UHGV virus genome: UHGV-0145872
Length of the DNA stretch: 41,029 nt
Direction: 5' to 3' (one strand)
DNA from: a virus
Shown: positions 1 through 41,029 of the stretch, piece by piece
How positions within the stretch are numbered: the stretch's first letter is position 1
Layout of the letters: every line of letters starts with the position of its first letter
Notes under the pieces: model-generated
The model's database searches: none
What the model saw: the letters and a program-made list of their open reading frames with translations, nothing else
Told to the model about the DNA's origin: nothing
Made by a program: the position numbers and the translations under genes

Positions 1-951
1 ATGGCATCACTGTCGATTAATACGCTACGCCGAATGAGCATTTGTAAAAGTCAGGCCTGGAAAGATACCCAGCGAATACTGAAGCGTAGTGGACTTGTGT
101 ACAGAGGGGAACGGTCAGAATCGTTTGATCCTGAGAAACATTTTAATCGTTATACGGTGCGTTATCTGTACCTGCTTAACATAATTGCGCTTAAGATAAG
201 GTCGGTTAGTAAATTTTCCTGTTGGATCGAGGTGGGACAATGCCATCGTATGACTGGTAAACATTTATCTCTTAATGCCCCGCCTTTTATGCTGATTCCG
301 CGTAGTATCCGGAGAAAAGTGGATGGATTCAGACAGTCAAAAGGTGAAGCAACCCCAAAATCGGCTCAACCGTTCACGGGCAGTTTGTATGAGGTTTTGA
401 GCAAGGAGAGCGATTCAGCTAAGCTGGACGCATGGATTGCTGAACTGCCTCTGAACTTGCAGGAGGAGGGAAAGGAAATCTCAGTCATGGGATTTAGTCC
501 ACGGGCTGTGGCCCGACCTGTTCTTCGGTCAGCATCCCCGACGTTTGAACTGTTTTATCAGGAGTATCAATCCCTAAGATTAAAATCTGTTTTTAAATTT
601 GAACCAAGATTTGAACAACTTTTAACAAGACTGAGCTTTAGAAAACAATCAATTCTCAGAAAACAACAATACAGGGTTAAATCGCAATTACTGGAGAGAC
701 TGGGGAATGTGTTGTTTTTCACGTCGCTTTATAACCAGGGATGTTTAGAGGAGTTTATAAATGCACTTGTGGAAAAGGAGGACATTTATCTGAAAATGTC
801 CCCTGGGGAGGAAAAGGTGAAAGCACACCAGAAAATGGTTAACTACATTGAAGCGTTCTGCAACAAAATGACGGAAAAATACCTGATGCCCGCAGCAAGC
901 AGACACTACAAAAAGAAGAAAATCGCTAGGAGCGAAAGTGGTGAAAGTTAA
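1..951 (+). CDS. hypothetical protein (316 aa) in AT-rich left flank
   Basis: ORF starts with ATG at window position 1 and ends at 949-951; no motif I recognise; visibly AT-rich compared with the prophage body; convergent with and overlapping the next gene by 4 nt. Confidence 0.35.
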   Translation: MASLSINTLRRMSICKSQAWKDTQRILKRSGLVYRGERSESFDPEKHFNRYTVRYLYLLNIIALKIRSVSKFSCWIEVGQCHRMTGKHLSLNAPPFMLIPRSIRRKVDGFRQSKGEATPKSAQPFTGSLYEVLSKESDSAKLDAWIAELPLNLQEEGKEISVMGFSPRAVARPVLRSASPTFELFYQEYQSLRLKSVFKFEPRFEQLLTRLSFRKQSILRKQQYRVKSQLLERLGNVLFFTSLYNQGCLEEFINALVEKEDIYLKMSPGEEKVKAHQKMVNYIEAFCNKMTEKYLMPAASRHYKKKKIARSESGES

Positions 952-1736
952 TCCAGTCTACCGTACAGAATCAGTTGTTCCAGAATAGCCTGCTGTGTTG
1001 TTTTCCGCTCTCTGGTCAGTCTGTCCAGAGCGCTTTTTGCGGATGGCGATATCTTTACGTTGATTTGTACCCGTTTATCTTTTTTTCCATCGATAAACTG
1101 TTTTCTGAATGCATTGTGCATCTTGTCGAAAAATCTTTCTTTTGCAGCGAATCCTAGGTGAAATTCTTTTGGCGTCAGTAAACAGGGTGTGTCTGTGGGG
1201 AATAACATTTTTAGTAAAACTACAATGGCAATATATCTTTCGTTATCATTTACAGGATTAAACCAGGAAAGATATGTGGGTGAGATACGTGCATCAATAT
1301 ATTCCCATGCCCATTTCAGTTGTTCGGTATTCTTTTTAAGCCATTTGGCTTCGTTTCTCTTTTCGAGTCCCAGCCAGTTTTGATGCATTATTGAGATAAT
1401 CCGATCTGCTTCCCCATAAAGGATTAACGCATTAATCCATTTCCCTATAACATTCAGTCGTGTTTCATGACTTGAAGGAATAATTGTCATGGGGTTATCC
1501 TTCATAACGATCACCCCCTTCAAGGCAGAATTGAACTCAGATTCATTATTAAGTTTAAGTTTTTCGGGAACTGTATGAGACATAATTAACCAGAACCAGA
1601 ATGCTGCAATTTCATTTTTTCTGATCCATTCAGGTATGTGATTATCTGCCAGATTATTATCATTCAATAAATGCTCAGTTGTTTTATTTTTCCAGTCATA
1701 TCTATTCACGTTATAACCGCCTTTATATTGTTTCAT
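948..1736 (-). CDS. hypothetical protein with C-terminal ribbon-helix-helix-like segment
   Basis: Six-frame ORF 948..1823; internal ATG at 1736 is preceded by GAGG about 9 nt upstream, so the start is probably there (262 aa). C-terminal residues (RVQINVKISPSAKSALDRLTRERKTTQQAILEQLI) look like an RHH (beta-strand plus two helices) DNA-binding fold. Confidence 0.35.
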   Translation of the reverse strand: MKQYKGGYNVNRYDWKNKTTEHLLNDNNLADNHIPEWIRKNEIAAFWFWLIMSHTVPEKLKLNNESEFNSALKGVIVMKDNPMTIIPSSHETRLNVIGKWINALILYGEADRIISIMHQNWLGLEKRNEAKWLKKNTEQLKWAWEYIDARISPTYLSWFNPVNDNERYIAIVVLLKMLFPTDTPCLLTPKEFHLGFAAKERFFDKMHNAFRKQFIDGKKDKRVQINVKISPSAKSALDRLTRERKTTQQAILEQLILYGRLD

Positions 1737-2404
1737 CTGATTACGCCTCAATCGTTTTCTTTTCTGGTGATTTTCACCATCACATGTCAGTTGTATATGC
1801 AAGGGAATCAATAAAAATATCACCCTGCAAGCACTTCAAAGCTGATTATGGGGATATTCTAGAACTATTCACAAAACTATTCCAGACATATCAAGAACTA
1901 TTTCTTGATCTATTCATAATAAAATAAAACATGCTATCAACTACGGATCATATCCTCCTTAGGTGTGTCGTTGTACTGTTCGACTGTTCTTGTGGTCAGA
2001 TTAACAATCTGAAGAGTAAAAGCGACAGTAATCTGTCTGTTATAGTGGCGATAAAAACACTGACTGCGCATCCTGTATGTGAAATCCTGTCATGTAGAGC
2101 AGTAAGCAATGACAGACATGCATGTTATATGTGAAGGGGCCGGGAGACGACATAATCAGTATGGCTGTCATTCTGGTTGTAAAACGCGATCACTTTCCGG
2201 GGGTAAAAGATGATATGGAGGTTGACAAACGGTTTGCTTCGGATTGTCTTTTCTGGGGCCTGAAGTACGGGGGCAGAAAAATAATTCCAGAGTAAATCTG
2301 CTCTGTTTTTAGGACAGAAAACTCCATGCTGGCTGTAAAAGTGAAAAATTAACACCCAGTATGTATGGAAGTCTGAAGATGTTGAGAATGTCGGTATGAT
2401 ACTA

Positions 2405-2535
2405 TATACACGTATTTTACTAAGTATTTTTACTAAGCATTTCAGTAAGTGTTATACACGTATTTTCTACTAAGTGTTTTACCAGACATACACGTGTTTT
2501 CATAAACAGCCCTATAAGTGTTTTCATTAAGCATT
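2405..2535. repeat. cluster of degenerate direct repeats; candidate transposase end-binding sites / prophage left terminus
   Basis: TACACGT(A/G)TTTT at about 2408, 2455 and 2489; ACTAAG(T/C) at 2420, 2432, 2468; TAAGTGTTTT at 2471 and 2516; all within a non-coding AT-rich stretch. Confidence 0.45.
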
Positions 2536-3398
2536 GCTGTACACATTGCTTTGTCTGAAACACATCCAGTTTAGTAAATCTTTACGTTAGCTAAAATCAG
2601 TTTAAAGCTGCTGTAAAACCTTTTTGTTTAAGCAATCAATCTGCTATTCGATTTTACTGATGTTGCGTTTAACCTTTTCTGAGTTTTTGTGTTTTTAGTC
2701 GTTAACCTGAGACAAGTGTCTTTACGTAAAAACGCAAATCCGACTGAGATAACCTGGTGTGATTTACGGTGTGCTTGCGACGATTTTGTTAAATGGTTCT
2801 ATGGATGATTTTGTGACGATGAGATTGATGAGATGATTAACTGGCCCTGGTGTTTTTTCTCAGTGCAAGGTGATTATCTTTATCATAAGGCTCTTTTCAG
2901 AAAAAGCGTGATGATTGGTTCTGGTGTTTTGATTCAGATGAGATTTACGTTATCGATGGTTAATCGTTTTTATGGTGTGTTGAAAAGTAACGTTTTCAGG
3001 ATAAGAAAATCGATTCTGATATTGGTGAACTTTGTTCTTGTGGCAGAGTTATCTGTAAACAGGTTTTAAGTGCGCTATTCGGCTCTGTGATTGAGTTGTG
3101 TGGTTAAGCTGTAGGTTTTGGTGTTGTTGTTGATTTGCATTGCCAGGAAGCGTTCTGGTTGCGTTTCTGGTGTTTTGTTCGAATGTTCTGTGGATCCTTT
3201 TCCCTTCAGGCTTTTCTCGTCGTCCATGTCGTTTTTAAATCTATTCATGCTGTTGTTGCGTGTTTTGCTGCTGTGTGCAGGATTATCTTTTCGTTCCGGG
3301 ATGGTTTGTTCCGTTTCAATCACTCTTAATCAGAGAGTTGTAGCATTGCTCAATGCCGGATGCCGTAAAGTTTTACCGCGTTGATGAATGATGTGAAG

Positions 3399-3531
<133 letters not shown>

Positions 3532-3560
3532 CAGAACTCGCTCCAGCCTGATTGCAGATA

Positions 3561-3950
3561 TTACTCTTTTTTCTCCGTATCTACATCGGGTTCATCAGCA
3601 AATAGCTTGCCCTGCATCCGATCCAGTTCTTCTTTTCTTACCCGCTTAACCACGCTGTAGACCCACTGAAGCGAAACACCAAATTTGCGGGCCAGTTCAT
3701 GGTGGTTACGTCCGTTAAACTCCCTGAAGATTTCCCGGTCGCGCTGACTGACCTTCCATACCATGCCCATCGGGAAATAAACGTTTTGCCCGCCCCAGAC
3801 CTGCATCATGCGGTTCGCGACGGCCTGACCAATCTGGTCGGCAATTGCGGGCTCAATATCAATAATCTCGCGAACGGTCTCAGAGGTATGCTGTGCCAGT
3901 TCCACCAGGAGTTCCGGCCCTTTACTTCGAAACTGATTCAGGTCGCTCAT
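3561..3950 (-). CDS. mor: Mor/C-family transcriptional activator (129 aa)
   Basis: C-terminal region (GGQNVYFPMG...FREFNGRNHHELARKFGVSLQWVYSVVKRVRK) matches the conserved core of Mu Mor/C activators as I recall them; same length as Mu Mor; last gene of the early arm. Confidence 0.8.
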   Translation of the reverse strand: MSDLNQFRSKGPELLVELAQHTSETVREIIDIEPAIADQIGQAVANRMMQVWGGQNVYFPMGMVWKVSQRDREIFREFNGRNHHELARKFGVSLQWVYSVVKRVRKEELDRMQGKLFADEPDVDTEKKE

Positions 3951-4413
3951 GTTTTACTCCCGCAGCTCTGTGCTGCCACTTCTTCAGTTTCTCAATAACA
4001 CTGCTTGCCTGTTCAGTATTGAGCCAGCGCAGGGCGCTGATGCCCGTTTCCCGCTTGATCCACCGCGCTAATGCATTTTCTGAACGGTCACGAACAATGC
4101 CGGCAGCAGCCATTTCAAGCCATAGCGCACGGATTTTCCTGGACTGCGGATGGTTATCCAGCGGTAAACCGGAGCTGGCTTTTCCGGCAGGCTTAACGCG
4201 AAAGCCTTTCCTTTTCATGGATTCCAGCACGCAGTTTAGTTGTGTGGTATCCATTCCTTTGGTTGAGGCTTTACCGGTCAGCCCCTGTAACATCTGGCGG
4301 TAGGTGTCTTCATCCATACCCAGTTCATTACGGGCAATATGAATGAGCTGGATAAGACGTTGTTTAGTCATCATCGTTGCTCCTTTTACCTGCGCCACCG
4401 ATATAATCGACAT
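3922..4413 (-). CDS. gemA: GemA-like protein (Mu gp16 family, DUF1018)
   Basis: Position immediately upstream of mor as in Mu; sequence (KQRLIQLIHIARNELGMDEDTYRQML...) resembles the gp16/GemA family from memory; true start may be an internal Met (about 4374). Confidence 0.6.
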   Translation of the reverse strand: MSIISVAQVKGATMMTKQRLIQLIHIARNELGMDEDTYRQMLQGLTGKASTKGMDTTQLNCVLESMKRKGFRVKPAGKASSGLPLDNHPQSRKIRALWLEMAAAGIVRDRSENALARWIKRETGISALRWLNTEQASSVIEKLKKWQHRAAGVKHERPESVSK

Positions 4414-4579
4414 ATAAAGGAAGCGCCACAGGCCAGCACAGGAACATCACCGACCAGCTAATCCAGTAGCCGGCACCACTGTAACGTGAATAAAACCCTG
4501 AACGGCGGTGCAGTTCAGCAGTACACCAACCGGCAAAACAATACCAGAACAGGGCACATACAACAGATTCAGCCGTCAT
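4364..4579 (-). CDS. small membrane protein (about 71 aa, two predicted TM helices)
   Basis: Internal Met of ORF 4364..4735; hydrophobic segments VVCALFWYCFAGW and WISWSVMFLCWPVALPL; choice among overlapping frames is uncertain. Confidence 0.3.
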   Translation of the reverse strand: MTAESVVCALFWYCFAGWCTAELHRRSGFYSRYSGAGYWISWSVMFLCWPVALPLYVDYIGGAGKRSNDDD

Positions 4580-4799
4580 TCTGAATATCCCCCCAACTGA
4601 TATGAATATTACGGGCAGCAATGACAGGGTCGTTATTCCACCATGCACCTGACATGTATTTTTCAACCTGTTCGCGTCCGGCAATAACACCAATTGTGAT
4701 CCCCGGCCTGACGTTCTTAAAAAAGGCGCGGGCAAAAAGGTATCTGGCAGATATTCGGCAGGCTTTTAATTTCCGGCTGTTACCTGATAGCGTAATCAT
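4569..4799 (-). CDS. hypothetical small protein (76 aa)
   Basis: ORF fills the gap between the 239 aa gene and the gemA region on the coding strand of the early operon; no motif. Confidence 0.3.
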   Translation of the reverse strand: MITLSGNSRKLKACRISARYLFARAFFKNVRPGITIGVIAGREQVEKYMSGAWWNNDPVIAARNIHISWGDIQNDG

Positions 4800-5515
4800 C
4801 TGGCCTCCAGTTTCTGTTGTTCCTGCCCACTGACCGGGCGGTGCAGTCTGACGTTCTGCCCTTCACGAAACCCCGCATAGCGCGAGGCGTCGCCATTGCG
4901 GCTTCTTCCCGGTTTACGCGCCCTGGTGGTTTGCGTTTGCGGGTATTTATGTTCCAGCCACTGTTGCATCAGTTCACGCTCATCATCGGTCAGGGCAAAG
5001 GACTGTATTTCACTGATAACGGCCAGTACCCAGCCTTCAGCAAACTGGTTTCCACGGCTGGTACGGGTGGCGTTTTTTATTCTTTTGTTCTGTGCGCTGA
5101 TATACTGCTGACGCGCCTTTTTCAGTTGGCGGACCAGCACTTCCCAGGTGTACGCAGCCAGTGCCGCTCGTTCCCGGTTACCGTAGAACCCCACAGACGG
5201 ATGCGTGCCGGGGTGAATGATGGAGTTAACACCAAATGCCTCGCGGATGATGTTCATCAGGCCCAGCATGTAGCGCGGTGGACGGAGACTGCCTGTCGGC
5301 CAGTAATGACTGATGGTTTCATCAATATCACTCATAGCAATGTCGGAATGTGTGATGCCGTGAACATCCATCAGTTTACGGGCTCGGCGCAGTGCCAGAG
5401 CGGCCTCGTGCGGGTTGCCGGATGCGGCCAGCGCCAGCAACTTTTTCAGTTTCTCAATGTGTTTATTCTGGTCTGTCATTGTTCTGTATCTCCGGTATTT
5501 TTCTGCCGTTTCCAT
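4796..5515 (-). CDS. conserved phage protein, DUF2786-like N-terminus (239 aa)
   Basis: N-terminal KHIEKLKKLLALAASGNPHEAALALRRARKLM motif resembles the DUF2786 family common in prophage early regions (recalled); stop overlaps downstream gene start. Confidence 0.5.
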   Translation of the reverse strand: METAEKYRRYRTMTDQNKHIEKLKKLLALAASGNPHEAALALRRARKLMDVHGITHSDIAMSDIDETISHYWPTGSLRPPRYMLGLMNIIREAFGVNSIIHPGTHPSVGFYGNRERAALAAYTWEVLVRQLKKARQQYISAQNKRIKNATRTSRGNQFAEGWVLAVISEIQSFALTDDERELMQQWLEHKYPQTQTTRARKPGRSRNGDASRYAGFREGQNVRLHRPVSGQEQQKLEAR

Positions 5516-5691
5516 GCCCGGACAGCGTCGGACAGCTCTTTCAGGCTGTATGCTGCTTTAAGCTTTTCCCATAACCACTGTGTTGTTATGTGCATCAGCA
5601 GGGCAGCCAGGGCTGCCCCCGCACTGAGGCATGTCGCCAGGCCAGTAAGAATCAGTGTCCATGCGGTGATTTCCCTGAGTATGTCAGCCAT
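5476..5691 (-). CDS. small membrane protein (71 aa)
   Basis: Single hydrophobic helix WTLILTGLATCLSAGAALAALLM; in early operon orientation. Confidence 0.35.
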   Translation of the reverse strand: MADILREITAWTLILTGLATCLSAGAALAALLMHITTQWLWEKLKAAYSLKELSDAVRAWKRQKNTGDTEQ

Positions 5692-5705
5692 TGAATGCCT
5701 CCCGG

Positions 5706-6002
5706 TTACTCGTTCGTGTAAATCACGCCCAGTCGTGCAGCCAGACGTTCCAGTTTTTTCTGTTTGTGGAAGTCAATCAGCCGGTCCATCCCCTGAAGGC
5801 GCAATTGCTCTGTCATGATTTCCACGTCTGCCAGCTCTGCCGCGAGGTCACTTTCGCTGCCCTGTCCGTTCAGATTGCGGGCAGCACTGGCCGCCAGTTC
5901 AGCGGCCTCTTCTGTCAGTTTCAGGGCCTGTGCGTCCGGCCCGAAACGCTGCAGGGCCAGACGGTAGAGGGCGGTGCGGGTGAGTATGGTGTTCCGTGTC
6001 AT
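5706..6002 (-). CDS. hypothetical early protein (98 aa)
   Basis: ORF in early operon orientation, tightly packed with neighbours. Confidence 0.4.
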   Translation of the reverse strand: MTRNTILTRTALYRLALQRFGPDAQALKLTEEAAELAASAARNLNGQGSESDLAAELADVEIMTEQLRLQGMDRLIDFHKQKKLERLAARLGVIYTNE

Positions 6003-6011
6003 GCCGCGCCC

Positions 6012-6284
6012 TCAGTGCTTCCGGCTGACGGTGATGTGCAGGCCGCCTTCTGCAGTGGTTTCCATCCGGTACGGCACCTCATGCTCTGCCGTGTGGGTGA
6101 GTGTGTTCACCAGTACCTGCAGGGCAGCCGCCTTTCCGTTGGTCGCCACAATGGCCTGAGCGGTCATGCTGATTAGCGCCGTCAGGACGTGCTTCACATC
6201 GGTGAGGTCGCGGCATTCACACTCGTTGACATAGTGTTCAACAAGGGTTCGGGTGCGCTGTCGTGCTTCCTGTGGGGTAATCAT
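6012..6284 (-). CDS. hypothetical early protein (90 aa)
   Basis: ORF in early operon orientation; stop overlaps start of downstream gene. Confidence 0.4.
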   Translation of the reverse strand: MITPQEARQRTRTLVEHYVNECECRDLTDVKHVLTALISMTAQAIVATNGKAAALQVLVNTLTHTAEHEVPYRMETTAEGGLHITVSRKH

Positions 6285-6475
6285 TGCGAGTCCTCCCTGT
6301 CAGGGCGGGAGAATTCCATGACGGGCACGTCTGCCGAAAAATGCTGGCTGCAGTACGGGCAGACCAGGGTGACGCGTACCGCAGGGATGTGGTATTTACC
6401 GGACATCACGGCGATGGCGCTGTGAAAACGCAGGGCTGTTATATCCCTCTCGCACTGAATACATTTAAATATCAT
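6281..6475 (-). CDS. small Cys-rich protein, zinc-ribbon-like (64 aa)
   Basis: Two CxxC pairs (CIQC and CPYC) about 30 residues apart; GAGGAG RBS upstream of the ATG. Confidence 0.4.
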   Translation of the reverse strand: MIFKCIQCERDITALRFHSAIAVMSGKYHIPAVRVTLVCPYCSQHFSADVPVMEFSRPDREDSQ

Positions 6476-6572
6476 GATTTAATTCTCCTCTGTTTCCGGC
6501 GTGCAGAAGCCCGCGGCGCTGACGCCGGAATAAAAAAGAAAATGTTTTTATTAAATAATTAACGTGGTGTGT

Positions 6573-7103
6573 TTACTGCACATCCTGCTCAAAAGGAATT
6601 ATTGAAAAATCCTCAATGTCGCTTTTAATGGAAATACCGGGAATATTTTTCACGGCCTCTTTTTCATTCAGGATAGCGTCTTTATTTATTTCCTCTTTTA
6701 CACGAATAAAGCGCTCAAGCCCCAGACGTCTCAGTAATTCAATAACATTATCCGCCCCACGGATACTGACTGATGGCGGACGGTTTCGCCACTGCACCTC
6801 GCCGGTGGTGAGGTTAGCGAACTTCACCTTCCCGTTGCCGGTCAGTTCATCACGGTGTGCCTCACACCATGTCTGAATACCGGACTGCAGTTCGGCCATG
6901 CGTTTTTTCAGGCTCTCGGTGAGCGGGGCATAACGTGCGGTGATATCGCCAATGGCGTCATTCATTTCTGTTTCAGCCCTGACCAGTTCACGTTGTGCGT
7001 CACCGAGTAGTCTGATTCCCTCAATGACCTCTTCACGTGTCCCCGGCACCCAGAGTGCTGCTGCGGCCTTGATACGTTTTGCACCTTTTGTACTTTTTGC
7101 CAT
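6573..7103 (-). CDS. gam: Gam host-nuclease inhibitor (Mu Gam family)
   Basis: 176 aa; KRIKAAAALWVP...ETEMNDAIGDIT...WCEAHRDELT...PPSVSIRG...GLERFIR...EEINKDAIL...SIKSDIEDFSIIPFEQ aligns closely by eye to Mu Gam as I recall it. Confidence 0.85.
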   Translation of the reverse strand: MAKSTKGAKRIKAAAALWVPGTREEVIEGIRLLGDAQRELVRAETEMNDAIGDITARYAPLTESLKKRMAELQSGIQTWCEAHRDELTGNGKVKFANLTTGEVQWRNRPPSVSIRGADNVIELLRRLGLERFIRVKEEINKDAILNEKEAVKNIPGISIKSDIEDFSIIPFEQDVQ

Positions 7104-7130
7104 TTTTTATGATTTCTCCAGTTGTGCTGA

Positions 7131-7400
7131 TTACCACAAAGATTCCGGCCACACGACGCGACAGCCGTGCAGTTCGAAAACGCCCTGACGGAAATATCCC
7201 CTGTGGTCATGTCCGGTATACAGATAACAGGCCTTTCCCTGCTCAAGCATGCGCATGCAATGCGCACTCCGGGAAACGCGGATGACAGGTTTGTTACCCC
7301 TGATGGTGATGCTTTGTACATCCGTGTTCGTCGCCTTAAGCGCCATAATGGCTGACTGCACTTTGCTGATTTGCTGGTTGATACCTGTGGTGGATTTCAT
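7131..7400 (-). CDS. hypothetical early protein (89 aa)
   Basis: Exactly fills the gap between the B-like ATPase stop and gam; no motif. Confidence 0.4.
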   Translation of the reverse strand: MKSTTGINQQISKVQSAIMALKATNTDVQSITIRGNKPVIRVSRSAHCMRMLEQGKACYLYTGHDHRGYFRQGVFELHGCRVVWPESLW

Positions 7401-7402
7401 TA

Positions 7403-8596
7403 TTAAACCCCTTTGACAACGTCAGCGTTGACCTGTGGAACCCCGATTTCAGCGGCCAGATTCATGGCGGCTATTACCAGGTTACTGACGGCCAGCGGAT
7501 ACAGCAGGCTGACCATATTTTTACGATGACTTCCCGGATTGCTCAGGCGGGCACGTATGGCATCCACTGCGCTGGCGTCCATAATGTCCGTCAGTTGTTT
7601 ACCGGCCCGTTGCAGTTTGAACGTCAGAAACTCTTCAAGGTTATTGTCCAGAGGCAGAAGTTCGACCACCTCACAGCGCTGAACGACTTCACGGACTTCC
7701 ATATTGCGTTCAGACAGTTTTGTCGCCAGTTCCGGCTGGCCAATCAGCACGATGGACAGCAGTTTTTTGAAACCGGACTCCAGCTCAAAAAAGCGTTTGA
7801 GGTGTTTCAGTGTCGGAATGGGCAGACTGTGGGCCTCCTCAATCACCAGAACGTGGCTGAACCCCGCCTGGCTGCTGTCTTTCAGGACGCGATGCAGCTG
7901 GCGAAAGCGGGCGTCCTGACTGCGTCTGATGCTTTCCAGTGGTGCGATGGTACTGATAATGGCTTCGGCAATCGCTGCTGCCTTCAGGGTTTTCCCTTTC
8001 ACATCGTTGTCTTCCATAGCGATGATGTATGGCTCGATAACAATCACCGGCGCATTCTCGCGGTTGATACGTTCAGTCAGGTCACGGCGCAGCGTGGATT
8101 TACCCGCACCGGACTCACCGATGACGGCCATAAACCCACCATGACGGGCTGTCTGGTACAGCGCCTCACGCACGTAGCGAATGTCCGGAGTGGTGAACAC
8201 ATCATCAGAACCCTGCATGGCTTCGTCGGCGAACGGGTCACGGAAAAGACCAAACGCTTTTTTGGTTGCTGGAAATAACACCTGTTTTTTGAGTAACATA
8301 TTCTCTTCCTCACTGAGGCTCGTTTTATCTGTGGTACCCGCTGTACGGGGCGTGGCCGCGCCCTGTACAGCATCAAAACTCTTCGTTGTATCAATCCCCT
8401 GACTTTCCAGCCAGGACGCAAGACGCCGGCGCACTTCTCCGGGGCTGGTGCGGGGCCACGCGTTATGATTCACAATCTGGGCCAGCGTGGCCTCAGAAAC
8501 ATCGACAGCTCTCGCCACCACCGCCTGTGGAATACGGGCCTCTTTCAGTTGCTGCTTCAGTACCAGCATGTATCCCTCCTCAGTTGCCGTTAACAA
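7403..8596 (-). CDS. transposition-helper AAA+ ATPase (MuB/TniB/ExeA-like)
   Basis: Walker A GESGAGKST and Walker B-like VLVIEEAH; 397 aa; start overlaps the transposase stop (translational coupling). Confidence 0.8.
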   Translation of the reverse strand: MLTATEEGYMLVLKQQLKEARIPQAVVARAVDVSEATLAQIVNHNAWPRTSPGEVRRRLASWLESQGIDTTKSFDAVQGAATPRTAGTTDKTSLSEEENMLLKKQVLFPATKKAFGLFRDPFADEAMQGSDDVFTTPDIRYVREALYQTARHGGFMAVIGESGAGKSTLRRDLTERINRENAPVIVIEPYIIAMEDNDVKGKTLKAAAIAEAIISTIAPLESIRRSQDARFRQLHRVLKDSSQAGFSHVLVIEEAHSLPIPTLKHLKRFFELESGFKKLLSIVLIGQPELATKLSERNMEVREVVQRCEVVELLPLDNNLEEFLTFKLQRAGKQLTDIMDASAVDAIRARLSNPGSHRKNMVSLLYPLAVSNLVIAAMNLAAEIGVPQVNADVVKGV

Positions 8597-10349
8597 TGCT
8601 GATAACGCTGCTGCGGGCCGGCGTGGTCAGCGTGGCCATGACTTCATCCAGTGCGGCTTCCGGTACGCCGTCCGGATACTGTGCCGTTAACTGGCGGTAA
8701 TGTTCCGGCGTCCAGGTAAGGCCGTCGGCGCTGAACTTATCGCGCAGGGCTTTCGCGGCCTCCACATGAGTCATGGGACGTTGTTCAGTGCGCGGCCCGC
8801 GTACGTCAGAGGCCTGACCTCGCTTCGGCATATAGGCCGGAAGTGTGGCGTCATCAATATGTTTATATGGGTCAAGCCGCCCGCCGAACGGCAGCGCCTT
8901 CGCCTTGCGTGCGGCAGCTGCATCTGCGGCGTTGTCTGTACCGGTGACCAGCGCTTCGGTTTCTTTTGCCGCCATCTGCGCCGGGGTTTCCGGCAGGGCT
9001 TTGTAACTTTCGCCAAATACCGCCGCGCCTTCAGCAAAGCCAAACTCGTTCTTTCTGACTTCTTCGACCAGGAAGAACGTCTCGTGGCCGTCCTCACCGG
9101 TCAGAACCACCTGTGCCACATCGCTGCGCCACGGGTTACGGGTAATCATCAGTTTTTCACCGACCAGTACGCCCGGTACCGTTGATACGTCAAATTCAGT
9201 GCCCCGGAACGAGACACGAAGTTTTGGCGTGACTTTGCGGAGTTCTGGTGCCGCCACAGCCAGTTCACGACATACCTCAACGGAAGGCGCTTTTTTCAGC
9301 TGCTCAGCAGTAATCTTCAGCCAGATATCCGTGCGGGTTTTACCGTGGCGGCTGTGAACAGCCGTGGCGTTAAAGTGGCTGCGCCATTTCGCGGCCAGCG
9401 CATTGAGTTCTTCCAGACTGTGAACCGGCCGGAACTTCAGACCCGGCTCCAGCTTGCGTTCGATAATGTCCCGCGCCTTTTCCACCTGTCCGGTGGCGCG
9501 GGCGTTATGCGGCTTGTGCGCTATCAGGTCGATGCCCAGTGAGCGGCACATGTTTTTCGTCATACCCGCGGTGTTTGCCGAGCCGGGGTCGAGATAGAGT
9601 ATTTTTGGCACGCCGTGCAGCACGTCTGCGCCGCCACGCTCCTGCATGGCGTTGATAAGCACAGAACACAGGTTCTCACCTGATTCCGCGCCCGTCACAT
9701 ACTCAACGTAAATCCAGCCGCTGGCATGGTCGGTAATCTCGTAACTCCACACGCGGTCACTGGCGATACGGGCAAGGTTAGCGGGCTTGTTCTTGTAGAA
9801 CTTCGCGCTGTCCATCACCTGCAGCCCTTTATGTCCATTGCTCAGGTAGTAAAGCGTGCAGAGTGAGGCGTCAATCTGCCAGACATGATTGGGGTGCAGA
9901 CTGGCCACTTCGGTATGCGGTGCAGGAGCATCCAGTTGTTCCGGGTGCAGGCCATAGTTACGCAGAGCACGGCTGATGGCATCTTCAGACAACGGGAAAA
10001 ACTCACCGGTGGTTTCATCTGTTCTGCCTGCGGTGATAAAGCCGTTAGCCCGCAGGGTTTCCACTGCATCTGCGATGGAATAGAGGCGTTTACCGTTCTT
10101 GCGGGTGGCCTCACGCAGTGTGGCAGATATCAGCGCGGCTTCGTCGCGGGTCAGGGCGCTGCGTCCGGCATCAGCGCGTTTTTTGCGTTTATCAGTCACA
10201 GAGACCTCCTTCAGCCTGCGCAGCAGAGTGGCGCGGGACATGCCAAGTTCAGCACAGGCAGCGTCGTATATTGCACCGCGTTTACCATGCCCCGCGTCAC
10301 GTGCCGCGCGGGCGACATAAACCAGTCGTTCAGTCAGGGCAGCATTCAT
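8580..10349 (-). CDS. DDE transposase (integrase-core/rve type), phage transposase A analogue
   Basis: 589 aa; N-terminal HTH region, central catalytic core with candidate DDE residues (HVWQIDAS..., YLDPGSANTAG..., GQVEKARDIIE); immediately upstream of the B-like ATPase as in transposable phages. Confidence 0.8.
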   Translation of the reverse strand: MNAALTERLVYVARAARDAGHGKRGAIYDAACAELGMSRATLLRRLKEVSVTDKRKKRADAGRSALTRDEAALISATLREATRKNGKRLYSIADAVETLRANGFITAGRTDETTGEFFPLSEDAISRALRNYGLHPEQLDAPAPHTEVASLHPNHVWQIDASLCTLYYLSNGHKGLQVMDSAKFYKNKPANLARIASDRVWSYEITDHASGWIYVEYVTGAESGENLCSVLINAMQERGGADVLHGVPKILYLDPGSANTAGMTKNMCRSLGIDLIAHKPHNARATGQVEKARDIIERKLEPGLKFRPVHSLEELNALAAKWRSHFNATAVHSRHGKTRTDIWLKITAEQLKKAPSVEVCRELAVAAPELRKVTPKLRVSFRGTEFDVSTVPGVLVGEKLMITRNPWRSDVAQVVLTGEDGHETFFLVEEVRKNEFGFAEGAAVFGESYKALPETPAQMAAKETEALVTGTDNAADAAAARKAKALPFGGRLDPYKHIDDATLPAYMPKRGQASDVRGPRTEQRPMTHVEAAKALRDKFSADGLTWTPEHYRQLTAQYPDGVPEAALDEVMATLTTPARSSVISIVNGN

Positions 10350-10352
10350 TGG

Positions 10353-11267
10353 TTATGCCTCCAGCCCGTTAATCTGTGGCGTCGGCTCAGTCAGCCATGA
10401 AGGCGCGGCATTGCCTGTTGGCTCATCCGGCAGGTCAAATGTGGAGCGCAGGCTACGCGCTGTGCTTTCCAGTTGACAGACCAGGCCTGCCATGAAGTCT
10501 CTGGGGGTATCAATCATGTTTTCAGCACAATATGCGCACAGCGTCTCAAAAGCGCTGGACAGTCGAACGGCGATAGCAGATTCCGCCTCAACCGCTAATG
10601 CTGTCACTTCCGCCCGCAGCTTCTTAACCTCTTCATCAGGCTCAGGCGGCTGAATACGGGATTTCTTCTCCAGTCTGGTGGAGAGTGAGTCTATTTTTTC
10701 ATTTTTGTCAGCGAGTACGCGCTGTTGTGCTGCGTTGGTTTCGCGCGCTTCGCGCAGGGCCTGACGCAATTCACGTACTGACATGCGATCAACGTCGTCA
10801 AGCGTCAGGCCGGCAACTGTGCCGCCGTCGGCCAATTCATCAAGTTCTTCATTATCCAGAACCATCAGGTCGTACAGTTTGGCTTTCCCCAAAACGCTCA
10901 ACGTTGAGCGTTTTGTTGGCTCATCACCTTCTCCCAAAAACTTCATACTGGCTTGCATCATGCGGCGAGCAACTTGTGGTGCAAGTCCGAGTTCATTTTC
11001 TAAAATGTTTGTAAAATCACCGTGTGGCTCATTTTCTTTTAAGATGATCAGCCGCTTACCCGCTTCCAGCATAGATTCAGCACTCTGCGCCATATAAAAA
11101 CGTGCTTCGTGAACAATGCGATCACGTTCATAAGGCAGTCCATCACCAAACTGCTGCATAATTTCCATGCGATGCTGTGTCATAGCGTTCAAATTGACAT
11201 TGATGTTATCTGACAGCGGAACCTCAACATTCAGTTCAGTGTTAACGGGTGATTTGGTGCGTCCCAT
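10353..11267 (-). CDS. hypothetical early protein, acidic with coiled-coil segment (304 aa)
   Basis: ORF between the regulators and the transposase; RELRQALREARETNAAQQRVLADKNEKIDSLSTRLEKK looks coiled-coil; no family recognised. Confidence 0.45.
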   Translation of the reverse strand: MGRTKSPVNTELNVEVPLSDNINVNLNAMTQHRMEIMQQFGDGLPYERDRIVHEARFYMAQSAESMLEAGKRLIILKENEPHGDFTNILENELGLAPQVARRMMQASMKFLGEGDEPTKRSTLSVLGKAKLYDLMVLDNEELDELADGGTVAGLTLDDVDRMSVRELRQALREARETNAAQQRVLADKNEKIDSLSTRLEKKSRIQPPEPDEEVKKLRAEVTALAVEAESAIAVRLSSAFETLCAYCAENMIDTPRDFMAGLVCQLESTARSLRSTFDLPDEPTGNAAPSWLTEPTPQINGLEA

Positions 11268-11277
11268 TGATTACTCC

Positions 11278-11586
11278 TTACAAACGACTACCTGAAATAA
11301 CTCGTTGGTTGATTTCGTTAATACGATCCTGTGCACGCGCCATCTCGTGACTGTGAGCCATGGCGATCTGTAGTAACTGGATTCCCGGTGCGAAACGTCC
11401 GTTCTCTAATTTCATGGCCAGTCCCTCTTCAATAAGGGTATTAAGTGCTCGATTGATATTCGCTGGGGACTCCCCCAGGGCTGATGCCAGTTCACCGTTA
11501 GAAACACCGTTCAGAGCATGACCGCGTAGAGCTTTGAGTACACGTAGGATGCGGGTCCCAGAACTGGAAATATTTACTTTACTCAT
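11278..11586 (-). CDS. winged-helix HTH transcriptional regulator
   Basis: HTH-like segment VSNGELASALGESPANINRALNTLIEEGL; the longer frame 11278..11649 overlaps the upstream gene, so ATG at 11586 is preferred, but the start is uncertain. Confidence 0.45.
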   Translation of the reverse strand: MSKVNISSSGTRILRVLKALRGHALNGVSNGELASALGESPANINRALNTLIEEGLAMKLENGRFAPGIQLLQIAMAHSHEMARAQDRINEINQRVISGSRL

Positions 11587-11638
11587 GTCACATTTCCATT
11601 TTTGCAATATGTGATAACCTGTTGCATATGTGGAAAAT

Positions 11639-11827
11639 TTATGCCGCATTTGACGTGGGTTTTAATCCCAGTTTTACGGCAATTTCATGGGCTTTGCCGT
11701 AACGAGCTTTGGTCTGTCCATTGAGAACACGATAGACCTCATTGCGGCTGTAGCCGTGTTCTTCGGCCCAGCGGGTAAACGTGATACCACGCTGACGGAA
11801 GAGATTTTTAACTTGTTCGGAAGTCAT
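11639..11827 (-). CDS. small HTH DNA-binding protein, first gene of early operon (positional Ner/Cro analogue)
   Basis: 62 aa; ITFTRWAEEHGYSRNEVYRVLNGQ is HTH-like; divergent from the repressor; a sigma70-like promoter lies upstream. Confidence 0.55.
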   Translation of the reverse strand: MTSEQVKNLFRQRGITFTRWAEEHGYSRNEVYRVLNGQTKARYGKAHEIAVKLGLKPTSNAA

Positions 11828-11913
11828 TGTTGTCTCCTTTGTTGATGCAATGATGTTTGTTTTATATGTGATAGATTATGAGAACTATTATTCTCATTGT
11901 CAATGAGGTTTAT
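11828..11913. promoter_or_regulatory. divergent immunity promoter/operator region
   Basis: On the minus strand TTGACA (plus coordinates 11897-11902), a 17 nt spacer, then CATAAT (11871-11876) form a near-consensus promoter reading toward the early operon; a 15 bp palindrome CTCATTGtCAATGAG (11889-11903) overlaps its -35; a weaker plus-strand TTGATG/TATATG pair could drive the repressor. Confidence 0.5.
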
Positions 11914-12339
11914 GTGAATTTTGATTCTCTTTGCGCGTCGCGGTTCAAAGCTGAGCGTTCGCGGTTATCACTCAAGCAGGCTGAAGTAGCAGCCCTTTGT
12001 GGCGTTTCAAGAGAAATGTGGGGGAAATATGAACGAGGGGTTGCTGTTCCCGGAGGTGAGTTACTTGCAGCCTTTGCAAGAATTGGGGCCAATGTACAGT
12101 TCATTCTTACCGGGGAGTCATCAGGTATAACTTTATCACGTGATGAAATGGAGTTACTGCAGCACTACCGGCAGGCACCATTACAGGTCAAAGGTTCAGT
12201 TTTGTCGGCCTTGACTACTGGCTCCTCCAGAGAACGGGCGGAACAGGTTATTCATGGAGATGTTCTGGGGAATGTTATCAAAGGTAACGTAACCATAGGA
12301 ACAGGTGGAATAATGAACAAAAATACCAAGAGAAGATGA
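11878..12339 (+). CDS. XRE-family HTH repressor (prophage c/CI analogue)
   Basis: HTH segment LSLKQAEVAALCGVSREMWGKYERG; divergent from the early operon; alternative GTG start at 11914 has a GAGGT RBS; stop overlaps start of the next gene (ATGA). Confidence 0.65.
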   Translation: MRTIILIVNEVYVNFDSLCASRFKAERSRLSLKQAEVAALCGVSREMWGKYERGVAVPGGELLAAFARIGANVQFILTGESSGITLSRDEMELLQHYRQAPLQVKGSVLSALTTGSSRERAEQVIHGDVLGNVIKGNVTIGTGGIMNKNTKRR

Positions 12340-13322
12340 GTAAAGAGAAGCAAACAGTTAACGGGGATGTGGGTAACGTTGTCAGCGGTGATGTTACCAT
12401 TCATAACTATTCTGCTGACATACTTCCTTCGGCCCAGCAACCAATTTCGTTGCTGCAAAAACGCGATTTACACAGATTGATGGATGAATTGGTTGATCTG
12501 GGGGAAAGTAAGCGCGAGCTATGGATGACGATCCACACGAAACTTAATACCAAAACAGTTAATGAAATGACTGCGGCTGATTATCATGGTGCGGTTGAGA
12601 TCCTTCAGAGATATGCACAACAGATCCAGAATATGAAGGACTGTAATCTTCTGGTCAGCAAAATAATGGCGCTTACTGACCCTGGGTATCGTCTTGACCG
12701 TGACAGATACTGTCTGAAGCATTTCGGTACAACCCATCTTAAAGGCCTAGACAAAGAGCAGTTGCAGGCTGTGTTTGGTTATTTTGATGATCTGCTGAAT
12801 ATTCGTGATGAGAGTAAAACTCTATCACCTCCATCGGAAAGCGGTGCAAAATCAGTCGCAACTGTACCAACCAGAAGCCGGAAGCCTCATGTAGTAGTGT
12901 TGGGGGGAGTGTTAGTTCTTGTAGCAATATTTTTCGTGGGAATGATTGTGTTCGCTGGTAAATGGGGAAATGCCAAAGCAGTAGCTTCTACTGAAACCAG
13001 CGTTTTTAACATTAAAACCAACAATAAAATAATAGAAGATTCCATCCCCGCACTGCGCAGCATGTTTCCAGGGTTAAATAAGTACTCAGATGATTTCCAT
13101 TCGGTTTCAAGCTACAAGCAAAAAACGGGCTGGCATACCCTTAAATTTACTGTATCAGCAAAGGCATCCGTCCCCGAAAATTATAGTGTTAAGGGCAAGG
13201 TTTGTTACATTAACATAAGCCCTGATGGTAGTTATGCTCGGGTTTTGACTGCTCCATGTCGTTCACTGCTACTTGATCAGCAAAGCACTCCTGACAGTAA
13301 ATACCGTTTTATTCTTAAATAG
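12336..13322 (+). CDS. bitopic membrane protein co-transcribed with repressor (328 aa)
   Basis: Single TM helix (HVVVLGGVLVLVAIFFVGMIVFAG) separating an about 185 aa N-domain from an about 120 aa C-domain; start overlaps repressor stop; no family recognised. Confidence 0.5.
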   Translation: MSKEKQTVNGDVGNVVSGDVTIHNYSADILPSAQQPISLLQKRDLHRLMDELVDLGESKRELWMTIHTKLNTKTVNEMTAADYHGAVEILQRYAQQIQNMKDCNLLVSKIMALTDPGYRLDRDRYCLKHFGTTHLKGLDKEQLQAVFGYFDDLLNIRDESKTLSPPSESGAKSVATVPTRSRKPHVVVLGGVLVLVAIFFVGMIVFAGKWGNAKAVASTETSVFNIKTNNKIIEDSIPALRSMFPGLNKYSDDFHSVSSYKQKTGWHTLKFTVSAKASVPENYSVKGKVCYINISPDGSYARVLTAPCRSLLLDQQSTPDSKYRFILK

Positions 13323-13412
13323 AAAATAACAGCTGAATTACCATGGGATCAGAAAAAAGACAAAGGCGGCATCATGCTGCGTTCTGAAATTTTAATGTAA
13401 AAGGTGATGAAC

Positions 13413-13994
13413 ATGGCAGGGATTCAGGTTATCGCAGGAAGTTTTCCTAAAGGGTGGGCAAGCATGGGGTTCGGTACCATCGTGTTTGCCAAAAAACCAA
13501 AACAAGGCTTTCCTGAAAATATTGTATTAAATCTGAAAGAAGAGCTTTTATCGATTGAACTTGCGGATAGTGAAGAGGAAAGCCGTATAGGTAAGGCGGC
13601 AGGCGCAGGTTTGCTTGGTGGATTAATCTTTGGTGGTGCAGGGTTGGTCATTGGAGGTTTGCTTGGTGCGGCGGACAAGACGAAAAAAACTATCACTTTT
13701 AAGGCAATGTTTACGGGAAATAGGTTACTTCTGGCTAAAACAGATTCAAAAACTTTTGTAAAACTTCAGTCAATTGCTGCTGATAATGCCCATAACGCAT
13801 CTGTAATCAACATGAAGCAAACTAATAGGGGCGATGTTTCTTCTCGTAAACAACTAACAGAAAATCCACAGCAGCAAGACTTACCTGCGCCCGCTACAAC
13901 AGTAAAAATGACTGCCAAAGATAAGTTAGAATCGGCTCTTGGGCTGGGAATCATCGTTATAGCTGTTTGGGCAATAATACACTTCTTTTTTTAG
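13413..13994 (+). CDS. glycine-zipper membrane protein (about 193 aa)
   Basis: GKAAGAGLLGGLIFGGAGLVIGGLLGAA glycine-zipper segment plus C-terminal TM LGLGIIVIAVWAIIHFFF; AGGTGA RBS 5 nt before ATG 13413 (the six-frame ORF begins at GTG 13404). Confidence 0.5.
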   Translation: MAGIQVIAGSFPKGWASMGFGTIVFAKKPKQGFPENIVLNLKEELLSIELADSEEESRIGKAAGAGLLGGLIFGGAGLVIGGLLGAADKTKKTITFKAMFTGNRLLLAKTDSKTFVKLQSIAADNAHNASVINMKQTNRGDVSSRKQLTENPQQQDLPAPATTVKMTAKDKLESALGLGIIVIAVWAIIHFFF

Positions 13995-13995
13995 T

Positions 13996-14020
13996 GCAGC
14001 CCTTCAGGGCTGTTTCTGTT
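13996..14020 (+). terminator. candidate rho-independent terminator of the repressor operon
   Basis: GC-rich hairpin CAGCCCT..AGGGCTG followed by TTTCTGTT directly after the stop of the glycine-zipper gene. Confidence 0.4.
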
Positions 14021-14031
14021 CAGGAGGTATC

Positions 14032-14508
14032 TTAAGGATTATCCGGGGCGTTTTCCTGTTTGCCGTACTTCGGAGACGAACAACATTCTGTTGGCTGACC
14101 GGTGAGTTTACGTAACTCCTTCATGAGCAGCTCCTGATCGTAAACTGTCATCAGTGCCGCAATGGTGGCATGCAGTGCATCGGGCAGTATCCAGGGTTGC
14201 CGGCCCGTGGGGCATATAACATCCAGCAGCTCATTCGTCCGACAGATACGCTCCTCGCCGTATGACAACAGGCCCTGTCCCGTGTATTCCTCTAGCCTGA
14301 TCACTGTGCCACCCCGTGGCTTCTGCCAGGTCGTCAGATCTTCGCCATTCATACGGCGCTCATTCTCCACGTCAGCAGCATCGACAATGACGCTGTTTCC
14401 GAGTTCCTGTTTCACCATCTCTTCTATCCGCGCCAGTACGTAACTTTTACCGCTGCCCACAGGACCGGACACAGTGACAGTGATGACCGGATTCAGTGTG
14501 TGCGTCAT
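14032..14508 (-). CDS. small P-loop NTPase-like protein (158 aa), antisense to flanking operons
   Basis: Walker A GPVGSGKS near the N-terminus followed by a hydrophobic strand VIVDAAD; strong GAGGAG RBS 7 nt upstream of the ATG; convergent with the repressor operon and divergent from the late operon. Confidence 0.5.
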   Translation of the reverse strand: MTHTLNPVITVTVSGPVGSGKSYVLARIEEMVKQELGNSVIVDAADVENERRMNGEDLTTWQKPRGGTVIRLEEYTGQGLLSYGEERICRTNELLDVICPTGRQPWILPDALHATIAALMTVYDQELLMKELRKLTGQPTECCSSPKYGKQENAPDNP

Positions 14509-14638
14509 ATCGTATTCTCCTCTGTGAATAATTCATCGTTTATCCTGCACATCCCGTATCCCCGGCTCTCTTAACGCGCTTTAAAATCCTTTGCGCCCTG
14601 TATTTGTGATGCTGTCTCCACCAAACGAGGAGACACAC

Positions 14639-14989
14639 ATGAAAAACCTGAAAAAATTCATTCCCCCTGTTAAAAAACCTCGCCTCAGCGGCTGGCTGCT
14701 GACCTCAGTGCTGTTGCTGGGCACCATCGCTCTGGTCTCACCACAGCAGCTGCCTGTTGTGATCTACAAGCTGGCACTCATCACGCTGGCAGCAGTGCTG
14801 GGTTACTGGCTTGACCGTTCGCTCTTCCCCAAAGCCCGTCCCGGTCAGTACCTGAAACATGACGACAGGCTGATGGCTGAAGGGCGTTTCCCGGTACAGA
14901 CCGGCCTTCACCTGGTGTTTTCTGCTGCGTTAATCCGCCGTGCACTGATTGTTGCAGCGGTCTGCCTGGCTGTTGCGATGGGGCTTTAA
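14639..14989 (+). CDS. putative holin-like membrane protein (116 aa, 3 TM)
   Basis: Three hydrophobic helices; GAGGA RBS 7 nt before ATG 14639; lies immediately upstream of the endolysin. Confidence 0.45.
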   Translation: MKNLKKFIPPVKKPRLSGWLLTSVLLLGTIALVSPQQLPVVIYKLALITLAAVLGYWLDRSLFPKARPGQYLKHDDRLMAEGRFPVQTGLHLVFSAALIRRALIVAAVCLAVAMGL

Positions 14990-14991
14990 TC

Positions 14992-15732
14992 ATGAACTGG
15001 CCGCAGATCACCTGGATTGTATGCATGTCCCTGAAACTGGCTTTCGAAGCCTTTCGGGTCTTCATCAGAACCGAACGCCTGTCAGTCCGCGCCGGGACCT
15101 TTCTGGTTCATATGGCATGGGTATTCTTTGTCGCAATGTTGCTCTGGTGTGGCGGCTTTTTCAGCCAGGCATGCGCAGCACAACCTCCGCAGGCTGCGCT
15201 GCAGTATCGCGATGATGTGATCCGTAATGCCCGGCTTGAATGGGGACTGTCTGCGCCGGTGGCCGATTTCGCCGCGCAACTGCATCAGGAAAGCGGCTGG
15301 CGACCTGATGCGATCTCGCCGGCTGGCGCTCAGGGACTGGCGCAGTTCATGCCTGCCACTGCCGACTGGATAAGCCAGTTGATACCGATGCTGAGCAGTC
15401 GTGAGCCGTTTAATCCGGCATGGGCTATCCGGGCGCTGGTCAGCTATGACCGCTGGCTGTGGCAGCGTGTCAGCGCCGCCAGTGACTGCGAGCGTATGGC
15501 CATGACACTGTCGGGCTATAACGGTGGTCTGGGCTGGGTACAACGGGACAGGCGGCTTGCATCACAGAAAGGTCTGGACAGCACCCGCTGGTTCGGACAT
15601 GTCGCCACGGTGAATGCCGGACGCAATGCGGCCAGCTGGCGGGAGAACCGCCATTATCCGCAGCGCATCCTGCGCGAACTGGCACCGCGATATCTCACAT
15701 GGGGAGGCAGCAGTTGTGTGGCATCTGATTAA
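14992..15732 (+). CDS. endolysin, lytic transglycosylase (SLT domain), possibly with signal-anchor
   Basis: Catalytic-region motif LHQESGWRPDAISPAGAQGLAQFMPAT typical of SLT/goose-type transglycosylases; hydrophobic N-terminal segments; start uncertain. Confidence 0.7.
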   Translation: MNWPQITWIVCMSLKLAFEAFRVFIRTERLSVRAGTFLVHMAWVFFVAMLLWCGGFFSQACAAQPPQAALQYRDDVIRNARLEWGLSAPVADFAAQLHQESGWRPDAISPAGAQGLAQFMPATADWISQLIPMLSSREPFNPAWAIRALVSYDRWLWQRVSAASDCERMAMTLSGYNGGLGWVQRDRRLASQKGLDSTRWFGHVATVNAGRNAASWRENRHYPQRILRELAPRYLTWGGSSCVASD

Positions 15733-16366
15733 AAAGCTGCCGTGGCGCGGCATTCTGCTGGCCATTCTTATCAATGCCTTTCTGGTCGGCCTGTATGCCA
15801 TGGGATACAGAAGTGGTCATGACTCTGCAAAGCGTGACGGTGATACCGCGCTCAGTCAGTTGCAGTCAGCATTTGACGCGTACAAAACGGAGCAGGCAAC
15901 GCTTGAGAATGCTGCGCTGCGGGCCTGGGCCAGACGGTATCAGGAGCAGGTGGCCGCCGGGCAGCGGGCTGAAGCCGGTTATCTTGAGCAGATTGCTCAA
16001 CTGGAGAGCCGGAATAAACAACTACAGGGGCAAATTAACGATGTCACACAGCGCTGGATTGATGAAAAAGGTAAGAGCCATCCCATTGAGTGCGTGTTTA
16101 CTCGCGGTTTCGTGCGCCAGTACAACGCCGCACTCGGATATGACAACGCATCCGTCGACACCGGTCATTCAGACTCAGTTGCCGCCGCTGGCACCCGCTC
16201 TGGCACAGCGACCGGGCAACCTGAAACCACTGACACCCGGTTACGCGATTCGGGTGTCTCCCAGCGTGACGTTCTCGCCAACATCATCGACAACGCAGGA
16301 CAATGTCGTCGCTGGCGGAACCAGATAAACGCGTTACTGGATGAACGGGAAGGATTACAGAAATGA
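15716..16366 (+). CDS. i-spanin (Rz-like)
   Basis: GTG start with GGGAGG RBS 8 nt upstream; N-terminal TM (WRGILLAILINAFLVGLYAMGY) then long coiled-coil periplasmic domain; overlaps endolysin 3' end. Confidence 0.65.
   Translation: MWHLIKKLPWRGILLAILINAFLVGLYAMGYRSGHDSAKRDGDTALSQLQSAFDAYKTEQATLENAALRAWARRYQEQVAAGQRAEAGYLEQIAQLESRNKQLQGQINDVTQRWIDEKGKSHPIECVFTRGFVRQYNAALGYDNASVDTGHSDSVAAAGTRSGTATGQPETTDTRLRDSGVSQRDVLANIIDNAGQCRRWRNQINALLDEREGLQK
16062..16328 (+). CDS. o-spanin (Rz1-like lipoprotein) embedded in Rz in the +1 frame
   Basis: MKKVRAIPLSACLLAVSC lipoprotein signal with lipobox Cys, followed by a Pro/Thr/Ser-rich 70 aa body; entirely inside the Rz gene. Confidence 0.6.
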   Translation: MKKVRAIPLSACLLAVSCASTTPHSDMTTHPSTPVIQTQLPPLAPALAQRPGNLKPLTPGYAIRVSPSVTFSPTSSTTQDNVVAGGTR

Positions 16367-16689
16367 CACTGCAGGTTGAATTCTGGACGGTGGTGAGTTT
16401 TCTGCTCACCTTCATGGGGTTTGTGGGAGGGCTCGCCAAATGGTTGTTCAGTAAAACAGAAGAACGCCAGGCGGCACGATTCGCCTCCCTTGAACAGGCC
16501 CTGCAACAATCCGCCTCCAACTGGGGCGAGCTGGAAAAAGAATTTATGCGATTTAAAGCGGATTTACCGCTGAATTATGTCCGTCGAGAGGATTATATCC
16601 GTGGCCAGACAGTCATTGAGGCCAAACTGGACGCGCTTTATAACAAACTGGAAGTGGTACAGCAGTACCGCAATACCGGAGGTCAATAA
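16363..16689 (+). CDS. small membrane protein conserved in Mu-like late regions (108 aa)
   Basis: N-terminal TM (FWTVVSFLLTFMGFVGGLAKWLF) plus coiled-coil tail; position after spanins and before packaging genes. Confidence 0.5.
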   Translation: MTLQVEFWTVVSFLLTFMGFVGGLAKWLFSKTEERQAARFASLEQALQQSASNWGELEKEFMRFKADLPLNYVRREDYIRGQTVIEAKLDALYNKLEVVQQYRNTGGQ

Positions 16690-17000
16690 TGGTCGATATT
16701 ACCCGGGTACGCCGCGAATCCCTGCGCTGGAGTCTGCTGGTTGCCCTGAACAAGACCCGCCCTTACACCGCCAGCGAGACGCTGCTGCTGGATGTGTCCC
16801 GTGCCATCTACCCGGACACCACACCGCTGGAACTGCGCCGCGAACTGGATTATCTGGCTGACCGTAAAATGGTTGATCTGGAGAAAAAACCTTCTGGCGA
16901 CTGGTTTGCTGACCTGACCCGCCTCGGCGTAGACCTGGTGGAATACACCGTGGAATGTGGTCCGGGTATTGCCCGCCCGGAAAAGTACTGGAGTGAATAA
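16689..17000 (+). CDS. conserved phage protein (103 aa)
   Basis: Start overlaps the upstream stop; positional equivalent of the small gene preceding the terminase small subunit in Mu-like phages. Confidence 0.45.
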   Translation: MVDITRVRRESLRWSLLVALNKTRPYTASETLLLDVSRAIYPDTTPLELRRELDYLADRKMVDLEKKPSGDWFADLTRLGVDLVEYTVECGPGIARPEKYWSE

Positions 17001-17545
17001 TGGCCAGACGCAGCACAATAGAAAAGCTGCCGGAAGACGTGCGCCGCTGGCTTGAACGGGCGCTGACTGAATCCGGCTTCAGCGGGTATAACGAGCTGGA
17101 GTCCCTGCTGCGTGAGCGGGGGTACGTCATCAGCAAATCCGCTATCCATCGCTATGGACAGAAGATTGAGCGCCGCTATGGTGCTATCCGTGCGGCAACA
17201 GAAGCGGCCCGCATGCTGATCGAAGGCGCAGCAGACGATCAGGATGCGCGTTCGGAGGCTGTGATAGCCCTTATTCAGACCGAGCTGTTCGAGAGTATTG
17301 TCCAGTTGCAGGAGGCGGAAGAAGGCGAAGTCGATCCTAAAGAACGCGTGGCCCTGCTGTCGAAGGTGGCGAAGAATGTGGCTACGCTGTCCCGCGCGTC
17401 CGTCAACCTCAAAAAGTTCCAGTCTGAAGTACGGGCCAGAGCGCAGCAGGCAGCCAGCAACGCCGAGAAAATTGCCCGTAAGGGGGGACTGTCAAGCGAC
17501 GCAGTACAGGCGCTTCGTCGCGAGATTCTGGGGATTGCCACATGA
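17000..17545 (+). CDS. terminase small subunit-like protein (DUF3486 / Mu gp27 analogue)
   Basis: N-terminal HTH-like segment (EKLPEDVRRWLERALTESGFSGYNELESLLRERGYVISKSAIHRYGQ) and coiled-coil C-terminus; immediately upstream of the terminase large subunit. Confidence 0.6.
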   Translation: MARRSTIEKLPEDVRRWLERALTESGFSGYNELESLLRERGYVISKSAIHRYGQKIERRYGAIRAATEAARMLIEGAADDQDARSEAVIALIQTELFESIVQLQEAEEGEVDPKERVALLSKVAKNVATLSRASVNLKKFQSEVRARAQQAASNAEKIARKGGLSSDAVQALRREILGIAT

Positions 17546-19137
17546 CAAAATCATCCGGAGTGATTTTAAACGCCGCTGGCGGCGGCCCCGAAGGGATGAG
17601 TCCCATGGACGGGAGGAATAACCTTGCTCCCGTTTTGCCTGATACCTCGGCGCTGGATGCCCCTCCCGTTCTGTTGCCTTACCAGCAGCGCTGGGTGGCA
17701 GACACCTCTCCGCTTAAGGTGATAGAAAAGAGCCGTCGTACCGGTATTACATGGGCTGAGGCATCCGATAACGTACTGACCGCCGCCTCTTCTGCGCCAG
17801 CAGGCGGGATGAATGTGTATTACATCGCTTATAACCAGGACATGACCGTCGAATACATTCAGGCGTGTGCGATGTGGGCACGGGCATTCAACTATGCGGC
17901 CAGTGAAATTGAAGAAGGATTCTGGGAAGAGGACGACGACGACAAACACATCAAGACTTACACCATCAAATTTCCTGACTCCGGCTTTCGTATTGTTGCG
18001 CTCTCCAGCCGCCCGTCTAACCTGCGTGGCCGTCAGGGTATTATTGTTATCGACGAAGCGGCGTTCCATGAGCAACTGGACGAACTGCTGAAAGCGGCGC
18101 TGGCGATGCTTATCTGGGGGGGAAAGGTACGCGTTATCTCCACCCATGACGGTGACGACAATCCGTTCAATACGCTTATCGGGGATATCCGTGCCGGACG
18201 TCAGGGAGGCAGCATACATCGCATCACTTTCCGGGAAGCCGTATCTGAGGGGCTGTTCCGGCGCGTCTGTCTGCGCACCGGGAAGGAATGGTCGGAGGCA
18301 TCCGAGCAAGCCTGGATGGCATCGGTGTACAAATTCTACGGTGCCGGCGCATCCGAAGAGCTTGACTGTATTCCGGCCAACGGTGGCGGTGCCTGGCTGT
18401 CCCGTGCCCTGATAGAGTCCCGCATGTCCGCTGATACGCCGGTATTGCGTCTGACCTGCAAGGAAGGTTATGAACTGCTGTCTGATGAGGTTCGCTTCCG
18501 CGAGACGCAGGACTGGCTTGATGAGTATCTGAAACCCTTGCTGGAGGCACTCCCCACTGATGCCCGCTCTTTCCTGGGGCGCGACTTTGGCCGTAGCGGT
18601 GATTTGTCGGTGGACTATCCCCTGCTGCAGGAGAAGAACCTGGTACGACGCGTGCCATTCGTACTGGAGCTGCGTAACGTGCCGTTCAGACAGCAGGAGC
18701 AAATCACCTGGTATCTGATGGATGGCCTGCCCGGTCTGCTGGGTGCAGCGTTTGATGCCCGTGGTAATGGTGCCTATCTGGCTGAATACGCCATGCAGCG
18801 CTACGGCTCCAGCCGGGTTCAGCAGGTGATGCCAACCGAAGGCTGGTACCGGGAGCATATGCCTCCGGTCAAAGCTGCACTGGAAGACGGTAACCTGGTG
18901 GACTTACCAAAGGATGAAGACACACTGGATGACCTGCGGGCCGTTCAGGTGGTGAACGGTGTCCCCCGCGTACCGGAGCAACGCTCAAAAGCAAAGGCTG
19001 ACGGTGGTAAACGCCACGGGGATTCAGCCATCGCACTGGCGCTGGCGTATTTCGCCAGCCGTGAAATTAACAAAGGGCCGGTGAAGGCAAGCTCACGCCG
19101 TCGTCGTCAGGCGGCCCGTATGCTGGAGGGATTCTGA
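17542..19137 (+). CDS. terminase large subunit (Mu gp28-like)
   Basis: 531 aa; ATPase-type motifs (GIIVIDEAAFH Walker B-like) followed by a nuclease-like C-terminal domain; gene order. Confidence 0.8.
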   Translation: MTKSSGVILNAAGGGPEGMSPMDGRNNLAPVLPDTSALDAPPVLLPYQQRWVADTSPLKVIEKSRRTGITWAEASDNVLTAASSAPAGGMNVYYIAYNQDMTVEYIQACAMWARAFNYAASEIEEGFWEEDDDDKHIKTYTIKFPDSGFRIVALSSRPSNLRGRQGIIVIDEAAFHEQLDELLKAALAMLIWGGKVRVISTHDGDDNPFNTLIGDIRAGRQGGSIHRITFREAVSEGLFRRVCLRTGKEWSEASEQAWMASVYKFYGAGASEELDCIPANGGGAWLSRALIESRMSADTPVLRLTCKEGYELLSDEVRFRETQDWLDEYLKPLLEALPTDARSFLGRDFGRSGDLSVDYPLLQEKNLVRRVPFVLELRNVPFRQQEQITWYLMDGLPGLLGAAFDARGNGAYLAEYAMQRYGSSRVQQVMPTEGWYREHMPPVKAALEDGNLVDLPKDEDTLDDLRAVQVVNGVPRVPEQRSKAKADGGKRHGDSAIALALAYFASREINKGPVKASSRRRRQAARMLEGF

Positions 19138-20633
19138 TGGCGAGGGGTATCTGGGTTTCACCCGATGAATTTGTTGCTTTTTCTGAGCCTCAGAAATCAC
19201 TGACCGCGCAGATTGCCTCCCGCAGCCGCGCGATCGACTTTTACGGACTGGGCATGTATCTGCCCAATCCTGATCCCATTCTCAAGGCTCAGGGACGGGA
19301 TATCCGTATCTACCGCGAACTGCGCACCGACCCGCTGGTCGGGGGCTGTATCCGCAGACGTAAAGCAGCGCTCAAATCGCTGGAGCGTGGACTGGAGCGT
19401 GGTCACGCCTCTGCCCGGGTCTTCCGTTTCATCCGCGACATGCTCGACGATCTGGATCTGTCCCGCATCATCGGTGAAATGAGCGATGCCGTGCTCTACG
19501 GGTATCAGCCCTGTGAAATCATGTGGGGCCGTTCGGTCAGGTCGTGGGCGGTGACGGATATTGTCGGCAAACCGCCTGAGTGGTTTCAGTTTGATACGGA
19601 CAACTGCCTGCGCTTCCGGGCGCGTGATGCGGGTGTGGAGGGTGAGCTGCTGTCACCGTCAAAATTCGTGGTGCCGGCACAGGATGCCTCGTATGACAAT
19701 CCTTACGGTTTCCCGGACCTGTCCATGTGCTTCTGGCCGGTCGCCTTCAAGAAAGGCGGGATGAAATTCTGGCTCCGCTTTGCCGAAAAGTTTGGCTCCC
19801 CGTGGGTGATCGGTAAGCACCCGAGGGGCGCAAATGATGCAGAGATTGAAAAACTGCTGGACTCCATGGAGCAGATGGTGGAGGACGCGGTGGCCGCCAT
19901 CCCCGATGACAGCAGTATTGAGCTCAGGGCAGCGGATGGCAAGGCAGACAGCAGCGAGGTATTTCGCGAGCTGATCACACTGTCACGCAGTGAGATCTCC
20001 ATTGCATTACTCGGTCAGAATCAGACCACGGAAGCGAACAGTAACAAGGCCTCTGCACAGGCCGGGCTGGAGGTAACGGCTGATATCCGCGATGCGGATG
20101 CGGACATCATTCAGGCGGCAGTGAATCAGGTCATCAGAACGGTGGTCACCCTGAACTTCGGCGATGTGCCGTGTCCGGTCTGGGCCATGTGGGAACAGGA
20201 GGCCATTGATGACACCCGTGCCACCCGCGACGAAAAACTCACCCGGGCGGGTCTGCGTCTGACCCCGCAGTACTTCAAGCGTGAGTACCAACTGCAGGAC
20301 GGCGATATTGACGAGACACCACCGTCGGAACGCCAGAATAACATGCTGCCGCTGTCATTTGCCGAGGCGATTGATGCTGATATTCAGGCTCAGCAGCAGC
20401 TTGACGACGCGCTGGACATTCTGATGAACGGAGGCGCGTTAAATGGCACGCTGGAACCCGTCCTGGCACCTCTGTTCAGGCGGGTCGAAAATGGGGTTAA
20501 CCCGTCTGAGCTGCTGGGCGAACTGGCGGAGCTCTACCCTCAGATGAACACGGACGATCTGCAGGAGCGGCTGGCCCGCATTCTCTTTGTGACAAATATC
20601 TGGGGGCGTCTGCATGAGCGTGACAACGGCTGA
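19137..20633 (+). CDS. portal protein (Mu gp29 / DUF935-like)
   Basis: 498 aa; immediately after the terminase large subunit, before the F-like gene. Confidence 0.75.
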   Translation: MARGIWVSPDEFVAFSEPQKSLTAQIASRSRAIDFYGLGMYLPNPDPILKAQGRDIRIYRELRTDPLVGGCIRRRKAALKSLERGLERGHASARVFRFIRDMLDDLDLSRIIGEMSDAVLYGYQPCEIMWGRSVRSWAVTDIVGKPPEWFQFDTDNCLRFRARDAGVEGELLSPSKFVVPAQDASYDNPYGFPDLSMCFWPVAFKKGGMKFWLRFAEKFGSPWVIGKHPRGANDAEIEKLLDSMEQMVEDAVAAIPDDSSIELRAADGKADSSEVFRELITLSRSEISIALLGQNQTTEANSNKASAQAGLEVTADIRDADADIIQAAVNQVIRTVVTLNFGDVPCPVWAMWEQEAIDDTRATRDEKLTRAGLRLTPQYFKREYQLQDGDIDETPPSERQNNMLPLSFAEAIDADIQAQQQLDDALDILMNGGALNGTLEPVLAPLFRRVENGVNPSELLGELAELYPQMNTDDLQERLARILFVTNIWGRLHERDNG

Positions 20634-21435
20634 ACTGGCGTACTGCATGACGCTTCCCCCGAAGCGGGCAATCAACTACCTGAAGTCCAAAGGGTATCAG
20701 ATTACCTGGGACTGGGAAGAAATGTGGCAGGAGGCCCATGCCCGCGCCTTTACCGTTGCTAAAGTGACCCGCCTGGATATCCTGGAAGATATTCGCGGGG
20801 CACTGCAGCAGGCTGTCGATGAAGGAAAAACCGATCGCTGGTTCCGGCAGGAGCTGGAGCCGGTGCTGAAGCGTAAGGGATGGTGGGGACCACGTGACAC
20901 GACTGACCCGGTAACGGGTGAGCCGGTCACCATTCAGCAGGGCAGTCCGTGGCGGCTCGATACCATCTTTCGCACCAATATGTCCGTACTCTACAGCGCC
21001 GGTCGTTGGGCGGAACAGATGGAAAACGTCGACGACAGGCCGTACTGGATGTATACCGGCATCAACGACAGCCATACCCGCAGGAGCCATCTGGCGCTGC
21101 ATGGTCTGGTGCTGCGCTGGGATGACCCGTTCTGGCAGGCATTTTACCCGCCGAACGGCTGGCGCTGCCGCTGTAGTGTGATTGCCCTGAGTGCGGCGGA
21201 TGTACGTGCCCGTGGCCTGAAGGTTATCAGCTCCGGCTCTGCCATGGGCCAGGAACTGAAACTGGTCTCAGAGAAAACCGGCGAAATGCGGAACGTGGCC
21301 ACCTTTAATACCGGCACCACGAAGGTGACCACCGACGTCGGCTGGTCTTATGCACCGGGGGCAGCATACCGTCCCGACCTGGCCCGCTATCAGGGTACGC
21401 TTCAGCCACTGGCACAACAGGAACTGAGAGGATAA
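20614..21435 (+). CDS. head morphogenesis protein (Mu F-like)
   Basis: 273 aa; position after portal; sequence resembles the Mu F minor head protein family (recalled). Confidence 0.7.
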   Translation: MSVTTAELAYCMTLPPKRAINYLKSKGYQITWDWEEMWQEAHARAFTVAKVTRLDILEDIRGALQQAVDEGKTDRWFRQELEPVLKRKGWWGPRDTTDPVTGEPVTIQQGSPWRLDTIFRTNMSVLYSAGRWAEQMENVDDRPYWMYTGINDSHTRRSHLALHGLVLRWDDPFWQAFYPPNGWRCRCSVIALSAADVRARGLKVISSGSAMGQELKLVSEKTGEMRNVATFNTGTTKVTTDVGWSYAPGAAYRPDLARYQGTLQPLAQQELRG

Positions 21436-21437
21436 CA

Positions 21438-21896
21438 ATGGCTTCCGATAACCTGGTCAGTATCACCATTAACGATAAATCCCTGCGCCGGAGCCTCCGT
21501 GCGCTGGATCTTGCTGCCACAGACCTGGAGCCCGCGATGCGCAAAATCGCCGGAACCCTGCTGGCGGAAACACAGTTTAACTTTCTTGATGAGGGGCGTC
21601 CGGGGTGGATGCCCTCGCTGGCAGCGGAAGAACGTGACGGGCAGACACTGCAGGATACCGGGCGTCTGATGGGGTCAGTATCAACCGACCATGACGACCG
21701 GCAGGCTGTTGTGGGGACCAACGTTGTTTACGGTGCCATTCACCAGTTCGGGGGTAAAACGGGGCGTAATGAGTCTGTTGAACTTCCGGCCCGCCCGTTC
21801 CTGCCGGTGACGGGGGATGGAGAACTACAGCCTGAAGTGGTAATCCCCATCCTCGATACCATTGTCCGCCATCTTGAATCAGCGGCCCGTCGCTGA
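21438..21896 (+). CDS. virion morphogenesis protein (Mu G-like)
   Basis: 152 aa; position between the F-like gene and the I-like protease/scaffold gene. Confidence 0.55.
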   Translation: MASDNLVSITINDKSLRRSLRALDLAATDLEPAMRKIAGTLLAETQFNFLDEGRPGWMPSLAAEERDGQTLQDTGRLMGSVSTDHDDRQAVVGTNVVYGAIHQFGGKTGRNESVELPARPFLPVTGDGELQPEVVIPILDTIVRHLESAARR

Positions 21897-22110
21897 GTTT
21901 TCTCTCTTCAGGCGGGTGATTTATCATTGCCAGAGAATGAGGGGCTGTATTACCTTTATAAAGGCTTTACAGCCTCTGTTTTATAACCGCCTCCGGTTCA
22001 CCGCATTGCTTTCCCTGTCCTTCTCCCCTGATGTTTTCTAAAGCAGATTAAAATCGCCGGGCCTGCATTTCTCACAAACTGTCTCCGACAACATAACGCG
22101 GGACAGCAAA

Positions 22111-23226
22111 ATGTCAGCCATTCACATTTTTAAAGCCGGTACTCATACCGATATGCACGGCAAAAAACTGCCGTTCACGCCAGACGATCTTGCCGCCTGC
22201 GTGAAAGCCTATGACCCGTCCGTCCATGAAGCACCACTCGTGATTGGTCATCCCAGAACGGAAGACCCGGCGTGGGGCTGGGTGAAAGCCCTGTCGCTCA
22301 GCGGCGTCGATCTGATGGCAGAGCCTGCCCAGCTGGACCCGCAGTTTGCTGAGATGGTCACCGACGGACGATTCAAAAAAGTGTCCGCCTCTTTCTACCT
22401 CCCGGATTCACCGTCCAATCCGAAGCCCGGCGTGCTCTACCTTCGCCATGTGGGCTTTCTCGGGGCACAGCCACCTTCCATCAAGGGGCTGAAACAGGTG
22501 TCCTTCAGTGAGCAGGAAGAAGGTGTGGTGGAGTTCGCCGACTGGCAGGCCATCACGAATGCCTCCCTGTGGGGAAAGCTGCGCGATTTTCTGATCGCCC
22601 GCTTCAGTCTGGACGAGGCAGAAAAAGTCCTGCCGGAATGGCAGCTCAACAGTCTGCGCGAAGAGGCGTACCGCGACACACTGTCGCAGGATGCAGCAGG
22701 TGCACAATTCAGTGAGACAGGCCCGGGGCCGTCTTCCGCAAGTAACGAGGAATCATCGATGACAAAAGAAGAGATTGAAACCCTTCAGGAGGAGAACCGC
22801 CGCCTGAAGCAGCAGGCTGCTGATCGCGATGCGCGTGATGCACAGGTCAGACAGGAGCAACTGCATAAGGACAATGTGGCCTTTGCAGAAAAACTGGTCG
22901 CAGAGGGCCGTCTGGCTCCCCGCGCCTCCTCCGTGGTGGTTGCCCTGCTGGATGCCGTCGCCGGTGGCGACAAGCCGGTGGAGTTTGCTGAGGGGGAAAG
23001 CCGCACACCGCTGGCCACCGCCTTTCGTTCATTGCTCTCCGACGGGGAGCCGGTGATGAATTTCGCCGAACAGGCCACAAAAGAGCGTGTCGGCGACACG
23101 GTGAAGGTGGATGTGGCAGAGTTTGCGGAAGCCGATCCTGAGCGTCTGGCCCTGCATCAGAAAGCAGTGGCCCTGTCCAAAAAAGAAGGCATCAGCTATG
23201 AGGCTGCTGTCGCACGCTGCCTGTAA
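22111..23226 (+). CDS. head protease/scaffold protein (Mu I-like)
   Basis: 371 aa; N-terminal domain plus acidic coiled-coil C-terminal half typical of scaffolds; immediately upstream of the major capsid gene. Confidence 0.7.
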   Translation: MSAIHIFKAGTHTDMHGKKLPFTPDDLAACVKAYDPSVHEAPLVIGHPRTEDPAWGWVKALSLSGVDLMAEPAQLDPQFAEMVTDGRFKKVSASFYLPDSPSNPKPGVLYLRHVGFLGAQPPSIKGLKQVSFSEQEEGVVEFADWQAITNASLWGKLRDFLIARFSLDEAEKVLPEWQLNSLREEAYRDTLSQDAAGAQFSETGPGPSSASNEESSMTKEEIETLQEENRRLKQQAADRDARDAQVRQEQLHKDNVAFAEKLVAEGRLAPRASSVVVALLDAVAGGDKPVEFAEGESRTPLATAFRSLLSDGEPVMNFAEQATKERVGDTVKVDVAEFAEADPERLALHQKAVALSKKEGISYEAAVARCL

Positions 23227-23240
23227 TTTAAGGAGAGAGC

Positions 23241-24194
23241 ATGTCTGATTACTTAAAAGGTAAACGTGTCGTTGATCCGGTACTGACCAGTATCGCCCGT
23301 GGCTATAAAAATGCCGCATTCATCGGCGAACGTATTTTCCCCGTCGTGCTGACGGACAAGGAAGGCGTGCGTGTACCGACCTTCGGGAAAACCGCCTTTG
23401 TGGAATATGACACCGAGCGTGCCGTCGGGGCGGACAGCAATGTTCTGGTCCGTGAAAAAACAGGCACGCTGGACCTGGTGCTGGGTGAACACGATCTGGC
23501 TGCGCCGGTGGACTATCGCGAGCAGGCGGAGTCCATGTTTAACGAAGAGAGCAAGGCCATCCGTCGCGCCACGAATGGCGTGAACCTGCGCCGTGAACTT
23601 ATCGCTGCCCGTCTGGCTCAGGATGAAAAGGTCTACCGTACCGGGCACGTCAAAAAACTGACAGCCAGTGATCGCTGGGCCGGTGGTAAGGGGGACCCCA
23701 TCGGGGTGATTGAAGCCGGTATGGAAGCGGTCCGTACGGCCACGGGGCTGCGTCCTAACCTGATGACCATGGGGGCCGGCGTGATGGCGCTGCTGAAGTT
23801 CCACCCGGCGATTCAGGCCGCCATCGGAGCCAACGAACGCAAGCGCATCACCACAGAAATCCTGCAGGACCTCTTTCAGATCGAAGAGATCGTCATCGGT
23901 GCCCCAGTCTCCCTGCCGTCCATGAAAGCGGCAATGGATAAGAACAGCGTGCCGGCGGATATCTGGGGAGACAATCTGATGCTGCACTATGTCGGCAAAC
24001 CGCAGCCGGGGGCGGACAGCGCGGACGAGAACGAGCCGTCCTTCGGCTACACCCTGCGTCGTAAGGGGATGCCTGTTGCCGACAAATACGACGGAGCCGG
24101 TGGCAAGGTGAAGTACTGCCGTTATACCGATATCTACAAAGTCGCCGTGGTTGGTGGCGATGCCGGGTATCTCATTACCGGTATCAGTAAATAA
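23241..24194 (+). CDS. major capsid protein (Mu T-like)
   Basis: 317 aa; strong GGAG RBS; position after protease/scaffold. Confidence 0.75.
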   Translation: MSDYLKGKRVVDPVLTSIARGYKNAAFIGERIFPVVLTDKEGVRVPTFGKTAFVEYDTERAVGADSNVLVREKTGTLDLVLGEHDLAAPVDYREQAESMFNEESKAIRRATNGVNLRRELIAARLAQDEKVYRTGHVKKLTASDRWAGGKGDPIGVIEAGMEAVRTATGLRPNLMTMGAGVMALLKFHPAIQAAIGANERKRITTEILQDLFQIEEIVIGAPVSLPSMKAAMDKNSVPADIWGDNLMLHYVGKPQPGADSADENEPSFGYTLRRKGMPVADKYDGAGGKVKYCRYTDIYKVAVVGGDAGYLITGISK

Positions 24195-24203
24195 GGAGGC
24201 GTT

Positions 24204-24542
24204 ATGGGAACCACTCAGCAGGTCATTCTGATCACAACCGTAACGGCAGGGGCAGCACTGGCACAGCAGCGTTTTGTCGGGGCAGATAATACCCCCTGTA
24301 AAGCCGGTGCCGCAGCGCTCGGGGTTGCCGAAGTGGATGCTGTTACCGGCGACAGCACGCCGGTGAGCGTTCTGGGCATTATTGCTGTCGAGGCCGGGGC
24401 CGCTGTCAGCCGTGGTGTGGCTGTTCAGTCAGATGCTCAGGCCAGAGCCGTGCCGCAGTCCGGCGACGGTAAATCCTGTGGTATTGCACTTGATGAAGCC
24501 GGGGGTGAAGGCGACGTCATTCGTATCCTGCGCGGGGTGTGA
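24204..24542 (+). CDS. small Gly/Ala/Val-rich head protein (DUF2190-like)
   Basis: 112 aa; low-complexity G/A/V-rich composition typical of small head-associated proteins after the capsid gene. Confidence 0.45.
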   Translation: MGTTQQVILITTVTAGAALAQQRFVGADNTPCKAGAAALGVAEVDAVTGDSTPVSVLGIIAVEAGAAVSRGVAVQSDAQARAVPQSGDGKSCGIALDEAGGEGDVIRILRGV

Positions 24543-24543
24543 C

Positions 24544-24990
24544 ATGTACTGCACCCTGGAGGATTTGCTTGCGCAGGTGCCGGAGCGGACGCTTATCGAA
24601 CTCACCAGTGAAGAGATGGACTTCGACTCGCCTGCAACAGTGAATACCCGTGTGGTGGACAGCTGTATCCGCTATGCCGACGAGCTGATTGATGCCCATC
24701 TGCGCGGACGCTATATCCTGCCACTGGCAGAGATACCGACTGTTCTGCGGGACATTGCCATCACGCTGGTCCGTTACCGGCTCTACGCCCGCCGCCCGGA
24801 AGGTGACCTCCCGGATACGGTGAAGGATGACCACAAAGAAGCGCTGCGGCAACTCAGGGAGTTACGTGATAACAGGCTCACGCTGGGGCTGCCGTCCACT
24901 CAGAAAGATGTGCCTGAGCCTGGCGAGTTTCGTGTACGCAGTCGCCCGGCCACTTTCGGCGGTCGTGACGGTTTACTGGAGAAATACTGA
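24544..24990 (+). CDS. head-tail joining protein (Mu gp36 / DUF1320-like)
   Basis: About 148 aa starting at ATG 24544; position and size. Confidence 0.5.
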   Translation: MYCTLEDLLAQVPERTLIELTSEEMDFDSPATVNTRVVDSCIRYADELIDAHLRGRYILPLAEIPTVLRDIAITLVRYRLYARRPEGDLPDTVKDDHKEALRQLRELRDNRLTLGLPSTQKDVPEPGEFRVRSRPATFGGRDGLLEKY

Positions 24991-25454
24991 TGAACGTTCT
25001 GCCCGTCCTTGATGCGGTGCTGGCCCGGTTACGCGAGAAGCTGCCGCAACTGCAGGTGGAGTACTTCCCGGAGAAACCGGCTGAATATCGCCTGAACCAT
25101 CCGGTTGGCGCGTTGCTGCTGAGCTATGCCGGTTCGCGCTTTGACAGGCCGGATGATACCGGTGCGGTGATCCAGTCTCAGACTATCCAGCTCTGCGTCA
25201 CGGTGGTCTTCCGCCAGCTCAACGGTAAAAAAGGGGCGATTAATGTCCTGGATGCTGTCCGCCGCATTCTCGGTGGCCACACCCCGCCCGGGTGCCGCTG
25301 CCGTATCTGGCTGACCCGCGAGGTGTTTATCGGTGAAGTCAGGGGGCTGTGGCAATACGCCCTCGACTTCGCGACTGAAAGCATCTTTATCGAAGACAGC
25401 GATTTACCGTCCGGCCCGCTGTTAACCGAAGTGAACTATGAGGAAAGCGAGTGA
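24990..25454 (+). CDS. head-tail joining protein (Mu gp37-like)
   Basis: 154 aa; translationally coupled to neighbours. Confidence 0.5.
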   Translation: MNVLPVLDAVLARLREKLPQLQVEYFPEKPAEYRLNHPVGALLLSYAGSRFDRPDDTGAVIQSQTIQLCVTVVFRQLNGKKGAINVLDAVRRILGGHTPPGCRCRIWLTREVFIGEVRGLWQYALDFATESIFIEDSDLPSGPLLTEVNYEESE

Positions 25455-25705
25455 TGAAAGAATACCGCTATTCCGGCCCGGCCAGCGGCGTCACGCTGTC
25501 GGACGGAACCGAAATCCTGCTCTGGCCGGGGAAGACGGTTTCCCTGCCGGAGGAGCATGACTACGTGAAGGTACTGGTGGCGCTGAAGCATCTGACGCCG
25601 GTACCAGAAGATACTAAACCCGCCGTCACACCGGCTGTGCAGTCACCAAAGCGCAGAAGCAGCAGTGACAGCGAAGTGAAAACGGAGGACGCCCATGGCA
25701 GCTAA
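25451..25705 (+). CDS. small conserved phage protein (84 aa)
   Basis: ORF translationally coupled between gp37-like gene and sheath gene. Confidence 0.4.
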   Translation: MMKEYRYSGPASGVTLSDGTEILLWPGKTVSLPEEHDYVKVLVALKHLTPVPEDTKPAVTPAVQSPKRRSSSDSEVKTEDAHGS

Positions 25706-27122
25706 CTATCTGCATGGTCCCGAAACCATTGAGGTGGAAAACGGAGCCCGCCCGGTTAAAACGGTGAAATCTGCCGTTATTGGCCTGATTGGTACCGCCC
25801 CGATGGGGGATGTCAATACGCTGGTACAGTGCCTGTCTGAGAAAGACGCAGCGGCATTTGGCAGCCAGTTCACCGGCTTTACCATTCCGCAGGCGCTGGA
25901 TGCGATTTATGACCATGGTGCAGGTACCGTTCTGGTCATTAACGTCCTCGACCCGGCGAAACATAAAACGGCGATCGAGGATGAGGTGGTTACCTTTGAC
26001 AAATCGACAGGGCAGGCCAGACTGGCGCATCCGGTTGTCGCTAATGTGGTGGTGAAAAACAGTGAAGGCAGCACCACCCACACGGCGAACACGGACTACC
26101 GTGTTGATGCGCAGGCGGGTGTGCTCACGAACCTGGGCAAGGCTATTGAGGCCGGTGGCAGCGTGAAGGTGAGCTATGAGTACGCGGACCCGTCGAAGGT
26201 GACTGCGGCGGACATCATCGGCGGGGTGAACAGCGCCGGAAACCGAACCGGCATGAAGCTGCTTAACGACAGCTTCAACCTGTACGGCTATTTCGCCAAA
26301 ATTCTGATTGCGCCGGTGTTCTGCACCCAGAAGAGTGTCGCAGTTGAGCTTATCGCCATGGCAGAGAAGCTGGGCGCGGTAACCTACATTGATGCGCCTG
26401 TCGGTACCACCTTTGCACAGGCTCTGGCAGGTCGTGGCCCGGAAGGCACCATCAACTTCAATACCAGCTCCGACCGCGTCCGTCTGTGCTATCCGCATGT
26501 GAAGGTATATGACCCGGTGACAAACACAGAGCGTCTGGAGCCGCTCAGCCAGCGTGCAGCAGGTCTGCGTGCCAGAGTCGATCTGGACAAGGGCTACTGG
26601 TGGTCATCCTCCAATCAGGAGATTCTGGGGATCACCGGCGTGGAGCGCCAGCTGTCCGCGATGATTGATGACCCGCAGAGTGAGGTGAACCTGCTTAACG
26701 AACAGGGGATCACCACGGTATTCAGCAGTTACGGCAGCGGCCTTCGTCTGTGGGGTAACCGGACGGCAGCATGGCCAACGGTCACCCATATGCGTAACTT
26801 TGAGAACGTTCGCCGCACCGGTGATGTGATCAACGAGTCCATTCGTTATTTCAGCCAGCAGTACATCGACATGCCGATTACTCAGGCGCTGATTGATGCA
26901 CTGACGGAGTCGGTCAACGCCTACGGTCGCAAAATGACTGGTGATGGTGCGGTACTGGGCTTCCGTTGCTGGTTTGATCCGGCCCGCAATCCGGAGACGG
27001 AGCTGGCCGCCGGGCACCTGTTGCTGAGCTACAAATATACGCCACCACCGCCGCTGGAGCGACTGACGTTTGAGACTGAGATCACCTCGGAATACCTGTT
27101 AACCCTGAAAGGGGGCAACTGA
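25695..27122 (+). CDS. contractile tail sheath protein (Mu L-like)
   Basis: 475 aa; followed directly by the tube gene; size typical of sheath proteins. Confidence 0.8.
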   Translation: MAANYLHGPETIEVENGARPVKTVKSAVIGLIGTAPMGDVNTLVQCLSEKDAAAFGSQFTGFTIPQALDAIYDHGAGTVLVINVLDPAKHKTAIEDEVVTFDKSTGQARLAHPVVANVVVKNSEGSTTHTANTDYRVDAQAGVLTNLGKAIEAGGSVKVSYEYADPSKVTAADIIGGVNSAGNRTGMKLLNDSFNLYGYFAKILIAPVFCTQKSVAVELIAMAEKLGAVTYIDAPVGTTFAQALAGRGPEGTINFNTSSDRVRLCYPHVKVYDPVTNTERLEPLSQRAAGLRARVDLDKGYWWSSSNQEILGITGVERQLSAMIDDPQSEVNLLNEQGITTVFSSYGSGLRLWGNRTAAWPTVTHMRNFENVRRTGDVINESIRYFSQQYIDMPITQALIDALTESVNAYGRKMTGDGAVLGFRCWFDPARNPETELAAGHLLLSYKYTPPPPLERLTFETEITSEYLLTLKGGN

Positions 27123-27643
27123 TGTCAAAGATTGAGATAAACCGCATCACGAATGCCAACATCTATCTGGATGGTACTAACCTGCTGGGACGGGCTGAGG
27201 AAGTCAAACTCCCCGATGTCTCCATGATTATGCAGGAACACAAGGCGCTGGGGATGGTGGGTAAGGTGGAACTCCCGGCTGGTTTTGACAAGCTGGAAGG
27301 CGAAATCAAATGGAACAGCTTTTACCGCGATGCGATGCTGTCTGCCGCGAACCCGTACAGGTCGCTGGCACTGCAGTGTCGTTCCAGCGTCCAGCGCTAC
27401 AGCTCGCAGGGGCTGATTGACGAAATCCCGCTGGTCACCTTCCTGACGATTATGTTCAAGAAGAACCCGCTGGGGACGTTCAAACAGCACGAGAACGCCG
27501 AGTTCTCCAGTAGCTTCACCTGCACGTATATCAGACAGGTACTGGATGGTGAAGAGCTGCTGCAACTGGACTATCTGGCCAACATCTTCCGGGTCGGCGG
27601 TGTTGATCAACTGACTGACTACCGTATCAATATCGGGGGCTGA
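27122..27643 (+). CDS. tail tube protein (Mu M-like)
   Basis: 173 aa; immediately after sheath. Confidence 0.7.
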   Translation: MSKIEINRITNANIYLDGTNLLGRAEEVKLPDVSMIMQEHKALGMVGKVELPAGFDKLEGEIKWNSFYRDAMLSAANPYRSLALQCRSSVQRYSSQGLIDEIPLVTFLTIMFKKNPLGTFKQHENAEFSSSFTCTYIRQVLDGEELLQLDYLANIFRVGGVDQLTDYRINIGG

Positions 27644-27645
27644 CG

Positions 27646-27927
27646 GTGAGTGTTGAACTGACGGATAAAGGAGGACGATGTGCGGCACTGGGCATGTCAA
27701 ATGGTACGTGGTTTACCCTCCTTGATATTCCGGGGGTGGAAACCCTTTTTAATACCCGTAAAACCAATGACCCGATTGACTGCACACGTTCAAAGGCCCG
27801 CAAACTGGCGGATTTGATTGAAGCATGGGAGCCTCCCGACCACTGGTTCTCCGGCATCGGCAAATCTGAGGGAAAGACGCTTCTCATCGCTTTCCTGCGT
27901 AACTGCAAGGGGTTTCGCACTTGCTGA
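27646..27927 (+). CDS. hypothetical protein (93 aa, GTG start)
   Basis: ORF between tube and chaperone; no good RBS/start; may not be real. Confidence 0.25.
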   Translation: MSVELTDKGGRCAALGMSNGTWFTLLDIPGVETLFNTRKTNDPIDCTRSKARKLADLIEAWEPPDHWFSGIGKSEGKTLLIAFLRNCKGFRTC

Positions 27928-28024
27928 CATCACAGGGGCTCCGGCCCCTTCTTCTTAATCTCCTTTAATATCCGTCACGCGCTTCTCCCGACATACTGCC
28001 CTGAACTTACACAGGAGCACAATC

Positions 28025-28360
28025 ATGTCACAGACCCCATCCGATACTTTTAAATTGTCTTATCCCTTCACCACTGCTGCAGGCACCAGAATTGAGCTGG
28101 TTGAACTGAAACGCCTGACGGTAAAAGACCTGAAGCAGGTGCGCAAAATCAGCAAAAACCCGGCAGACTGGGACGAACCGCTGATTGCCCGCAGTACTGG
28201 TCTTCTCCCGGAAGATCTCGACAATATGGATCTGGCTGATTACCTGCAGTTACAGAAACGATTTCAGCTCATCACGGGGATGGGTGAGAGCAACCAGGGC
28301 GCTGACGCAGGCGCAGGGGCTGCTGGCGAGATGGTTCCGGTTTCAGCCGGGGGAGATTGA
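28025..28360 (+). CDS. tail assembly chaperone (111 aa)
   Basis: Small acidic protein between tube and tape measure; overlapped by a second frame, the usual two-frame chaperone arrangement. Confidence 0.55.
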   Translation: MSQTPSDTFKLSYPFTTAAGTRIELVELKRLTVKDLKQVRKISKNPADWDEPLIARSTGLLPEDLDNMDLADYLQLQKRFQLITGMGESNQGADAGAGAAGEMVPVSAGGD

Positions 28361-28442
28361 TGCCCTCGATACTGACGATCTGGAGATGTGGCTGGAGCAG
28401 GCTGAAGAGCAAATCAAAAGCGAGTACGGCGACAAATCATAG
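28025..28442 (+). CDS. tail assembly chaperone, frameshift-extended form (putative +1 shift near 28349-28353)
   Basis: Frame 0 ORF (28185..28442) overlaps the 3' half of the chaperone and runs 82 nt past its stop; a GGGGG tract at 28349-28353 just before the stop would allow a +1 slip (GGG to GGG) joining ...SAG to EIDALDTDDLEMWLEQAEEQIKSEYGDKS. Confidence 0.35.
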
Positions 28443-28517
28443 TACAGACAGCCGCCAGTAGCGGCTGTTCTGCGTTATCCCCTCACGTCTTTTCACCTTC
28501 CCCGGAGGTTAACCACT

Positions 28518-31500
28518 ATGTCGGGACAGTTTTCAGTCGGCGTTGTTATCGGCGGGATGATTGGCAGCACATTCCGTTCTGCAATGAGCGGTACCCGCCG
28601 TGCGCTTGATTCCCTGAGCGATACCTCACGCCGCCTGCAGGAACGTCAGAACGCTTTAACCCGTGCAACAGAACGTTATGGTCAACTGGGTTCTTCCCGG
28701 ATGCAGCATCTCAACAGCGAGCTGCTGCGGGTAAGCCGCACCATGGAGCAAATTGAGCGCCAGCAGCGCCGTCTGTCAGCGGCATCCGCTACCAGTGATG
28801 CGCTGAAAGCTAACCGCATGGCGCTGTATGGTCAGGGGATTGAAGCGTATGGCATGGCACAGACTGTTTATCATACGGTTTCCCCTGCCGTTCAGCAGTC
28901 CATGTCTTTTCAGGACAAAATGATTGATATGTCGATCACCGCAAAATATGACAATAAAACGCGGGATGCACTTGCCGGACAGATAAAAGGCTGGGCGCTT
29001 AAATACAATCAGTATCAGGATGAGCTGCAGGAGGCGGTGGGTTCACTCATCAGCGACAATATTGATAATGTGTCAGATATCGGTTTTCTGATGCCGGATA
29101 TTGCCCGCGCGGCAACGGCAACACGCACGTCTGCTCAGGACTGGGCAAAAGTGGCCGCAGTCTGGCAAAACTCCCTGAAAGGTGCGGCCAGAGATTTTGG
29201 TGCCGTTCAGAATATTATGGCTTATGCCGGTGACCAGGGGTCATTTGAAATCCCGGATCAGGTCAAGTGGATGCAGTCCCTGGCCCCAATGATGGCGGGT
29301 CTTGCCAGTGGAAAAGAGGCTGTTGCTGAAATCGGGGCCAGTCTCCAGATAGCAAAAATCGGTGCAGGTTCCACCGACGAAGCAGCCAATAATTTTAAAA
29401 ACTTTCTTACCAAAATTTTTGCCCGCGATACTCAGAAACAGTTTGCTGATCTGGGTATTGATTTGCAGGGATCTATTGCGAGTTATAAAGCTGCGGGGAT
29501 CTCTCCGATTGAAGGGATGTTGAGTGTTATAGAACGTTACCTCAATGCCAAAAGCCCCGAAGCGCTGGCCGGCTTCAAATCAGCCATGAAAATAAAGAAT
29601 GATACGGCAAGAGATGAGGCACTTCAGGCTCTGGCGAAAAACTTTGGTCTGGGCGATATGTTCGCGGATATGCAGGTCATGGCATTTATCCGCCCGATGC
29701 TGGCCAACATGGACAGATATCGAGAGATCCGTGCCGGTGCTCTCAGGGCTGCGGATAACGATTTGCTTGCCAGTGCTTATGATCAGCGGCTGAAATCTCC
29801 CCTTGAAGCCACTAAAACACTTATGGTCAGCAGTCGCGATCTGGCAATTACGCTGGGCGATCAATTAGCTCCATCTTTTATTTCTCTGACTCAGGAACTG
29901 CTCCCACTCATTCAGGGGACAAAACACTGGGTAGCGACTCACCCGCAATTTGTCAGTGGGGCTTTTAAGCTCATCAGTGCGCTCCTTGCGATTAAGATAG
30001 CGACTATTGGTCTCAAACTGGGGCTGAATCTCCTTATTTCCCCCTTTGTGAACGTCTGGAAAACTACTGTTTTACTCCGGACCAACTGGCATCGACTGAC
30101 TACCGCACTCGGAGAAGGTGGCAAATTACGCTGGCTTGTCACTGGATTCAGCCGACTGACCAGCGGAGGACTGAAACTCAGCAAAGTTCTGGCGGGCAGC
30201 CTCGTTCGCGGTTTTATGAGCGCTGCACGTGCCGTTCTCTGGATTGGGCGAGCGCTGATGATGAATCCCATCGGTCTCGTTATCACCGCTGTCGCGACAG
30301 CAGCTTACCTTATCTACCGCAACTGGGGGGCTGTCAGTGGTTGGTTTAAACAGCGCTGGGCTGACATTCAGGAAGCCTTTAACGGCGGCATTGTGGGAAT
30401 TGGTAAGTTGCTGATTAACTGGTCGCCGGCAGGCCTGCTCTATAAAGCCTTTGCGGCTGCGCTGAAATATTTCGGCGTTGCTCTGCCGGCAAAGTTCACC
30501 GACTTCGGTGGCCATCTTATCGACGGTCTGATTAACGGTATCAAAAACAAATGGGGGTCGCTCAAATCCAGTGTAACCGGAATGGGTGACAGCATCAGTA
30601 GCTGGTTTAAACAGCGCTGGGCTGACATTCAGGAAGCCTTTAACGGCGGCATTGTGGGAATTGGTAAGTTGCTGATTAACTGGTCGCCGGCAGGCCTGCT
30701 CTATAAAGCCTTTGCGGCTGCGCTGAAATATTTCGGCGTTGCTCTGCCGGCAAAGTTCACCGACTTCGGTGGCCATCTTATCGACGGTCTGATTAACGGT
30801 ATCAAAAACAAATGGGGGTCGCTCAAATCCAGTGTAACCGGAATGGGTGACAGCATCAGTAGCTGGTTTAAACAGTGCTGGGCTGACATTCAGGAAGCCT
30901 TTAACGGCGGTATCGCGGGAACTGGTAAGCTGCTGATTAACTGGTCGCCGGCAGGTCTGCTCTATAAAGCCTTTGCAGCTGCGCTGAAATATCTTGGTGT
31001 TGATCTGCCGGCAAAGTTCACCGACTTCGGTGGCCATCTTGTCGACGGTCTGATTAACGGTATCAAAAACAAATGGGAGTCGCTCAAATCCAGTGTAACC
31101 GGAATGGGTGACAGCATCAGTGGCTGGTTCAGCGAAAAGCTGGGCATTCATTCGCCGAGCCGCGTGTTTATGGGCTTTGGTGACAATATCGCGCAGGGGG
31201 CCGCCATTGGCCTGCAGCGGACCACTCCGCTTGCAGCTCTGGCCGGGCAGCGAATGGCCAGTGAACTGCTCCCCAGAATGCCCGTGAGCATTCAGGGGCC
31301 AGAAATACGGGATAACACTTCAGGTGTTCGCTTCAGTATGCCGTTGCCCGATATCAATGGGTTTATGTCGTCTGCTAAAAATGCGATCGGAGCCGTAATC
31401 AATAGTTTGTCTTCCATGCCCGTTATTCCGCTCTCCACCCGGGCATCGATTTTACCAGGGCAACGTCTGGCAAATGAGATGACACCGGATGTTCCCCGTA

Positions 31501-31730
31501 TCCCCTCGCCTGAAATCCTGGCTGCCGGATATTCAGGCCGTGGTGCAGCTGCAACCGGCGGTGGAACGTCTGGTGGTATCCAGGTCAGCTTTAATCCTCA
31601 GTTTTTCCTCAATGGCAGGGAAACCACAGCGCCTGCAGGACTGACTGGTGCCCTGAATATGAGTCTGCATGAGCTGGAAAAAATGCTGGAGCGTCTGCTG
31701 GCTCAGAAACAACGTAAGGAGTACCGCTGA
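28518..31730 (+). CDS. tail tape measure protein (1070 aa)
   Basis: Large alpha-helical protein downstream of sheath, tube and chaperone; GGAGG RBS; contains an internal tandem repeat. Confidence 0.85.
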   Translation: MSGQFSVGVVIGGMIGSTFRSAMSGTRRALDSLSDTSRRLQERQNALTRATERYGQLGSSRMQHLNSELLRVSRTMEQIERQQRRLSAASATSDALKANRMALYGQGIEAYGMAQTVYHTVSPAVQQSMSFQDKMIDMSITAKYDNKTRDALAGQIKGWALKYNQYQDELQEAVGSLISDNIDNVSDIGFLMPDIARAATATRTSAQDWAKVAAVWQNSLKGAARDFGAVQNIMAYAGDQGSFEIPDQVKWMQSLAPMMAGLASGKEAVAEIGASLQIAKIGAGSTDEAANNFKNFLTKIFARDTQKQFADLGIDLQGSIASYKAAGISPIEGMLSVIERYLNAKSPEALAGFKSAMKIKNDTARDEALQALAKNFGLGDMFADMQVMAFIRPMLANMDRYREIRAGALRAADNDLLASAYDQRLKSPLEATKTLMVSSRDLAITLGDQLAPSFISLTQELLPLIQGTKHWVATHPQFVSGAFKLISALLAIKIATIGLKLGLNLLISPFVNVWKTTVLLRTNWHRLTTALGEGGKLRWLVTGFSRLTSGGLKLSKVLAGSLVRGFMSAARAVLWIGRALMMNPIGLVITAVATAAYLIYRNWGAVSGWFKQRWADIQEAFNGGIVGIGKLLINWSPAGLLYKAFAAALKYFGVALPAKFTDFGGHLIDGLINGIKNKWGSLKSSVTGMGDSISSWFKQRWADIQEAFNGGIVGIGKLLINWSPAGLLYKAFAAALKYFGVALPAKFTDFGGHLIDGLINGIKNKWGSLKSSVTGMGDSISSWFKQCWADIQEAFNGGIAGTGKLLINWSPAGLLYKAFAAALKYLGVDLPAKFTDFGGHLVDGLINGIKNKWESLKSSVTGMGDSISGWFSEKLGIHSPSRVFMGFGDNIAQGAAIGLQRTTPLAALAGQRMASELLPRMPVSIQGPEIRDNTSGVRFSMPLPDINGFMSSAKNAIGAVINSLSSMPVIPLSTRASILPGQRLANEMTPDVPRIPSPEILAAGYSGRGAAATGGGTSGGIQVSFNPQFFLNGRETTAPAGLTGALNMSLHELEKMLERLLAQKQRKEYR
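30342..31124 (+). repeat. 3 x 261 bp in-frame tandem repeat inside tape measure gene
   Basis: TGGTTTAAACAGCGCTGGGCTGACATTCAGG... unit starts at 30342, 30603 and 30864; copies 1 and 2 appear identical and copy 3 differs at a few positions; encodes three 87 aa repeats. Confidence 0.85.
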
Positions 31731-32614
31731 TGTTTGCCGTACTGGGTGATATTGAGTTTGAGCTGATTACCTACTGGGACGGCTTCGAGGCCACGTTCGG
31801 CGTCGATTATGCGGAGCATGCCCGCATCGGGGGTAAGCCTGGCCTGCAGTTCGTCGGCGACAGGCTGGACGAAATCCAGATAACTCTGGTTTTCCATCAG
31901 CATTATTGTGTACCCGATGTGGAGCTGGCGAGACTGCGAACAGCCATGAAAGCCCATCAGGCACTGGCGCTGGTCTTCGGCAACGGTGACTATCGCGGCT
32001 GGTTCGTGATTACCGATGTGACTGCAACCAGCGAGCAGACTGACAGTACCGGCAACGTGCTGGCTGTCAGTGCCACCGTGTCTCTCCGGGAATACACCGG
32101 TGACCCGAAAAATCCTCTGCAACCACCGGCAATACGCACGAAGCTCCCGGGTGTCGGGGCGGTCTCCGGTGCCATTCCTTCACCTTCCGGGGTGGCGCAG
32201 TTCATCCGCAACGGCGTCAACTATGCGAAACAGGCGCAGTCTGTACTCCAGACCACTATCAGCGCCGTTCGAGTGACACAGAAAATGAAGGATAACCCCG
32301 TTGTCGCACTGACCCGTGTGCCGGGGCTGATGAGCGGACTGGGTAATATCTCCGGGGCTCTGGGGAAAAGTGTTCCGGCGTTTAACGCACTCTCTGAATC
32401 CATGCCCGATGCCATCAGTCTGGCCAGAACAGCCAGCGAAGCAGCCACGTATGTACAGCAGGCACAGTCTGCGCTGAGTGGTGTGGACAAAAGAAATATT
32501 GCAGGTGCTCTGGATACCGTTTCCGGGCAGCTTAACGCCGTCGGAACAGCATTCAACCGCATGTCTCCGGGATTAAGTGCAATGGCCGCCAGAATACTGA
32601 CGAGGAGTGTGTGA
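31730..32614 (+). CDS. tail protein (positional analogue of Mu N / DNA circularisation protein)
   Basis: 294 aa; start overlaps the tape measure stop; position. Confidence 0.45.
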   Translation: MFAVLGDIEFELITYWDGFEATFGVDYAEHARIGGKPGLQFVGDRLDEIQITLVFHQHYCVPDVELARLRTAMKAHQALALVFGNGDYRGWFVITDVTATSEQTDSTGNVLAVSATVSLREYTGDPKNPLQPPAIRTKLPGVGAVSGAIPSPSGVAQFIRNGVNYAKQAQSVLQTTISAVRVTQKMKDNPVVALTRVPGLMSGLGNISGALGKSVPAFNALSESMPDAISLARTASEAATYVQQAQSALSGVDKRNIAGALDTVSGQLNAVGTAFNRMSPGLSAMAARILTRSV

Positions 32615-32826
32615 TGTTTCTTGAACATGTTACCCGTGACGGAGAGCGCTGGGATTCGCTGGCATGGCAGTACTACGGTGACCCGCTGGGCTATCCCCGG
32701 ATTATTGCCGCCAATCCGCACGTGGCCATCACGCCGGTGCTGCCCTCCGGGCTGTTGTTACTGATCCCGGTGATTGAGGCTGAAGAAGCCCGTACAGAAG
32801 AGGATATTGCCCCATGGCTGAGATAA
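32611..32826 (+). CDS. tail protein X-like (P2 gpX family, LysM-like)
   Basis: 71 aa; motif GERWDSLAWQYYGDPLGYPRIIAANPHV...LPSGLLLLIPV matches the gpX pattern (GDTLD...YYG...ANP...LP.G) as I recall it. Confidence 0.6.
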   Translation: MMFLEHVTRDGERWDSLAWQYYGDPLGYPRIIAANPHVAITPVLPSGLLLLIPVIEAEEARTEEDIAPWLR

Positions 32827-33986
32827 ACAGCACTGCGCAAGTCACATCAGCGTTAACCGGCGTCAGCGATGTGCTGACACCGGTGTTCACTCTGTGGTAT
32901 CTGCAGAAAAACATCACCTCTGATATCGCGCCTTATGTCACCCGTGTGACCTGGAGCGATAACATCAAAAATGAGTCCGATACCATTGAGGTGGAGCTGG
33001 ACGACACCGATGGCCGCTGGCTGGATAAGTGGTATCCGGGCAAGGGTGACACGCTGACGCTGAAAATGGGCTATCAGGACGAGAAGCTGCTGTCCTGCGG
33101 TACGTTCTCTATAGACGAGATCGAAGTGAGTTCGCCCGCTTCCGTTGTTTCTATCCGTGGGGTGGCCACCTCGGTTAACAGTGCCCTGCGGACTAAAACC
33201 AGTCGTGGTTTTGAGAACACCACGCTGGCAGCTGTTGCGGGGCGGATTGCCAGAAAGCACCGGCTGAAACTGGTGGGCAGCATTGAGTCCATCAGAATCG
33301 ACCGGGTGACCCAGTATGCTGAAACCGACGTGGGTTTTCTGCGCCGGCTGGCCAGCGAGTATGGTTATGCAGTGAAAGTGGTCAGTGACCAGCTGATTTT
33401 TTCTCATCTGGCCACACTGCGCAGTCAGGAGCCGGTCAGGCAGTTAAAACCGCAGGATGTGGCCCGCTTTTCCCTGCGTGACACCATCAACCGGGTCTAT
33501 AAATCTGCAAAGGTAAAACACCAGAAAAGCAGCAGTAAAAAACTGATCGTCTACGAAGCTGATGGTGGTACCCGTGAAAGCGACAAAAAGCTCAAAGGTG
33601 GTAAGGTTACCAGCGCTGACTCACTTAAAGTTAACAGCCGCGTCAGCGACCCGGACAGTGCCCGGATTAAAGCGGATTCAGCACTGGCCAGACATAACGA
33701 ATACCAGCAGAACGGCTCCCTGACGCTGACGGGAACACCTCAACTGACAGCAGGCAACAAAATTGAACTGGTGGGTTTTGGGCAGTTATCCGGGCCATGG
33801 CTCATAACCACTGCCCGCCATGCGTTTGACCGTAACAGCGGCTACACCACAGAGCTGGAAGTGGCACGGGGGCCGATCACACAGGGCAAGGCGAAGAAAG
33901 GTAAAAAAATCGGCAAAACCCGGATGCTGACCATCTATAAACCGGACGGCAGCACGTCCACAGTAATAAGAGAGAAGAAAAAATGA
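32814..33986 (+). CDS. baseplate hub / tail protein D-like (Mu P / P2 gpD family)
   Basis: 390 aa; position after gpX-like and before the spike gene. Confidence 0.65.
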   Translation: MAEINSTAQVTSALTGVSDVLTPVFTLWYLQKNITSDIAPYVTRVTWSDNIKNESDTIEVELDDTDGRWLDKWYPGKGDTLTLKMGYQDEKLLSCGTFSIDEIEVSSPASVVSIRGVATSVNSALRTKTSRGFENTTLAAVAGRIARKHRLKLVGSIESIRIDRVTQYAETDVGFLRRLASEYGYAVKVVSDQLIFSHLATLRSQEPVRQLKPQDVARFSLRDTINRVYKSAKVKHQKSSSKKLIVYEADGGTRESDKKLKGGKVTSADSLKVNSRVSDPDSARIKADSALARHNEYQQNGSLTLTGTPQLTAGNKIELVGFGQLSGPWLITTARHAFDRNSGYTTELEVARGPITQGKAKKGKKIGKTRMLTIYKPDGSTSTVIREKKK

Positions 33987-34579
33987 CTGGTGTCACTCGT
34001 CAGGTCGGTACGGTCAGTGCCGTTGATGCCGACAGGGTTCAGGCCCGCGTTCGTCTGCCTGAATGCGATAACCTGCGCACAAACTGGCTTAACGTGCTGC
34101 AGCGCAATACCCAGGATAACAAAGATTACTGGCTCCCTGACGTGGGGGAGCAGGTTGAGGTGCTGCTCGATGCCAACGGCGAGGATGGTGTTATTCTGGG
34201 CGCGGTGTATTCAGACGTCGATAAACCACCGTTCAGTGACAAAAATATCCGGGGAACCCGGTTTGCTGATGGTGCAGAGTACAGCTACAACCGGAAGACG
34301 CACACTCTGATCATCCGGGGCGGCATTGAGCATATTGTCATTGAGTGTGGTGCTGATGTGGTATTGAAAACACAGAAAGCCACGATTGACGCACCGGAAA
34401 CCGAACTTACCGGAGATCTGCGTGTCAGGGGTAAGCTGATTTACGAAGGAGGCATGGCGGGTTCTGGTGGTGAAGGTGTTACCGCGACCATCCATGGCAA
34501 TATCGAGATTAAAGGGAATGCCCATGCCACGGGCAGTATGTTGTCTGATGGCGAAAACTCCAGCCACCACTCCCACTGA
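33983..34579 (+). CDS. baseplate spike protein (P2 gpV / Mu gp45-like)
   Basis: 198 aa; N-terminal OB-fold-like segment (GTVSAVDADRVQARVRLPE...NWLNVLQ) typical of gpV-type spikes; gene order. Confidence 0.7.
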   Translation: MTGVTRQVGTVSAVDADRVQARVRLPECDNLRTNWLNVLQRNTQDNKDYWLPDVGEQVEVLLDANGEDGVILGAVYSDVDKPPFSDKNIRGTRFADGAEYSYNRKTHTLIIRGGIEHIVIECGADVVLKTQKATIDAPETELTGDLRVRGKLIYEGGMAGSGGEGVTATIHGNIEIKGNAHATGSMLSDGENSSHHSH

Positions 34580-34633
34580 GCTTTTTAAACGCCTTTAATA
34601 TCAGCGTTCCCGCACGGGGGCAATACTGCCCCC

Positions 34634-34981
34634 ATGAAAACAACCTCAGTATTCTGGCAACCGACCCTGCAGGCTCCCGGCGAAATTGTCCGGGGGCTGG
34701 ATGATATCCGGCAGGCGATTCAAATTATCCTGCGGACTCCCCGCGGCAGCGACCCGCATCGCCCGGAGTTCGGCAGCAATCTGCATCTTTATATCGACTG
34801 GCCTGTAGACCGGGCCATTCCGCATGTGGTGCGCGAATCCGTCGATGCCATCCGACGCTGGGAGCCCCGCTGCCAGCTTATGTCAGTTAAACCCGCCGTC
34901 GACGGCGAACATCTTACGCTCCGGGTGAGCTGGAAAGGCTCAGACGGACAGACCCGGACTCAGGAGTTGCTATGGCGCTGA
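34634..34981 (+). CDS. baseplate wedge protein (gpW / T4 gp25-like)
   Basis: 115 aa; motif GLDDIRQAIQIILRTPRGSDPHRPEFGSNL matches the gp25/gpW family pattern (recalled). Confidence 0.7.
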   Translation: MKTTSVFWQPTLQAPGEIVRGLDDIRQAIQIILRTPRGSDPHRPEFGSNLHLYIDWPVDRAIPHVVRESVDAIRRWEPRCQLMSVKPAVDGEHLTLRVSWKGSDGQTRTQELLWR

Positions 34982-36075
34982 CAGAACCCGATTTTATTGA
35001 ACGCGATGCCGACAAAATCACGGCAGAAATGATTGCGAAGTATGAAGCGGATACCGGCAAAACGCTGTACCCGGCACAGGCAGAACGTCTGCTGATTGAT
35101 CTGTGGGCCTATCGCGAAATGCTGGTCAGGGTTGCGGTACAGGAGGCAGCAAAGCAGAATCTGGTCGCCTTTTCACGAGAGCCGATGATTGATTACCTCG
35201 GAGAACTGGTTGGTGTATACCGCCTTGCCGCGCAGCCTGCCACCACCACACTTCAGTTCTCTGTGGATGAGGCACTGACCATTGATGTGCTGATCCCGGC
35301 AGGCACCCGCGTCAGCGCTTCCGACAGCGTTATTTTTGCCACCGATACAGATGTGGTACTGAAGGCCGGATTGCTGCTGGTCAATGTCACGTCCACCTGT
35401 ACCGAACCCGGTACCGCTGGTAACGGCTGGCAACCTGCGCAGGTCAGTCAGTTACTCGATGAGATTGATAACGTCGACCTGCTGGTGAGCAATCTGACGG
35501 CCAGTTCCGGCGGTTCAGAACAGGAAGACGATGACAGGCTCCGGGAGCGTATCAGGCTGGCCCCGGAGTCATTCACCAATGCCGGAAGCCGTGGCGCATA
35601 CCGCTTTCATGCCATGCAGGCCCATCCCAACATTGTCGATGTTGCTGTGCTTTCCCCGGTTCCCGGGACCGTAGATCTGTATCCGCTGCTCAGTACCGGT
35701 CTGCCGGACGGCGGTGTTCTCACGCTGGTAGAGAGTTTCTGCTCTGATGAGAAAGTCAGGCCACTCACTGATACAGTGCGGGCTAAAACACCAGTGAAGG
35801 TGGATTACACCATTGAAGCCAGGATTACGATCTATCGTGATCAGGATGCCAGGTCTGTAAAAGATGCCGCTAACAGCGCCATACAGAACTGGGTGGCATC
35901 ACGTGCCGCCACGCTGGGGCGTGATATTGTCCCCAGCCAGATTATCAGTGCATTGTCCGTTTCCGGGGTGTACCAGGTTGAACTGGTGACACCGGCACTG
36001 AGGGTGGTGGCAGAAAACGAATGGGCAAACTGTACGGCGATCACACTTAACATGAGTGGAGTGTCTGATGACTGA
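34972..36075 (+). CDS. baseplate J-like protein (Mu gp47 family)
   Basis: 367 aa; follows gpW-like gene with overlapping start. Confidence 0.7.
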   Translation: MALTEPDFIERDADKITAEMIAKYEADTGKTLYPAQAERLLIDLWAYREMLVRVAVQEAAKQNLVAFSREPMIDYLGELVGVYRLAAQPATTTLQFSVDEALTIDVLIPAGTRVSASDSVIFATDTDVVLKAGLLLVNVTSTCTEPGTAGNGWQPAQVSQLLDEIDNVDLLVSNLTASSGGSEQEDDDRLRERIRLAPESFTNAGSRGAYRFHAMQAHPNIVDVAVLSPVPGTVDLYPLLSTGLPDGGVLTLVESFCSDEKVRPLTDTVRAKTPVKVDYTIEARITIYRDQDARSVKDAANSAIQNWVASRAATLGRDIVPSQIISALSVSGVYQVELVTPALRVVAENEWANCTAITLNMSGVSDD

Positions 36076-36646
36076 GCCATTACAACTCCCGCCACCGCTT
36101 GAGGGTGATATCAGTCTCAGGACGCTGGGAAGACTGGCAGGGCGGCTGGATAACATCGACCTGAGCGTACTGATGGTCTTTCTCGTCGATATCGTCGACA
36201 GTTCTGCGCTGCCATGGCTGGGCGAGCAGTTCTCACTGTCTGGCGATGGCTGGGAGCTGGCGGAATCGGACGATGTTCGCCGCATGCTTATAAAAGCAGC
36301 CATCGAACTACACCGGTATAAAGGGACGCCGTGGTCAATCCGGGAAGTTATCCGCCGTTTTGGCTTTGGTGAAGTGGATCTGATTGAAGGCACAGGTCGT
36401 CTCAGTTACGACGGCAATCGCAGCTATAACGGACTGTTTGTTCATGGAGATGCAGCCGCCTGGGCGGTTTATCGCGTTATTCTGAAACAGCCCATTACTA
36501 ACGATCAGGCCGCGATGCTGCGTCAGACGCTCGCTGCATTTGCACCGGCCCGCTGCCATCTGGCCAGCCTGGAGTATCAGTCTGTGGCCATTCGCTATAA
36601 CAATACCGCCATCCATGATGGCAGTTATAACCACGGGAGCAGTTGA
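36056..36646 (+). CDS. tail protein I-like (P2 gpI / Mu gp48 family)
   Basis: About 190 aa; position between baseplate J and tail fibre; likely start at ATG about 36068. Confidence 0.55.
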   Translation: MECLMTEPLQLPPPLEGDISLRTLGRLAGRLDNIDLSVLMVFLVDIVDSSALPWLGEQFSLSGDGWELAESDDVRRMLIKAAIELHRYKGTPWSIREVIRRFGFGEVDLIEGTGRLSYDGNRSYNGLFVHGDAAAWAVYRVILKQPITNDQAAMLRQTLAAFAPARCHLASLEYQSVAIRYNNTAIHDGSYNHGSS

Positions 36647-38073
36647 TTATGGGAAACCTGAATGAAACAGAAAAGTGGGAAGAAAAAATCTATCAACTGG
36701 AGACATCAGATCCGGTTCTGGGTGGTGCTGACGGGATATCAAATCGAGCCCCCCGGCAACTGGCAAACAGGACGAAATGGCTGAAGAAAAAAACGGAGGA
36801 AGCCGCACAGTCACTGGCTGAACACGTACGTTCCCGTAACCACCCGGACGCGACACTGACAGCTAAGGGGTTCACCCAACTGAGCAGTGCCACCAACAGC
36901 ACCTCTGAAACGCTGGCCGCCACACCAAAAGCCGTCAAGGCTGCATACGACCTTGCAGCCGGCAAGGCACCCGTCAGTCACACTCACCCGTGGAGTCAGA
37001 TAACGGGAGTGCCTGCTGCCTCGCTGACGGCAAAAGGCACCGTACAACTGAGCAGCGCCACGGACAGTCAATCAGAAACTGAGGCTGCCACGCCGAAGGC
37101 TGTGAAAATCGCGTATGATCTGGCCCGGGGAAAATACACAGCCCAGGATGCAACAACGACCCGTAAAGGGATCGTACAACTGAGCAGTGCCACCAACAGC
37201 ACCTCTGAAACGCTGGCCGCCACACCAAAGGCCGTCAAGGCTGCATATGACCTGGCTGCCGGCAAGGCCCCCGTCAGCCACACTCACCCGTGGAGTCAGA
37301 TAACGGGAGTGCCTGCTGCCTCGCTGACGGCAAAAGGCACCATACAATTGAGCAGTGCCATCAACAGCACGTCTGAAATACTGGCCGCCACACCGAAAGC
37401 GGTCAAGGCTGCATACGATCTGGCAAACGGAAAACAACCGGCAGATGCCACGCTCACTGCTCTGGCAGGACTTGCCACTGCAGCAGATCGGTTGCCTTAT
37501 TTTACCGGAGCAGACCGCGCAGCGCTGGCAACCCTTACAGCTATTGGTCGCGCTATTATCGCTAAGGGCAGTATAAAAGATGTCCTCAATTACCTTGGTT
37601 TGGGGGAAGGCTCTGCATTGCCTGTTGGTGTGCCTGTTCCGTGGCCCACCGCCACACCGCCAGCAGGCTGGTTACAGTGCAACGGAGCTACGTTCACCAA
37701 AGAACAATATCCTGTTCTGGCCAGAGTCTACCCGACCCTCCGTCTTCCCGATTTACGCGGTGAGTTTATCCGTGGATGGGACGACGGGCGCAAGATTGAC
37801 GAGGGGCGTAAGTTGCTTTCATGGCAGAAAGGTACACTGGTCGGCGGTCATGACGATAACGATTCTTCGCTGGATATCTCGTACATGAGTAACGGAAATA
37901 ATATTGACTATGGCGGCGATAAGGTGTTTGCGGGGAATTACCGTAGCGATTATTTGTGGTACGCAATTCTGGGTGGAACAAACAGTCGCGCAAAAGCCGA
38001 ATTAAACGGAGCATTCTTTAACATAACCCGCCCCCGCAATATCGCGTTTAACTATATCGTGAGGGCGGCGTGA
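36643..38073 (+). CDS. tail fibre protein: constant shaft with repeats plus currently fused C-terminal collar-domain cassette 1
   Basis: 476 aa; repeated fibre motif (QLSSATNSTSETLAATPKAVKAAYDLA) three to four times; C-terminal about 150 aa beginning PVPWPTATPPAGWLQCNG...YP.L...LPDLRGEFIRGWDDGR resembles the phage tail-collar receptor-binding domain. Confidence 0.8.
   Translation: MIMGNLNETEKWEEKIYQLETSDPVLGGADGISNRAPRQLANRTKWLKKKTEEAAQSLAEHVRSRNHPDATLTAKGFTQLSSATNSTSETLAATPKAVKAAYDLAAGKAPVSHTHPWSQITGVPAASLTAKGTVQLSSATDSQSETEAATPKAVKIAYDLARGKYTAQDATTTRKGIVQLSSATNSTSETLAATPKAVKAAYDLAAGKAPVSHTHPWSQITGVPAASLTAKGTIQLSSAINSTSEILAATPKAVKAAYDLANGKQPADATLTALAGLATAADRLPYFTGADRAALATLTAIGRAIIAKGSIKDVLNYLGLGEGSALPVGVPVPWPTATPPAGWLQCNGATFTKEQYPVLARVYPTLRLPDLRGEFIRGWDDGRKIDEGRKLLSWQKGTLVGGHDDNDSSLDISYMSNGNNIDYGGDKVFAGNYRSDYLWYAILGGTNSRAKAELNGAFFNITRPRNIAFNYIVRAA
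36878..37350 (+). repeat. about 170 bp near-identical direct repeats (period 300 bp) within tail fibre shaft
   Basis: 36878-37050 and 37178-37350 differ at only a few positions; encode repeated fibre motifs. Confidence 0.7.
37583..37608 (-). other. candidate invertase crossover site A (12-2-12, inside tail fibre gene)
   Basis: Minus strand reads TTCCCCCAAACC-AA-GGTAATTGAGGA; left half matches the hix/gix/cix-like half-site pattern TTxxCxxAAACC; lies at the constant/variable junction of the fibre. Confidence 0.55.
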
Positions 38074-38079
38074 TACCGT

Positions 38080-38694
38080 TCAGCTGGCAAGTGCCAGTGG
38101 CGCTTCCGGCCAGCTGATTTCAGGTGCCGTGCTGATATCCAGTGCGTTCAGCTCGTCGATATAATCCAGCACGGCGTTCAGTTTTGCCGTTTCTTCTGGT
38201 GTCAGACTGCGACCAGCACGCAGTTTGAGGTTGATAAGATCGACGGACGCCATCGCCTGTTTCACCCGTTGCTGGCGTTGCTGTCTGGCAACCTCCAGTT
38301 CTGCGGCTCGCTGCCGTTCAGTATCGGTTACCCACGCCTCACCGTTCCAGGTATCCCATGGCGTGGCCGGCTGTTTTGTGGTGGTGTCCGCCGGGTAATC
38401 ACCCGGTTGGGTAATCAGAACGGGGTTACCGTTCTCCGTGCTGTATACCGTCTCGCCGCGGTGATCAGGCACATGCTCCCACCCGTTCAGCGTGGCAGTC
38501 CGGCAAACCACGTAACCCGAAATTGCCTCCGGCGGTGCATCGGCGCACGAATGTGCCGGAGTACCCACCCCAAGGGCGAGATACTCCACAGAGGATGAGG
38601 TGTATTCCCGGGTTTCCTCGTCATAGTGATATACAGTGATCTCGCCCGCTACAGTGGCGATACCGTTTTCATCCAGAACTGCAGTGTTACTCAT
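38080..38694 (-). CDS. tail fibre assembly protein (Tfa / Mu U family)
   Basis: 204 aa; C-terminal LNAVLDYIDELNALDISTAPEISWPEAP is the conserved Tfa-family tail; translationally coupled to cassette 2 on the minus strand. Confidence 0.75.
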   Translation of the reverse strand: MSNTAVLDENGIATVAGEITVYHYDEETREYTSSSVEYLALGVGTPAHSCADAPPEAISGYVVCRTATLNGWEHVPDHRGETVYSTENGNPVLITQPGDYPADTTTKQPATPWDTWNGEAWVTDTERQRAAELEVARQQRQQRVKQAMASVDLINLKLRAGRSLTPEETAKLNAVLDYIDELNALDISTAPEISWPEAPLALAS

Positions 38695-39227
38695 TAAACT
38701 GCCCTCACAATGTAATTAAGTGCAATGCTACGGGGTCTGACAGTGATACCCTTCGCATACCCGCTTCTGATAGAGGTCAGAATAGTAGCCTGCATACCAT
38801 TGTCTGACATTGCCACGACAGGATCGCTGAATGTTGTCCCGTCCGGCATTTTAAAGCTGCCCTCACGAAGGTCTGTAATGGAATCTTCATTGTTGAATCC
38901 CATGCCGACTATCCCCGAGGTTCCCGTAGTGTCCTGGTTATAATAATCCAGCATTGCTGTTCTTAACAGCGTTGCCCCTTGTGCGGACAGCAACTTACGT
39001 CCTGTATCAACTTTGCGCCCGTCGTCCCATCCACGGATAAACTCACCGCGTAAATCGGGAAGACGGAGGGTCGGGTAGACTCTGGCCAGAACAGGATATT
39101 GTTCTTTGGTGAACGTAGCTCCGTTGCACTGTAACCAGCCTGCTGGCGGTGTGGCGGTGGGCCACGGAACAGGCACACCAACGGGTAGCGCCGAGCCTTC
39201 TCCTAAACCAACGTTTTTATGCGGCCC
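38694..39227 (-). CDS. silent alternative tail-fibre C-terminal cassette 2 (collar domain, no start codon of its own)
   Basis: Begins ...NVGLGEGSALPVGVPVPWPTATPPAGWLQCNG..., near-identical to the junction in the expressed fibre, then diverges, then ends with the conserved ...NYIVRAV; frame open from crossover site B. Confidence 0.65.
   Translation of the reverse strand, partial: GPHKNVGLGEGSALPVGVPVPWPTATPPAGWLQCNGATFTKEQYPVLARVYPTLRLPDLRGEFIRGWDDGRKVDTGRKLLSAQGATLLRTAMLDYYNQDTTGTSGIVGMGFNNEDSITDLREGSFKMPDGTTFSDPVVAMSDNGMQATILTSIRSGYAKGITVRPRSIALNYIVRAV
39198..39223 (+). other. candidate invertase crossover site B
   Basis: TTCTCCTAAACC-AA-CGTTTTTATGCG; same 12-2-12 architecture and conserved left half-site; opposite orientation to site A. 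Confidence 0.55.
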
Positions 39228-39732
39228 TTACGATGTAATTAAACGCAACATTGCGGGGGCGCATTGATATCCATGCCCCGGTAAAATTATCCTCCGCTGT
39301 CCTTTGAATACCCGTTATAGAGTTATCTGCTGATGCAGGAACATAATCGCTATTATTTCCTGCTTTAGGATTAGCTGGGTTTCCAACGGTTATAACAGAA
39401 TCAGCAGTAGCAAAAGCGATACCTACTTTGACATTAGTATTCAGATCGTAACCGTAATAATCCTGCAAAGCTGTACGAATAAATGTTGCAGCCTGACCAC
39501 TTAGCAATGAACGCCCCGTATCAACTTTGCGCCCGTCGTCCCATCCACGGATAAACTCACCGCGCAAATCGGGAAGACGGAGGGTCGGGTAGACTCTGGC
39601 CAGAACAGGATATTGTTCTTTTGTAAAGGCGCGCCCGTCGCACTTTAACCAGCCTGCTGGCGGTGTGGCGGTGGGCCATGGAACAGGCACACCAACAGGC
39701 AGTGCAGAGCCTTCCCCCAAACCAACGTTTAT
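39217..39732 (-). CDS. silent alternative tail-fibre C-terminal cassette 3 (collar domain)
   Basis: Begins EINVGLGEGSALPVGVPVPWPTATPPAGWLKCDG... and ends ...NVAFNYIVRAA; frame open from crossover site C; its stop lies inside site B. Confidence 0.65.
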   Translation of the reverse strand: MNVGLGEGSALPVGVPVPWPTATPPAGWLKCDGRAFTKEQYPVLARVYPTLRLPDLRGEFIRGWDDGRKVDTGRSLLSGQAATFIRTALQDYYGYDLNTNVKVGIAFATADSVITVGNPANPKAGNNSDYVPASADNSITGIQRTAEDNFTGAWISMRPRNVAFNYIVRAA

Positions 39733-39737
39733 CTCTC
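39712..39737 (+). other. candidate invertase crossover site C (adjacent to invertase gene)
   Basis: TTCCCCCAAACC-AA-CGTTTATCTCTC; left half identical to site A; about 55 bp upstream of the invertase start, as gix/cix sites sit next to gin/cin. Confidence 0.55.
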
Positions 39738-39791
39738 AAATCCTCCCCACATTATCTCAGTACTTTAACCACTCAAAAGGGAGTATTTTTA

Positions 39792-40261
39792 ATGCTGATT
39801 GGCTACATACGTGTGTCAACAAATGACCAAAACACAGATTTGCAACGCAATGCATTAATGTGCGCAGGATGTGAACAGATTTTTGAGGACAAAATGAGCG
39901 GAACCAAGTCGGAACGACCAGGCCTGAAACGCGCTTTAAAGTGCCTTAAAAGAGGGGATACATTGGTGGTCTGGAAGCTGGATCGGTTGGGTAGAAGAAT
40001 GAAACACCTCATTGCTCTCACAGAAGAGCTACGCGCAAAAGGTGTCAATTTTCGCAGTCTGACGGATTCAATCGATACCAGCACTCCGATGGGAAGGTTC
40101 TTTTTTCATATGATGGGTGCACTGGCAGAAATGGAGCGTGAACTGATAGTTGAGCGCACGCTGGCAGGACTGGCTGCTGCGCGAGCACAAGGAAGAGTTG
40201 GAGGACGTCGCCCGAAACTGACGAAGGAGCAGCATGAGCAGATCGCAAGATTGCTCCAGAA
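39792..40261 (+). pseudogene. Gin/Cin/Pin-family serine DNA invertase, 3' end truncated by IS26 insertion
   Basis: N-terminus MLIGYIRVSTNDQNTDLQRNALMCAGCEQIFEDK... is near-identical to Gin/Pin as recalled, with the catalytic Ser in RVSTNDQ; after about 157 codons (…RRPKLTKEQHEQIARLLQK) the frame runs into the IS26 inverted repeat and ends after 16 IS-derived residues; the C-terminal HTH domain is missing. Confidence 0.8.
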
Positions 40262-41029
40262 GGCACTGTTGCAAATAGTCGGTGGTGATAAACTTATCAT
40301 CCCCTTTTGCTGATGGAGCTGCACATGAACCCATTCAAAGGCCGGCATTTTCAGCGTGACATCATTCTGTGGGCCGTACGCTGGTACTGCAAATACGGCA
40401 TCAGTTACCGTGAGCTGCAGGAGATGCTGGCTGAACGCGGAGTGAATGTCGATCACTCCACGATTTACCGCTGGGTTCAGCGTTATGCGCCTGAAATGGA
40501 AAAACGGCTGCGCTGGTACTGGCGTAACCCTTCCGATCTTTGCCCGTGGCACATGGATGAAACCTACGTGAAGGTCAATGGCCGCTGGGCGTATCTGTAC
40601 CGGGCCGTCGACAGCCGGGGCCGCACTGTCGATTTTTATCTCTCCTCCCGTCGTAACAGCAAAGCTGCATACCGGTTTCTGGGTAAAATCCTCAACAACG
40701 TGAAGAAGTGGCAGATCCCGCGATTCATCAACACGGATAAAGCGCCCGCCTATGGTCGCGCGCTTGCTCTGCTCAAACGCGAAGGCCGGTGCCCGTCTGA
40801 CGTTGAACACCGACAGATTAAGTACCGGAACAACGTGATTGAATGCGATCATGGCAAACTGAAACGGATAATCGGCGCCACGCTGGGATTTAAATCCATG
40901 AAGACGGCTTACGCCACCATCAAAGGTATTGAGGTGATGCGTGCACTACGCAAAGGCCAGGCCTCAGCATTTTATTATGGTGATCCCCTGGGCGAAATGC
41001 GCCTGGTAAGCAGAGTTTTTGAAATGTAA
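40262..41029 (+). mobile_element. IS26 (IS6 family), partial: left inverted repeat and complete transposase gene; right end lies beyond the window
   Basis: 14 bp terminal inverted repeat GGCACTGTTGCAAA at 40262-40275, followed by the characteristic IS26 leader and the Tnp26 ORF; the 820 bp element would end at about 41081. Confidence 0.9.
40325..41029 (+). CDS. tnpA: IS26 transposase Tnp26 (234 aa)
   Basis: Protein MNPFKGRHFQRDIILWAVRWYCKYGISYRELQEMLAERGVNVDHSTIYRWVQRYAPEMEKRLRWYWR...GEMRLVSRVFEM matches IS26 transposase as I recall it; stop codon at the window end. Confidence 0.9.
   Translation: MNPFKGRHFQRDIILWAVRWYCKYGISYRELQEMLAERGVNVDHSTIYRWVQRYAPEMEKRLRWYWRNPSDLCPWHMDETYVKVNGRWAYLYRAVDSRGRTVDFYLSSRRNSKAAYRFLGKILNNVKKWQIPRFINTDKAPAYGRALALLKREGRCPSDVEHRQIKYRNNVIECDHGKLKRIIGATLGFKSMKTAYATIKGIEVMRALRKGQASAFYYGDPLGEMRLVSRVFEM

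Follow-up and report, generated by a model that had tools for sequence, protein, structure and literature searches.

The left flank of the window (by which we mean the whole stretch of 41,029 nucleotides analysed here) is assigned by sequence comparison to a CP4-57-type genomic island (P4-like, with the gene order AlpA/YfjJ...YfjP/RadC/CbtA) of an extraintestinal-type E. coli chromosome, a piece of which occupies positions 1-3399. The adjoining prophage is identified from its genes (Mor/GemA/rve) as a transposable, BcepMu/Mu-like phage, inserted at 3399/3400 between geneB and a gene of the YfjJ ('inovirus Gp2') family. By their position in related islands, the two convergent genes of the flank, geneA and geneB, are recognised as uncharacterised members of the island-family backbone and as cargo of neither the island nor the phage. 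The geneB product is predicted to consist of two tandem MatP-N-like helical domains followed by a ribbon-helix-helix (RHH) domain, and it most likely regulates the excision/replication module of the island. We give this explanation as a whole, i.e. an island piece, an inserted phage, backbone genes and a sequence-specific geneB regulator, an even chance of being correct. The coordinates of all features are collected in Table 1.

Table 1. Features of the left flank of the window (positions are those of the window; a dot marks features without strand).
Feature	Positions	Strand	Basis or remark
geneA, 316 aa, pI 9.85 (basic), no known family	1..951	+	ORF; annotated in ATCC 11775
geneB, 262 aa, predicted DNA-binding protein	948..1736	-	ORF; RefSeq annotation; homologues
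TTAA palindrome common to both stops	948..951	.	TAA 949-951 (+), TAA 950-948 (-)
Predicted RHH domain coding region, geneB residues ~220-262	951..1079	-	profile matches, Foldseek
MatP-N-like helical repeat 2 (predicted), geneB residues 136-213	1098..1331	-	hmmsearch/hhalign to MatP residues 11-87
MatP-N-like helical repeat 1 (predicted), geneB residues 41-124	1365..1616	-	internal duplication
Spacer, AT-rich (38% GC), ORF-poor, geneB to YfjJ/'inovirus Gp2 family' gene	1737..3399	.	prophage cuts right end
Tandem direct repeats (A/G)GAATAG(T/A)T, candidate operator	1858..1927	-	~125-180 bp upstream of geneB ATG
Putative 67-aa ORF divergent from geneB	1931..2134	+	conserved ORF
Island / prophage left-end junction	3399..3400	.	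blastn identity to ATCC 11775 ends at 3399

Origin of the left flank and the prophage junction

The sequence-only reading had described the flank as clearly more AT-rich than the prophage body, and this was borne out by the GC content, which is 40.3% in positions 1-1823 versus 54.4% in the prophage body (3400-40261). The value is 43.0% for geneA (GC3 44%) and 37.3% for geneB (GC3 37%). The AT-rich tract passes position 1823 and ends at the island/prophage junction, with 38.3% GC in 1737-3399. A blastn search matched E. coli chromosomal DNA to positions 1-3399 at 99.9% identity in more than 500 genomes. Any match to the segment was found in 2,153 of 5,426 complete E. coli genomes, and in 513 of them at least 80% of positions 1-3500 was covered. 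The left flank is non-core, horizontally acquired DNA that is present in part of the species. It had been interpreted earlier as horizontally acquired cargo, and the first half of this claim stands, as the flank genes turned out not to be core chromosomal genes of typical GC content, while the second half has to be given up in view of their fixed place in the island backbone (see below).

In ATCC 11775, the copy of the segment lies inside a CP4-57-type genomic island, beside the kps capsule genes and ireA, and both window proteins are 100% identical to the products annotated at this locus. The junction lies 29 bp upstream of the start of the Gp2-family gene in uninterrupted islands (in L001 this gene starts at 18428 and the equivalent of the junction is 18399). 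The first prophage genes encode Mor and GemA, and an rve transposase is also present. Relatives of this prophage are inserted at many unrelated chromosomal sites, including a symporter gene, an autotransporter gene, hycH and others, where matching begins at window positions 3390-3397.

As had been supposed, the flank directly adjoins the prophage, which starts at 3400. This proximity, together with the difference in GC content, might suggest phage cargo (a moron), as the earlier reading had considered. For a moron, one would expect a position between the phage ends and joint transfer with the phage; the segment, however, lies outside the phage end at 3400 and occurs phage-free. In ATCC 11775, the one genome examined at this point, island sequence runs on past 3399 unbroken and the site is free of prophage. 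The same segment is present at high coverage in the 513 complete genomes mentioned above, the window's own island/prophage junction was found in none of the complete genomes, the prophage relatives have different flanks, and tblastn detected no geneB homologue among 50,697 phage records. On these grounds, carriage by the prophage was rejected, and we see hardly any chance that it is correct. The geneB gene is also near-absent from plasmids.

Conservation and genomic context of geneA and geneB

The products of geneA and geneB are identical to RefSeq WP_000157734.1 and WP_000816188.1, respectively. The start of geneB was set at the ATG at 1736 and not at the mechanical GTG at 1823 (ORF 948-1823), on the basis of the RefSeq annotation of WP_000816188.1 and the first residues of the homologues (MKQYEDGY). 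The arrangement seen from the letters alone, i.e. two convergent genes with overlapping stops, proved correct. The same 4-bp stop overlap occurs in L002, L004, L005 and L009, and the two genes are separated by a gap of 10 bp in L011 and of 178 bp in L010. Both genes are intact and divergent homologues keep the pair. Their dN/dS values are 0.1-0.6 in all segments with measurable divergence (~0.35-0.55 for geneA), the exceptions being one segment without substitutions and one in which dS is saturated. These observations confirm that geneA and geneB are real genes under purifying selection.

An exhaustive profile search yielded 85 representatives of the geneB family, and a profile word-index search added one further homologue only, from Amphritea. 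The homologues of geneA form 68 clusters, none of which carries a Pfam domain (0/68). All named clusters come from Escherichia/Enterobacteriaceae except for one Negativicoccus MAG record (100% identical), which is probably a contamination. Profiling of genome contigs for geneA, using one narrow peptide pattern, recovered 2 loci, so the taxonomic spread of this family is poorly sampled. Nothing significant was found for geneA in Pfam, NCBIfam, PADLOC, PHROGs or the PDB, the one PHROGs match being a function-unassigned family (E 0.13), and its family profile also had no match in the PDB. It showed no relationship to geneB or to MatP and no internal repeats, and its AF2 model (pLDDT 47) was unusable and was left out of the fold search. 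PDB sequence searches with the single proteins returned nothing useful, and the literature search found no paper citing WP_000157734.1 or WP_000816188.1.

The search for partner genes through homology and context, which the earlier reading had recommended, was productive: AlpA/YfjJ genes were found divergent from geneB and, in a subset of loci, geneA convergent with it. At each of the nine independent loci, which reach down to 24% identity, an AlpA and/or a YagK_YfjJ_C gene is transcribed divergently from geneB, with ~370-590 bp in between (~1.6 kb in the E. coli alleles). A YagK_YfjJ_C/REP_ORF2-G2P gene adjoins the geneB homologues in 8 of the 9 contexts; in L017/L018 the AlpA-adjacent gene is without a Gp2 domain. 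The genes that face distant geneB homologues convergently proved to be geneA homologues (hhalign 99.3-99.6%, E 1e-20 to 1e-25). This convergent arrangement occurs in the E. coli types, L009, L010, L011-13 and a Serratia MAG, and geneA is divergent from the GTPase operon. Since geneA is missing in four of the nine contexts, it is not obligatory for geneB function.

The geneB/geneA slot is fixed between the AlpA/YfjJ genes and a YfjP-type GTPase operon down to 24-30% identity, and such a constant place across distant islands argues that the two genes are not variable cargo. The islands concerned (ATCC 11775, L002-L004, L009-L013, L015 and L017-L018, compared with K-12 CP4-57) carry AlpA and/or a YfjJ-type Gp2 gene on one side of the slot and YfjP/YeeP GTPase, DUF932, antirestriction, RadC and CbeA/CbtA genes on the other. 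The K-12 CP4-57 element has the same backbone, but its corresponding interval contains abpAB, yfjM and rnlAB and no homologue of geneA or geneB. In the Shigella SRL pathogenicity island, orf42-45, listed as having 'no similarity', lie in the AlpA-to-GTPase slot (PMC6980539), which likens them to geneA/geneB in slot position alone. In the island subtype of the window, AlpA is absent between geneB and the Gp2 gene, and tblastn revealed no remnant of it in 1737-3399, so that a regulated target here would be the small ORF and the Gp2 gene. The latter is now parted from geneB by 37 kb of prophage.

Predicted architecture of the geneB protein

The RHH-like tail proposed from the sequence falls below threshold in the window protein alone, with E values of 0.085 for Pfam RHH_1 (13.3 bits versus a cut-off of 20.5), 0.099 for RepB-RCR_reg and 0.027 for the NCBIfam RepA-regulatory model, but it rises above the Pfam cut-offs in other members of the family, i.e. 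in P0079 (RHH_1, 23.2 bits versus 20.5) and P0087 (RepB-RCR_reg, 21.9 versus 21). Among 46 relatives, 9 matched RepB-RCR_reg and 4 matched RHH_1, and the family profile matched CopG and ORF56 in the PDB weakly. The monomer model has a pLDDT of 65, because it was built from a shallow alignment of 5 sequences before the deeper family was known. It contains two helices after VQINVKIS (residues 223-230), a segment that was not called as a strand in this monomer; RHH proteins dimerise via an antiparallel beta-ribbon, which enters the major groove of DNA. Foldseek aligned CopG to this region with a target-normalised TM of 0.82 in a PDB fold search that was not significant overall. At the family level, these profile matches confirm the predicted C-terminal RHH domain of the CopG/MetJ/Arc superfamily. 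Its identity is 91-95% in the two E. coli alleles that differ most among those compared and 79% in a third.

The remainder of the protein had been called an unrecognised domain of about 220 aa. Pfam indeed has no match for it, yet rather than a single unrecognised domain it appears to be an internally duplicated, MatP-N-like helical unit. Residues 41-124 aligned with residues 136-213 at an hhalign probability of 94.9% (E 4.8e-8), and 20 column-shuffle controls reached scores of at most 15.2. The family profile matched MatP in the PDB (hmmsearch E 2e-4 and 2e-3), and geneB aligned with E. coli MatP at an hhalign probability of 91-92% and a score of 44.5, versus at most 18.8 for 30 shuffled controls and 1 reversed control. 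The halves of MatP match geneB separately (each E ~5e-4), as do MatP residues 1-87 alone (E 4e-4). The Pfam MatP and MatP_C models gave no match, either to 7 members at E up to 1 or to all 46 at E up to 0.01, and the structural matches were weak.

MatP (PF06303, PF17414) and geneB would thus share a common layout, in which MatP residues 8-126 are colinear with geneB residues ~137-259, an N-terminal helical bundle being followed by an RHH domain. Both proteins contain W-x-W-x-Y, which in geneB lies in repeat 2, and the RHH pattern R-L-x-x-L-x-x-R-x-x-K-T-x-x-x-x-I-x-Q-L-I. Unlike MatP, geneB carries a second, upstream copy of the bundle and has no coiled-coil tail, as it ends 3-5 residues past RHH helix 2 and the alignment does not extend beyond MatP residue 126 of 150. 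It is also island-borne, multi-allelic and non-core (present in part of E. coli only), while the true matP of K-12 adjoins ompA. By these comparisons, geneB is classified as a remote architectural relative of MatP and not as its orthologue. A statement in PMC7188993 confines MatP to enterobacteria and their close relatives.

Repeat 1 is the part of geneB that varies most between the E. coli island variants, and the allelic break with respect to L002 spans window positions 1385-1901. Positive selection on this repeat was considered and rejected, as dN/dS is below 1 and dS is saturated together with dN in the divergent part. The pattern indicates ancient allelic divergence with recombination, in which positive selection is not detectable.

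The control region and the proposed role of geneB

The repeats upstream of geneB sit just upstream of the divergent small ORF, with 3 exact copies and 1 near copy in 1863-1915. The exact motif occurs 6 times in the whole 41 kb versus 1.5 expected, and a second repeat array is located at 2405-2541. Tandem AGGAATAGTT repeats with a spacing of ~11 bp were found upstream of geneB in all E. coli variants; the motif recurs at exactly 11 bp in L002 (2 copies), L004 (2) and L014 (4), and the DNA around the repeats does not align in L002 and L004. The four repeat-bearing alleles have near-identical RHH domains. In the distant loci, which have a different RHH, the motif went undetected, so its assignment rests on four related alleles, in which we consider the AGGAATAGTT repeats a candidate operator for the geneB protein. 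The 67-aa ORF shows 78-81% protein identity in L002 and L014 and was gene-called in L002; it has no Pfam match and no RefSeq annotation in ATCC 11775. No Rfam family was detected in positions 1-3600.

We propose that geneB dimerises via its RHH domain and may bind the tandem repeats in the divergent control region, by which it would autoregulate and also repress or gate the leftward AlpA/YfjJ excision-replication module. It would thus be an island maintenance regulator, in a role comparable to that of the master repressors of satellites and islands. The alleles of repeat 1, whose divergence is ancient, may confer specificity for a partner or a signal, and geneA might modulate the switch, either as a protein partner or by convergent transcription across the common TTAA. 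What we infer here comprises the action of geneB as a repressor, the identity of the operator, sensing by repeat 1 and any contribution of geneA.

Two kinds of known regulators are of interest here. At the domain level, the C-terminal 45 residues match CopG/CopB(RepA2)/RepB-RCR_reg repressors of plasmid replication genes best, and geneB, like the plasmid RHH repressors, lies beside a replication-initiator-like gene; however, those proteins are 45-90 aa long and consist of the RHH alone, whereas geneB has ~215 additional N-terminal residues and its RHH is C-terminal. The master repressors of satellites and islands, i.e. SaPI Stl and the regulators divergent from alpA in Gram-negative PICIs, possess HTH domains. 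Their layout resembles that of geneB in that they are divergent from an alpA-led excision/replication operon and combine a conserved DNA-binding part with a strongly diverged one, which could recognise different inducers. The geneB protein has no sequence relationship to them, and the likeness is confined to the proposed role. In its most far-reaching form, our proposal is that the geneB family is an undescribed, duplicated MatP-N + RHH master switch of CP4-57-type islands, which binds the 11-bp-spaced repeats and holds AlpA/YfjJ off, with repeat 1 reading an allele-specific inducer (e.g. a helper-phage protein), geneA acting as an antagonist, and MatP being a domesticated relative, or the reverse. 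This is offered as a tentative idea, which may well turn out to be wrong.

RHH accessory proteins also act in relaxosomes and rolling-circle plasmids, and geneB might accordingly be an origin or nick-site accessory factor that loads or positions the YfjJ/'inovirus Gp2' rolling-circle-type initiator via the iterated repeats, for replication or mobilisation of the island. This would fit the YagK_YfjJ_C/REP_ORF2-G2P neighbour in eight of nine contexts, the two repeat arrays, and the best RHH similarities, which are to plasmid replication-control proteins (RepB-RCR_reg, RepA regulatory protein). However, RepB-RCR_reg/CopB-type proteins are transcriptional repressors of rep genes, so this similarity suits a transcriptional regulator equally well; in addition, no nick site or origin was identified, and the AlpA-adjacent gene in L017/L018 has no Gp2 domain. 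We consider the accessory function unlikely. The regulator and accessory-factor readings are not mutually exclusive. A further proposal is that geneB is a mobile mimic of MatP, which acts on the organisation of chromosomal or island DNA (by bridging, positioning or interference with MatP/MukBEF) and not on expression. The predicted homology to both MatP DNA-binding domains speaks for it, and the duplicated bundle could provide a second interaction surface. Nevertheless, the C-terminal coiled coil, which in MatP mediates tetramerisation and bridging, is lacking in geneB, as the protein stops at the RHH, and a search of positions 1-3399 that allowed up to 2 mismatches found no matS-like site (GTGACRNYGTCAC). 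Moreover, geneB has a divergent promoter region as its constant partner, which speaks for local regulation. We give the mimic a very slight chance.

The earlier reading had also suggested an accessory or defence island. On this view, geneA/geneB would make up a module carried by the island, either a toxin-antitoxin system or an anti-phage defence, in which the RHH protein serves as antitoxin or sensor; RHH domains are common in antitoxins. The strong divergence of the geneB alleles in repeat 1 might be seen in the same light, and the K-12 CP4-57 yfjJ-yfjP interval carries the defence genes abpAB and rnlAB, which indicates that the slot can host defence cargo. Against this, no family of PADLOC-DB 2.0 matched either protein at E up to 1, and neither geneA nor the N-terminal part of geneB showed a toxin domain in Pfam, NCBIfam, PADLOC or PHROGs. 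Type II systems consist of two small, co-directional and usually overlapping genes in an operon, whereas geneA and geneB are convergent, form no operon and encode 316 and 262 aa, far above typical pairs. The RHH is C-terminal and appears to lie within a MatP-like DNA-binding unit, geneB occurs without geneA in four contexts, and the repeat 1 divergence is that of the ancient, recombining alleles described above. Unlike cargo, the pair is fixed in the backbone at 24-30% identity. The suggestion of defence cargo was not supported, and a toxin-antitoxin or defence function is improbable. Regulation of the excision/replication module by geneB remains the reading that we prefer.

As a consequence for annotation, the left flank should be regarded as island DNA that a transposable phage has interrupted and neither as phage cargo nor as a defence locus. 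The predicted similarity to MatP on a mobile element is of evolutionary interest, as none was described in the literature searched. Few mobile elements of E. coli and Shigella are as common as the CP4-57-type islands, whose genes include capsule-adjacent ones and others for virulence, iron uptake and defence. Beyond AlpA, little is established about the factors that control excision and replication of these islands. A conserved, predicted DNA-binding protein located exactly at the divergent control region, together with a candidate operator, offers a testable handle on this control.

Genomic island origin of the left flank

Positions 1-3399 of the window share 99.9% identity with E. coli chromosomal DNA. 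The interval 1-3500 is covered to at least 80% in 513 complete E. coli genomes, and some match occurs in 2,153 of the 5,426 complete genomes, mostly paralogous island copies of 80-90% identity. In strain ATCC 11775, the segment sits within a genomic island adjoining the kps capsule genes, in the order CbtA/CbeA, DUF987, JAB/RadC, antirestriction protein, DUF932, DUF905, HTH regulator, GTPase, two convergent genes (here geneA and geneB), an ORF-poor stretch of about 1.7 kb, a YfjJ-type gene annotated as 'inovirus Gp2 family', and ireA. The K-12 cryptic element CP4-57 has the same backbone (alpA, yfjI, yfjJ ... yfjP, yfjQ, yfjR ... antirestriction, RadC, ypjJ). The blastn identity with ATCC 11775 ends exactly at 3399, and the prophage begins at 3400. 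The left flank is island DNA entered by a phage through transposition, and is not phage-borne. This island context, taken alone, is close to certain and ordinary.

The sequence-only reading had described an AT-rich flank with two convergent genes whose stops overlap, and this holds overall: the flank (1-1823) contains two long ORFs, their stop codons have a TTAA palindrome in common, and the GC content is far below that of the prophage body (see the table). Two details had to be amended. The start of geneB is placed by the RefSeq annotation of an identical locus and by the same N-terminal beginning in homologues, and the AT-rich DNA reaches 3399. The view that the genes were horizontally acquired agrees with their island origin; the segment adjoins the prophage, as had been suggested, and the option that it was carried by the prophage falls.

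Features of the window discussed in the text
Feature	Coordinates	Strand	Size or content	GC (%)
geneA	1-951	+	316 aa	43.0
geneB	948-1736	-	262 aa from the real start, ATG at 1736; mechanical ORF 948-1823	37.3
Left flank	1-1823			40.3
Stop-codon palindrome	948-951		TTAA
Terminator-like hairpins, geneB transcript	935-923 and 906-886	-
First terminator-like hairpin downstream of geneA	1338-1351	+
DNA between geneB start and prophage	1737-3399			38.3
(A/G)GAATAG(T/A)T repeats	1863-1915		three exact copies, one near
Small ORF	1931-2134	+	67 codons
Degenerate tandem array	2405-2541		period ~25 bp, 3-5 copies
Prophage body	3400-40261			54.4
AT-rich patch in prophage	11878-13994			41-45
ORF with internal repeat	28518-31730		1,070 aa
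Insertion sequence	40261-41029

Terminator-like hairpins, scored as consensus matches only, number 9 in window 1-3600, versus 2.7 +/- 1.7 in shuffled sequence. Two would serve the geneB transcript just past its stop, within the geneA 3' end, and the first one downstream of geneA lies within geneB.

The DNA separating geneB from the Gp2-family gene has features of its own. The small ORF, divergent from geneB, shows 78-81% protein identity in the island alleles of loci L002 and L014, and its C-terminal part 59% in L004; one assembly has it as a gene, RefSeq leaves it unannotated, and no Pfam match was found for it. The degenerate array of ACACGTATTTTCTACTAAGTGTTTT-like units lies in the ORF-poor part and could represent island iterons or protein-binding sites. 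In E. coli genomes H9-H11 (e.g. NZ_CP012635.1 827878-832529), the IS3-family element ISEc52 interrupts the island segment 1-3399, which marks the AT-rich spacer as a repeated target for mobile-element insertion.

The Mu-like prophage and its boundaries

The prophage, whose first genes are Mor and GemA, encodes a transposase with an rve domain, and Escherichia phage PhiKM is 95% identical across most of the early region. Its leftward early and rightward late operons resemble those of BcepMu-type phages. Relatives are inserted in unrelated genes (symporter, autotransporter, hycH and others), with matches starting at window 3390-3397, which is how a transposable, Mu-like phage behaves. The island/prophage junction was found in no complete E. 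coli genome. The idea that the segment is prophage cargo deserves practically no credence and was refuted: the flank is island DNA, and tblastn found a geneB homologue in none of 50,697 phage records. Among 72,556 plasmid records, four carry geneB; geneA was found in two.

At the right end, an insertion sequence starts with GGCACTGTTGCAAA, which we take to be the IS26 terminal repeat, ends at the transposase stop codon (41029), and has matches at thousands of sites in plasmids and chromosomes. Because it directly adjoins the prophage beside an invertase ('recombinase family') gene, the window shows neither the right end of the prophage nor the target duplication.

Two further observations concern the prophage interior. 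A second AT-rich patch, which separates the leftward early operon from the late genes running rightward, encodes a 153-aa HTH_31 repressor-like protein with weak PADLOC RmrA/control-protein matches, followed by 328-aa and 196-aa ORFs for which no Pfam or PADLOC family was found; the patch is possibly genuine phage cargo. The 13-mer GTGACAGCATCAG occurs at 30586, 30847 and 31108 within the 1,070-aa ORF, and the exact 261-bp spacing of its three copies indicates an internal 87-codon tandem repeat in a presumed tail gene.

Conservation of geneA and geneB and architecture of geneB

The close homologues of geneB form nine clusters, and all those with a source name are from E. coli. An exhaustive profile search extended the family to 85 representatives, which are 250-370 aa long, share 18-32% identity and mostly align across nearly the whole profile. 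For geneA, 68 clusters were found, the named ones being Escherichia/Enterobacteriaceae except for one Negativicoccus MAG record (100% identical, partial), probably a contamination.

In all nine independent loci read, the geneB homologue is divergent from AlpA, from a YagK_YfjJ_C ('Gp2') gene, or from both, across a spacer of ~370-590 bp, or ~1.6 kb in E. coli alleles of the window type, which have lost AlpA. In a tenth, L009, geneA and the GTPase are present and the DNA ends too near geneB to reveal the AlpA/Gp2 side. The other side is usually a YfjP-type GTPase operon (GTPase, WYL/HTH, DUF932, RadC, DUF987, CbeA). Homologues of geneA (~275-303 aa; hhalign probability 99.3-99.6%) face geneB convergently in the E. 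coli alleles and in L009, L010, L011-13 and L015, a Serratia MAG. They are missing from L007, an Amphritea island, from L017/18, whose geneB comes immediately before the GTPase gene, and from L019/20 and L021. The 4-bp TTAA stop overlap is kept in L002, L004, L005 and L009, not in L010 and L011.

Values of dN/dS were 0.1-0.6 in all measurably diverged segments, bar one without substitutions and one with saturated dS; both genes are under purifying selection. Among E. coli island variants the locus is a mosaic. Identity of the window to L002 is 91% over 1-1384 and 87% over 1902-3399, whereas the intervening 1385-1901, with the first ~117 geneB codons and the promoter, cannot be aligned. In L002 and L004, the alleles that diverge most, geneB residues 1-205 show 31-37% identity and residues 206-262 show 91-95%; with dS saturated in the diverged part, this indicates old alleles exchanged through recombination. 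Both genes are conserved island backbone genes, not cargo.

In a database protein of 147 aa (P0009), the N-terminal ~90 residues of one geneB allele are fused to a segment of DUF4942 (PF13708), the last gene of the same backbone, which suggests a deletion or rearrangement within the island, or an assembly artefact.

The RHH (ribbon-helix-helix)-like tail noticed earlier on geneB proved real at the family level, with RepB-RCR_reg matched in 9 of 46 relatives and RHH_1 in 4 of 46, some above Pfam cut-offs. Against the PDB sequence set, the family profile matched the enterobacterial chromosome organiser MatP (4D8J, E 2e-4; 7NYW, E 2e-3) over ~120 residues. With hhalign, residues 140-259 align to E. 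coli MatP 11-126 (91.3% probability, E 9e-7; 92.4% with a two-sequence MatP alignment), scoring 44.5 versus at most 18.8 for 30 shuffled MatP sequences and 15.0 for the reversed one. The MatP bundle (1-87) and RHH part (88-150) match separately and colinearly, each at E ~4-5e-4. Moreover, geneB residues 41-124 and 136-213 are an internal duplication (94.9% probability, E 4.8e-8; column-shuffle scores at most 15.2) with a common skeleton: N-E-x4-W-x-W, then P-x-(S/N)-x2-E-R-x3-I, then K-x2-(F/L)-x3-K-x2-W. The predicted architecture is thus two MatP-N-like bundles plus an RHH. Whereas MatP has a coiled coil, geneB has none and ends right after the RHH; no Pfam MatP model directly matched family members, and the AF2 model, all-helical, is mediocre (pLDDT 65). 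By its architecture we class geneB as MatP-like, without counting it among the members of the MatP family; the MatP match of the geneB family is new here.

Proposed role of geneB in the island

Tandem (A/G)GAATAG(T/A)T repeats precede the geneB ATG by ~125-180 bp and lie just upstream of the small ORF. The same motif, with the exact 11-bp spacing, recurs in other E. coli alleles (two copies each in L002 and L004, four in L014) that have a near-identical RHH, even where the flanking DNA is unalignable (L002, L004); it was not found at distant loci with a different RHH. RHH dimers commonly bind tandem repeats one helical turn apart. We regard the conserved repeats as a phylogenetic footprint and a candidate geneB binding site, not as proof.

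In our preferred reading, geneB would act as a DNA-binding regulator at the island's divergent control region, where it would autoregulate and gate the AlpA/YfjJ excision-replication module, its diverged first repeat serving as the specificity surface; for this package as a whole, we consider the chances evenly balanced. The geneA protein is basic, a frequent but dispensable companion encoded divergently from the GTPase operon. Relatives were detected only within its own family, and it showed neither internal repeats nor any similarity to geneB; it might partner geneB or work through convergent transcription.

That geneB assists the Gp2-type initiator, as an accessory factor at its origin or nick site, is unlikely, and would be compatible with the regulator reading. 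Still less probable is a TA or defence module, in line with the accessory or defence cargo proposed from the sequence: the equivalent K-12 interval does host abpAB and rnlAB, but geneA and geneB are convergent and large, match no models and occupy a backbone position. Slightly more doubtful again is the idea that geneB mimics MatP and acts on DNA organisation, since it lacks the coiled coil and sites resembling matS, the MatP binding site, are absent from window 1-3399; in the prophage, the pattern (up to 2 mismatches) is over-represented, with 17 occurrences versus 5.8 expected.

Databases already list the two proteins, each as 'hypothetical protein', and the literature searched held no paper citing their accessions and none on MatP-like proteins in mobile elements. 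For the Shigella SRL island, the equivalent slot is given solely as 'no similarity' ORFs in the searchable literature (PMC6980539). New and testable here are the duplicated MatP-like architecture, the fixed place opposite AlpA/YfjJ and the candidate operator; in kind, geneB would belong with the RHH regulators known from mobile elements. Where the island is uninterrupted, the start of the Gp2-family gene lies 29 bp past the position equivalent to window 3399 (ATCC 11775 locus, 18399-18428); the prophage thus isolates this gene both from geneB and from the DNA upstream of it. Should geneB control the Gp2-family gene, the circuit is broken in the present strain.

Follow-up and report, generated by a model that had tools for sequence, protein, structure and literature searches.

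Among the genes that accompany prophage repressors, rexA and rexB of the lambda cI-rexA-rexB unit encode a soluble sensor (RexA) and a polytopic channel (RexB). Other proteins encoded in or near lysogeny modules, such as Llp, Cor, Ltp and the lactococcal Sie proteins, are anchored in the membrane or by a lipid. In the systems of the anti-sigma factor RseA with sigma-E and of Mlc with PtsG, a soluble regulator that binds DNA is retained by a protein anchored in the membrane, and gene expression is in this way linked to a signal from the envelope or membrane. Flk (Fluke, RflH) is a tail-anchored inhibitor of the specificity switch of flagellar type III secretion. A further type of relationship between neighboring genes can be observed in the amyloid-signaling pairs, and in the Bab/Agp pair of E. 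coli C-terminal and N-terminal amyloid motifs signal between the adjacent gene products. According to Dyrka et al., 91% of the amyloid-signaling pairs are collinear and 42% overlap; the length of their motifs is about 25 amino acids, with G, N, Q, V and I as abundant residues.

Here we describe a locus in the genome of a Mu-like transposable prophage of E. coli (BcepMu-like, Bcepmuvirus), in which an XRE-family repressor gene is followed by two genes for membrane proteins, named ORF2 and ORF3. The whole stretch of viral DNA that was analyzed (UHGV-0145872, 41,029 nucleotides) is referred to as the window. As in the amyloid-signaling pairs (BASS, Bab/Agp and HET-S/NWD2), the genes are adjacent and collinear, with hardly any distance between them or an overlap of 4 bp, and about 20 amino acids from the C-terminus of the upstream protein recur as a motif in the N-terminus of the downstream one. 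Likewise, G, N, V and I are abundant in the motif of the window, the monomer model leaves it disordered, and the motifs differ between lineages yet match inside each pair. Unlike in those pairs, the C-terminal motif belongs to a DNA-binding repressor instead of a Bell or HeLo membrane effector, the N-terminal motif belongs to a small membrane-anchored protein instead of an NLR, TPR or nuclease protein, and one class of the motifs, that of the P2-like phages, is highly charged. The amyloid-signaling literature that we searched does not mention HTH proteins or repressors.

The role proposed below for ORF2 would follow the same logic as RseA/sigma-E and Mlc/PtsG, to which it has no homology; unlike in those systems, the contact would be made through a short duplicated terminal motif and the regulator would be a phage repressor. 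The cytoplasmic domain of ORF2 is a distant homologue of the N-terminal domain of Flk. Flk, unlike ORF2, has neither a repressor-like N-terminal motif nor a periplasmic domain, and it is encoded at the chromosomal flk locus, whereas ORF2 is found in the context of a phage immunity operon. The predicted periplasmic domain of ORF2 resembles the exclusion proteins T5 Llp, phi80/N15 Cor, TP-J34 Ltp and lactococcal Sie2009 in facing the envelope and being encoded in a lysogeny module; unlike those lipoproteins and membrane proteins, in the window it is fused to a putative repressor-partner protein.

Organization of the lysogeny region

The repressor gene (positions 11878..12339, plus strand) encodes, as annotated, a protein of 153 amino acids with Pfam matches to HTH_31 (E = 4.7e-7) and HTH_3. 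The protein also matches transcriptional regulator and repressor families of PHROG, and its HTH domain is similar to that of P22 C2. Opposite to it lies a Ner/Cro-like DNA-binding gene (11639..11827, minus strand; HTH_31, E = 4.2e-5; "DNA-binding protein" in RefSeq), which is divergent from the repressor gene and the first in the early (transposase) operon. This gene, coding for 62 amino acids, keeps the same position across all related loci.

The switch region (11875..11933) contains a minus-strand early promoter and two operator-like repeats, identified as consensus matches only. The promoter, TTGACA-17-CATAAT, runs from 11903 to 11875 on the minus strand and has 11/12 matches in the promoter scan. 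It is overlapped by the operator-like repeats at 11876-11899 and 11910-11933, which were found as direct and inverted repeats, and an operator-like palindrome, ATGAGAA-N6-TTCTCAT, is present at 11878-11898. We infer from their sequence that the repeats may serve as operators. Since the palindrome and the minus-strand promoter cover the annotated repressor ATG, the true repressor start is probably the GTG at 11914, which would give a protein of 141 amino acids, as called in the Salmonella homologue.

Direct reading of the sequence reveals that the stop codon of the repressor gene and the start codon of ORF2 overlap in ATGA (12336..12339, plus strand), and this 4-nt overlap (a spacing of -4) is kept in 20/20 window-type (GDV-class) loci examined. 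The repressor, ORF2 and ORF3 are co-directional, and a single terminator is located after ORF3: the terminator-like hairpin GCAGCCC-TTCA-GGGCTGT followed by a T-rich tail (13996..14023, plus strand; hairpin proper, 13996-14013). It was the sole terminator-like site found by the terminator scan within 11200-14700, and it separates ORF3 from a convergent P-loop gene. The cassette has a GC content of 42-46%, versus 53-56% for the remaining prophage, and it occupies the site, between repressor and lysis genes, where BcepMu-like phages hold variable cargo.

The structural features on which a preliminary description of this DNA had been built can all be observed at the positions it gave, namely an XRE repressor upstream of the membrane genes, the ATGA overlap interpreted as translational coupling, a 328-amino-acid bitopic membrane protein, a 193-amino-acid glycine-zipper membrane protein, and the terminator hairpin that closes the unit. 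Our tentative reading is that the locus represents the lysogeny (immunity) operon of the BcepMu-like prophage and is made of separable parts.

A motif common to the repressor tail and the ORF2 N-terminus

In the repressor, the HTH domain and a region of helices are followed by a short C-terminal tail in which G, N, V and I are abundant. The motif in this tail, EQVIHGDVLGNVIKGNVTIGTGG (12241..12309, plus strand), aligns with residues 2-22 of ORF2 with a score of 55 (z 8.4-8.6; 0/5000 shuffles scored as high); roughly the first 20 residues of ORF2 (KQTVNGDVGNVVSGDVTI) are thus a repeat of the tail (EQVIHGDVLGNVIKGNVTI). Ten of the 16 aligned residues are identical, six of these ten being encoded by different codons, and the nucleotide identity of the two copies is only 31/48, so the likeness lies at the protein level. 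A search for the motif elsewhere in the window found none beyond the repressor tail and ORF2. The copy in ORF2, QTVNGDVGNVVSGDVTIHN (residues 6-24; 12351..12407, plus strand), is the most conserved part of that protein (0.94, versus 0.82 and 0.70 for the folded domains), and it is disordered in the AlphaFold model despite this conservation.

The tail is hardly altered in the homologues of Yersinia, Serratia and Salmonella despite their diverged HTH domains. When the window repressor was compared to a P2-like repressor, the HTH domains were 74% identical and the tails only 33%, whereas comparison to the repressor of a Serratia Bcepmuvirus gave 52% for the HTH domain and 81% for the C-terminal part. 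As judged from these comparisons, the repressor tail tracks the type of the partner and not the type of the HTH domain.

The pairing of a repressor tail with the N-terminus of a downstream protein was found in more than 150 phage loci, with at least five motif variants, in Bcepmuvirus, P2-like phages and another Mu-like phage, and the variants fall into roughly two sequence classes. In P2-like phages, the tail ...SGQGNRVAGRDYNENKK is accompanied by a partner starting with MxVNSxGxxNRxAGRDFNE in 80/80 loci; further variants are those of loci L252, L253 and L145. Cognate motifs score 40-80 against each other and unrelated motif classes 14-29, while the related variants of the window, L252 and L253 score as high with each other's partners as with their own. 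The co-occurrence with the repressor is near-obligate. In a reverse test, in which 80 loci were chosen via the repressor C-terminal region alone, a matching motif was present at the N-terminus of the downstream ORF in 76/80 loci, and in the remaining four no motif partner was detectable downstream. The partner ORF usually lies 2-25 nt downstream, both in the reverse-test loci and in the P2-like loci. Within the P2 class the two motifs co-vary, with 9.64 of 16 positions shared in cognate pairs versus 9.23 in non-cognate pairs (a value reached by shuffled assignment in 4/10,000 trials), a small effect that phylogenetic structure may inflate.

The motifs of the window consist to 65-70% of G, N, Q, V and I, with K, P and L amounting to at most 9%. 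In the P2-class motifs the share of G, N, Q, V and I is 47-52%, and R, D and E are numerous; such charged motifs are less typical of amyloid cores, which speaks against reading the partner as an amyloid-like ligand of the repressor.

The bodies of the partner proteins vary and include Flk_N with a tail anchor, a zinc ribbon with two transmembrane (TM) helices, and other proteins with two TM helices. A hydrophobic segment above the threshold was detected in 10/13 sampled partners. The majority of the partners combine a large soluble Flk_N domain with a tail anchor and cross the membrane once, and many are without any periplasmic domain. On these sequence grounds we consider the common motif, which the preliminary description had overlooked, to be the strongest feature of the locus, one that would tie ORF2 to the repressor and not to ORF3.

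Domain structure of ORF2 and ORF3

ORF2 (12336..13322, plus strand) was defined from the ORF listing, its homologues and an AlphaFold model as a bitopic inner-membrane protein of 328 amino acids, whose homologues form 24 clusters in Enterobacterales. It contains, in this order, the N-terminal motif, an Flk_N domain, one TM helix and a periplasmic domain, and the AlphaFold model has two confident domains, with pLDDT >90 at residues 31-160 and 221-328. The cytoplasmic helical domain (residues ~38-155; 12447..12800, plus strand) was recognized as Flk_N-like by NCBIfam, BLASTP and PF27202. The NCBIfam model Flk (NF007987) matches residues 19-147 only, with E = 2.9e-12, and BLASTP against E. coli Flk gave 25% identity over 133 amino acids (E = 2e-5). 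The possibility that ORF2 is a full-length Flk orthologue was rejected, the NF007987 match reaching 46.5 bits versus a curated cut-off of 353 bits. Pfam family PF27202 (Flk_N) has precomputed, weak-marked matches on representatives of the ORF2 clusters and on a partner family of ~209 amino acids. A fold search of the PDB gave no convincing match for this domain.

The TM helix of ORF2 (residues ~186-208; 12891..12959, plus strand; Kyte-Doolittle maximum 3.05) lies in the single hydrophobic segment of the hydropathy profile (residues 181-213). It is preceded on its N-terminal side by the flank TRSRKPH, which by the positive-inside rule suggests an N-in topology. The remaining part is a predicted periplasmic alpha/beta domain (residues ~223-328; 13002..13319, plus strand) modeled with pLDDT >90, in which two cysteines, C290 and C308, are invariant.

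ORF3 (13413..13994, plus strand) encodes a PH_gly_zipper protein of 193 amino acids, as deduced from PF27000 matches on homologues, a profile search and a hydropathy scan. Predicted secondary structure suggests a split PH-like domain at residues 1-125; the order of strands and helices fits a PH-like fold, although the model is poor (pLDDT 36). This domain is interrupted by a G-rich glycine-zipper insert of the GxxxGxxxG type (residues 62-87; 13596-13673, plus strand), and the protein ends in a C-terminal TM anchor detected by the hydropathy scan (residues 171-193; 13923-13991, plus strand). Precomputed, weak-marked matches to PF27000 are present on homologues with 71-97% identity (P0026, P0027, P0032 and P0033) and also on the partial-length homologue P0036, and the profile search with ORF3 retrieved 208 representative relatives with a common core. 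The earlier statement that neither protein belongs to a recognized family is therefore outdated, since homologues of ORF2 carry PF27202 and homologues of ORF3 carry PF27000, in both cases as precomputed, weak matches.

Modularity of the cassette

ORF2 and ORF3 occur together only in the near-identical E. coli lineage of the window itself. ORF3 is absent from 12/20 loci with a window-type ORF2 and from 80/80 P2-like partner loci, and a 71%-identical ORF3 homologue is located behind a different repressor, without ORF2. Among 37 other PH_gly_zipper loci, none has Flk_N next to PH_gly_zipper; in one of them, L145, the gene for a repressor with the tail is followed by that for a membrane partner with the motif, which is not of the Flk_N type, and then by a PH_gly_zipper gene. 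In unrelated viral contigs, PH_gly_zipper genes are found behind repressors or among tail genes. The periplasmic domain of ORF2 is similarly separable: in KP12-type phages it occurs as a stand-alone lipoprotein behind a repressor that is without the tail motif, and in L253, L171, L213 and L214 it forms a separate lipoprotein behind the partner gene. The lipoproteins of these sister phages carry a lipobox, LSGC or LAGC.

When the proteins were compared to the models of PADLOC-DB 2.0, the best match of ORF2 had an E value of 0.014, ORF3 had none, and the repressor matched generic HTH parts only. The periplasmic domain of ORF2 matched no named exclusion family in Pfam, PHROGs and PADLOC, and no Bell, HeLo or NLR domains were found with Pfam, PADLOC and NCBIfam. 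The matches to antitoxin families (MqsA, HipB-like and PezA) were all far below the cut-off, and ORF2 matched no toxin family in Pfam and NCBIfam.

Possible roles of the repressor-linked membrane proteins

Quite possibly, ORF2 is a membrane-anchored partner that binds the tail of the repressor at the inner membrane. The repetition of the motif pairing in more than 150 loci points to a membrane protein with an action on the repressor, rather than to one half of a Rex-like exclusion pair. The cytoplasmic N-terminus of ORF2 and the repressor tail would pair directly, likely by a homotypic beta-strand interaction as in amyloid-signaling gene pairs, and the repressor would in this way be tethered, assembled or sequestered at the inner membrane. 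We infer that such binding and tethering would affect lysogeny, in that the activity of the repressor in immunity and induction would come to hinge on the partner and on the condition of the membrane or envelope. As translational coupling implies joint production of partner and repressor, simple constitutive sequestration would defeat repression, and any binding should therefore be conditional or sub-stoichiometric. The periplasmic domain of ORF2 may be an autonomous envelope-facing module, used for sensor input or for superinfection exclusion, and ORF3 may be an independently mobile PH_gly_zipper membrane protein that rides on the same transcript in this lineage; both would be add-on cargo that may mediate exclusion. 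A stronger form of the proposal, which would be a new kind of control of a prophage switch and in which a membrane receptor captures or converts the repressor tail via a prion-like motif and templated assembly relays an envelope signal that decides between immunity and induction, appears unlikely at present.

Recognition of both copies by a third factor, for instance a protease or an antirepressor, would also account for the co-varying motif, and membrane genes linked to repressors in other temperate phages usually have exclusion functions, which counts against a repressor partner. According to one alternative explanation, ORF2 (through its periplasmic domain) and ORF3 are independent, lysogen-expressed exclusion morons, each of which would stop a superinfecting phage at the envelope, for instance during DNA injection or at the receptor, with the motif having no direct influence on the activity of the repressor protein. 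We regard it as somewhat doubtful, even though the low GC content of the cassette, the variability of cargo at this position among Bcepmuvirus genomes, the stand-alone lipoprotein behind the tail-less KP12-type repressor, the scattered PH_gly_zipper genes of unrelated contigs and the anchored proteins Llp, Cor, Ltp and Sie all agree with it. It leaves unexplained why the most conserved 20 residues of ORF2 copy the repressor tail and why a motif-bearing partner accompanies nearly all tail-bearing repressors; moreover, many partners have no periplasmic domain to act with, and no PADLOC model was matched. The periplasmic domain, or ORF3 alone, may nonetheless serve in exclusion. The preliminary description had instead combined ORF2 as sensor and ORF3 as glycine-zipper pore into a candidate Rex-like exclusion or abortive-infection pair. 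Its comparison to lambda holds in part: the additional genes lie directly downstream of the repressor gene, are co-directional, closed by a single terminator and plausibly expressed in the lysogen, and the overlap and low GC content also fit; the row of three genes in L145 and the glycine zippers of membrane-depolarizing toxins can be added in its favor. What failed is the conserved pair, as ORF3 is missing from most of the loci with a partner, its homologue exists without ORF2, and Flk_N with PH_gly_zipper is confined to the window's lineage. In the PADLOC comparison neither protein has significant similarity to RexA, RexB or any other model, and neither has the architecture of RexA or RexB, ORF2 being single-pass and ORF3 PH-like with a tail anchor, and the link of ORF2 to the repressor protein has no Rex counterpart. 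We find a Rex-like pair highly improbable.

Two further explanations take the motif into account. In the one, which we consider quite unlikely, the tail and the partner N-terminus are bound by the same third factor, a host protease or a phage antirepressor, and the membrane partner is a decoy that buffers repressor turnover, in analogy to lambda CIII, which protects CII from FtsH. Both proteins indeed possess the conserved motif, which the model shows as exposed and without order, the membrane anchor would put a decoy beside FtsH, and degradation of the Mu repressor by ClpXP is under the control of the C-terminal tail of that repressor. However, at least five co-varying variants of tail and partner would need a co-varying third factor, the window revealed no third gene that carries the motif or obviously co-varies, and to our knowledge the motifs are unlike known ClpX or FtsH tags. 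The other is an amyloid-signaling death or addiction module, in which the partner in the membrane would be a dormant effector, able to damage the membrane and restrained or triggered by the repressor tail, and loss, cleavage or hijack of the repressor (by an invader antirepressor or through curing) would lead to membrane damage and to abortive infection or prophage addiction; this scheme seems very unlikely. Its gene arrangement is that of BASS pairs and Bab/Agp, an XRE gene with an ATGA overlap resembles type II toxin-antitoxin loci, and several partners are small proteins with two TM helices and a holin-like topology. Against it stand the prevalence of single-pass, tail-anchored partners with a large soluble Flk_N domain, which are not pore-like, the lack of Bell, HeLo or NLR domains in the searches described above, the weak toxin-antitoxin family matches below cut-off, and a polarity that is reversed relative to Bab/Agp, where the small protein with the C-terminal motif is the effector.

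Implications for temperate phages

In many temperate phages that infect enterobacteria, P2-like and BcepMu-like ones among them, the repressor lacks a self-cleavage domain of the LexA type, and little is understood of how the switches of such phages respond to the condition of the cell. A conserved, translationally coupled membrane partner that carries a copy of the repressor tail offers a concrete and genetically testable hypothesis. The locus also calls for caution, as not every membrane gene linked to a repressor is an analogue of Rex, and two recent Pfam families of unknown function, Flk_N and PH_gly_zipper, gain a likely role when they are phage-borne. If the contact between repressor and partner is real, the mechanism would cover hundreds of prophages of E. 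coli, Klebsiella, Enterobacter, Serratia and Salmonella, and paired terminal motifs would be used beyond immune cell-death systems. If the stronger form of the proposal were true, amyloid signaling would extend from cell-death effectors to a transcription factor, across the P2-like and Mu-like prophages of Enterobacterales.

A terminal motif shared by the repressor and ORF2

The XRE repressor encoded at 11878-12339 (plus strand) ends in ...EQVIHGDVLGNVIKGNVTIGTGGIMNKNTKRR, and the product of the following gene, ORF2 (12336-13322, plus strand), starts with MSKEKQTVNGDVGNVVSGDVTIHNY. Alignment of the two termini gave a score of 55 (z ~8.5) that none of 5000 shuffles equalled, and 10 of the 16 aligned residues are identical, six of them via different codons. 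A DNA repeat was discounted as the source of this likeness, because the nucleotide identity is 65% (31 of 48 positions) and many of the identical residues are encoded by different codons; judged from the sequences, the likeness is one at the protein level. A fusion of repressor and ORF2 by frameshifting was also discounted, as the canonical slippery heptamer is absent before the stop codon and the P2-like gene pairs described below lie 9-25 nt apart in various frames. Among 18 homologues, ORF2 residues 6-24 show the highest conservation (0.94, compared with 0.82 and 0.70 for the folded domains and ~0.4 for the linkers). No third motif-bearing gene was found elsewhere within the window.

A profile made from the cytoplasmic part of ORF2 retrieved a large family of 209-215 aa proteins from E. 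coli, Klebsiella, Enterobacter, Serratia, Erwinia and other hosts; each combines an N-terminal motif with a Flk_N domain and an anchor at the C-terminus. In P2-like phages, the adjacent upstream ORF encodes an XRE repressor in all 80 viral contigs with the partner gene (80/80), at a distance of 9-18 nt. The repressor tail consensus of this class is ...SGxGNR(V/I)AGRD(Y/F)NExKK and the partners start with MxVNSxGxxNRxAGRDFxE; the motif differs in sequence from that of the window, yet it is common to both members of the pair. Cognate motifs scored 51-80, as against 15-29 between the window and P2 classes. In the reverse test, where loci were picked solely by the repressor C-terminal region, a motif-bearing ORF lay directly downstream in 76 of 80. 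Tail and partner motifs read QIFHGSVGQVIKGD and QSFHGDTGVVAGGD at comparison locus L252, QVFNGDITGQVAGNQIIN and QEFNGTASGQFSARDIIN at L253, and ISVSGFGNRVAGNDYHEK and MEVGGSNNRVAGNDFYE at L145, a separate Mu-like phage. The partner bodies vary (Flk_N with an anchor, a zinc ribbon with two transmembrane (TM) segments, or other 2-TM proteins), and nearly all partners are membrane proteins.

The window repressor is 74% identical to a P2-like repressor in the helix-turn-helix (HTH) domain and 33% in the tail, whereas comparison with its Serratia Bcepmuvirus sibling gives 52% identity for the HTH and 81% for the C-terminal part. On these identities, the repressor tail tracks the partner rather than the DNA-binding domain. 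In the P2 class, the two motifs of a cognate pair agree at 9.64 of 16 positions and those of non-cognate pairs at 9.23 (reached by 4 of 10,000 permutations), a modest co-variation that lineage structure may have inflated. The pairing pattern itself is robust: it was seen at over 150 loci and in several motif variants, and the reverse test bore it out. It is widespread in Enterobacterales prophages and open to direct test. A limited literature search found no published account of a phage repressor tail that recurs as the N-terminus of a membrane protein co-transcribed with the repressor. Gene pairs with paired terminal motifs are already known; the functional setting is new here.

A same-family repressor (L225, IMG/VR 2913649978_000004) has the tail end ...SGSVQIGSIGGSYNPPAVTKRTK, which includes a RHIM-like VQIG tetrad, and in some P2-class partners NIQIG directly follows the shared motif.

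The ORF2 protein and its periplasmic domain

ORF2 encodes a protein of 328 aa with one hydrophobic segment (residues 181-213), in agreement with the bitopic topology given in the preliminary description. Its homologues form 24 clusters and are found exclusively in Enterobacterales; a scan of genome contigs with the ORF2 alignment gave one locus. The AlphaFold model is confident for a helical cytoplasmic domain (31-160) and for an alpha/beta domain beyond the TM segment (221-328), and shows the first 30 residues and the linkers as disordered. The helical domain matches Flk in NCBIfam with an E value of 2.9e-12, well under the equivalog cut-off, the domain is 25% identical to E. coli Flk, and the precomputed Pfam assignment in the ORF2 family is Flk_N (PF27202). 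The domain is thus a distant relative of the Flk N-terminal domain. Flk (Fluke) is a tail-anchored, cytoplasmic protein that inhibits the flagellar secretion-specificity switch (PMC13344023). Comparison of ORF2 with solved and viral structures gave no convincing match, and nothing relevant was found in the literature on Xuanwuvirus repressors, on "flagella biosynthesis regulator" genes in prophages or under the RefSeq protein accessions.

The periplasmic domain, which in the window is fused to the partner, occurs as a separate module in other lineages, and for this reason we regard ORF2 as a repressor partner fused to an envelope-facing module. In KP12-type Bcepmuviruses, a stand-alone lipoprotein (lipobox LSGC) is encoded immediately 3' of a repressor without the tail motif. 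Two loci resemble a "fission" of ORF2: L253 (1372-3349) encodes a tail-bearing repressor, a tail-anchored Flk_N partner and a separate 312-aa lipoprotein, and L171 (1279-3011) a tail-bearing repressor, a motif-bearing zinc ribbon and 2-TM partner and a 315-aa lipoprotein. Both lipoproteins correspond to the ORF2 periplasmic domain with a C-terminal extension, and shorter homologues occupy the same position as in L171 at two further loci (L213 and L214). In the Bcepmuvirus prophage of Serratia sp. Ag1 (L017/L029, 4120-4662), a fused-domain ORF2 homologue is followed just downstream by a second, stand-alone lipoprotein copy. The periplasmic domain of ORF2 contains two invariant cysteines, which would be compatible with a periplasmic disulfide.

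Shortened ORF2 variants of 153 aa (a 53-member cluster) and 208 aa were also seen (P0016 and P0186), and some ORF3 homologues (P0030, P0031) have in-frame deletions of 11-16 residues within the glycine zipper; these forms may be genuine variation or assembly artefacts. In the reference genome of Escherichia phage 520873 (NC_049344; L004, 3784-4396), a Flk_N partner gene flanked by the repressor and integrase genes is unannotated. Two frameshifts are needed to read through it, so the gene is a pseudogene or its sequence contains errors.

ORF3 and its relation to ORF2

ORF3 (13413-13994, plus strand) encodes 193 aa from the ATG at 13413, with a GxxxGxxxG-rich segment (62-87) and a C-terminal TM segment (171-193), as expected of the glycine-zipper membrane protein described earlier. 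It belongs to Pfam PF27000 (PH_gly_zipper); with the Flk_N assignment of ORF2, the earlier remark that neither protein matched a recognised family is outdated. Against 1.8 billion representatives, a profile search picked up 208 relatives, which have in common a ~120-aa core with a glycine-zipper insert and end in SHOCT-like, TM or zinc ribbon C-termini. The predicted structure (pLDDT 36) was too low in confidence for use. Where the CoCoNuT paper mentions glycine zippers, the context is an unrelated one.

In Bcepmuvirus prophages of Yersinia, Serratia and Salmonella, the ORF2 homologue overlaps the XRE repressor gene by 4 nt and is followed by unrelated genes or a Dam methylase gene. In Citrobacter, an ORF3 homologue (71% identical) lies 3' of a different, CI-type repressor and ORF2 is absent. 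An HMM census of Flk_N and PH_gly_zipper in every locus retrieved found them jointly solely in the near-identical lineage of the window; they were not together at 12 of 20 window-type ORF2 loci, at any of the 80 P2-like loci (80/80) or at 37 other PH_gly_zipper loci. ORF2 and ORF3 do not form a module. In unrelated viral contigs, PH_gly_zipper genes are found 3' of repressors and also among tail and capsid genes, a placement that resembles that of morons.

The full triad recurs in the unrelated Mu-like phage at L145 (1517-3387; IMG/VR 3300017698_000229), in the order Ner-like gene, XRE repressor with the tail ...SVSGFGNRVAGNDYHEK, 2-TM partner and 128-aa PH_gly_zipper gene. The partner (177 aa) begins with MKMEVGGSNNRVAGNDFYE and is not a Flk_N protein. 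Apart from the window, this is the sole place where a PH_gly_zipper gene adjoins the gene of a motif-bearing partner.

Switch region and prophage setting

The repressor is an XRE/HTH_31 protein whose HTH resembles that of P22 C2, and its stop codon overlaps the ORF2 start in the ATGA at 12336-12339; the XRE repressor and the overlap had been correctly described. A strong predicted minus-strand promoter (11903->11875, 11/12 matches) points toward the Ner-like gene (11639-11827, minus strand). The annotated repressor ATG (11878) lies beneath its -10 element and inside an operator-like palindrome, ATGAGAA-N6-TTCTCAT (11878-11898), of which a second, imperfect copy is present at 11910-11933. Since promoter and palindrome cover the annotated ATG, the true start is probably the GTG at 11914; the repressor start of the Salmonella homologue was called at the equivalent position.

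The annotated neighbourhood is that of a Mu-like transposable prophage. The inverted early operon (minus strand) encodes Mor, Gam, an ExeA-like ATPase, the transposase, a DUF3102 protein, an IclR-type HTH protein and the Ner-like protein, and holin and SLT lysis genes followed by Mu-type head and tail genes lie on the plus strand. The repressor-ORF2-ORF3 block has the early operon on one side and the lysis cassette on the other, an interval that in the Bcepmuvirus group holds the repressor and variable cargo; KS10/BcepMu have the matching order of repressor, two hypothetical genes and holin (PMC2628397). The only match in the phage collection was Escherichia phage PhiKM, classified as a Bcepmuvirus. 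Among 5,426 complete E. coli genomes, 97 carry prophages 99.9-100% identical to the 2.5-kb region; IAI39, CE10 and DSM 101139 are examples. The three genes (11878-13994) have a GC content of 42-46% and the early and late regions one of 53-56%, which suggests that this immunity cassette came from a lower-GC source or is swapped as a unit. The block is closed by the sole terminator-like site of the region (13996-14013), in line with the hairpin reported before.

A convergent gene at 14032-14508 (minus strand) encodes a 158-aa P-loop protein with the RefSeq name "ABC transporter ATPase". The phrog_3787 match covers positions 1-157 of 242 only, and the Walker-A-type hits are weak. Either the gene has been over-annotated, it seems, or it is possibly a truncated one.

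Discussion

All the features of the preliminary description were present, and its interpretation was supported in part; what did not stand was the two-protein module. Its Rex-like model, with ORF2 as sensor and ORF3 as pore, is the least supported of the explanations considered, because the ORF2-ORF3 pairing is confined to one lineage. That the downstream genes are independent exclusion morons would fit the scattered placement of PH_gly_zipper genes; PADLOC, Pfam and NCBIfam matched neither ORF2 nor ORF3 to a defence, toxin or exclusion family, and we consider this explanation conceivable though unlikely. An amyloid-triggered module for cell death or addiction is very improbable, and a degron or decoy common to both proteins, comparable to CIII, is rather improbable.

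In amyloid-signalling gene pairs, the genes are collinear and adjacent, often with a 4-bp overlap, and a G/N/Q/V/I-rich motif of ~25 aa is C-terminal in one product and N-terminal in that of the following gene (Dyrka et al., bioRxiv 10.1101/2020.01.06.895854); Bab/Agp is a working pair of this type in E. coli (bioRxiv 10.1101/2024.11.07.622273). The repressor and ORF2 have a similar shared-motif signature, and G/N/Q/V/I make up 65-70% of the window motifs. Here, however, the protein with the C-terminal motif is a repressor and the one with the N-terminal motif a membrane anchor, and neither HTH proteins nor repressors come up in the amyloid-signalling papers checked.

The best-supported explanation is an inferred pairing of the partner's cytoplasmic N-terminus with the repressor tail. 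Such pairing would bring the repressor to the inner membrane or let it assemble there, and immunity or induction would thereby depend on the partner.

Follow-up and report, generated by a model that had tools for sequence, protein, structure and literature searches.

The prophage of E. coli IAI39 is annotated as a Mu-like transposable prophage and carries genes for a Mor activator, Gam, an ExeA-family protein, a DDE transposase and a DUF3102 protein on one strand, and the lysis, terminase, portal, head and contractile-tail genes on the opposite strand. The nearest isolated phage to the one described here is Escherichia phage PhiKM, which is classified in Bcepmuvirus and encodes a homologue of 242 aa (XRL29432.1), the same length as the profile of the protein family PHROG 3787. 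BcepMu has the same lysis cassette without such a gene, and its gp17-gp20 all lie on the holin strand. In Klebsiella phage KP12, the corresponding slot is occupied by an unannotated 127-aa ORF that lacks a P-loop and carries a module found at the C-terminus of other members of the family.

The stretch of viral DNA analysed in this work (UHGV-0145872, 41,029 nucleotides; the window) includes a 1.8-kb region, with part of the lysis cassette, that is 100% identical to the chromosomal prophages of E. coli IAI39, CE10 and SF-173, and the window is a BcepMu-like transposable prophage of E. coli. A protein of 158 aa is encoded there in a genomic slot identical to that of the PhiKM gene. The two proteins are 92% identical, but the window allele lacks the C-terminal (C) module of the 242-aa form, and the window, unlike PhiKM, includes no Dam methylase gene downstream. 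The features of the locus are as follows.

3561-3950, Mor-family activator gene, encoded by the same phage
11878-12339, + strand, HTH repressor gene (HTH_31/HTH_3), converging on the 158-aa gene
13996-14013, GC-rich hairpin separating the convergent genes, resembling a terminator of the 196-aa gene on the + strand
14032-14508, - strand, CDS of the short (N+M) allele of PHROG 3787, 158 aa, ATG start; the protein begins MTHTLNPVITVTVSGPVGSGKSYV
14032-14100, - strand, tail (aa 137-158) and stop codon, with low model confidence
14101-14256, - strand, M module, three predicted helices, about aa 77-140 (the coordinates correspond to aa 85-136)
14281-14508, - strand, N module, mini P-loop domain, aa 1-76
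14287-14289, - strand, near-invariant E74 at the C-terminal end of strand 3 (IRLEE)
14356-14361, - strand, conserved E50-R51 (E-[RK]) in helix 2
14443-14466, - strand, Walker A motif GPVGSGKS, aa 15-22
14506-14508, - strand, ATG start codon of the 158-aa gene
14509-14638, divergent control region of 130 bp shared with the holin/late operon
14517-14522, - strand, Shine-Dalgarno sequence GAGGAG, 8 nt 5' of the ATG
14542-14554, conserved block 1, ATCCTGCACATCC, kept in the diverged contig L005 and partially matched in L054
14571-14586, conserved block 2, TTAACGCGCTTTAAAA, kept in L005 and clearly in L054
14639-14989, + strand, holin gene, Holin_2-3 (PF13272), divergent from the 158-aa gene
14992-15732, + strand, SLT endolysin gene, divergent from the 158-aa gene

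The initial annotation of this ORF, with a canonical Walker A motif and a strong ribosome-binding site, was confirmed, as was its orientation antisense to both flanking operons. The neighbouring ORFs are all on the + strand: ORFs of 328 aa and 196 aa converge on the gene together with the repressor gene, and the packaging and morphogenesis genes diverge from it together with the holin and endolysin genes. In the window the gene is monocistronic, and its placement between the immunity and lysis genes, as had been noted, is that of a variable accessory region.

The 158-aa protein matched PHROG 3787, a family of unknown function, with E=2.1e-107 and 359 bits, residues 1-157 aligning with positions 1-157 of the 242-position profile. 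A megablast search with the gene alone found it in 570 of 5426 complete E. coli genomes (~10%), in the chromosome every time. It was also present in the same slot in 24 BcepMu-like contigs of IMG/VR, and the description of the gene as an orphan is not tenable. The 1.8-kb region gave matches in 634 E. coli genomes; as judged by the ratio of 570 to 634, ~90% of the related E. coli prophage copies have the gene at this position. Pairwise dN/dS values against diverged alleles were 0.13-0.28 in both halves of the gene. The catalogued sequences comprise ~1190 of 247 aa, ~380 of 158 aa, ~60 of 182 aa and ~30 of 141 aa, together with some 30 internally truncated fragments, and by cluster sizes ~98% of the copies are intact. 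That the ORF is a genuine PHROG 3787 gene of modular build, whose mini P-loop domain is autonomous, is very probable.

A known structural or assembly role, which the initial annotation had regarded as incompatible with its reading of the gene, was not found. Literature searches with the protein accessions, PhiKM and the BcepMu-like prophages of ST131 returned no publication on this gene, and PHROG scans of the longer variants returned other unknown-function families only. The gene is already present in databases under misleading names, and its family is without described function. The window protein is included in RefSeq as WP_000149906.1 with the PGAP name 'ABC transporter ATPase'.

A profile search of 1.84 billion representative sequences revealed 67 relatives of the protein, almost all of which share the first ~75 residues alone; a second protein search with the profile of the N domain added no annotated relatives. 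The predicted secondary structure of the N module consists of a strand (residues 8-14), the Walker A motif (15-22), a helix (21-39), a strand (40-44), a helix (45-54) and a strand (68-74), with the strands as called in the shallow model. In the alignment, these correspond to a hydrophobic strand, GxxGxGK[ST], a helix with conserved I28, a short strand, E50-[RK], W61, P64, a further strand and E74. All 53 homologues, the most distant of which have about 21-30% identity, retain G15, G20 and K21, and I28, E50 and E74 are at least 90% conserved. Members of 75-90 aa that stand alone exist.

E74 occupies a position like that of the Walker B or catalytic Glu. However, the acidic position preceding it is not conserved and D43, which follows strand 2, is variable; thus, coordination of Mg2+ by a classical Walker B motif is doubtful. 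One subclade has SGAE(S/N)(S/A)GKN in place of the usual motif together with E50K. Judged from these replacements, this subclade is probably non-catalytic, and hence catalysis would not be universal in the family.

The AF2 model of the protein has pLDDT values of 86-92 across aa 11-70. DSSP called no strands in this monomer model, which may simply be wrong, and the predicted structure had no match among known folds. A domain that is modelled confidently with neither strands called by DSSP nor a fold match would be compatible with an obligate oligomer.

The N module resembles the P-loop NTPase superfamily in having a conserved Walker A motif (GxxxxGK[ST]) after a hydrophobic first strand and before helix 1, and a Glu that is conserved where a later strand ends. 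It differs in that the conserved domain comprises ~75 aa, with three strands and two helices, as compared with ~150-250 aa in the known families, and it does not show the three-layer alpha/beta fold, in which the central sheet has five strands or more. The canonical Walker A motif would suit a conventional enzyme of a known P-loop family, i.e. an ABC-type ATPase, a KAP NTPase or a nucleotide, shikimate-type or zeta-toxin-type kinase, and weak matches of the window protein to the AAA_30, AAA_22, KAP_NTPase, Zeta_toxin, ABC_tran and guanylate/uridine kinase models point in the same direction. However, all matches in the Pfam, NCBIfam and PADLOC scans were below the curated thresholds, covered the Walker A region only and were confined to about aa 4-63; the same scans of the 53 aligned homologues were likewise sub-threshold. 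The scores were 17.9 bits for Pfam AAA_30 (cut-off 27), 14.6 bits for KAP_NTPase (PF07693; cut-off 20), 12.6 bits for Zeta_toxin (PF06414; cut-off 22.3), 13.6 bits for ABC_tran (PF00005; cut-off 25) and 12-13 bits for the NCBIfam kinase equivalogs (cut-offs 180-263). None of the defence-protein models of PADLOC-DB matched significantly, the best being SngB (E=0.007) over a stretch limited to Walker A.

ABC ATPases are recognised by a Q-loop, the LSGGQ signature, a Walker B-DE motif and an H-loop, and in KAP NTPases the P-loop domain is some 300 aa long and usually contains transmembrane helices as insertions. In the PDB profile search, similarity to ABC nucleotide-binding domains was restricted to the Walker A motif, helix 1 and the next strand, and this similarity probably explains the PGAP name. 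The LSGGQ signature was not found in the window protein, its sole loose regex match being LSYGE in a non-conserved linker, and there is no hhhhD Walker B motif, DxD motif, Q-loop or H-loop, nor a lid or substrate domain. The ABC transporter ATPase was thus rejected on a sub-threshold score (aa 4-49 only), missing LSGGQ, Q-loop and H-loop, and alignments that end after the strand following helix 1. The KAP NTPase was rejected since its match extends over aa 4-43 only and any match was seen in 2 of the 53 members, and the zeta toxin and the nucleotide and shikimate-type kinases on scores below the cut-offs, no DxD motif and a non-conserved D43. The conserved domain also stops at ~aa 75, and some members, of 75-90 aa, stand alone. 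A conventional enzyme is therefore highly improbable and this reading is largely refuted: the profile and structure searches proposed in the initial annotation for kinases, zeta toxins, KAP and AAA families gave nothing beyond sub-threshold Walker A matches and no fold match.

Past residue ~76, the proteins of the family are mosaics of helical modules. DNA of the M module in the window is identical to that of the ST131 allele over 177 nt, whereas the N module differs at 22 of 228 nt; thus, the gene is a DNA-level mosaic within E. coli. In other phages, the M module forms the C-terminus of longer proteins, such as P0034 and P0036, or of proteins without a P-loop. P0066, P0068 and the KP12 slot ORF lack the P-loop but carry the M module, as in P0066 and P0068, or a module designated X. 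The common allele of 242/247 aa consists of N and M followed by the C module, and a Dam methylase gene usually comes next. The C module was found in the E. coli set only, and other family members bear unrelated PHROG modules of unknown function.

In contig L054 the slot contains three separate genes. The first encodes a mini P-loop protein of 88 aa, the second, a 161-aa ORF that overlaps the first by ATGA, corresponds to the middle part plus the M part of the fused proteins, and the third, a 76-aa ORF, resembles C-type modules. This pattern of fusion and fission speaks for joint action of the modules and for an N domain that forms a unit in its own right.

The window allele is shorter than the 242/247-aa form, with ...QENAPDNP and the stop codon as its end, and homologous sequence in PhiKM and ST131 extends to ~14044, close to this stop. 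The window copy might accordingly be viewed as a non-functional 3'-truncated relic of the 242/247-aa gene that remained after the low-GC immunity module took the place of the module with Dam. Consistent with such a remnant are the missing C module of the majority allele, the end of DNA homology at the stop codon, the six IMG/VR contigs of the window type with no downstream Dam gene, and the plain decay of some E. coli copies, namely allele A24, from which the Shine-Dalgarno sequence GAGGAG is deleted, and fragments of 46-118 aa. However, a second 158-aa allele, 83% identical to that of the window, shares its final codons and stop but is followed by other sequence, with Dam included, the two sequences diverging directly past the stop codon. 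Simple truncation by the immunity module was rejected on this ground, and the boundary is thus maintained rather than accidental. Moreover, the ~380 catalogued 158-aa sequences form three clusters with 83-87% identity that all share the end ...PDNP and stop codon, the two 158-aa alleles have a dN/dS of 0.27 in each of the modules, and even shorter natural forms exist (141 aa, and 88 aa standing alone). A relic is therefore very unlikely; the 158-aa form is a recurrent, maintained module boundary and not a random truncation.

The start of the gene was ~130 bp from the holin gene, with the gene directed away from it, in all enterobacterial relatives that were compared. These relatives were ST131 (L003), PhiKM (L001) and the Logan contigs L005, L015, L017 and L054, and further Citrobacter braakii (L020) and the 24 BcepMu-like IMG/VR contigs; the C. 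braakii locus was the single one gained from a scan of genome contigs that was swamped by generic P-loop patterns. In the usual arrangement, the strand of the gene also carries, 0.4-2.4 kb further downstream, a Dam-type methylase gene (MethyltransfD12), after which comes the repressor gene. In the window type, represented by the window and six IMG/VR contigs, there is no Dam gene, and the 158-aa gene borders directly on a repressor operon of three genes. These comparisons showed a genuine backbone-type accessory gene of enterobacterial BcepMu-like transposable phages, which is always the first leftward gene, and define a fixed but hypervariable accessory slot in this group. Slots of such kind elsewhere have yielded anti-defence and exclusion genes.

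The gene was proposed in the initial annotation to be a moron. It is like the lambda-type morons in being a small opposite-strand gene between two modules that is absent from the type phage BcepMu. Morons have their own promoter and terminator and an atypical composition, and are present or absent between collinear close relatives. In contrast, the composition of the 158-aa gene is native (GC 54.3%, GC3 60%), as compared with 55.8, 59.9 and 57.6% GC in the holin, SLT and TerL genes and 62-65% GC3 in the same backbone genes. The compositional outlier is the adjacent repressor/immunity operon (42-46% GC, GC3 36-40%), which is a compositionally foreign module. A consensus scan of positions 13300-15100 found no sigma-70-type promoter, and the hairpin at 13996-14013 is followed on the strand of the 158-aa gene by an A-run, with no U-tract. 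Presence and absence among relatives did not follow the moron pattern either: the gene is kept at its slot in ~90% of the E. coli copies and in the diverged L005, L054 and L020, and is absent only from distant members such as BcepMu. With a conserved position and upstream region in addition, the term moron is not supported.

The control region upstream of the gene is near-identical among the E. coli alleles. Block 2, whose L054 version reads TTTTAAAGGGCATTA on the gene strand, contains a -10-like hexamer, TAAAAT, on the holin strand with no -35, and a -10 without a -35 is expected of Mor/C-type activated promoters. As a recurrent regulatory site, TTAACGCGCTTTAAAA was rejected, since elsewhere it matches only inside genes (16628-16643, late operon; 39926-39951, Gin-like invertase gene). 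The consensus promoter is missing and the upstream blocks are conserved, although these blocks may belong to the holin promoter only. We infer that the gene does not represent an insertion with constitutive expression; switching together with, or by, the late control region is more likely.

A lysogenic-conversion gene, i.e. a moron transcribed independently and acting in the lysogen as a toxin, a superinfection-exclusion factor or a defence or anti-defence factor, would agree with a monocistronic gene that is antisense to both neighbours in the variable immunity-lysis region, with its absence from BcepMu and the lack of the P-loop domain at the KP12 slot, with the variability of the C-terminal modules and with the intact state of the gene in hundreds of lysogens. 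It is unlikely on balance, given the backbone-like composition next to a foreign-looking immunity module, no detected sigma-70 promoter or own-strand U-tract terminator, and a slot that is fixed, with a conserved control region in common with the late operon, throughout the enterobacterial relatives that were compared. Nor is there a partner antitoxin gene in the window or a PADLOC match.

The same control region bears on a possible regulator of lysis or late genes, which would be made from the 130-bp region of the holin operon and would tune the timing of holin and endolysin or late transcription. The gene is invariably adjacent and divergent to the holin gene, with the intergenic blocks conserved, and one remote homologue is fused to PG_binding_1 (E=5e-15). 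The holin leader itself contains a conserved hairpin that sequesters the holin ribosome-binding site; a search of the window against Rfam found no RNA families. However, the PG_binding_1 fusion is a single case in about 100, the remote members L006, L009 and L012 are located in other phage contexts away from recognised lysis genes, and BcepMu has the same lysis cassette without the gene. With no membrane segment and no match to a DNA- or RNA-binding domain in the window protein, such a regulator is quite improbable.

A different role is proposed tentatively, with slightly less than even confidence in the statement as a whole: a mini P-loop switch that acts on shuffled helical partners, is expressed in lytic growth and serves in conflict. 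The mini P-loop of ~75 aa would be too small to form a complete NTPase fold alone. A three-strand unit of 75 residues cannot build a five-stranded core by itself, yet the Lys of Walker A, the Glu and the E-R pair are conserved, and an oligomeric switch is thus the simplest reading. The N domain would be an oligomeric phosphate- or nucleotide-binding switch, possibly weakly hydrolysing, with K21, E74 and perhaps R51 contributed across subunits, where the active sites may be completed. It would control or deliver the variable helical partner modules, whether fused to it or translationally coupled. The control region of activator type that the gene has in common with the late lysis operon probably drives its transcription, and the product would accordingly be made during lytic growth and not constitutively in the lysogen. 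A role in phage-host or phage-phage conflict is suggested by the hypervariable shuffled partners, the fixed slot and the neighbourhood of Dam, immunity/repressor genes and membrane proteins. Candidate functions would be anti-defence, exclusion, support of DNA modification and control of lysis or late genes, and the results favour none of these over another. We infer that the product is a small, probably oligomeric accessory module that binds a phospho-ligand.

A bolder reading, which is decidedly unlikely, takes the N domain to be a natural autonomous minimal P-loop, smaller than any characterised natural P-loop NTPase domain, that as an oligomer binds, and perhaps hydrolyses or sequesters, nucleotides or other phospho-ligands and is used as a portable switch on shuffled effectors. 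It might, for example, soak up nucleotide signals of immunity or act as the gate of an anti-defence or exclusion activity, and would then be a living counterpart of the 'P-loop prototypes' made in the laboratory.

The gene is present in roughly one tenth of complete E. coli genomes, including ST131-type clinical lineages, and its assignment to a distinct modular phage family corrects the RefSeq names 'ABC transporter ATPase' and 'KAP NTPase'. As judged from the sequences, the family appears to represent a minimal P-loop domain that phages use modularly. If a P-loop of 75 residues proves functional alone, it would provide a natural test case for the minimal size of a phosphate-binding domain of the NTPase type.

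The better matches in the PDB profile search included designed minimal P-loop proteins, the prototype 6c2u (E=4e-4) and the de novo ATPase PL2x4_2 (9jix, E=5e-4, aa 6-65), which, like the N module, are short beta-(P-loop)-alpha polypeptides. Designed polypeptides of this type and of similar size bind NTPs, polyphosphate and ssDNA and form dimers to higher oligomers (Vyas et al., 10.1101/2020.07.30.228619); hence, the mechanism of an oligomeric switch is physically plausible. The prototypes are laboratory constructs, whereas the phage domain, known from sequence, is natural and under selection and has the additional conserved residues E50-R/K51, W61 and E74. The resemblance between them hints at how the phage domain may work and not at descent.

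Slot genes and family members (PHROG 3787) outside the window are listed below.

Klebsiella phage KP12 (OM835952), 4614-4997, minus strand: unannotated 127-aa ORF in the slot adjoining the holin gene.
L054 (Logan contig ERR14042360, a diverged BcepMu-like phage), 5001-6009: three separate slot genes.
L010 (Logan contig SRR5431744), 1919-2398: P0087, a remote family member with PG_binding_1 and mini P-loop domains.
E. coli A24 (NZ_CP028751), 4980-5366: decaying family allele.

The slot of L054 includes genes for an 88-aa stand-alone mini P-loop protein, a 161-aa product, the ORF for which overlaps the 88-aa gene at ATGA, and a 76-aa product, and these correspond to the N, middle/M and C-like parts, respectively, of the fused E. 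coli proteins. The KP12 ORF includes a '...KTYTLSVDA...FASGENNVMMIGNVAATS' module that is C-terminal in several family members, and the P-loop domain is absent from it. In P0087, a peptidoglycan-binding domain (PG_binding_1, E=5e-15) precedes the mini P-loop domain, giving an endolysin-like architecture in which the mini P-loop stands where a catalytic domain would be.

The A24 allele, named 'KAP family NTPase' by PGAP, has lost the GAGGAG ribosome-binding site by deletion, and similarity stops at nt 357. Further E. coli family fragments of 46-118 aa (P0105, P0106, P0017 and others) were found. P0031 (118 aa, ENA metagenome) is a chimera, in which the N-terminal 73 aa are similar to YgfB/UPF0149 (PF03695) and the remainder, fused in frame, is the C-terminal 46 aa of the 158-aa allele. 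Either an assembly artefact or recombination could account for this protein.

Further features of the window are as follows.

11878-13994, plus strand: repressor operon, encoding a 153-aa HTH protein followed by 328-aa and 196-aa proteins.
14603-14643, plus strand: predicted hairpin in the holin mRNA leader (GUCUCC...GGAGAC plus flanking pairs).
38080-39720, minus strand: ORFs adjoining the serine recombinase gene.
~39793-40350, plus strand: serine recombinase gene (MLIGYIRVSTNDQ..., Gin/Cin-like invertase).

The predicted leader hairpin (dG -14.2 kcal/mol, z -2.9) extends to the AUG and sequesters the holin Shine-Dalgarno sequence. Two diverged phages, L005 and L054, also retain the GTCTCC/GGAGAC stem. 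The hairpin may exert translational control of lysis.

The GC content of the repressor operon is 42-46%, as compared with 54-60% in the phage backbone, and the operon has the appearance of an immunity module that has been swapped in. The 328-aa and 196-aa proteins include hydrophobic, membrane-like segments, and neither has a match in Pfam. They are candidates for superinfection exclusion, and their genes occupy the position of gp18/gp19 in BcepMu.

In the window, the gene for the DUF3486/Mu gp27-like small terminase (17000-17545) is intact, with an ORF of 181 codons, whereas in E. coli IAI39 (18701-19246) it is annotated as a pseudogene with an internal stop. Thus, the window derives from a sibling copy of the prophage and not from IAI39 itself.

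The tail-fibre end of the prophage carries the invertase gene and, adjoining it, the ORFs on the opposite strand, an arrangement that suggests an invertible host-range segment similar to that of Mu.

Follow-up and report, generated by a model that had tools for sequence, protein, structure and literature searches.

CGA_UUU_C, with a conserved UUU_C, as the probable +1 frameshift site of a gpE/gpE+E'-type tail assembly chaperone gene in a BcepMu-like prophage

The gene for the tail assembly chaperone in the BcepMu-like prophage described here and the reading frame that overlaps its 3' end probably form a gpE/gpE+E' pair, in which, judging from comparative sequence evidence, the long form would be made by a +1 shift at CGA_UUU_C (28259-28265; positions are those of the window, that is, the whole stretch of 41,029 nucleotides that was analysed, and the genes and sites described lie on its + strand). 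An earlier note on this DNA had recognized a tail chaperone followed by an open reading frame at 28185-28442, in the +1 (equivalently -2) frame, and had proposed that ribosomes slip from GGG to GGG on a GGGGG tract located two codons before the chaperone stop (28349-28353). The coordinates and frames are as it described them, but the slip site is likely to be the UUU_C tetranucleotide, about 29 codons upstream of the G-run. The presence of a G5 run and of an open frame past the stop is no more than would be expected by chance: the + strand of the window carries 36 runs of at least five G's, roughly one in every 1.1 kb, and beyond the chaperone stop the -1 frame likewise stays open for 33 codons. 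The peptide of the +1 frame, on the other hand, is conserved beyond what chance would give, and this conservation begins well upstream of the G-run.

The window corresponds to an E. coli BcepMu-like prophage with 99.8% identity to PhiKM, an Escherichia phage of Bcepmuvirus; of 5426 complete E. coli genomes, 641 contain the segment. The chaperone, 111 residues long, is encoded in the 0 frame at 28025-28360, with a GGAG 8 nt 5' of its ATG and a 3' end that reads GCC GGG GGA GAT TGA. Its identification as a tail chaperone, ventured in the earlier note, was borne out by the match of residues 8-81 to PF10109 (Phage_TAC_7, the P2 gpE/Mu gp41/gp14 chaperone family; E 5.5e-21, with a score of 74.8 bits where 25 is the cut-off), the only Pfam family matched by the protein, and by its position. 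The neighbourhood comprises the sheath gene (25695-27122, PF04984 and PF17482), the tail tube gene (27122-27643, PF04985, E 2.9e-53), a 93-aa ORF, the tape measure protein gene (28518-31730, 1070 aa, PF10145, E 1.3e-20, annotated as such in records) and a gpU-like gene; the overlapping frames are found between tube and tape measure genes, as in a chaperone of the lambda G/GT type, and the tape measure protein is the expected binding partner. The chaperone itself begins with an N-terminal domain of the P2 gpE type and ends in a tail of low complexity. In E. coli, RefSeq names it only 'phage tail assembly protein' and annotates no join.

Several other traits of this region deserve mention. The 93-aa ORF (27646-27927), which separates the tube from the chaperone gene, gave a sub-threshold match to DUF7739 (24.7 bits, the cut-off being 27); it is kept in a Klebsiella relative and missing in the Salmonella relative L005, in which the tube gene is directly followed by the chaperone gene, and it may be an inserted accessory gene. 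Between this ORF and the chaperone gene, at 27934-27949, there is a terminator-like hairpin (AGGGGCTCCGGCCCCT, with a T-rich tail after it), placed within what is expected to be a single late tail operon. The tape measure gene contains, at 30334-31129, a unit of 261 nt (87 aa) repeated three times in tandem (96% matching), and the PhiKM record has a sequencing gap at the position of this repeat. The gene spans 3213 nt in the window, compared to 2466 nt for its annotated counterpart in Klebsiella phage KP12 (KP12_259, called only 'tail protein'), and a longer tape measure gene could result in a longer tail.

In a tblastn search with the fused protein as a query, phages of Klebsiella, Salmonella, Ralstonia and Pasteurella gave a separate match to the extension, in a frame other than that of the chaperone. 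The set of relatives was composed of 80 from IMG/VR, 129 loci from IMG/VR and GTDB genomes, BcepMu and the loci of phage records, and frames were assigned by means of HMMs of both domains. Both were found in 215 loci, and the E' domain lay in the +1 frame with respect to the chaperone domain in 194, in the -1 frame in 20 and in frame in a single one (L080). The +1 direction, which the earlier note had regarded as unusual, is therefore supported by the relatives, although it is less novel than implied, because a -2 shift has been verified for phage Mu and shifts of -1, -2 or +1 are used in different tailed phages (review PMC5009743). The conservation of the second frame, which that note had put forward as a check, was also confirmed, as the +1 peptide is kept in those 194 loci. 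Purifying selection acts on E', and neither a conserved start codon nor a conserved Shine-Dalgarno sequence was detected in the relatives' +1 frame; the second frame of the overlap is, in short, conserved without a conserved start of its own. The ORF in the -1 frame of the window (28306-28461) was discarded, having no family matches and not being conserved in relatives.

The -1-type clusters, from Pasteurellaceae and relatives, present a different element: GGGAAAG (G_GGA_AAG) was found in 7/7 of them, 13-19 nt downstream of the alignment column of TTT_C, and TTT_C in 0/7. No heptamer of the X_XXY_YYZ kind would give access to the E' frame of the window. Three Neisseria- or Kingella-type loci (L130, L188 and L216) show the +1 arrangement, with TGG or ACC preceding UUU_CGC, and their E' (ADVAWWFGWSVQ...RQIKA) is closest to the -1-type E' of Pasteurellaceae (L007, L150, L200 and others), so the frame relation seems, from these sequences, to have been switched within one closely related E' lineage.

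The extent of both frames in the relatives, together with the pattern of substitutions, brackets the point at which the shift takes place. The +1 frame opens, in four clusters, just three codons 5' of a conserved Phe (F80 in the window), while in other clusters the 0 frame closes 8-10 codons past the Phe codon; a +1-frame Trp located 3-6 codons 3' of the Phe is conserved in most lineages. In window coordinates, the last codon with 0-frame synonymous variation is that at 28265, the first ones with +1-frame variation are those at 28275 and 28278, and the +1-frame Trp at 28281 is invariant; synonymous substitution switches, hence, from the 0 to the +1 frame between 28265 and 28275. At the three codons 5' of the Phe there is no possibility of re-pairing, and their +1 translation is not conserved, which argues for the Phe codon being the slip point and not merely a Phe encoded in both frames. 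TTT_C is the only conserved slippery element within the permitted interval.

It is unlikely that the +1 slip occurs elsewhere between 28266 and about 28292, for instance at GGG_A (28277-28280, ACG GGG AUG), or at lineage-specific positions such as GGG_G (28316-28319). The G-runs at 28276-28279 and 28316-28319 would allow re-pairing of a Gly-tRNA, the Ralstonia phage YO107_2 carries GGG GGA GAA upstream of LLARWF, and sites need not match across lineages, as illustrated by a cluster with UUG_C or CUG_C described below. However, GGG_A is not conserved, since relatives have ACT GGG CTG or CTT AGC ATG, changes that are synonymous in the +1 frame. Moreover, the synonymous variation at the +1 codons 28275 and 28278 and the invariance of Trp 28281 indicate that the +1 frame is apparently read before both G-runs. 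The GGGG at 28316-28319 (GCA GGG GCT) was rejected as a candidate, because relatives present GGG CCT, GGG TCT or GGG ACT, again synonymous in the +1 frame, and selection in that frame is already evident upstream.

The conservation of UUU_C is expressed at synonymous positions. In the window, TTT_C is in frame at 28262-28265 and the +1 frame, open from 28185, encodes E'. The motif was found in 187 of the 194 '+1' loci (21 of 22 clusters at 70% identity) and TTC in none, and the conserved slippery sequence of the chaperone overlap is TTT_C, not a -1 heptamer. The hosts of the clusters with TTT_C include GC-rich ones, whose neighbouring genes use TTC four- to ten-fold over TTT (TTT/TTC in neighbouring long ORFs of 26/105 for BcepMu and 2/23, 5/28 and 4/26 for others). 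The chance of TTT being used so consistently was calculated, as the product of the locus-specific P(TTT), to be about 1e-10, a figure that assumes independent synonymous sites and is approximate because the lineages are related. Five other conserved columns, encoding Asp or Glu, showed mixed codons in the same lineages (14/7, 14/8, 7/15, 9/10 and 8/14). The codon 3' of the UUU always begins with C (CAG, CGC, CGG, CAA, CGT or CTG), and this C appears to be selected as a nucleotide, because it would remain untranslated in the long product and the codon to which it belongs encodes Gln, Arg or Leu. CAG, the A-site codon in the window, is not usually counted among the rare codons of E. coli.

The codons that precede the UUU vary by lineage, including CGA and UCC, and when the preceding codon encodes Arg it is always the minor codon CGA (57/57 distinct contexts, 7/7 clusters). 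The probability of an invariant CGA was estimated to be about 5e-8, which likewise assumes independent synonymous sites and is approximate, as the lineages are related. This invariance suggests that the recoding signal includes the preceding (E-site) codon, and we infer that CGA may act through the weak pairing of its tRNA in the E site. The 66 nt after the site were folded in 22 lineages in search of a downstream RNA stimulator, with z about 0 in comparison with shuffled controls, and no Shine-Dalgarno-like element was found upstream of UUU_C in the window. An exception to the motif is provided by seven Pseudomonas-type loci forming one cluster (L128, L138, L139, L144, L148, L166 and L181; column about 1408-1420), which have UUG_C or CUG_C (GAG GTG TTG/CTG CGG) at the column, preceded by a Shine-Dalgarno-like GAGGUG, and yet possess a conserved, diverging +1 E'. 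This indicates that UUU is not absolutely required, or that another mechanism operates in that lineage.

Quite improbable is the absence of any fusion, with E' being a separate small protein translated from an internal start or the prophage no longer making the long product. The records of BcepMu gp42 and phiE255 gp16 do annotate the +1 ORF as a gene of its own, and the +1 frame of the Salmonella subgroup contains an ATG (MALLARWF). Nevertheless, the clade of the window (QAQGLLARW) lacks this ATG and its sole in-frame GTG (28284) is not conserved in relatives; the lack of a conserved start or Shine-Dalgarno sequence in the +1 frame and the purifying selection on E', both noted above, also oppose this explanation. 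In addition, independent initiation would not explain why TTT_C and CGA are invariant at their synonymous positions, and the homologous P2 and Mu pairs are annotated as experimentally established fusions.

The homology of the extension was established through its family. The +1-frame ORF delimited from stop to stop, with a TTG start, covers 28185-28442, and its translation is proposed only from 28266 on, yielding an E' extension (28266-28442) of 58 codons plus a TAG stop. When a profile of the +1-type E' was aligned with hhalign to the -1-type gpE', a probability of 99.4% (E 3.7e-21) was obtained, with the alignment starting at T11 of the window's +1 peptide, that is, at about 28293. The -1-type E' proteins match PF06528 (up to 3.6e-14), and so do 7 of 22 family representatives (best E 6.8e-10), whereas the window peptide alone gave a weak match (E 0.0016, 16-18 bits, below the gathering score of 23); a C-terminal E' domain of the PF06528 type is recognized, accordingly, through the family representatives and the profile alignment.

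The G-run was evaluated against the same relatives. The chaperone frame stops before the position homologous to the run in 60 of 109 distinct relatives, the run is missing or 3' of the 0-frame stop in 100, and a run of at least five G's with a still-open 0 frame was found in only 9, so the conservation that the earlier note had asked to be checked is not observed. The 0 frame of most Klebsiella- and Enterobacter-type relatives closes at GTG GTT TAG, 11 codons upstream of the run, a stop produced by +1-synonymous changes (TTC to TTT, CGG to AGA). The position of the run is elsewhere occupied by CCT/CCA GGG GAG or by CCG/CCC AGT GAA, also +1-synonymous changes, and the GGGGG of the window is read here as a by-product of the +1-frame Pro-Gly-Glu codons CCG GGG GAG. 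Synonymous fractions, scored from pairwise codon differences in 64 distinct close relatives, were 0.48 for the 0 frame and 0.10 for the +1 frame upstream of 28262, 0.12 and 0.36 at 28266-28348, and 0.09 and 0.38 after the G-run. The stretch 28266-28348 evolves, therefore, like that past the run, and the substitutions across 28275-28348 are synonymous in the +1 and not in the 0 frame.

Some assemblies contain single-base indels that fuse both frames (L080, about 1800-1830, and the database proteins P0001-P0009, P0012 and P0015). These fusions are probably sequencing errors, because their junctions are scattered, mostly at G5 or G4 homopolymers in read-level assemblies, and some of them, two among the database proteins, carry double, compensating indels; in L080, a one-base deletion adjoins the G-run. 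Natural in-frame fusions were consequently rejected as markers of the junction, the scattered homopolymer junctions fitting indel errors, and fused assemblies would mislead any attempt to use them to place the shift site.

Slippage on the G5 run at 28349-28353, either +1 (GGG to GGG) or, in a Mu-like manner, -2 (GGA to GGG), is very improbable. It would give a product of 138-139 aa with a junction of FQLITGMGESNQGADAGAGAAGEMVPVSAG(G)EIDALDTDDLEMWLEQAEEQIK and the 29-aa acidic extension contemplated in the earlier note, EIDALDTDDLEMWLEQAEEQIKSEYGDKS; an extension of this kind would indeed be added by a slip at the run, but the one predicted here has 58 residues. The run is in phase (GGG GGA) two codons 5' of the stop, the verified -2 shift of Mu likewise takes place on a G5 run (C GGG GGC GAG), and L080 and the database proteins P0003-P0005 and P0007-P0009 are fused in frame exactly at the run. 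Against it stand the early 0-frame stops, the run being broken by +1-synonymous changes and the 25 codons upstream of it evolving as +1 coding sequence, in addition to the sequencing-error pattern of the database fusions. The G-run product would also be deprived of 18 of the approximately 48 residues that align to true gpE', including the LLARWFRFQP part of the domain with its WF-x-F motif. The run was rejected as the shift site on account of the 0-frame stops, the +1-synonymous changes and the domain homology, and a Mu-like -2 shift is discarded because Mu gp41 belongs to another family and the phase of its run differs.

In the preferred model, that of a +1 shift at CGA_UUU_C, most ribosomes would read 28025-28360 and produce the 111-aa chaperone, and a minority would shift. 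The peptidyl-tRNA-Phe (anticodon GAA) on the P-site UUU (28262-28264) would re-pair with UUC (28263-28265), to which its pairing should be at least as good as to UUU, and C28265 would be skipped. The predicted product, of 138 aa, would consist of the 80 residues M1-F80 (28025-28264) and the 58-aa extension encoded by 28266-28439, joined as ...DYLQLQKRF|SSSRGWVRATRALTQAQGLLARWFRFQPGEIDALDTDDLEMWLEQAEEQIKSEYGDKS, where the second part is the whole E' translation, with ...LQLQKRFSSSRGW... as the predicted junction peptide. If lambda G/GT and P2 E/E+E' are taken as a model, the N-domain common to both forms would be the part that binds the tape measure protein, and tube subunits would be recruited by E', with the ratio of the short to the long form being set by the low frequency of the shift.

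The arrangement of BcepMu (L090, 6603-7364; AY539836, 24602-25363) is described otherwise in GenBank, where gp42 figures as the counterpart of lambda G and gp43 as the slippage product derived from it. Homology identifies gp41 as the chaperone and 'gp42', in the +1 frame, as the E' homologue, encoding ...LLLVLKIQPSEIAELDMDDYW...; from the sequence, the shift site is likely to be UCC_UUU_CGC. The gp15/gp16 pair of phiE255 appears to have the same arrangement as BcepMu gp41/gp42.

It may well be, with the evidence tilting slightly that way, that N_UUU_C is a selected +1 signal across a large P2-gpE-type family in BcepMu-like phages and prophages, whose hosts include Escherichia, Klebsiella, Salmonella, Pectobacterium, Pseudomonas, Burkholderia, Ralstonia and Neisseria. 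The signal would then be the minimal cassette also of influenza PA-X and YopN-TyeA. The chaperone family would have switched between -1 (G_GGA_AAG, U_UUU_UUG) and +1 shifting at what is apparently the same Phe-codon boundary, and the annotation of BcepMu gp42/gp43 as G/T would be wrong. A conserved UUU_C site for this chaperone family was not found in the literature searched, and neither the site nor the joined product appears in the phage records retrieved, those of the BcepMu group, or in the representative E. coli RefSeq record inspected, so that the 138-aa product is missing from every record examined.

Tail-chaperone frameshifting is a textbook case of recoding, in which nearly all defined sites are -1 heptamers. 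If the proposal is correct, a family-wide UUU_C, conserved at synonymous sites, with an invariant CGA and with neither a stop codon nor a Shine-Dalgarno stimulator, would offer a clean natural bacterial system for +1 slippage. It would also mean that the shift of a single homologous gene pair can reverse its direction without loss of the two-product logic. On the practical side, gene callers and frameshift predictors that search near the stop codon or for homopolymers would choose the wrong site.

Among known systems, the +1-prone UUU_Y sites of E. coli argI, Yersinia YopN-TyeA and influenza A PA-X share with the window a P-site UUU followed by a pyrimidine, with tRNA-Phe re-pairing on UUC. 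They differ in that they are found in single genes or eukaryotic viruses, whereas the UUU_C described here is conserved over a whole phage gene family. The +1 shift of PA-X takes place on UCC_UUU_CGU (PMC3498833), and the UCC_UUU_CGC of BcepMu is nearly that cassette, while in the window UUU_C is preceded by CGA and followed by CAG.

Mu gp41, with its verified -2 frameshift on C_GGG_GGC_GA (annotation in AF083977), resembles the window in being the tail chaperone of a transposable myophage, with an extension in the +1/-2 frame and a G5 run near the 3' end. However, it matches PF23746, gave no BLASTP alignment with the window protein, and its extension carries no PF06528 signal. In Mu, moreover, the GGG codon is formed by the last three G's of the run and is followed by CGA, whereas the run of the window has the phase GGG GGA, is not conserved and lies inside E' coding sequence.

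The likeness to lambda G and GT is of another kind, as these are two products with a common N-terminus, made in a fixed ratio, whose genes are found just upstream of the tape measure gene. Lambda G has no sequence similarity to the window chaperone, and the direction in the window is +1; the lambda heptamer, G_GGA_AAG (PMC5009743), is that used by the 20 -1-type relatives.

P2 gpE and gpE+E' have in common with the window the PF10109 N-domain, a homologous E' domain and the place between the tube and tape-measure genes. The annotated -1 site of P2, G_GTT_TTT_TG (GGT_TTT_TTG), includes what, by eye, is the apparent counterpart of the Phe codon, near the chaperone C-terminus, and the W/F-x-W/F aromatic motif lies 25 residues away from the shift in P2 and 22 in the window. 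The shift of P2 is, however, a -1 shift on a tandem-slip heptamer, and that of the window would be a +1 shift on UUU_C, a tetranucleotide read by a single tRNA; the 0-frame tail past the shift amounts to 31 codons in the window and 6 in P2. Since both would shift at apparently corresponding Phe codons, the place of the shift, at the domain boundary, seems to be conserved and its direction to differ. Frameshifting in tail chaperones in general, with lambda G/GT, was reportedly treated by Xu, Hendrix and Duda in 2004. By function, the locus of the window would be a device of the lambda G/GT or P2 E/E+E' type, and by sequence it corresponds in both domains to P2 gpE/E', with a predicted +1 shift on UUU_C in place of a -1 heptamer.

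Follow-up and report, generated by a model that had tools for sequence, protein, structure and literature searches.

The present study analyzes a tandem repeat in the gene that encodes the tape measure protein (TMP) of a viral genome, UHGV-0145872; the window referred to throughout is the whole stretch of 41,029 nucleotides. A transposase, a MuB-like ATPase, a Mu-type portal and genes for sheath, tube, gpU, X and D identify it as a Mu-like transposable prophage whose contractile tail is of P2 type, and it further encodes a tail fibre, a fibre assembly protein and a resolvase-family invertase. The genes and segments that bear on the repeat are these.

7403–8596, minus strand: AAA+ MuB-like ATPase (AAA_22; Pfam profile)
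8580–10349, minus strand: DDE (rve) transposase (Pfam profile)
19137–20633: Mu-type portal (Portal_Mu; Pfam profile)
25695–27122, plus strand: contractile tail sheath (PF04984/PF17482)
27122–27643, plus strand: tail tube (PF04985)
28025–28360, plus strand: tail assembly chaperone of gpE type, upstream of the TMP gene (PF10109 Phage_TAC_7)
28518–31730, plus strand: TMP gene, 1070 aa, intact ORF (ORF list and translation; PF10145 PhageMin_Tail; RefSeq homologue)
29949–30041, plus strand: hydrophobic TMP segment, residues 478–508 (Kyte-Doolittle scan)
30255–30314, plus strand: second hydrophobic TMP segment, residues 580–599, adjoining the array on its upstream side (Kyte-Doolittle scan)
31730–32614, plus strand: gpU-like tail protein, directly downstream of the TMP gene (PF06995 Phage_P2_GpU)
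32814–33986: gpD homologue

The TMP gene lies where its family would place it, after the tube and chaperone and before the baseplate/hub genes. This gene order (sheath, tube, gpE-type chaperone, TMP, gpU, X, D), together with the match of residues 159–340 to PF10145 at 74.6 bits (cut-off 33.2, E = 1.3e-20), confirms the original prediction that the repeat is in a tape measure gene. The identical protein in RefSeq, WP_001529030.1, is named "phage tail tape measure protein", and PF10145 was present in all of at least 120 homologues among the matches listed. A single-sequence AlphaFold2 model of TMP residues 495–935 was mostly helix by DSSP, at very low confidence (mean pLDDT 41).

Among deposited phages the nearest is Escherichia phage PhiKM (PQ738613, Bcepmuvirus; uropathogenic E. 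coli), with 97.9% identity over the TMP gene. Compared with E. coli strain 2016C-3878, the late structural region of the window (17659–37360) has 99.5% identity, whereas the early and regulatory region (9783–17067) is mosaic, with 80–97% identity and gaps, which is the usual modular exchange of temperate phages. The segment at 37595–39214, holding the C-terminus of the tail fibre and the fibre assembly genes, matches the same strain at 99.4% but in inverted orientation and adjoins a resolvase-family (Gin/Cin-like) invertase gene at 39663–40313; judged from this arrangement it appears to be an invertible host-range switch like the G segment of Mu, lying in opposite orientations in the window and in 2016C-3878.

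Results

The array in the window

Tandem Repeats Finder, applied to positions 28000–34000, returned one array only, with 96% matches, 0 indels and a score of 1473, and a second repeat search gave three 261-nt copies with identities of 100, 99 and 94%. The array resolves into the following parts.

30334–31129, plus strand: tandem array, period 261 nt, 3.05 copies (Tandem Repeats Finder; position-by-position comparison at an offset of 261 nt)
30334–30346, plus strand: 13-nt motif TCAGTGGTTGGTT, encoding S-G-W-F, at the array start (sequence)
30336–30596, plus strand: unit 1, residues 607–693, type A (codon register and translation; A-type at 15/15 diagnostic sites)
30597–30857, plus strand: unit 2, residues 694–780, a B/A chimera whose unit position 6 is B-type and whose positions from 21 on are A-type; the young copy (diagnostic-site table)
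30858–31118, plus strand: unit 3, residues 781–867, type B (diagnostic sites, comparison with unit 2)
31117–31129, plus strand: downstream copy of the 13-nt S-G-W-F motif, TCAGTGGCTGGTT, at the end of the periodicity (sequence)

The period equals 3 x 87, and within the 1070-aa ORF at 28518–31730 the array keeps the reading frame, so that the three in-frame 87-aa repeats claimed at the outset are indeed there. The accompanying description of a perfect 3 x 261 bp repeat is right for two of the copies: in the register used for that claim, 30342–31124, copies 1 and 2 have 0 differences, but copy 3 differs from each of them at 15/261 positions (94.3% identity). In the codon register unit 3 differs from unit 2 by 14 nt and 7 aa, and unit 2 matches unit 1 exactly when compared from 30342 on. 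The longest stretch that is repeated exactly runs to 273 nt, with 30342–30614 identical to 30603–30875, a length that rules out chance as an explanation. Sequence one period (261 nt) upstream and downstream of the array showed no relation to the unit, and the downstream S-G-W-F motif falls exactly one period after the last unit. An antisense ORF of 341 aa on the minus strand (30126–31151) spans the entire array. It was dismissed as a gene, with nothing pointing to one; it is a by-product of the repeat, stop-free because the same stop-free frame occurs three times.

Copy number in related genomes and proteins

A query built from nothing but the upstream and downstream 1-kb flanks of the array was run against 5,426 complete E. 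coli genomes, replacing coverage statistics for the three-copy counts because BLAST joined pieces of two-copy genomes. Matches were found in 636 genomes, 587 of them full length, and copy number was read from the span of the match in an evenly spaced sample of the full-length rows (n = 55).

Span 2796 nt: three copies, 14/55 genomes
Span 2535 nt: two copies, 39/55 genomes
Span 2274 nt: one copy, 2/55 genomes

Strains of O25b:H4-ST131 fall in the two-copy group. Near-isogenic carriers include TUM14759, AVS0947 and IPCEC48 for one copy, AR_0058 and other ST131 strains for two, and 2016C-3878, EC11 and M-17 for three. A synthetic one-copy query gave a single uninterrupted match in 17 complete genomes, 3 sharing an identical junction and 12 a second allele type. 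Comparison of TMP length among related prophages, the check that had been proposed, gave the same three alleles: the close homologues in the protein database (more than 100) have 1070, 983 or 896 aa, corresponding to three, two and one units, for example WP_001529030.1 (1070 aa), WP_000016538.1 (983 aa) and WP_032190072.1 (896 aa). There was no four-copy allele (1157 aa) among the top-scoring database proteins or in the 55-genome sample. The window's three-copy stretch of 1901 nt was found as a single ungapped piece, at 99.9% identity, in at least 40 independent complete genomes, with carriers from humans, cattle, chicken meat and wastewater and a probiotic strain, and the three-copy allele also occurred in variants with 0.6–0.75% flank divergence.

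Outside this group of prophages one unit is the rule. Relatives from about 14 other genera have one unit each (Intestinirhabdus, Trabulsiella, Mixta, Pantoea, Pseudocitrobacter, Erwinia, Buttiauxella, Limnobaculum, Xenorhabdus, Brenneria, Dickeya, Apirhabdus and Symbiopectobacterium among them), as does a more distant E. coli prophage. The ancestral number of units is one, so the array is longer by 174 residues than in one-copy relatives and by 87 than in the two-copy allele from which it directly arose, and not by the 261 that had been predicted.

Two candidates for higher copy number were rejected. The protein P0001 (1084 aa, on a 22.8-kb contig) is not a four-copy allele but a two-copy one with a separate 101-aa tandem duplication; that duplication takes in the second hydrophobic segment together with the unit's first 27 residues, and is a single observation on a single contig. 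Genome H99, in which only the upstream flank matched, does not have more than five copies but an IS3 insertion in unit 1 of a three-copy allele. The IS3-family element, at 7051–8264 of locus L006 (NZ_CM128543), lies in the first unit of a three-copy TMP gene, which it inactivates. Contigs deposited as "Arthrobacter sp." GMC3 and Y81 (L014, L034 and L036; coverage 1–7x) carry the prophage gene at 96–99% identity and are almost certainly contaminated assemblies containing an E. coli prophage gene.

Unit types and exchange points

We compared 25 units from 11 alleles, all of them intact ORFs and the three-copy ones 1070 aa long. There are two unit types, separated by 15 diagnostic sites, with type A always in first position and type B always in last. 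Units in the same position in different lineages were more alike than A and B within one allele, with flanks differing by up to about 4.5% (109/2430), and between A and B dS was 0.13–0.15 and dN 0.036–0.041, giving a dN/dS of about 0.28. From this position-wise likeness, the synonymous divergence and the low ratio it follows that the A/B duplication is old and that both copies are constrained, i.e. under purifying selection.

The remaining units are chimeras of the two types. In the middle unit of the window, and of alleles L007 and L008, the switch from B to A lies between unit positions 6 and 21, while in L005 and L012 the middle unit stays B-type to 67 and is A-type from 75. The one-copy allele L003 is A-type to 75 and B-type from 101, and its flanks are identical to those of the ST131-type two-copy allele; the one-copy allele L004 is A-type to 101 and B-type from 122 and has private variants in common with L010. 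Expanded alleles thus contain an internal B/A chimera and contracted alleles the reciprocal A/B chimera, exactly the pattern expected of unequal homologous exchange between A and B or, equivalently, of slippage by one period. Because the breakpoints differ among the three-copy and among the one-copy alleles, the array must have grown on at least two independent occasions and shrunk on at least two others, which bears out the view of the locus as recombination-prone. The further claim of a very recent expansion holds insofar as the third copy is young by comparison with the A/B pair (0 versus 15/261 differences), but the expansion is not private to the window, being present in dozens of complete genomes. 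Short B-type patches within the A units of L002, L009 and L007 indicate gene conversion as well.

The pair of S-G-W-F motifs is 13/13 identical in the one-copy E. coli alleles, where it brackets the unit, and a similar pair is found in single-copy relatives of other genera. It is plausible from the sequences that this 13-nt microhomology seeded the first duplication.

The one-copy allele L003 comes from AVS0947 (4,978,191 bp), and a second genome, H63 (CAVp367, 4,978,172 bp), has two units, with the prophage at nearly the same coordinate. Either the array contracted very recently or one of the two assemblies has collapsed it. The one-copy junction of AVS0947 recurs in two other genomes.

Conservation of the unit

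The unit sits in a conserved block of the protein (residues about 494–725), with a mean identity across genera of 64% compared with 45% upstream, and the unit itself is 86–89% identical in TMPs that are otherwise about 54% identical. A search with one unit against 1.84 billion representative proteins gave 577 matches, many of them TMP-sized and with 2–4 tandem copies, at periods of 76, 87, 105 or 113–114 residues; given these many tandem matches, duplication of the module is a recurrent theme in this protein family.

Discussion

Patterns detected are best explained by genuine in-frame variation in the number of copies of a conserved 87-residue module of the TMP in a Mu-like E. coli prophage, which changes the length of the molecular ruler and would change the length of the tail with it, a reading to which we give a probability of roughly 0.8. 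In the history that we propose, the wider family has one unit between short direct repeats encoding S-G-W-F, and an old duplication in the E. coli lineage produced the diverged pair A-B. The window allele, A-(B1–6|A21–261)-B, then arose from A-B through an exchange located between unit positions 6 and 21, either an unequal crossover between homologous units or slippage during replication. Every exchange stays in frame because the period is a multiple of three, and the locus therefore drifts among one, two and three copies in the population. The copy change was presumably RecA-mediated, driven by a phage recombinase or due to slippage, and it is parsimony that favors a direction from two copies to three rather than from three to two.

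The tie between TMP length and tail length is established for lambda and TP901-1 (PMC3271669), and for T4 the same is stated in a citation, reference 13 in PMC13585406. In TP901-1, a TMP lacking 347 aa gave a tail of 65 nm instead of 118 nm, or about 0.15 nm per residue (PMC5099701, Table 1). In the window, sheath and tube are the parts whose length the TMP would govern. At that rate of 0.15 nm each extra unit of 87 residues would add about 13 nm of tail, and the 896-, 983- and 1070-aa alleles would be predicted to have tails of about 134, 147 and 160 nm. A disc of a contractile sheath is about 4 nm high, so 13 nm is roughly three to four discs.

The closest parallels are engineered TMP deletions and duplications, in which there is the same internal in-frame gain or loss and a proportional tail change is expected at about 0.15 nm per residue; the examples are lambda gpH (Katsura and Hendrix 1984), the TP901-1 TMP (Pedersen 2000; Mahony 2016, PMC5099701) and T4 gp29 (Abuladze 1994). 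Unlike those constructs, the alleles described here are natural ones that segregate among prophages of completely sequenced E. coli strains, the phage being Mu-like with a contractile tail of P2 type, and they are known from sequence. Belcaid et al. (2011, PMC3271669) described natural tandem repeats in TMPs, made of 11-aa units in which W/F keep fixed positions. As in those repeats, there is gain and loss of tandem units in a TMP, and orthologous units are closer than paralogous ones so that the history can be reconstructed; the difference is that here the unit is domain-sized (87 aa) and conserved, is present in 1–3 copies, and has undergone very recent events with mappable exchange points. 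We rejected the array as a member of the class of 11- (or 18-)residue W/F repeats, as autocorrelation at lag 11 was not significant in the whole protein (z = 0.9), the region (z = 1.7) or the unit (z = 1.2), and Tandem Repeats Finder gave a period of 261 only. The top W/F lags were 31 and 34, with z of at most 2.8.

Nearer at hand, PhiKM and the prophages of ST131 and other E. coli belong to the same family and have the same gene, with 96–100% identity outside the array, the ST131-type prophages having two units as opposed to the window's three. Distant TMPs (P0122, P0123, P0124 and others) have the same module of about 80 aa in 2–4 tandem copies just before the conserved C-terminal part. These modules have 40–50% identity to the query and are old, and since their periods differ (76, 87, 105 and 113–114 aa) the repeats are independent duplications with other boundaries. 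Literature searches found no paper on this TMP polymorphism, and those directed at PhiKM/Bcepmuvirus and at the TMP of the ST131 Mu-like prophage found nothing specific to the phage or the polymorphism.

Because it belongs to a conserved block and comes directly after the second hydrophobic segment, the unit may do more than provide spacing, and extra copies might not translate linearly into length. One extension of the ruler reading, which we regard as doubtful, is that the module would be a conserved, domain-sized "ruler cassette" repeatedly duplicated by tailed phages, both here and independently in distant TMPs with periods of 76, 87 and 113 residues. In this very common E. coli prophage, the ST131 lineage included, recombination between cassettes would then act as a fast and reversible switch of tail length, kept by selection and not by neutral drift, for example to suit the thickness of capsule or O-antigen. 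If this is true, nature has supplied a near-isogenic series of one, two and three copies in which the adaptive value of tail length is directly testable.

An alternative explanation could be that the unit is a functional domain and not a segment of the ruler, for example a docking site for the gpE/E+E' chaperone or a part of the membrane-penetrating region beside the hydrophobic segments, and that copy number would alter dosage or valency with little or no proportional effect on the length of the tail. The place of the unit in the protein, its retention at 86–89% in otherwise divergent TMPs, the dN/dS of about 0.28 between A and B and the tandem repetition of homologous modules in many distant TMPs (periods 76, 87 and 113–114 aa) are all consistent with this. 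We nevertheless consider it unlikely, because gain or loss of internal TMP residues has brought a proportional change of the tail in every system tested, deletions in hydrophobic regions of the TP901-1 TMP included (PMC5099701). A role as a domain and a role in the ruler are, moreover, not mutually exclusive.

Another source for the third copy, or for the exact match between copies 1 and 2, could be mis-assembly or short-read polishing, which could make copies uniform. Short-read assembly does fail at this locus: in PhiKM the array is interrupted by 100 Ns and the annotation of the CDS reads "disrupted by sequencing gap", and many homologues in the database are "partial" proteins whose ends lie in the repeat, so that the suspicion of an assembly-collapse site was well founded for short reads. 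With its exact repeat of 273 nt, an A-A-B allele would be expected to collapse to A-B or to break the contig, and some one-copy alleles from hybrid assemblies could in principle be collapses. Collapse, however, takes copies away and does not add them. Over-assembly is improbable because the same array, in one ungapped piece, recurs in dozens of complete genomes; about a quarter of the sampled carriers have three copies, and the chimeric middle unit matches the biological prediction. As an artefact normally lowers the count, three copies is if anything a lower bound. The window's own three copies are read from its assembly and from its complete-genome relatives, and we judge it very unlikely that they are an artefact. 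The three-copy TMP genes of L005 (685–3897) and, at the same coordinates, of L007, L008 and L012 are called pseudogenes by NCBI PGAP ("incomplete; partial in the middle of a contig"); on intact ORFs of 1070 aa this label is an artefact of the annotation, to which the repeat gives rise.

Neutral decay in a defective prophage that makes no virions, with copy changes of no functional consequence, might be suggested by the in-frame state, which is automatic for a 261-nt period and hence no evidence of selection, and by the one carrier with an IS3 element in the array, but it is highly improbable given that 11/11 alleles examined are intact, that A and B are under purifying selection, that the whole late operon shows 99.5% conservation and no interruption when set against another strain, and that PhiKM, of the same phage family, was deposited as an isolate.

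The favored reading, a change of ruler length by gain and loss of a conserved module, thus describes a kind of variation that is real but ordinary; the phenomenon was to be expected and this polymorphism is a new example of it. In practical terms, short-read assemblies break or collapse at this locus, and automated annotation by PGAP calls intact three-copy genes pseudogenes. For the biology of these phages, the locus is a clean natural example of how a TMP gene changes length, with a conserved module, flanked by 13-nt microhomology, that underwent one duplication and whose copies are now gained and lost through homologous exchange at mappable breakpoints. Near-isogenic prophages with rulers of 896, 983 and 1070 residues exist in sequenced and available E. 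coli strains, and the allelic series could be used to determine tail length per residue in a contractile Mu-like phage and to relate tail length to host range.

Follow-up and report, generated by a model that had tools for sequence, protein, structure and literature searches.

A three-site tail-fibre inversion switch with an IS26-truncated invertase in a transposable Escherichia coli prophage

Known fibre inversion systems and the present locus

The classical precedent for multi-site inversion is the Min system of plasmid p15B, a multiple-inversion system reportedly described by Sandmeier et al. in PNAS in 1990, which has six sites, many more isomers and other cassettes than the locus treated here and resides on a P1-related plasmid prophage. 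The G segment of phage Mu has two sites with a GA core and two states, and each of its variable Sv parts, which are about 1 kb long and not of the collar type, is provided with a chaperone gene of its own (U and U'). In the R64 shufflon, multiple inversions choose one C-terminus of a surface-recognition protein, the pilus adhesin PilV, and are carried out by the tyrosine recombinase Rci at 19-bp sfx repeats. Two loci of E. coli come closer to the one discussed below. In strain E2348/69 (EPEC), three inverted repeats (IRs), four co-existing variants and three C-termini have been demonstrated by sequencing and PCR (Goldberg et al., 2014, Genome Med; PMC4272514), and the Phi2 module of EC958 was assembled in both orientations from PacBio reads (Forde et al., 2014, PLoS One; PMC4134206).

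The window analysed here is the whole 41,029-nt stretch of the virus genome UHGV-0145872. We assign a probability of about 0.9 to the reading that its element is a site-specific inversion system of the Gin/Pin/Cin/Min family with three crossover sites, acting as the host-range switch of a transposable (Mu/BcepMu-like) E. coli prophage and having an IS26-truncated invertase. The three-cassette tail-fibre switch is real, but its design and behaviour have been published before and the locus adds no new mechanism; particular to this copy are the truncated invertase and the one chaperone gene for all three cassettes. The element is arranged in the order constant part of the fibre gene (Sc), site A, cassette A forwards, chaperone gene and cassette B backwards, site B, cassette C backwards, site C and invertase gene (Table 1), the present arrangement being Sc-A. 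The initial annotation had located the sites and cassettes correctly but drew the switch too short, since the functional unit begins with the fibre gene (36649) and takes in the invertase gene (39792-40261) as well as the interrupting IS26.

Table 1. Features of the inversion module, in window coordinates
Feature	Coordinates	Strand	Remarks
Constant part (Sc) of tail-fibre gene	36649..37594	+	Four Phage_fiber_2 repeats
Site A (s1)	37583..37608	-	Core 37595-37596; joins constant part to expressed cassette
Cassette A	37597..38073	+	In frame with Sc now; Collar domain, variable tip, conserved RPRNIAFNYIVRAA end
Tail-fibre assembly (chaperone, Tfa) gene	38080..38694	-	Caudo_TAP PF02413, E=3.5e-28; only such gene
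Cassette B	38694..39209	-	Silent in present arrangement; Pfam Collar
Site B (s2)	39198..39223	+	Core 39210-39211; outer half overlaps cassette C stop codon
Cassette C	39217..39723	-	Silent in present arrangement; Pfam Collar
Site C (s3)	39712..39737	+	Core 39724-39725; next to invertase
Gin/Pin-family serine DNA invertase gene	39792..40261	+	Codons 1-156 of 190; catalytic domain kept, HTH_7 lost
IS26	40262..41029	+	Inside invertase gene; runs past window end

With three sites, overlapping segments of 1.6 and 2.1 kb, four arrangements and three fusions, the locus belongs among the multi-site tail-fibre inversion systems, and it shares with Min a Din-family serine invertase, more than two sites, overlapping segments and several 3' ends for one fibre gene. 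Its likeness to Mu extends to a close homologue of Gin encoded at the right end of a transposable phage, to the site consensus TTCC..AAACC-NN-.GTTT, to the spacing of 67 nt between site C and the start codon of the invertase, which equals that between gixR and gin, and to a fibre built of a constant Sc and variable cassettes. It is not, however, a two-cassette G segment of the Mu type, having three sites with an AA core, three cassettes and a single Caudo_TAP gene. The comparison with shufflons, also made in the initial annotation, holds only loosely, as the enzyme is a serine invertase with a Resolvase domain and not an Rci-type tyrosine recombinase, and the target is a fibre with Phage_fiber_2 and Collar domains.

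The Phi2 module of EC958 is essentially the same element as that of the window and has identical sites, published as TCCTCAATTACC TT GGTTTAGGAGAA and GAGAGATAAACG TT GGTTTGGGGGAA (PMC4134206). They correspond to a combination of the Sc and B halves of the window (Phi2_5prime, whose Sc half is identical to that of the window) and to window site C (identical to Phi2_3prime), and Phi2 is also described there as having an inverted repeat of about 227 bp, a Phage_fiber_2 and Collar fibre and a Gin-like invertase at the prophage end. In the text consulted, however, it appears as a two-state, mirror-image switch with the two outer sites only, without a third site or four states (PMC4134206). The ST131 copy differs from the window in its A' and C' cassette alleles (462 and 435 nt) and in the IS26 that the window carries in its invertase. 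The 'double inversion' locus of E2348/69 (L010) is homologous to that of the window and resembles it in its order of Sc-cassette, cassette, reversed Tfa, reversed cassette and invertase, and in the half-site TTCCCCCAAACC AA, but its nucleotide identity to the window is only 70-75%, its cassette middles are unrelated alleles, and it has a P2-like carrier and a 199-aa invertase, whereas the window represents a transposable phage whose intact invertase homologue has 190 aa.

Crossover sites, cassettes and natural isomers

Read with the cassette side first, site A (the reverse complement of 37583-37608) is TTCCCCCAAACC AA GGTAATTGAGGA, site B is TTCTCCTAAACC AA CGTTTTTATGCG and site C is TTCCCCCAAACC AA CGTTTATCTCTC. 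All conform to TTC(C/T)CC(C/T)AAACC-AA-(C/G)GT(T/A)(T/A), fit the 26-bp 12-2-12 consensus of the Din family, and align with the gixR site of Mu (TTCCTGTAAACC GA GGTTTTGGATAA). The 14-mer TTCYCCYAAACCAA occurs at exactly three places in the 41 kb, all of them at the three sites; with up to two mismatches there are four matches against 0.86 expected, a count that none of 100 shuffles reached. The alignment and the exact search confirm the earlier proposal of three 26-bp 12-2-12 sites with an AA core at the starts of three cassettes, A being inverted. The conserved half-site proposed with it is strongly retained on the cassette side, but little beyond the inner (C/G)GT(T/A)(T/A) is kept in the other halves, and these outer halves are weak palindromes in which 4-6 of 12 positions match the cassette-side half. 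Site A is inverted relative to both B and C, and since the latter two are in direct orientation, an exchange between them would lead to deletion and not to inversion. A repeat finder independently returned inverted repeats at 37592-37820/38986-39214 (229 nt, 93%) and 37592-37817/39503-39728 (226 nt, 90%), and placed cassettes B and C in a direct repeat.

The fibre reading frame spans 36643-38073 and thus takes in Sc and cassette A; RefSeq lists its homologues under the name tail fiber protein. Pfam finds Phage_fiber_2 (PF03406) in four stretches of Sc (E=2e-76), which also carries a 300-nt in-frame tandem repeat at 36877-37424 (TRF), and Collar (PF07484, E=3e-15) in cassette A, the collar region of which resembles the T4 gp37 tip 2XGF. 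The cassettes are each about 160-170 aa long and of the collar-domain type, and cassettes A and B share a 170-bp stretch of perfect identity. As first proposed, the three translations have a common GLGEGSALPVGVPVPWPTATPPAGWL...LPDLRGEFIRGWDDGRK segment at the start, end in RPRxIAxNYIVRA and diverge in the middle. Fusions of Sc to B and to C made in silico at the AA core are in frame and open to the cassette stop codons, in agreement with the expectation that A-B and A-C exchanges preserve the frame. Compared with the E2348/69 cassettes, the shared collar part has a dN/dS of about 0.1, indicative of purifying selection, and the variable parts are saturated and give no usable dN/dS signal in the same comparison. 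By analogy with Mu and P1, and considering the Collar domain, the cassettes presumably bind receptors. RefSeq labels the silent cassettes either as 'incomplete' pseudogenes or as free-standing 'phage tail proteins'.

The strongest evidence for the switch comes from natural isomers. In-silico inversions of the window were matched to E. coli loci, with only exact single-piece matches used, and all four isomers that three sites allow were found in complete E. coli genomes. Arrangements 2, 3 and 4 match L003, L005 and L004/L006, respectively, in single 3.1-kb HSPs of 98.2-99.3% identity, while alignments of wrong in-silico arrangements break at the sites. A contiguous Sc-B fusion is present in other genomes including L003 (99.9% identity), and Sc-C fusions in L004, L005 and L006. 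Three of the four isomers occur in ST131 genomes with the prophage at the aroA site, where the invertase-proximal cassette is C' (JJ1887), B (JJ1886 and others) or A', the B and A' cases each matching the predicted junction in one piece at 100% identity. Across the isomers, the cassette half found next to the Sc half GGTAATTGAGGA is that of A, of B or of C, and in L003-L006 the cassette half-sites and adjacent SNPs swap among three fixed halves exactly at the core, with the exchange point lying within the AAACC-AA stretch. The search for inversion isomers, which the initial annotation had suggested for long-read data, yielded four arrangements in complete genomes with junctions at the core, and its claim of a multi-cassette switch with three sites and three alternative C-termini is upheld by these isomers and by the adjoining Gin-like serine invertase.

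The repeats themselves offer two other accounts of these isomers, both of which fare poorly. One might invoke homologous recombination by RecA across the inverted repeats of 226-229 bp, in place of exchange at the 26-bp sites, as repeats of some 230 bp with 90-93% identity and a 170-bp perfect A/B stretch are long enough for it. However, the homology of the partners stops at the core, the flanks on the Sc, C-tail and invertase sides being unrelated, and the cassette-specific SNPs at 6-27 from the core keep to their own cassette in every isomer; the exchange must therefore fall in the final ~7 bp of homology. None of the isomers has a chimeric cassette, a dedicated Gin-like invertase is encoded beside the sites, and the core-exact breakpoints largely refute homologous recombination as the source, which we regard as very improbable. 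Even less credible is the suggestion that the additional cassettes are paralogous relics, fixed in place, and that the repeats produced the isomers as assembly artefacts. Inverted repeats can indeed mislead assemblers, and several silent cassettes figure as 'incomplete' pseudogenes in RefSeq, but the four arrangements recur with exact junctions across many independent complete genomes, and heterogeneity among PacBio reads (PMC4134206) and PCR validation (PMC4272514) have been published. All cassettes, moreover, keep open frames even in the 70-75% identical module, and their shared collar part is under the constraint noted above; recurrent junctions, published reads and PCR, and intact frames together refute this account.

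Site-specific inversion, the reading we retain, would proceed as in other members of the family: the 190-aa serine invertase would bind the 26-bp sites as dimers, two inverted sites would be synapsed, presumably aided by an enhancer to which Fis binds, located in the 5' end of the gene, and the AA/TT core would be cut with a 2-bp stagger and the strands rotated by 180 degrees. The natural isomers show what follows: exchange between A and B inverts 1.6 kb and that between A and C 2.1 kb, in overlapping segments, and after an A-C flip sites B and C become an inverted pair. The interconverting set comprises Sc-A, Sc-B followed by the chaperone gene, Sc-C followed by B and the chaperone gene, and Sc-C followed by A; three sites hence give four arrangements but only three fusion proteins, and the outcome is three alternative fibre tips on one shaft.

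The truncated invertase and the single chaperone gene

With its inverted sites and with inversion observed both as isomers in complete genomes and in published reads and PCR, the locus shows features of the Din family, which is also characterized by an enzyme with a catalytic Ser9 and a C-terminal HTH domain. The intact homologue of the window invertase (190 aa, locus L001) possesses both parts of the enzyme, with Resolvase at E=8e-51 and HTH_7 at E=1e-12, matches the Mu Gin structures 3UJ3 and 4M6F at E=1e-92 to 2e-93, and conserves the Ser9 context GYIRVSTNDQ. The window copy is identical to it at 157 of 158 positions up to the IS26 junction and retains Resolvase only. Beyond the junction lies an IS26 transposase reading frame (40307-41029), the matching part of which is annotated in RefSeq as 'IS6-like element IS26 family transposase', and the terminal repeat GGCACTGTTGCAAA is what we take to be the IS26 end. 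The exact invertase-IS26 junction, sought as a marker of sister isolates, has no match among complete E. coli genomes. The 5' coding DNA of the invertase has ~80% nucleotide identity to that of gin and is homologous to the region of gin and hin in which the Fis-bound enhancer lies, that of Hin being located ~100 bp from the site (PMC3798978). It contains degenerate G-N13-C Fis-like 15-mers at the same codon positions as gin, a weak motif that is too degenerate to decide the matter.

Because IS26 removes the DNA-binding domain of the invertase, the window switch is predicted to be inactive in cis and held in Sc-A, and it would flip only if another resident Din-family invertase acted in trans. 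That it does still flip, through Pin of e14 or an invertase of a P2-like or P1-like prophage, is a serious possibility, though we lean against it. The three sites remain intact, and so do the initial 468 nt of the invertase gene, which are homologous to the portion of gin that carries the enhancer; such modules also often occur several to an E. coli genome (median 4, up to 19 matching places). A precedent is reported by Forde et al., in whose work EC958 Phi4 inverts though its invertase is without an HTH domain, which is attributed to trans action (PMC4134206).

The chaperone gene, which RefSeq calls 'tail fiber assembly protein', is arranged tail-to-tail with cassette A and shares 1 nt with the stop codon of cassette B; a PDB sequence search returned no solved structure related to its product. 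In two of the four arrangements, that of the window among them, the gene runs against the late operon, and scanning the invertible region for promoters and terminators gave nothing above chance and no leftward promoter for the antisense chaperone gene. One chaperone serving three cassettes, and antisense in half of the arrangements, is not explained by a simple model. It is conceivable, though we think it unlikely, that the chaperone gene forms a component of the switch, as only two of the four arrangements place it in the direction of the late operon. Tip C would then be made with Tfa when B and Tfa follow Sc-C and without it when A and a reversed Tfa do, and Tfa would never accompany tip A. 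Some proteins of the Tfa/gp38 type stay on the fibre tip or contribute to binding, and if this one did so, the switch would have four functional states and not three, or else a deliberate 'off' state with a defective fibre; the Sc-A state locked by IS26 would serve naturally to test whether a collar-type tip can do without Tfa.

Distribution and significance

Among 5,426 complete E. coli genomes, about 1,300 contain matches to the module, 355 of them at the aroA site and ST131 strains included. At least 80% of the junction query was covered in 103 genomes for ScA, 327 for ScB and 78 for ScC, and in 355 for each of the aroA-junction queries, but isomer frequencies cannot be read from these counts, in which coverage is inflated by the ~200-bp start common to the cassettes and other cassette alleles are missed. 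Alignment of the cassettes against one genome per species (GTDB) gave 79 loci, all distant (44-58% identity, with one partial match at 77%) and mostly with one or two collar cassettes. Among these 79 there was no further locus with three collar cassettes and an invertase, which says little on the spread of the design; Photorhabdus loci with three to four cassettes on the same strand had no invertase within the flank.

Tail-fibre inversion switches represent a form of bet-hedging by temperate phages over the receptors of their hosts, and inversion at the fibre genes accounts for E. coli prophage assemblies that break or differ there. The third, internal site matters for the annotation of silent cassettes and for the reading of structural variation among near-clonal isolates.

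Organization of the invertible region

The prophage begins at about 3400 in the window, beside ordinary E. coli chromosome on the left, and runs ~3400-40261, with the switch region at its right end. Besides the phage genes listed in the table it encodes Gam, and its early and late genes occupy opposite strands. Near-identical copies (L001-L008, loci fetched for comparison) occupy many different chromosomal positions, often interrupting genes (flgA, yehY), while others border a truncated SASA-family esterase gene, extend into the gspL annotation or adjoin yccA, ybjC or aroA. Such varied, gene-interrupting insertion points are as expected of a transposable phage, and the prophage is one.

Coordinates of the switch module and of selected prophage genes (site sequences are written cassette side first)
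Feature	Position	Strand	Details
AAA (MuB-like) protein	7406-8596
rve-family transposase	8583-10349
Mu-type portal	19137-20630
Tail-fibre gene	36649-38073	+	474 codons; 3' of V/W/J/I-type baseplate genes
Site A	37583-37608		TTCCCCCAAACC AA GGTAATTGAGGA
Tail-fibre assembly gene (Tfa)	38080-38694	-	Caudo_TAP
Cassette B	38694-39209	-	Collar domain, 171 codons
Site B	39198-39223		TTCTCCTAAACC AA CGTTTTTATGCG
Cassette C	39217-39723	-	Collar, 168 codons
Site C	39712-39737		TTCCCCCAAACC AA CGTTTATCTCTC
Serine recombinase gene	39792-40261	+	156 codons, then IS26 terminal repeat
IS26	40262-41029		Terminal repeat GGCACTGTTGCAAA at 40262; transposase gene fills the remaining window

Domain searches placed four Phage_fiber_2 repeats in the N-terminal ~315 codons of the fibre gene and a Phage Tail Collar domain in the C-terminal ~160. 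Three opposite-strand genes follow 3' of it, namely the assembly gene and cassettes B and C, with a one-base overlap between the cassette B stop codon and the start of the assembly gene. The shaft, in the constant part of the fibre gene (Sc), carries an in-frame 300-nt tandem repeat at 36877-37424 (1.8 copies, 87% identity); homologous fibre genes elsewhere span 1431-1995 nt, a range that suggests shaft-length polymorphism by gain or loss of repeats.

Site A is inverted relative to sites B and C. The 14-mer TTCYCCYAAACCAA has exactly three occurrences in 41 kb, all at the sites and well over shuffle expectation, and a repeat finder, independent of the site search, returned inverted repeats of 229 nt and 226 nt starting at the sites, as well as a direct repeat linking cassettes B and C. 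The three 12-2-12 sites of the initial annotation exist as described, but strong conservation is limited to the cassette-side half, the other halves retaining little beyond an inner (C/G)GT(T/A)(T/A). Its description of cassettes with the same start, an NYIVRA end and a divergent middle is borne out by the translations, in which the first ~75 residues are near-perfectly common, the ends read RPRxIAxNYIVRA and the middles are unrelated; the expected in-frame products of A-B or A-C inversion were likewise obtained when fusions were made in silico at the core. Six cassettes, those of the window and of the E2348/69 prophage (L010), have in common the start GLGEGSALPVGVPVPW, the collar domain and the end RPRNIxFNYIVRxA around unrelated middles of 50-80 residues, and thus represent a fixed scaffold carrying a hypervariable insert.

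Natural isomers and site-specific exchange

Three sites allow four arrangements, and the three that differ from the window's own were built in silico by core exchange and compared with complete E. coli genomes. Every real locus compared aligned in one piece over 3.1 kb (98.2-99.3% identity) with only one arrangement, its alignments to the non-matching arrangements being split at the sites. Arrangement 1, that of the window (Sc-A), was found at L001, L002 and L007, arrangement 2 (Sc-B, Tfa, reversed A, reversed C) at L003, arrangement 3 (Sc-C, B, Tfa, reversed A) at L005, and arrangement 4 (Sc-C, A, reversed Tfa, reversed B) at L004 and L006; RefSeq annotations are consistent with these calls. 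Base-level comparison revealed that the cassette-specific half-sites, together with the SNPs immediately inward of them, switch partners among three fixed halves (those on the Sc, C-tail and invertase sides) exactly at the AA core. Because the flanks beyond the core are unrelated and SNPs 6-27 nt inside it remain with their own cassette, the exchange is site-specific rather than a product of general homologous recombination.

Partner swapping also holds inside one lysogen lineage. In the ST131 prophage next to aroA, the invertase-adjacent cassette is C' in JJ1887, B in JJ1886 and others, and A' in a third set (A' and C' are other alleles of cassettes A and C), with the B and A' junctions giving 100% identical, single-piece matches to the predicted junctions. 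The proposal of a multi-cassette inversion switch, made from the window alone, is therefore supported by natural isomers of all four arrangements, found among complete E. coli genomes and including the ST131 copies at aroA.

The locus of E. coli EE72d (L012, NZ_CP065136.1) has cassettes A and B without C and carries a hybrid site in which the B half is joined to the invertase-side half, as would be left behind by a deletion between sites in direct orientation; alternatively, it may be an ancestral two-cassette form. Cassette homologues in draft genomes of other species (L016, L018-L020, L044, L046) are often on contigs of no more than 1-2 kb, a fragmentation that would be expected from assembly breaks at invertible repeats in mixed orientation.

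Invertase and assembly gene

The intact invertase homologue (190 aa, Resolvase and HTH_7 domains) matches Mu Gin (PDB 3UJ3, 4M6F) over residues 1-181, catalytic serine context included (E=1e-92 to 2e-93), and the first 260 nt of the invertase gene show about 80% identity to gin. The core of the last site lies 67 nt from the invertase start codon, which equals the gixR-gin distance in Mu. In the Hin system, Fis binds an enhancer some 100 bp away from one hix site (PMC3798978). The corresponding DNA is still present in this invertase gene and is a candidate enhancer, the Fis-like matches in it being degenerate. In the window, IS26 insertion after codon 156 has removed the HTH domain, so that the invertase is not expected to bind its sites and, barring a different invertase supplied in trans, the element is presumably locked as Sc-A. 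A search of 5,426 complete E. coli genomes did not find the invertase-IS26 junction in any of them. A similarly truncated invertase is described for EC958 Phi4, for which action in trans was inferred (Forde et al., 2014, PMC4134206).

The module has one assembly gene for three cassettes. This gene points the same way as the late operon in arrangements 2 and 3 only and is antisense to it in the other two of the four, the window's included. When cassette A is expressed, the gene is never co-oriented and can never come after A, and a promoter scan of the invertible region found no leftward promoter for the antisense gene. The E2348/69 module has the same single-assembly-gene design. Tips A and C may not need the assembly protein for folding, or may use one supplied by a second prophage; alternatively, arrangements lacking a co-oriented Tfa may give defective particles.

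Relation to known inversion systems

At the E2348/69 locus, four variants with three alternative C-termini arise from three inverted repeats, and all four co-exist, as confirmed by PCR (Goldberg et al., 2014, PMC4272514). The gene order of this locus is that of the window, each of its three cassettes starts with the half-site TTCCCCCAAACC AA, and nucleotide identity to the window is 70-75%; the cassette middles differ. For EC958 Phi2, the crossover sites TCCTCAATTACC TT GGTTTAGGAGAA and GAGAGATAAACG TT GGTTTGGGGGAA, an inverted repeat of 227 bp and a segment of 2067 bp that PacBio reads show in either orientation have been described, with the site list confined to the outer two (Forde et al., 2014, PMC4134206). 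One of these sites equals a junction of the window's Sc half with its B half, and the other is the window's site C; the Phi2 switch is the same module. Photorhabdus loci (L054, L083, L085, L086) hold three or four collar-type cassettes, all in one orientation, and no invertase was found within their 4.5-kb flanks; they show tip modules of this type in a different, tandem layout.

The suggested likeness to Min- and shufflon-type multi-site systems holds for Min of p15B, the classical multi-site precedent, but the R64 shufflon is an analogy only, since it relies on a tyrosine recombinase. The system is of a well-understood kind, with this module and the three-site design already in the literature, and two features are specific to this window: IS26 has knocked out the invertase, and as a result the Sc-A state is probably frozen.

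Follow-up and report, generated by a model that had tools for sequence, protein, structure and literature searches.

The tail-fibre region at the right end of this BcepMu-like transposable prophage is a multiple-inversion module of the Din/Min type, with three crossover sites, three cassettes and four isomers, and the 41,029-nucleotide stretch of DNA that I analyzed (the window) holds the isomer that I call S0. A serine invertase joins the fibre shaft to the tip Sv1, Sv2 or Sv3 by recombining site A with the inverted site B or C, and I propose with moderate confidence that this is a tip-diversifying shufflon whose one tail fibre assembly (Tfa) gene encodes a generic helper shared by the tips, supplied in trans in S0 and S3, the half of the isomers in which the gene lies antisense. 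A first-pass annotation of the same letters had noticed that no Tfa is co-expressed with the fibre in this orientation and had offered three ways out, namely that collar-type cassettes fold without Tfa, that Tfa has its own promoter, or that the phage makes defective fibres; these can be ranked by the sequence evidence given here, with none of them proven. What the annotation missed is that the locus belongs to a known kind of multi-site shufflon, and that each of its four isomers exists in nature. The arrangement is common and conserved, an ordinary E. coli prophage module that has here been inactivated by IS26, and it belongs to the tail-fibre shufflons, which determine the hosts that a phage can infect and are being employed to redirect phages and tailocins.

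Layout and isomers of the fibre module

The features of the region are collected in the table. Two statements of the first-pass annotation agree with both coordinates and sequence: the fibre gene stop (TGA, 38071-38073) is followed 6 bp on by the convergent stop of Tfa (38080-38082), and Tfa is coupled to the second cassette on the opposite strand, where the Sv2 TAA stop (38696-38694) and the Tfa ATG (38694-38692, minus strand) overlap as TAATG, with a Shine-Dalgarno sequence, GAGGG, 7 nt upstream of that ATG. Its count of one Tfa gene also held, as a tblastn search of the whole window with Tfa gave a single match. The central segment reads Sv1> <Tfa <Sv2, and because Tfa is fixed downstream of Sv2 inside this segment, Sv1 is never co-directional with it, so the logical problem that the annotation raised is sound.

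Features of the fibre region, with positions in the window
Feature	Position	Strand	Evidence
Fibre ORF, 476 aa	36643-38073	+	Four Phage_fiber_2 repeats and C-terminal Collar domain
Sc, constant 5' part of fibre gene (shaft, Phage_fiber_2 repeats)	36643..37593	+	PF03406, four stretches, E 2.4e-76
Site A, TCCTCAATTACC TT GGTTTGGGGGAA, Sc/Sv junction	37583..37608	+	Homology with silent cassettes from 37592
Sv1, expressed variable cassette, collar-type tip like T4 gp37	37594..38073	+	PF07484, E 2.9e-15
Spacer between convergent Sv1 and Tfa stops, 6 bp	38074..38079		Read from sequence
Tfa (tail fibre assembly) gene, 204 aa	38080..38694	-	Caudo_TAP PF02413, E 3.5e-28
Sv2, silent cassette	38694..39212	-	Stop overlaps Tfa start; fused to Sc in isomer S1 (L008)
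Site B, centre AA at 39210-39211 (+ strand)	39198..39223	-	Inverted repeat I1 ends 39214
Sv3, silent cassette	39217..39726	-	Collar PF07484, E 6.6e-16; fused to Sc in S2 (L010) and S3 (L009)
Site C, centre AA at 39724-39725 (+ strand)	39712..39737	-	Inverted repeat I2 ends 39728
Din-family serine invertase, cut after codon 157 of 190	39792..40262	+	Resolvase N-domain alone, PF00239, E 5.5e-51
IS26 left end and tnp26	40262..41029	+	IRL GGCACTGTTGCAAA; DDE_Tnp_IS240, E 2.5e-48

By its sequence and position Tfa is a member of the Caudo_TAP / lambda Tfa / Mu U family: its profile score is 98.8 against a cut-off of 22.1 (PF02413), it lies directly 3' of a fibre tip, and over its full length it is 48-72% identical to the Tfas of HK97, P2-like, EtG and p15B-type loci; a PDB sequence search with Tfa returned no match. 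PF07484 was found in all three cassettes, and Sv1 matches the T4 gp37 tip (PDB 2XGF) at E 2.2e-15 with the C-terminal NIAFNYIVR strand aligned, which is consistent with a T4 gp37-type collar tip that has its collar at the start and a C-terminal strand returning to that collar. The shaft contains direct repeats of 292 nt, and the number of repeat units differs between relatives.

The inverted repeats that the expressed cassette shares with the silent ones start at 37592 and run for 229 nt at 93% and 226 nt at 90% identity, both far beyond chance; site C was also placed by aligning invertase-proximal flanks, and the junction GCA TRA AAACG TT GGTTT is kept across 23 cassette-to-cassette junctions. 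In my own reading site A would resemble hix/gix sites. The state graph predicts four isomers, and every one of them (4/4) is represented among complete E. coli genomes whose invertase is whole: S0 in L002-L004 and L007, S1 in L008, S2 in L010 and S3 in L009. These isomers join exactly at site A and differ by exactly the A-B, A-C and B-C inversions, so the inverted sites A, B and C are places of actual recombination, as in the Din family, and an inversion in an ST131 prophage has been confirmed by PCR (ST131 preprint). Fusion counts in genomes were 103 for Sc-Sv1, 327 for Sc-Sv2 and 78 for Sc-Sv3, which makes Sc-Sv2(-Tfa) the majority state seen most often in the genomes of E. coli. Counts for S2 and S3 from long composite queries at a coverage of at least 80% (354 and 148) were set aside, as they also take in S1 and S0 genomes, and the evidence for these two isomers is limited to examples at 100% identity.

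The phage itself gives matches to rve, AAA_22, Portal_Mu and Phage_Mu_F, its relatives sit in or beside gcd, yccA, flgA, cysM, yehY and ybjC, that is, at many different chromosomal sites, and the related phage PhiKM is classed as a Bcepmuvirus, all of which identifies a BcepMu-like (Bcepmuvirus) transposable phage. No surveyed locus held a flagellin gene.

Among known systems, the Min multiple-inversion system of plasmid p15B, reportedly described by Sandmeier, Iida and Arber in 1990-92 and said to have six sites and 240 isomers, shares with the window a Din-family serine invertase beside more than two crossover sites and one constant fibre 5' part joined to several alternative 3' cassettes, here too more than two. 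The differences are that the window's module has three sites and three cassettes, lies in a BcepMu-like transposable prophage whereas p15B is a P1-like plasmid, and has its invertase broken by IS26. The p15B-type loci of the survey (L015, L026-L028, L034, L039, L052 and L058) have the same collar cassettes, site sequence and single Tfa, but their invertase-proximal intergenic region is of a different subtype. The Mu G segment with Gin and the P1 C segment with Cin are likewise invertible segments ending a tail-fibre operon, with an adjoining serine invertase gene that reads away from the segment, an Sc/Sv fusion at the crossover site and a Tfa (U) downstream of the variable part; however, they have two sites and two cassettes, each with its own Tfa (U, U'), whereas the window has three cassettes and one Tfa, no second Tfa in the central segment, and collar tips like T4 gp37. 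The HK97 Stf fibre also has this cassette type at its end, and the Tfa after it shows 61.5% identity to the window's; in T4 (gp37/gp38) and lambda/HK97 (Stf/Tfa) one tip is always co-transcribed with one chaperone, while in the window the chaperone gene is shared by tips and antisense in half of the isomers. Two shufflons match the window's state graph in their published descriptions: that of an EPEC E2348/69 prophage, with three inverted repeats, four interconvertible variants and three alternative C-termini (PMC4272514), and that of the Enterobacter phage FRphi, with isoforms at 50/25/25%, exactly the distribution predicted by the window's four-state model, and locked states in a delta-gin background (PMC13418256). 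Neither paper discusses a chaperone (PMC4272514; PMC13418256).

One assembly gene for several tips

The first-pass annotation had called for cassette and Tfa order to be compared in related prophages, and the arrangement proved to be conserved: in each of 25 multi-cassette loci a lone collar-type Tfa accompanies 2-8 cassettes, and the design is kept in two different phage backbones with up to eight cassettes. One Tfa is therefore a family rule rather than a local defect. Two collar-type Tfas, one per orientation, occur in only three loci (L035, L054 and L082), which suggests that co-orientation matters in related systems. In single-tip loci whose contig continues past the tip, a full-length Tfa follows the tip by 0-30 nt in 60 cases out of 60, so that Tfa looks to be required.

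This conservation bears directly on the idea that a Sv1-linked Tfa was recently lost from what was formerly a Mu-like S-U/U'-S' segment, leaving it minus one U. With just 6 bp between the two stops, and a TACCGTT after the Sv1 stop that is weakly like the half-site AAACGTT, a deletion might be imagined, but the same junction and 6-bp spacer (TACCGT) are found in all window-type relatives, and p15B-type loci have an equivalent convergent junction with a Tfa whose N-terminal domain is only 55-66% identical. Because these loci with a diverged Tfa share the junction, the one-Tfa arrangement is old as well as conserved, and a recent local deletion is, on these comparisons, effectively refuted. The supposed half-site remnant was rejected as well, since p15B-type spacers (TTATAT..) have no half-site.

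Whether the one Tfa is generic can be judged from the tips that it does and does not accompany. Some tips that have a cis Tfa carry inserts 97% identical to that of Sv3, and one carries an insert 62% identical to that of Sv1; six tip clusters (at least 70% insert identity) include both tips linked to a Tfa and tips without one. Conservation in the Tfa alignment extends along the entire protein, and Tfa looks generic because changes in the tip insert are not mirrored in its N-domain, the N-domains being about 60% identical while the cognate inserts are only 14-37% identical. I infer from this that Tfa would act as a generic chaperone on the conserved collar scaffold, itself related to the T4 gp37 tip, and would be shared by the whole shufflon instead of being an Sv2-specific partner. 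If one generic Tfa does serve every collar-type tip, engineered fibres of this type need only one helper gene and tips become swappable as inserts of about 250 bp.

The T4 gp37 tip needs gp38, which lambda Tfa can replace, and mutations in T4 gene 37 can bypass gp38. It is because of this bypass that Tfa independence can evolve, and one may ask whether the Sv1 and Sv3 tips fold Tfa-free, with Tfa as a Sv2-specific partner or an extra adhesin and its antisense orientation irrelevant. The Tfa-linked cassettes of the shufflon do fall in always-linked clusters, 0 (17/17) and 7 (7/7), in both shufflon lineages, and the stability of the one-Tfa design and the purifying selection on unlinked cassettes (below) would follow as well. 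I nevertheless find this reading doubtful: cis Tfa is kept in every one of the single-tip loci, Sv1 and Sv3 resemble tips that have it, gp37-type tips classically need gp38 or Tfa, and an N-domain that ignores the insert is a poor fit to an insert-specific partner. For the same reasons (the 60/60 count, the tip identities and the gp37 homology) the annotation's first way out, that collar cassettes fold without Tfa, is disfavoured.

Selection was measured on the cassettes that can never be co-oriented with Tfa, which are intact open reading frames in 23/23 full-length cases. Against their cis-linked homologues dN/dS is 0.12-0.16 at dS 0.8-1.0, and between two never-co-orientable cassettes it is 0.04-0.05, with 20-21 synonymous against 4 non-synonymous changes. 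These cassettes are thus under strong purifying selection and appear to be functional, which argues against defective fibres, though low dN/dS could come partly from recent import of inserts out of functional tips. For the Sv1 type the differences (1.5 synonymous and 3.5 non-synonymous) are too few for dN/dS to have power, and those of the Sv2 type are likewise too few.

Supply of Tfa when its gene is antisense

The annotation's second way out, a promoter belonging to Tfa, finds no support in the sequence, since sigma-70 scans stayed at chance and the late box is absent. A consensus scan gave no minus-strand sigma-70-like site for Tfa, and a position-weight-matrix scan of the minus strand from 38600 to 40300 reached 10.05 at best, against a shuffled mean maximum of 10.9. 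The candidate late box, TTAAnCnCCTTTAATATC, lies at 14571, 27955 and 34585, on the plus strand only, and is absent near the invertible region. Two individual candidates were also rejected: an extended -10 (TGaGATAAT) picked out by eye in the stretch from site C to the invertase ATG, which scores only 7.3 and probably just mirrors the -10 that belongs to the invertase gene, and an antisense TTGACA-16-nAGCAT in the invertase gene, which comes from conserved catalytic codons and is found in one- and two-Tfa systems alike.

A reader might conclude from these scans that no Tfa is made in S0 and S3, so that fibres are misfolded or absent in these states as a tolerated cost of the shufflon, and that the IS26-locked copy is an infection dead end. 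The related two-cassette systems with a Tfa for each orientation and the predominance of Sc-Sv2(-Tfa) fusions would fit, and of the three isoforms locked in FRphi only one could infect the host that was tried, which the authors credit to receptor specificity (PMC13418256). Those locked-isoform experiments report no control for chaperone co-orientation in each locked state (PMC13418256). I consider this account quite improbable, however, given that the never-co-orientable cassettes are intact and constrained, that the design persists in both backbones with as many as eight cassettes, and that two-Tfa alternatives are present in the same gene pool; and the annotation's third way out, defective fibres, loses ground accordingly to the 25 one-Tfa loci and the dN/dS values of 0.04-0.16.

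The reading that I favour is a shared, generic Tfa supplied in trans: from the comparison with relatives, Sv1-type tips would be functional products, and in S0 and S3 Tfa would reach the fibre in trans, without late-operon co-transcription. It might do so through low-level transcription that comes in from the side of the invertase, from sister copies flipped in lytic replication, or as the generic Tfas of co-resident prophages. A possible, though not a probable, alternative is that the single Tfa is expressed in either orientation by an unrecognised route, a candidate being a promoter that faces the segment and lies in the conserved flank separating the outermost site from the invertase gene, or else that short collar tips fold without a chaperone. 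Were expression independent of orientation, one chaperone gene would serve up to eight interchangeable tips; were folding chaperone-free, it would no longer hold as a rule that tips of the gp37 type require a helper like gp38 or Tfa.

The interrupted invertase

The invertase is a Din-family serine recombinase (resolvase N-domain plus C-terminal helix-turn-helix), intact at 190 aa in L002-L010. Over residues 1-157 the window's truncated copy shows 100% identity to the intact gene (L002 and others), and its C-terminal 33 residues, with the DNA-binding part, have been lost and replaced by the adjoining insertion element, which I take to be IS26; the last letters of the window are the stop codon of tnp26. 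The annotation had called the orientation frozen, and this stands in cis, where the invertase is cut, but does not extend to trans, since Din-family invertases act in trans; inversion has been reported in a prophage without an invertase of its own (ST131 preprint). With its invertase destroyed by IS26, the element can leave S0 only if some other Din invertase works on it in trans, and the window's copy may therefore have too little chaperone. Because the 5' 471 nt of the invertase gene are intact in the window, a Fis-dependent recombinational enhancer in this part could survive.

Chaperone orientation and inversion isomers

The first-pass annotation had proposed that the expressed fibre stops 6 bp from the convergent stop of the tail fibre assembly gene (Tfa), itself coupled to a silent cassette, and that this Tfa is the only one and lies antisense to the expressed fibre. 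Both claims are borne out, the former by ORF coordinates and sequence (6 bases separate the two stops, and the stop of Sv2, a silent minus-strand collar cassette, overlaps the Tfa start as TAATG, with a GAGGG Shine-Dalgarno 7 nt upstream) and the latter by tblastn, which found no second Tfa anywhere in the 41-kb window. The expressed cassette Sv1 forms inverted repeats with Sv2 (229 nt, 93%) and with the second silent cassette, Sv3 (226 nt, 90%), both starting at 37592.

Coordinates of the fibre region and associated elements in the window
Feature	Position	Strand	Details
TTAAnCnCCTTTAATATC copies	14571-14588, 27955-27972, 34585-34602	+	two exact, one with 3 mismatches
Fibre ORF	36643-38073	+	476 aa; 4 Phage_fiber_2 repeats, C-terminal Collar domain (Pfam)
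Site A	37583-37608	+
Sv1, expressed cassette	from 37594	+
Tfa ORF	38080-38694	-	204 aa; Caudo_TAP/Tfa, E 3.5e-28
Site B	39198-39223	inverted
Sv3, second silent collar cassette	39217-39726	-
Site C	39712-39737	inverted
TTGACA/CAGCAT string	39792-39850	-
Serine invertase gene	from 39792		catalytic domain alone remains
IS26	40262-41029

The crossover sites A, B and C bounding the cassettes have the common form ...ACC/ACG TT GGTTTRGGRGAA, and their A(+), B(-), C(-) geometry allows exactly four reachable states, namely S0 (Sc-Sv1, Tfa' Sv2', Sv3'; Sc being the constant 5' shaft part of the fibre gene), which is the state in the window, S1 (Sc-Sv2-Tfa, Sv1', Sv3'), S2 (Sc-Sv3, Sv2-Tfa, Sv1') and S3 (Sc-Sv3, Sv1, Tfa' Sv2'). 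Two others can be reached from each isomer, and with equal rates the state graph predicts stationary fusion frequencies of 50% for Sv3 and 25% each for Sv1 and Sv2. In FRphi, a phage of Enterobacter, three isoforms are present at ~50/25/25% in chromosomal and virion DNA alike (PMC13418256), which is the distribution that the four-state graph predicts, and an EPEC prophage shufflon likewise has three inverted repeats, four variants and three alternative C-termini (PMC4272514). Each of the four isomers is represented among complete E. coli genomes that retain the whole invertase gene (S0 in L002-L004 and L007, S1 in L008, S2 in L010, S3 in L009; L numbers denote the related prophage or viral loci surveyed), with several 100%-identity matches each for S2 and S3, and junction-specific queries detected 103 genomes with the Sc-Sv1 fusion, 327 with Sc-Sv2 and 78 with Sc-Sv3. 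Two-cassette variants, Sv1 then Tfa' Sv2', are seen in L005, L006, L019, L020 and L023, and an ST131 preprint reports PCR-confirmed inversion in the prophage represented by L016 and inversion in a prophage without its own invertase.

Its invertase, its crossover sites, its several cassettes and the isomers observed place the module among the Din-family multiple-inversion systems, as a p15B Min-type member; three cassettes and a single Tfa set it apart from Mu G and P1 C. The element carrying it is a transposable phage. Genes for an rve transposase, an AAA_22 ATPase, a Mu-type portal and a Mu F protein lie in the left part of the window; near-identical prophages occupy unrelated chromosomal sites, in or beside gcd, yccA, flgA, cysM, yehY and ybjC, and have the invertase as last gene; and PhiKM, a related phage, is assigned to Bcepmuvirus. 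Shaft length differs among near-identical prophages because Phage_fiber_2 repeat units have been gained or lost, from 476 aa in the window to 530, 542, 586, 630 and 664 aa elsewhere (fibre genes of L002, L003, L006, L007, L009 and L010 compared), and the window shaft holds 292-nt direct repeats at 300-nt spacing (36843-37434).

One Tfa for many collar cassettes

Cassette and Tfa order was compared among 80 viral contigs from a tip-based search, unbiased regarding Tfa, with collar cassettes, invertases and Tfa genes identified by jackhmmer on all ORFs. Wherever a single collar tip was present and the contig continued, a full-length Tfa ORF followed 0-30 nt after the tip (60/60 loci), a pairing also seen in HK97, P2-like phages and EtG and in a Tfa-based search (79 loci, many Enterobacterales genera). 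Exactly one collar-type Tfa accompanies 2-8 cassettes in 25 multi-cassette loci (eight cassettes in L028, seven in L039, five in L026 and L027), and two Tfas occur in only three loci, all two-cassette (L035, L054, L082). In every one-Tfa locus Tfa lies in the central segment [SvX>Tfa> <SvY], with convergent stops 6-12 bp apart, the remaining cassettes being plain cassette-plus-site units, so that one cassette per locus, Sv1 in the window, can never be co-oriented with Tfa. The paradox raised by the first-pass annotation is real and general, and the absent cis chaperone is no local accident. Since p15B-type and window-type loci agree in their site sequence and their invertase flanks are homologous, the one-Tfa design is old and common to P1-like and BcepMu-like backbones. 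How one invertible chaperone gene serves tips expressed while it is antisense bears on the reading of locked-isoform host-range experiments.

Two further arrangements were observed. L018 (IMGVR_UViG_3300015174_000013, 3092-3160) combines window-type cassettes (Sv1 99% identical) with a p15B-type invertase gene and invertase-proximal intergenic region, so cassette array and invertase module appear to recombine independently. In several of the Photorhabdus loci (L137, L139, L144, L146, L151-L154, L157) two collar cassettes stand in tandem, reading in the same direction, ahead of a single Tfa, often with a convergent Tfa of another type as well; this is another way to share one chaperone.

Function and chaperone specificity of the tips

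Three options had been left by the first-pass annotation: collar cassettes fold without Tfa, Tfa has its own promoter, or the fibres are defective. The last is disfavoured, since all 23 full-length cassettes in the never-co-orientable position retain an intact ORF and such cassettes show purifying selection, with dN/dS of 0.12-0.16 against cis-linked homologues (dS 0.8-1.0) and 0.04-0.05 between two from different loci (20-21 synonymous vs 4 non-synonymous changes), values that describe the family and come from other cassettes, the Sv1 type itself being too uniform for dN/dS. For unlinked Sv3-type cassettes dN/dS is 0.26-0.31. Given the selection on the never-co-orientable cassettes (0.04-0.16), non-productive S0 and S3 states are unlikely across the family. 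Folding of unlinked tips without Tfa is a doubtful proposition for the family too, given that all 60 single-tip loci have kept a cis Tfa.

Comparative evidence speaks against a Tfa tied to Sv2 alone. When the variable inserts (the segment left after removing the conserved collar and the final 14 residues) were clustered at 70% identity or more, six clusters held both Tfa-linked and unlinked tips; the insert of Sv3 shares 97% protein identity with cis-Tfa tips of L031, L041 and L064, and that of Sv1 shares 62% identity with the tip of L022, another with a cis Tfa. Compared over 77 distinct tip/Tfa pairs, the N-terminal domain of Tfa keeps ~0.5-0.65 identity vs 14-37% for the cognate inserts, with weak rank correlation (rho 0.17), and conservation extends along the entire Tfa alignment. 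The cassettes match the receptor-binding tip of T4 gp37 (2XGF, E 2e-15), including the C-terminal NIAFNYIVR strand returning to the collar; this tip class requires gp38, which lambda Tfa is able to replace. The simplest reading is that Tfa recognises the conserved collar scaffold and so could serve all three cassettes.

The Sv3 insert differs from the P2-like tips (L031, L041, L064) by a dS of only 0.03-0.16, and the adjoining conserved collar-coding part from p15B-type L027 and L039 by ~1; horizontal exchange between phage families seems limited to the ~90-codon insert.

Supply of Tfa and the interrupted invertase

An own Tfa promoter is without sequence support, as scans of the minus strand found no sigma-70-like site above chance upstream of Tfa. 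The repeated box TTAAnCnCCTTTAATATC, each of whose three copies lies directly upstream of a plus-strand late-gene block, may serve this BcepMu-like phage as a late-promoter or activator box (chance alone predicts only 0.17 matches; position 7403 has a fourth, weaker one), but no copy lies in the invertible region or its flank. Promoter-like strings picked by eye beside the invertase gene are weak and explicable by its own -10 or by conserved codons. One minus-strand string, a perfect TTGACA with CAGCAT 16 nt later, points into the invertible segment; it is antisense of the catalytic-serine codons, is kept in all Din-type loci examined, with one or two Tfas, and scores no higher than shuffled controls.

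No terminator-like site was found on the minus strand from site C to Tfa, so any transcript coming in from the invertase side would reach Tfa, as would fibre-gene read-through in S1 and S2. Supply of the shared Tfa in trans, which for the family we consider an even prospect, could proceed by weak inward transcription, from sister copies flipped in lytic replication, or through generic Tfas of co-induced prophages.

In the window the invertase comprises residues 1-157, identical to those of the intact 190-residue gene of relatives. After codon 157 it is interrupted by an element that we take to be IS26, reading into its left end and tnp26, whose stop codon is the window end; the contig probably broke off here, at the repeat. 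The inversion module is thus inactivated by IS26, which closes the sister-copy route unless a Din invertase encoded elsewhere works in trans, and this copy may be short of chaperone. An outward-facing TTGCAA is carried at the IS26 end and could be part of a weak hybrid promoter reading via the invertase antisense strand to the silent cassettes and Tfa.
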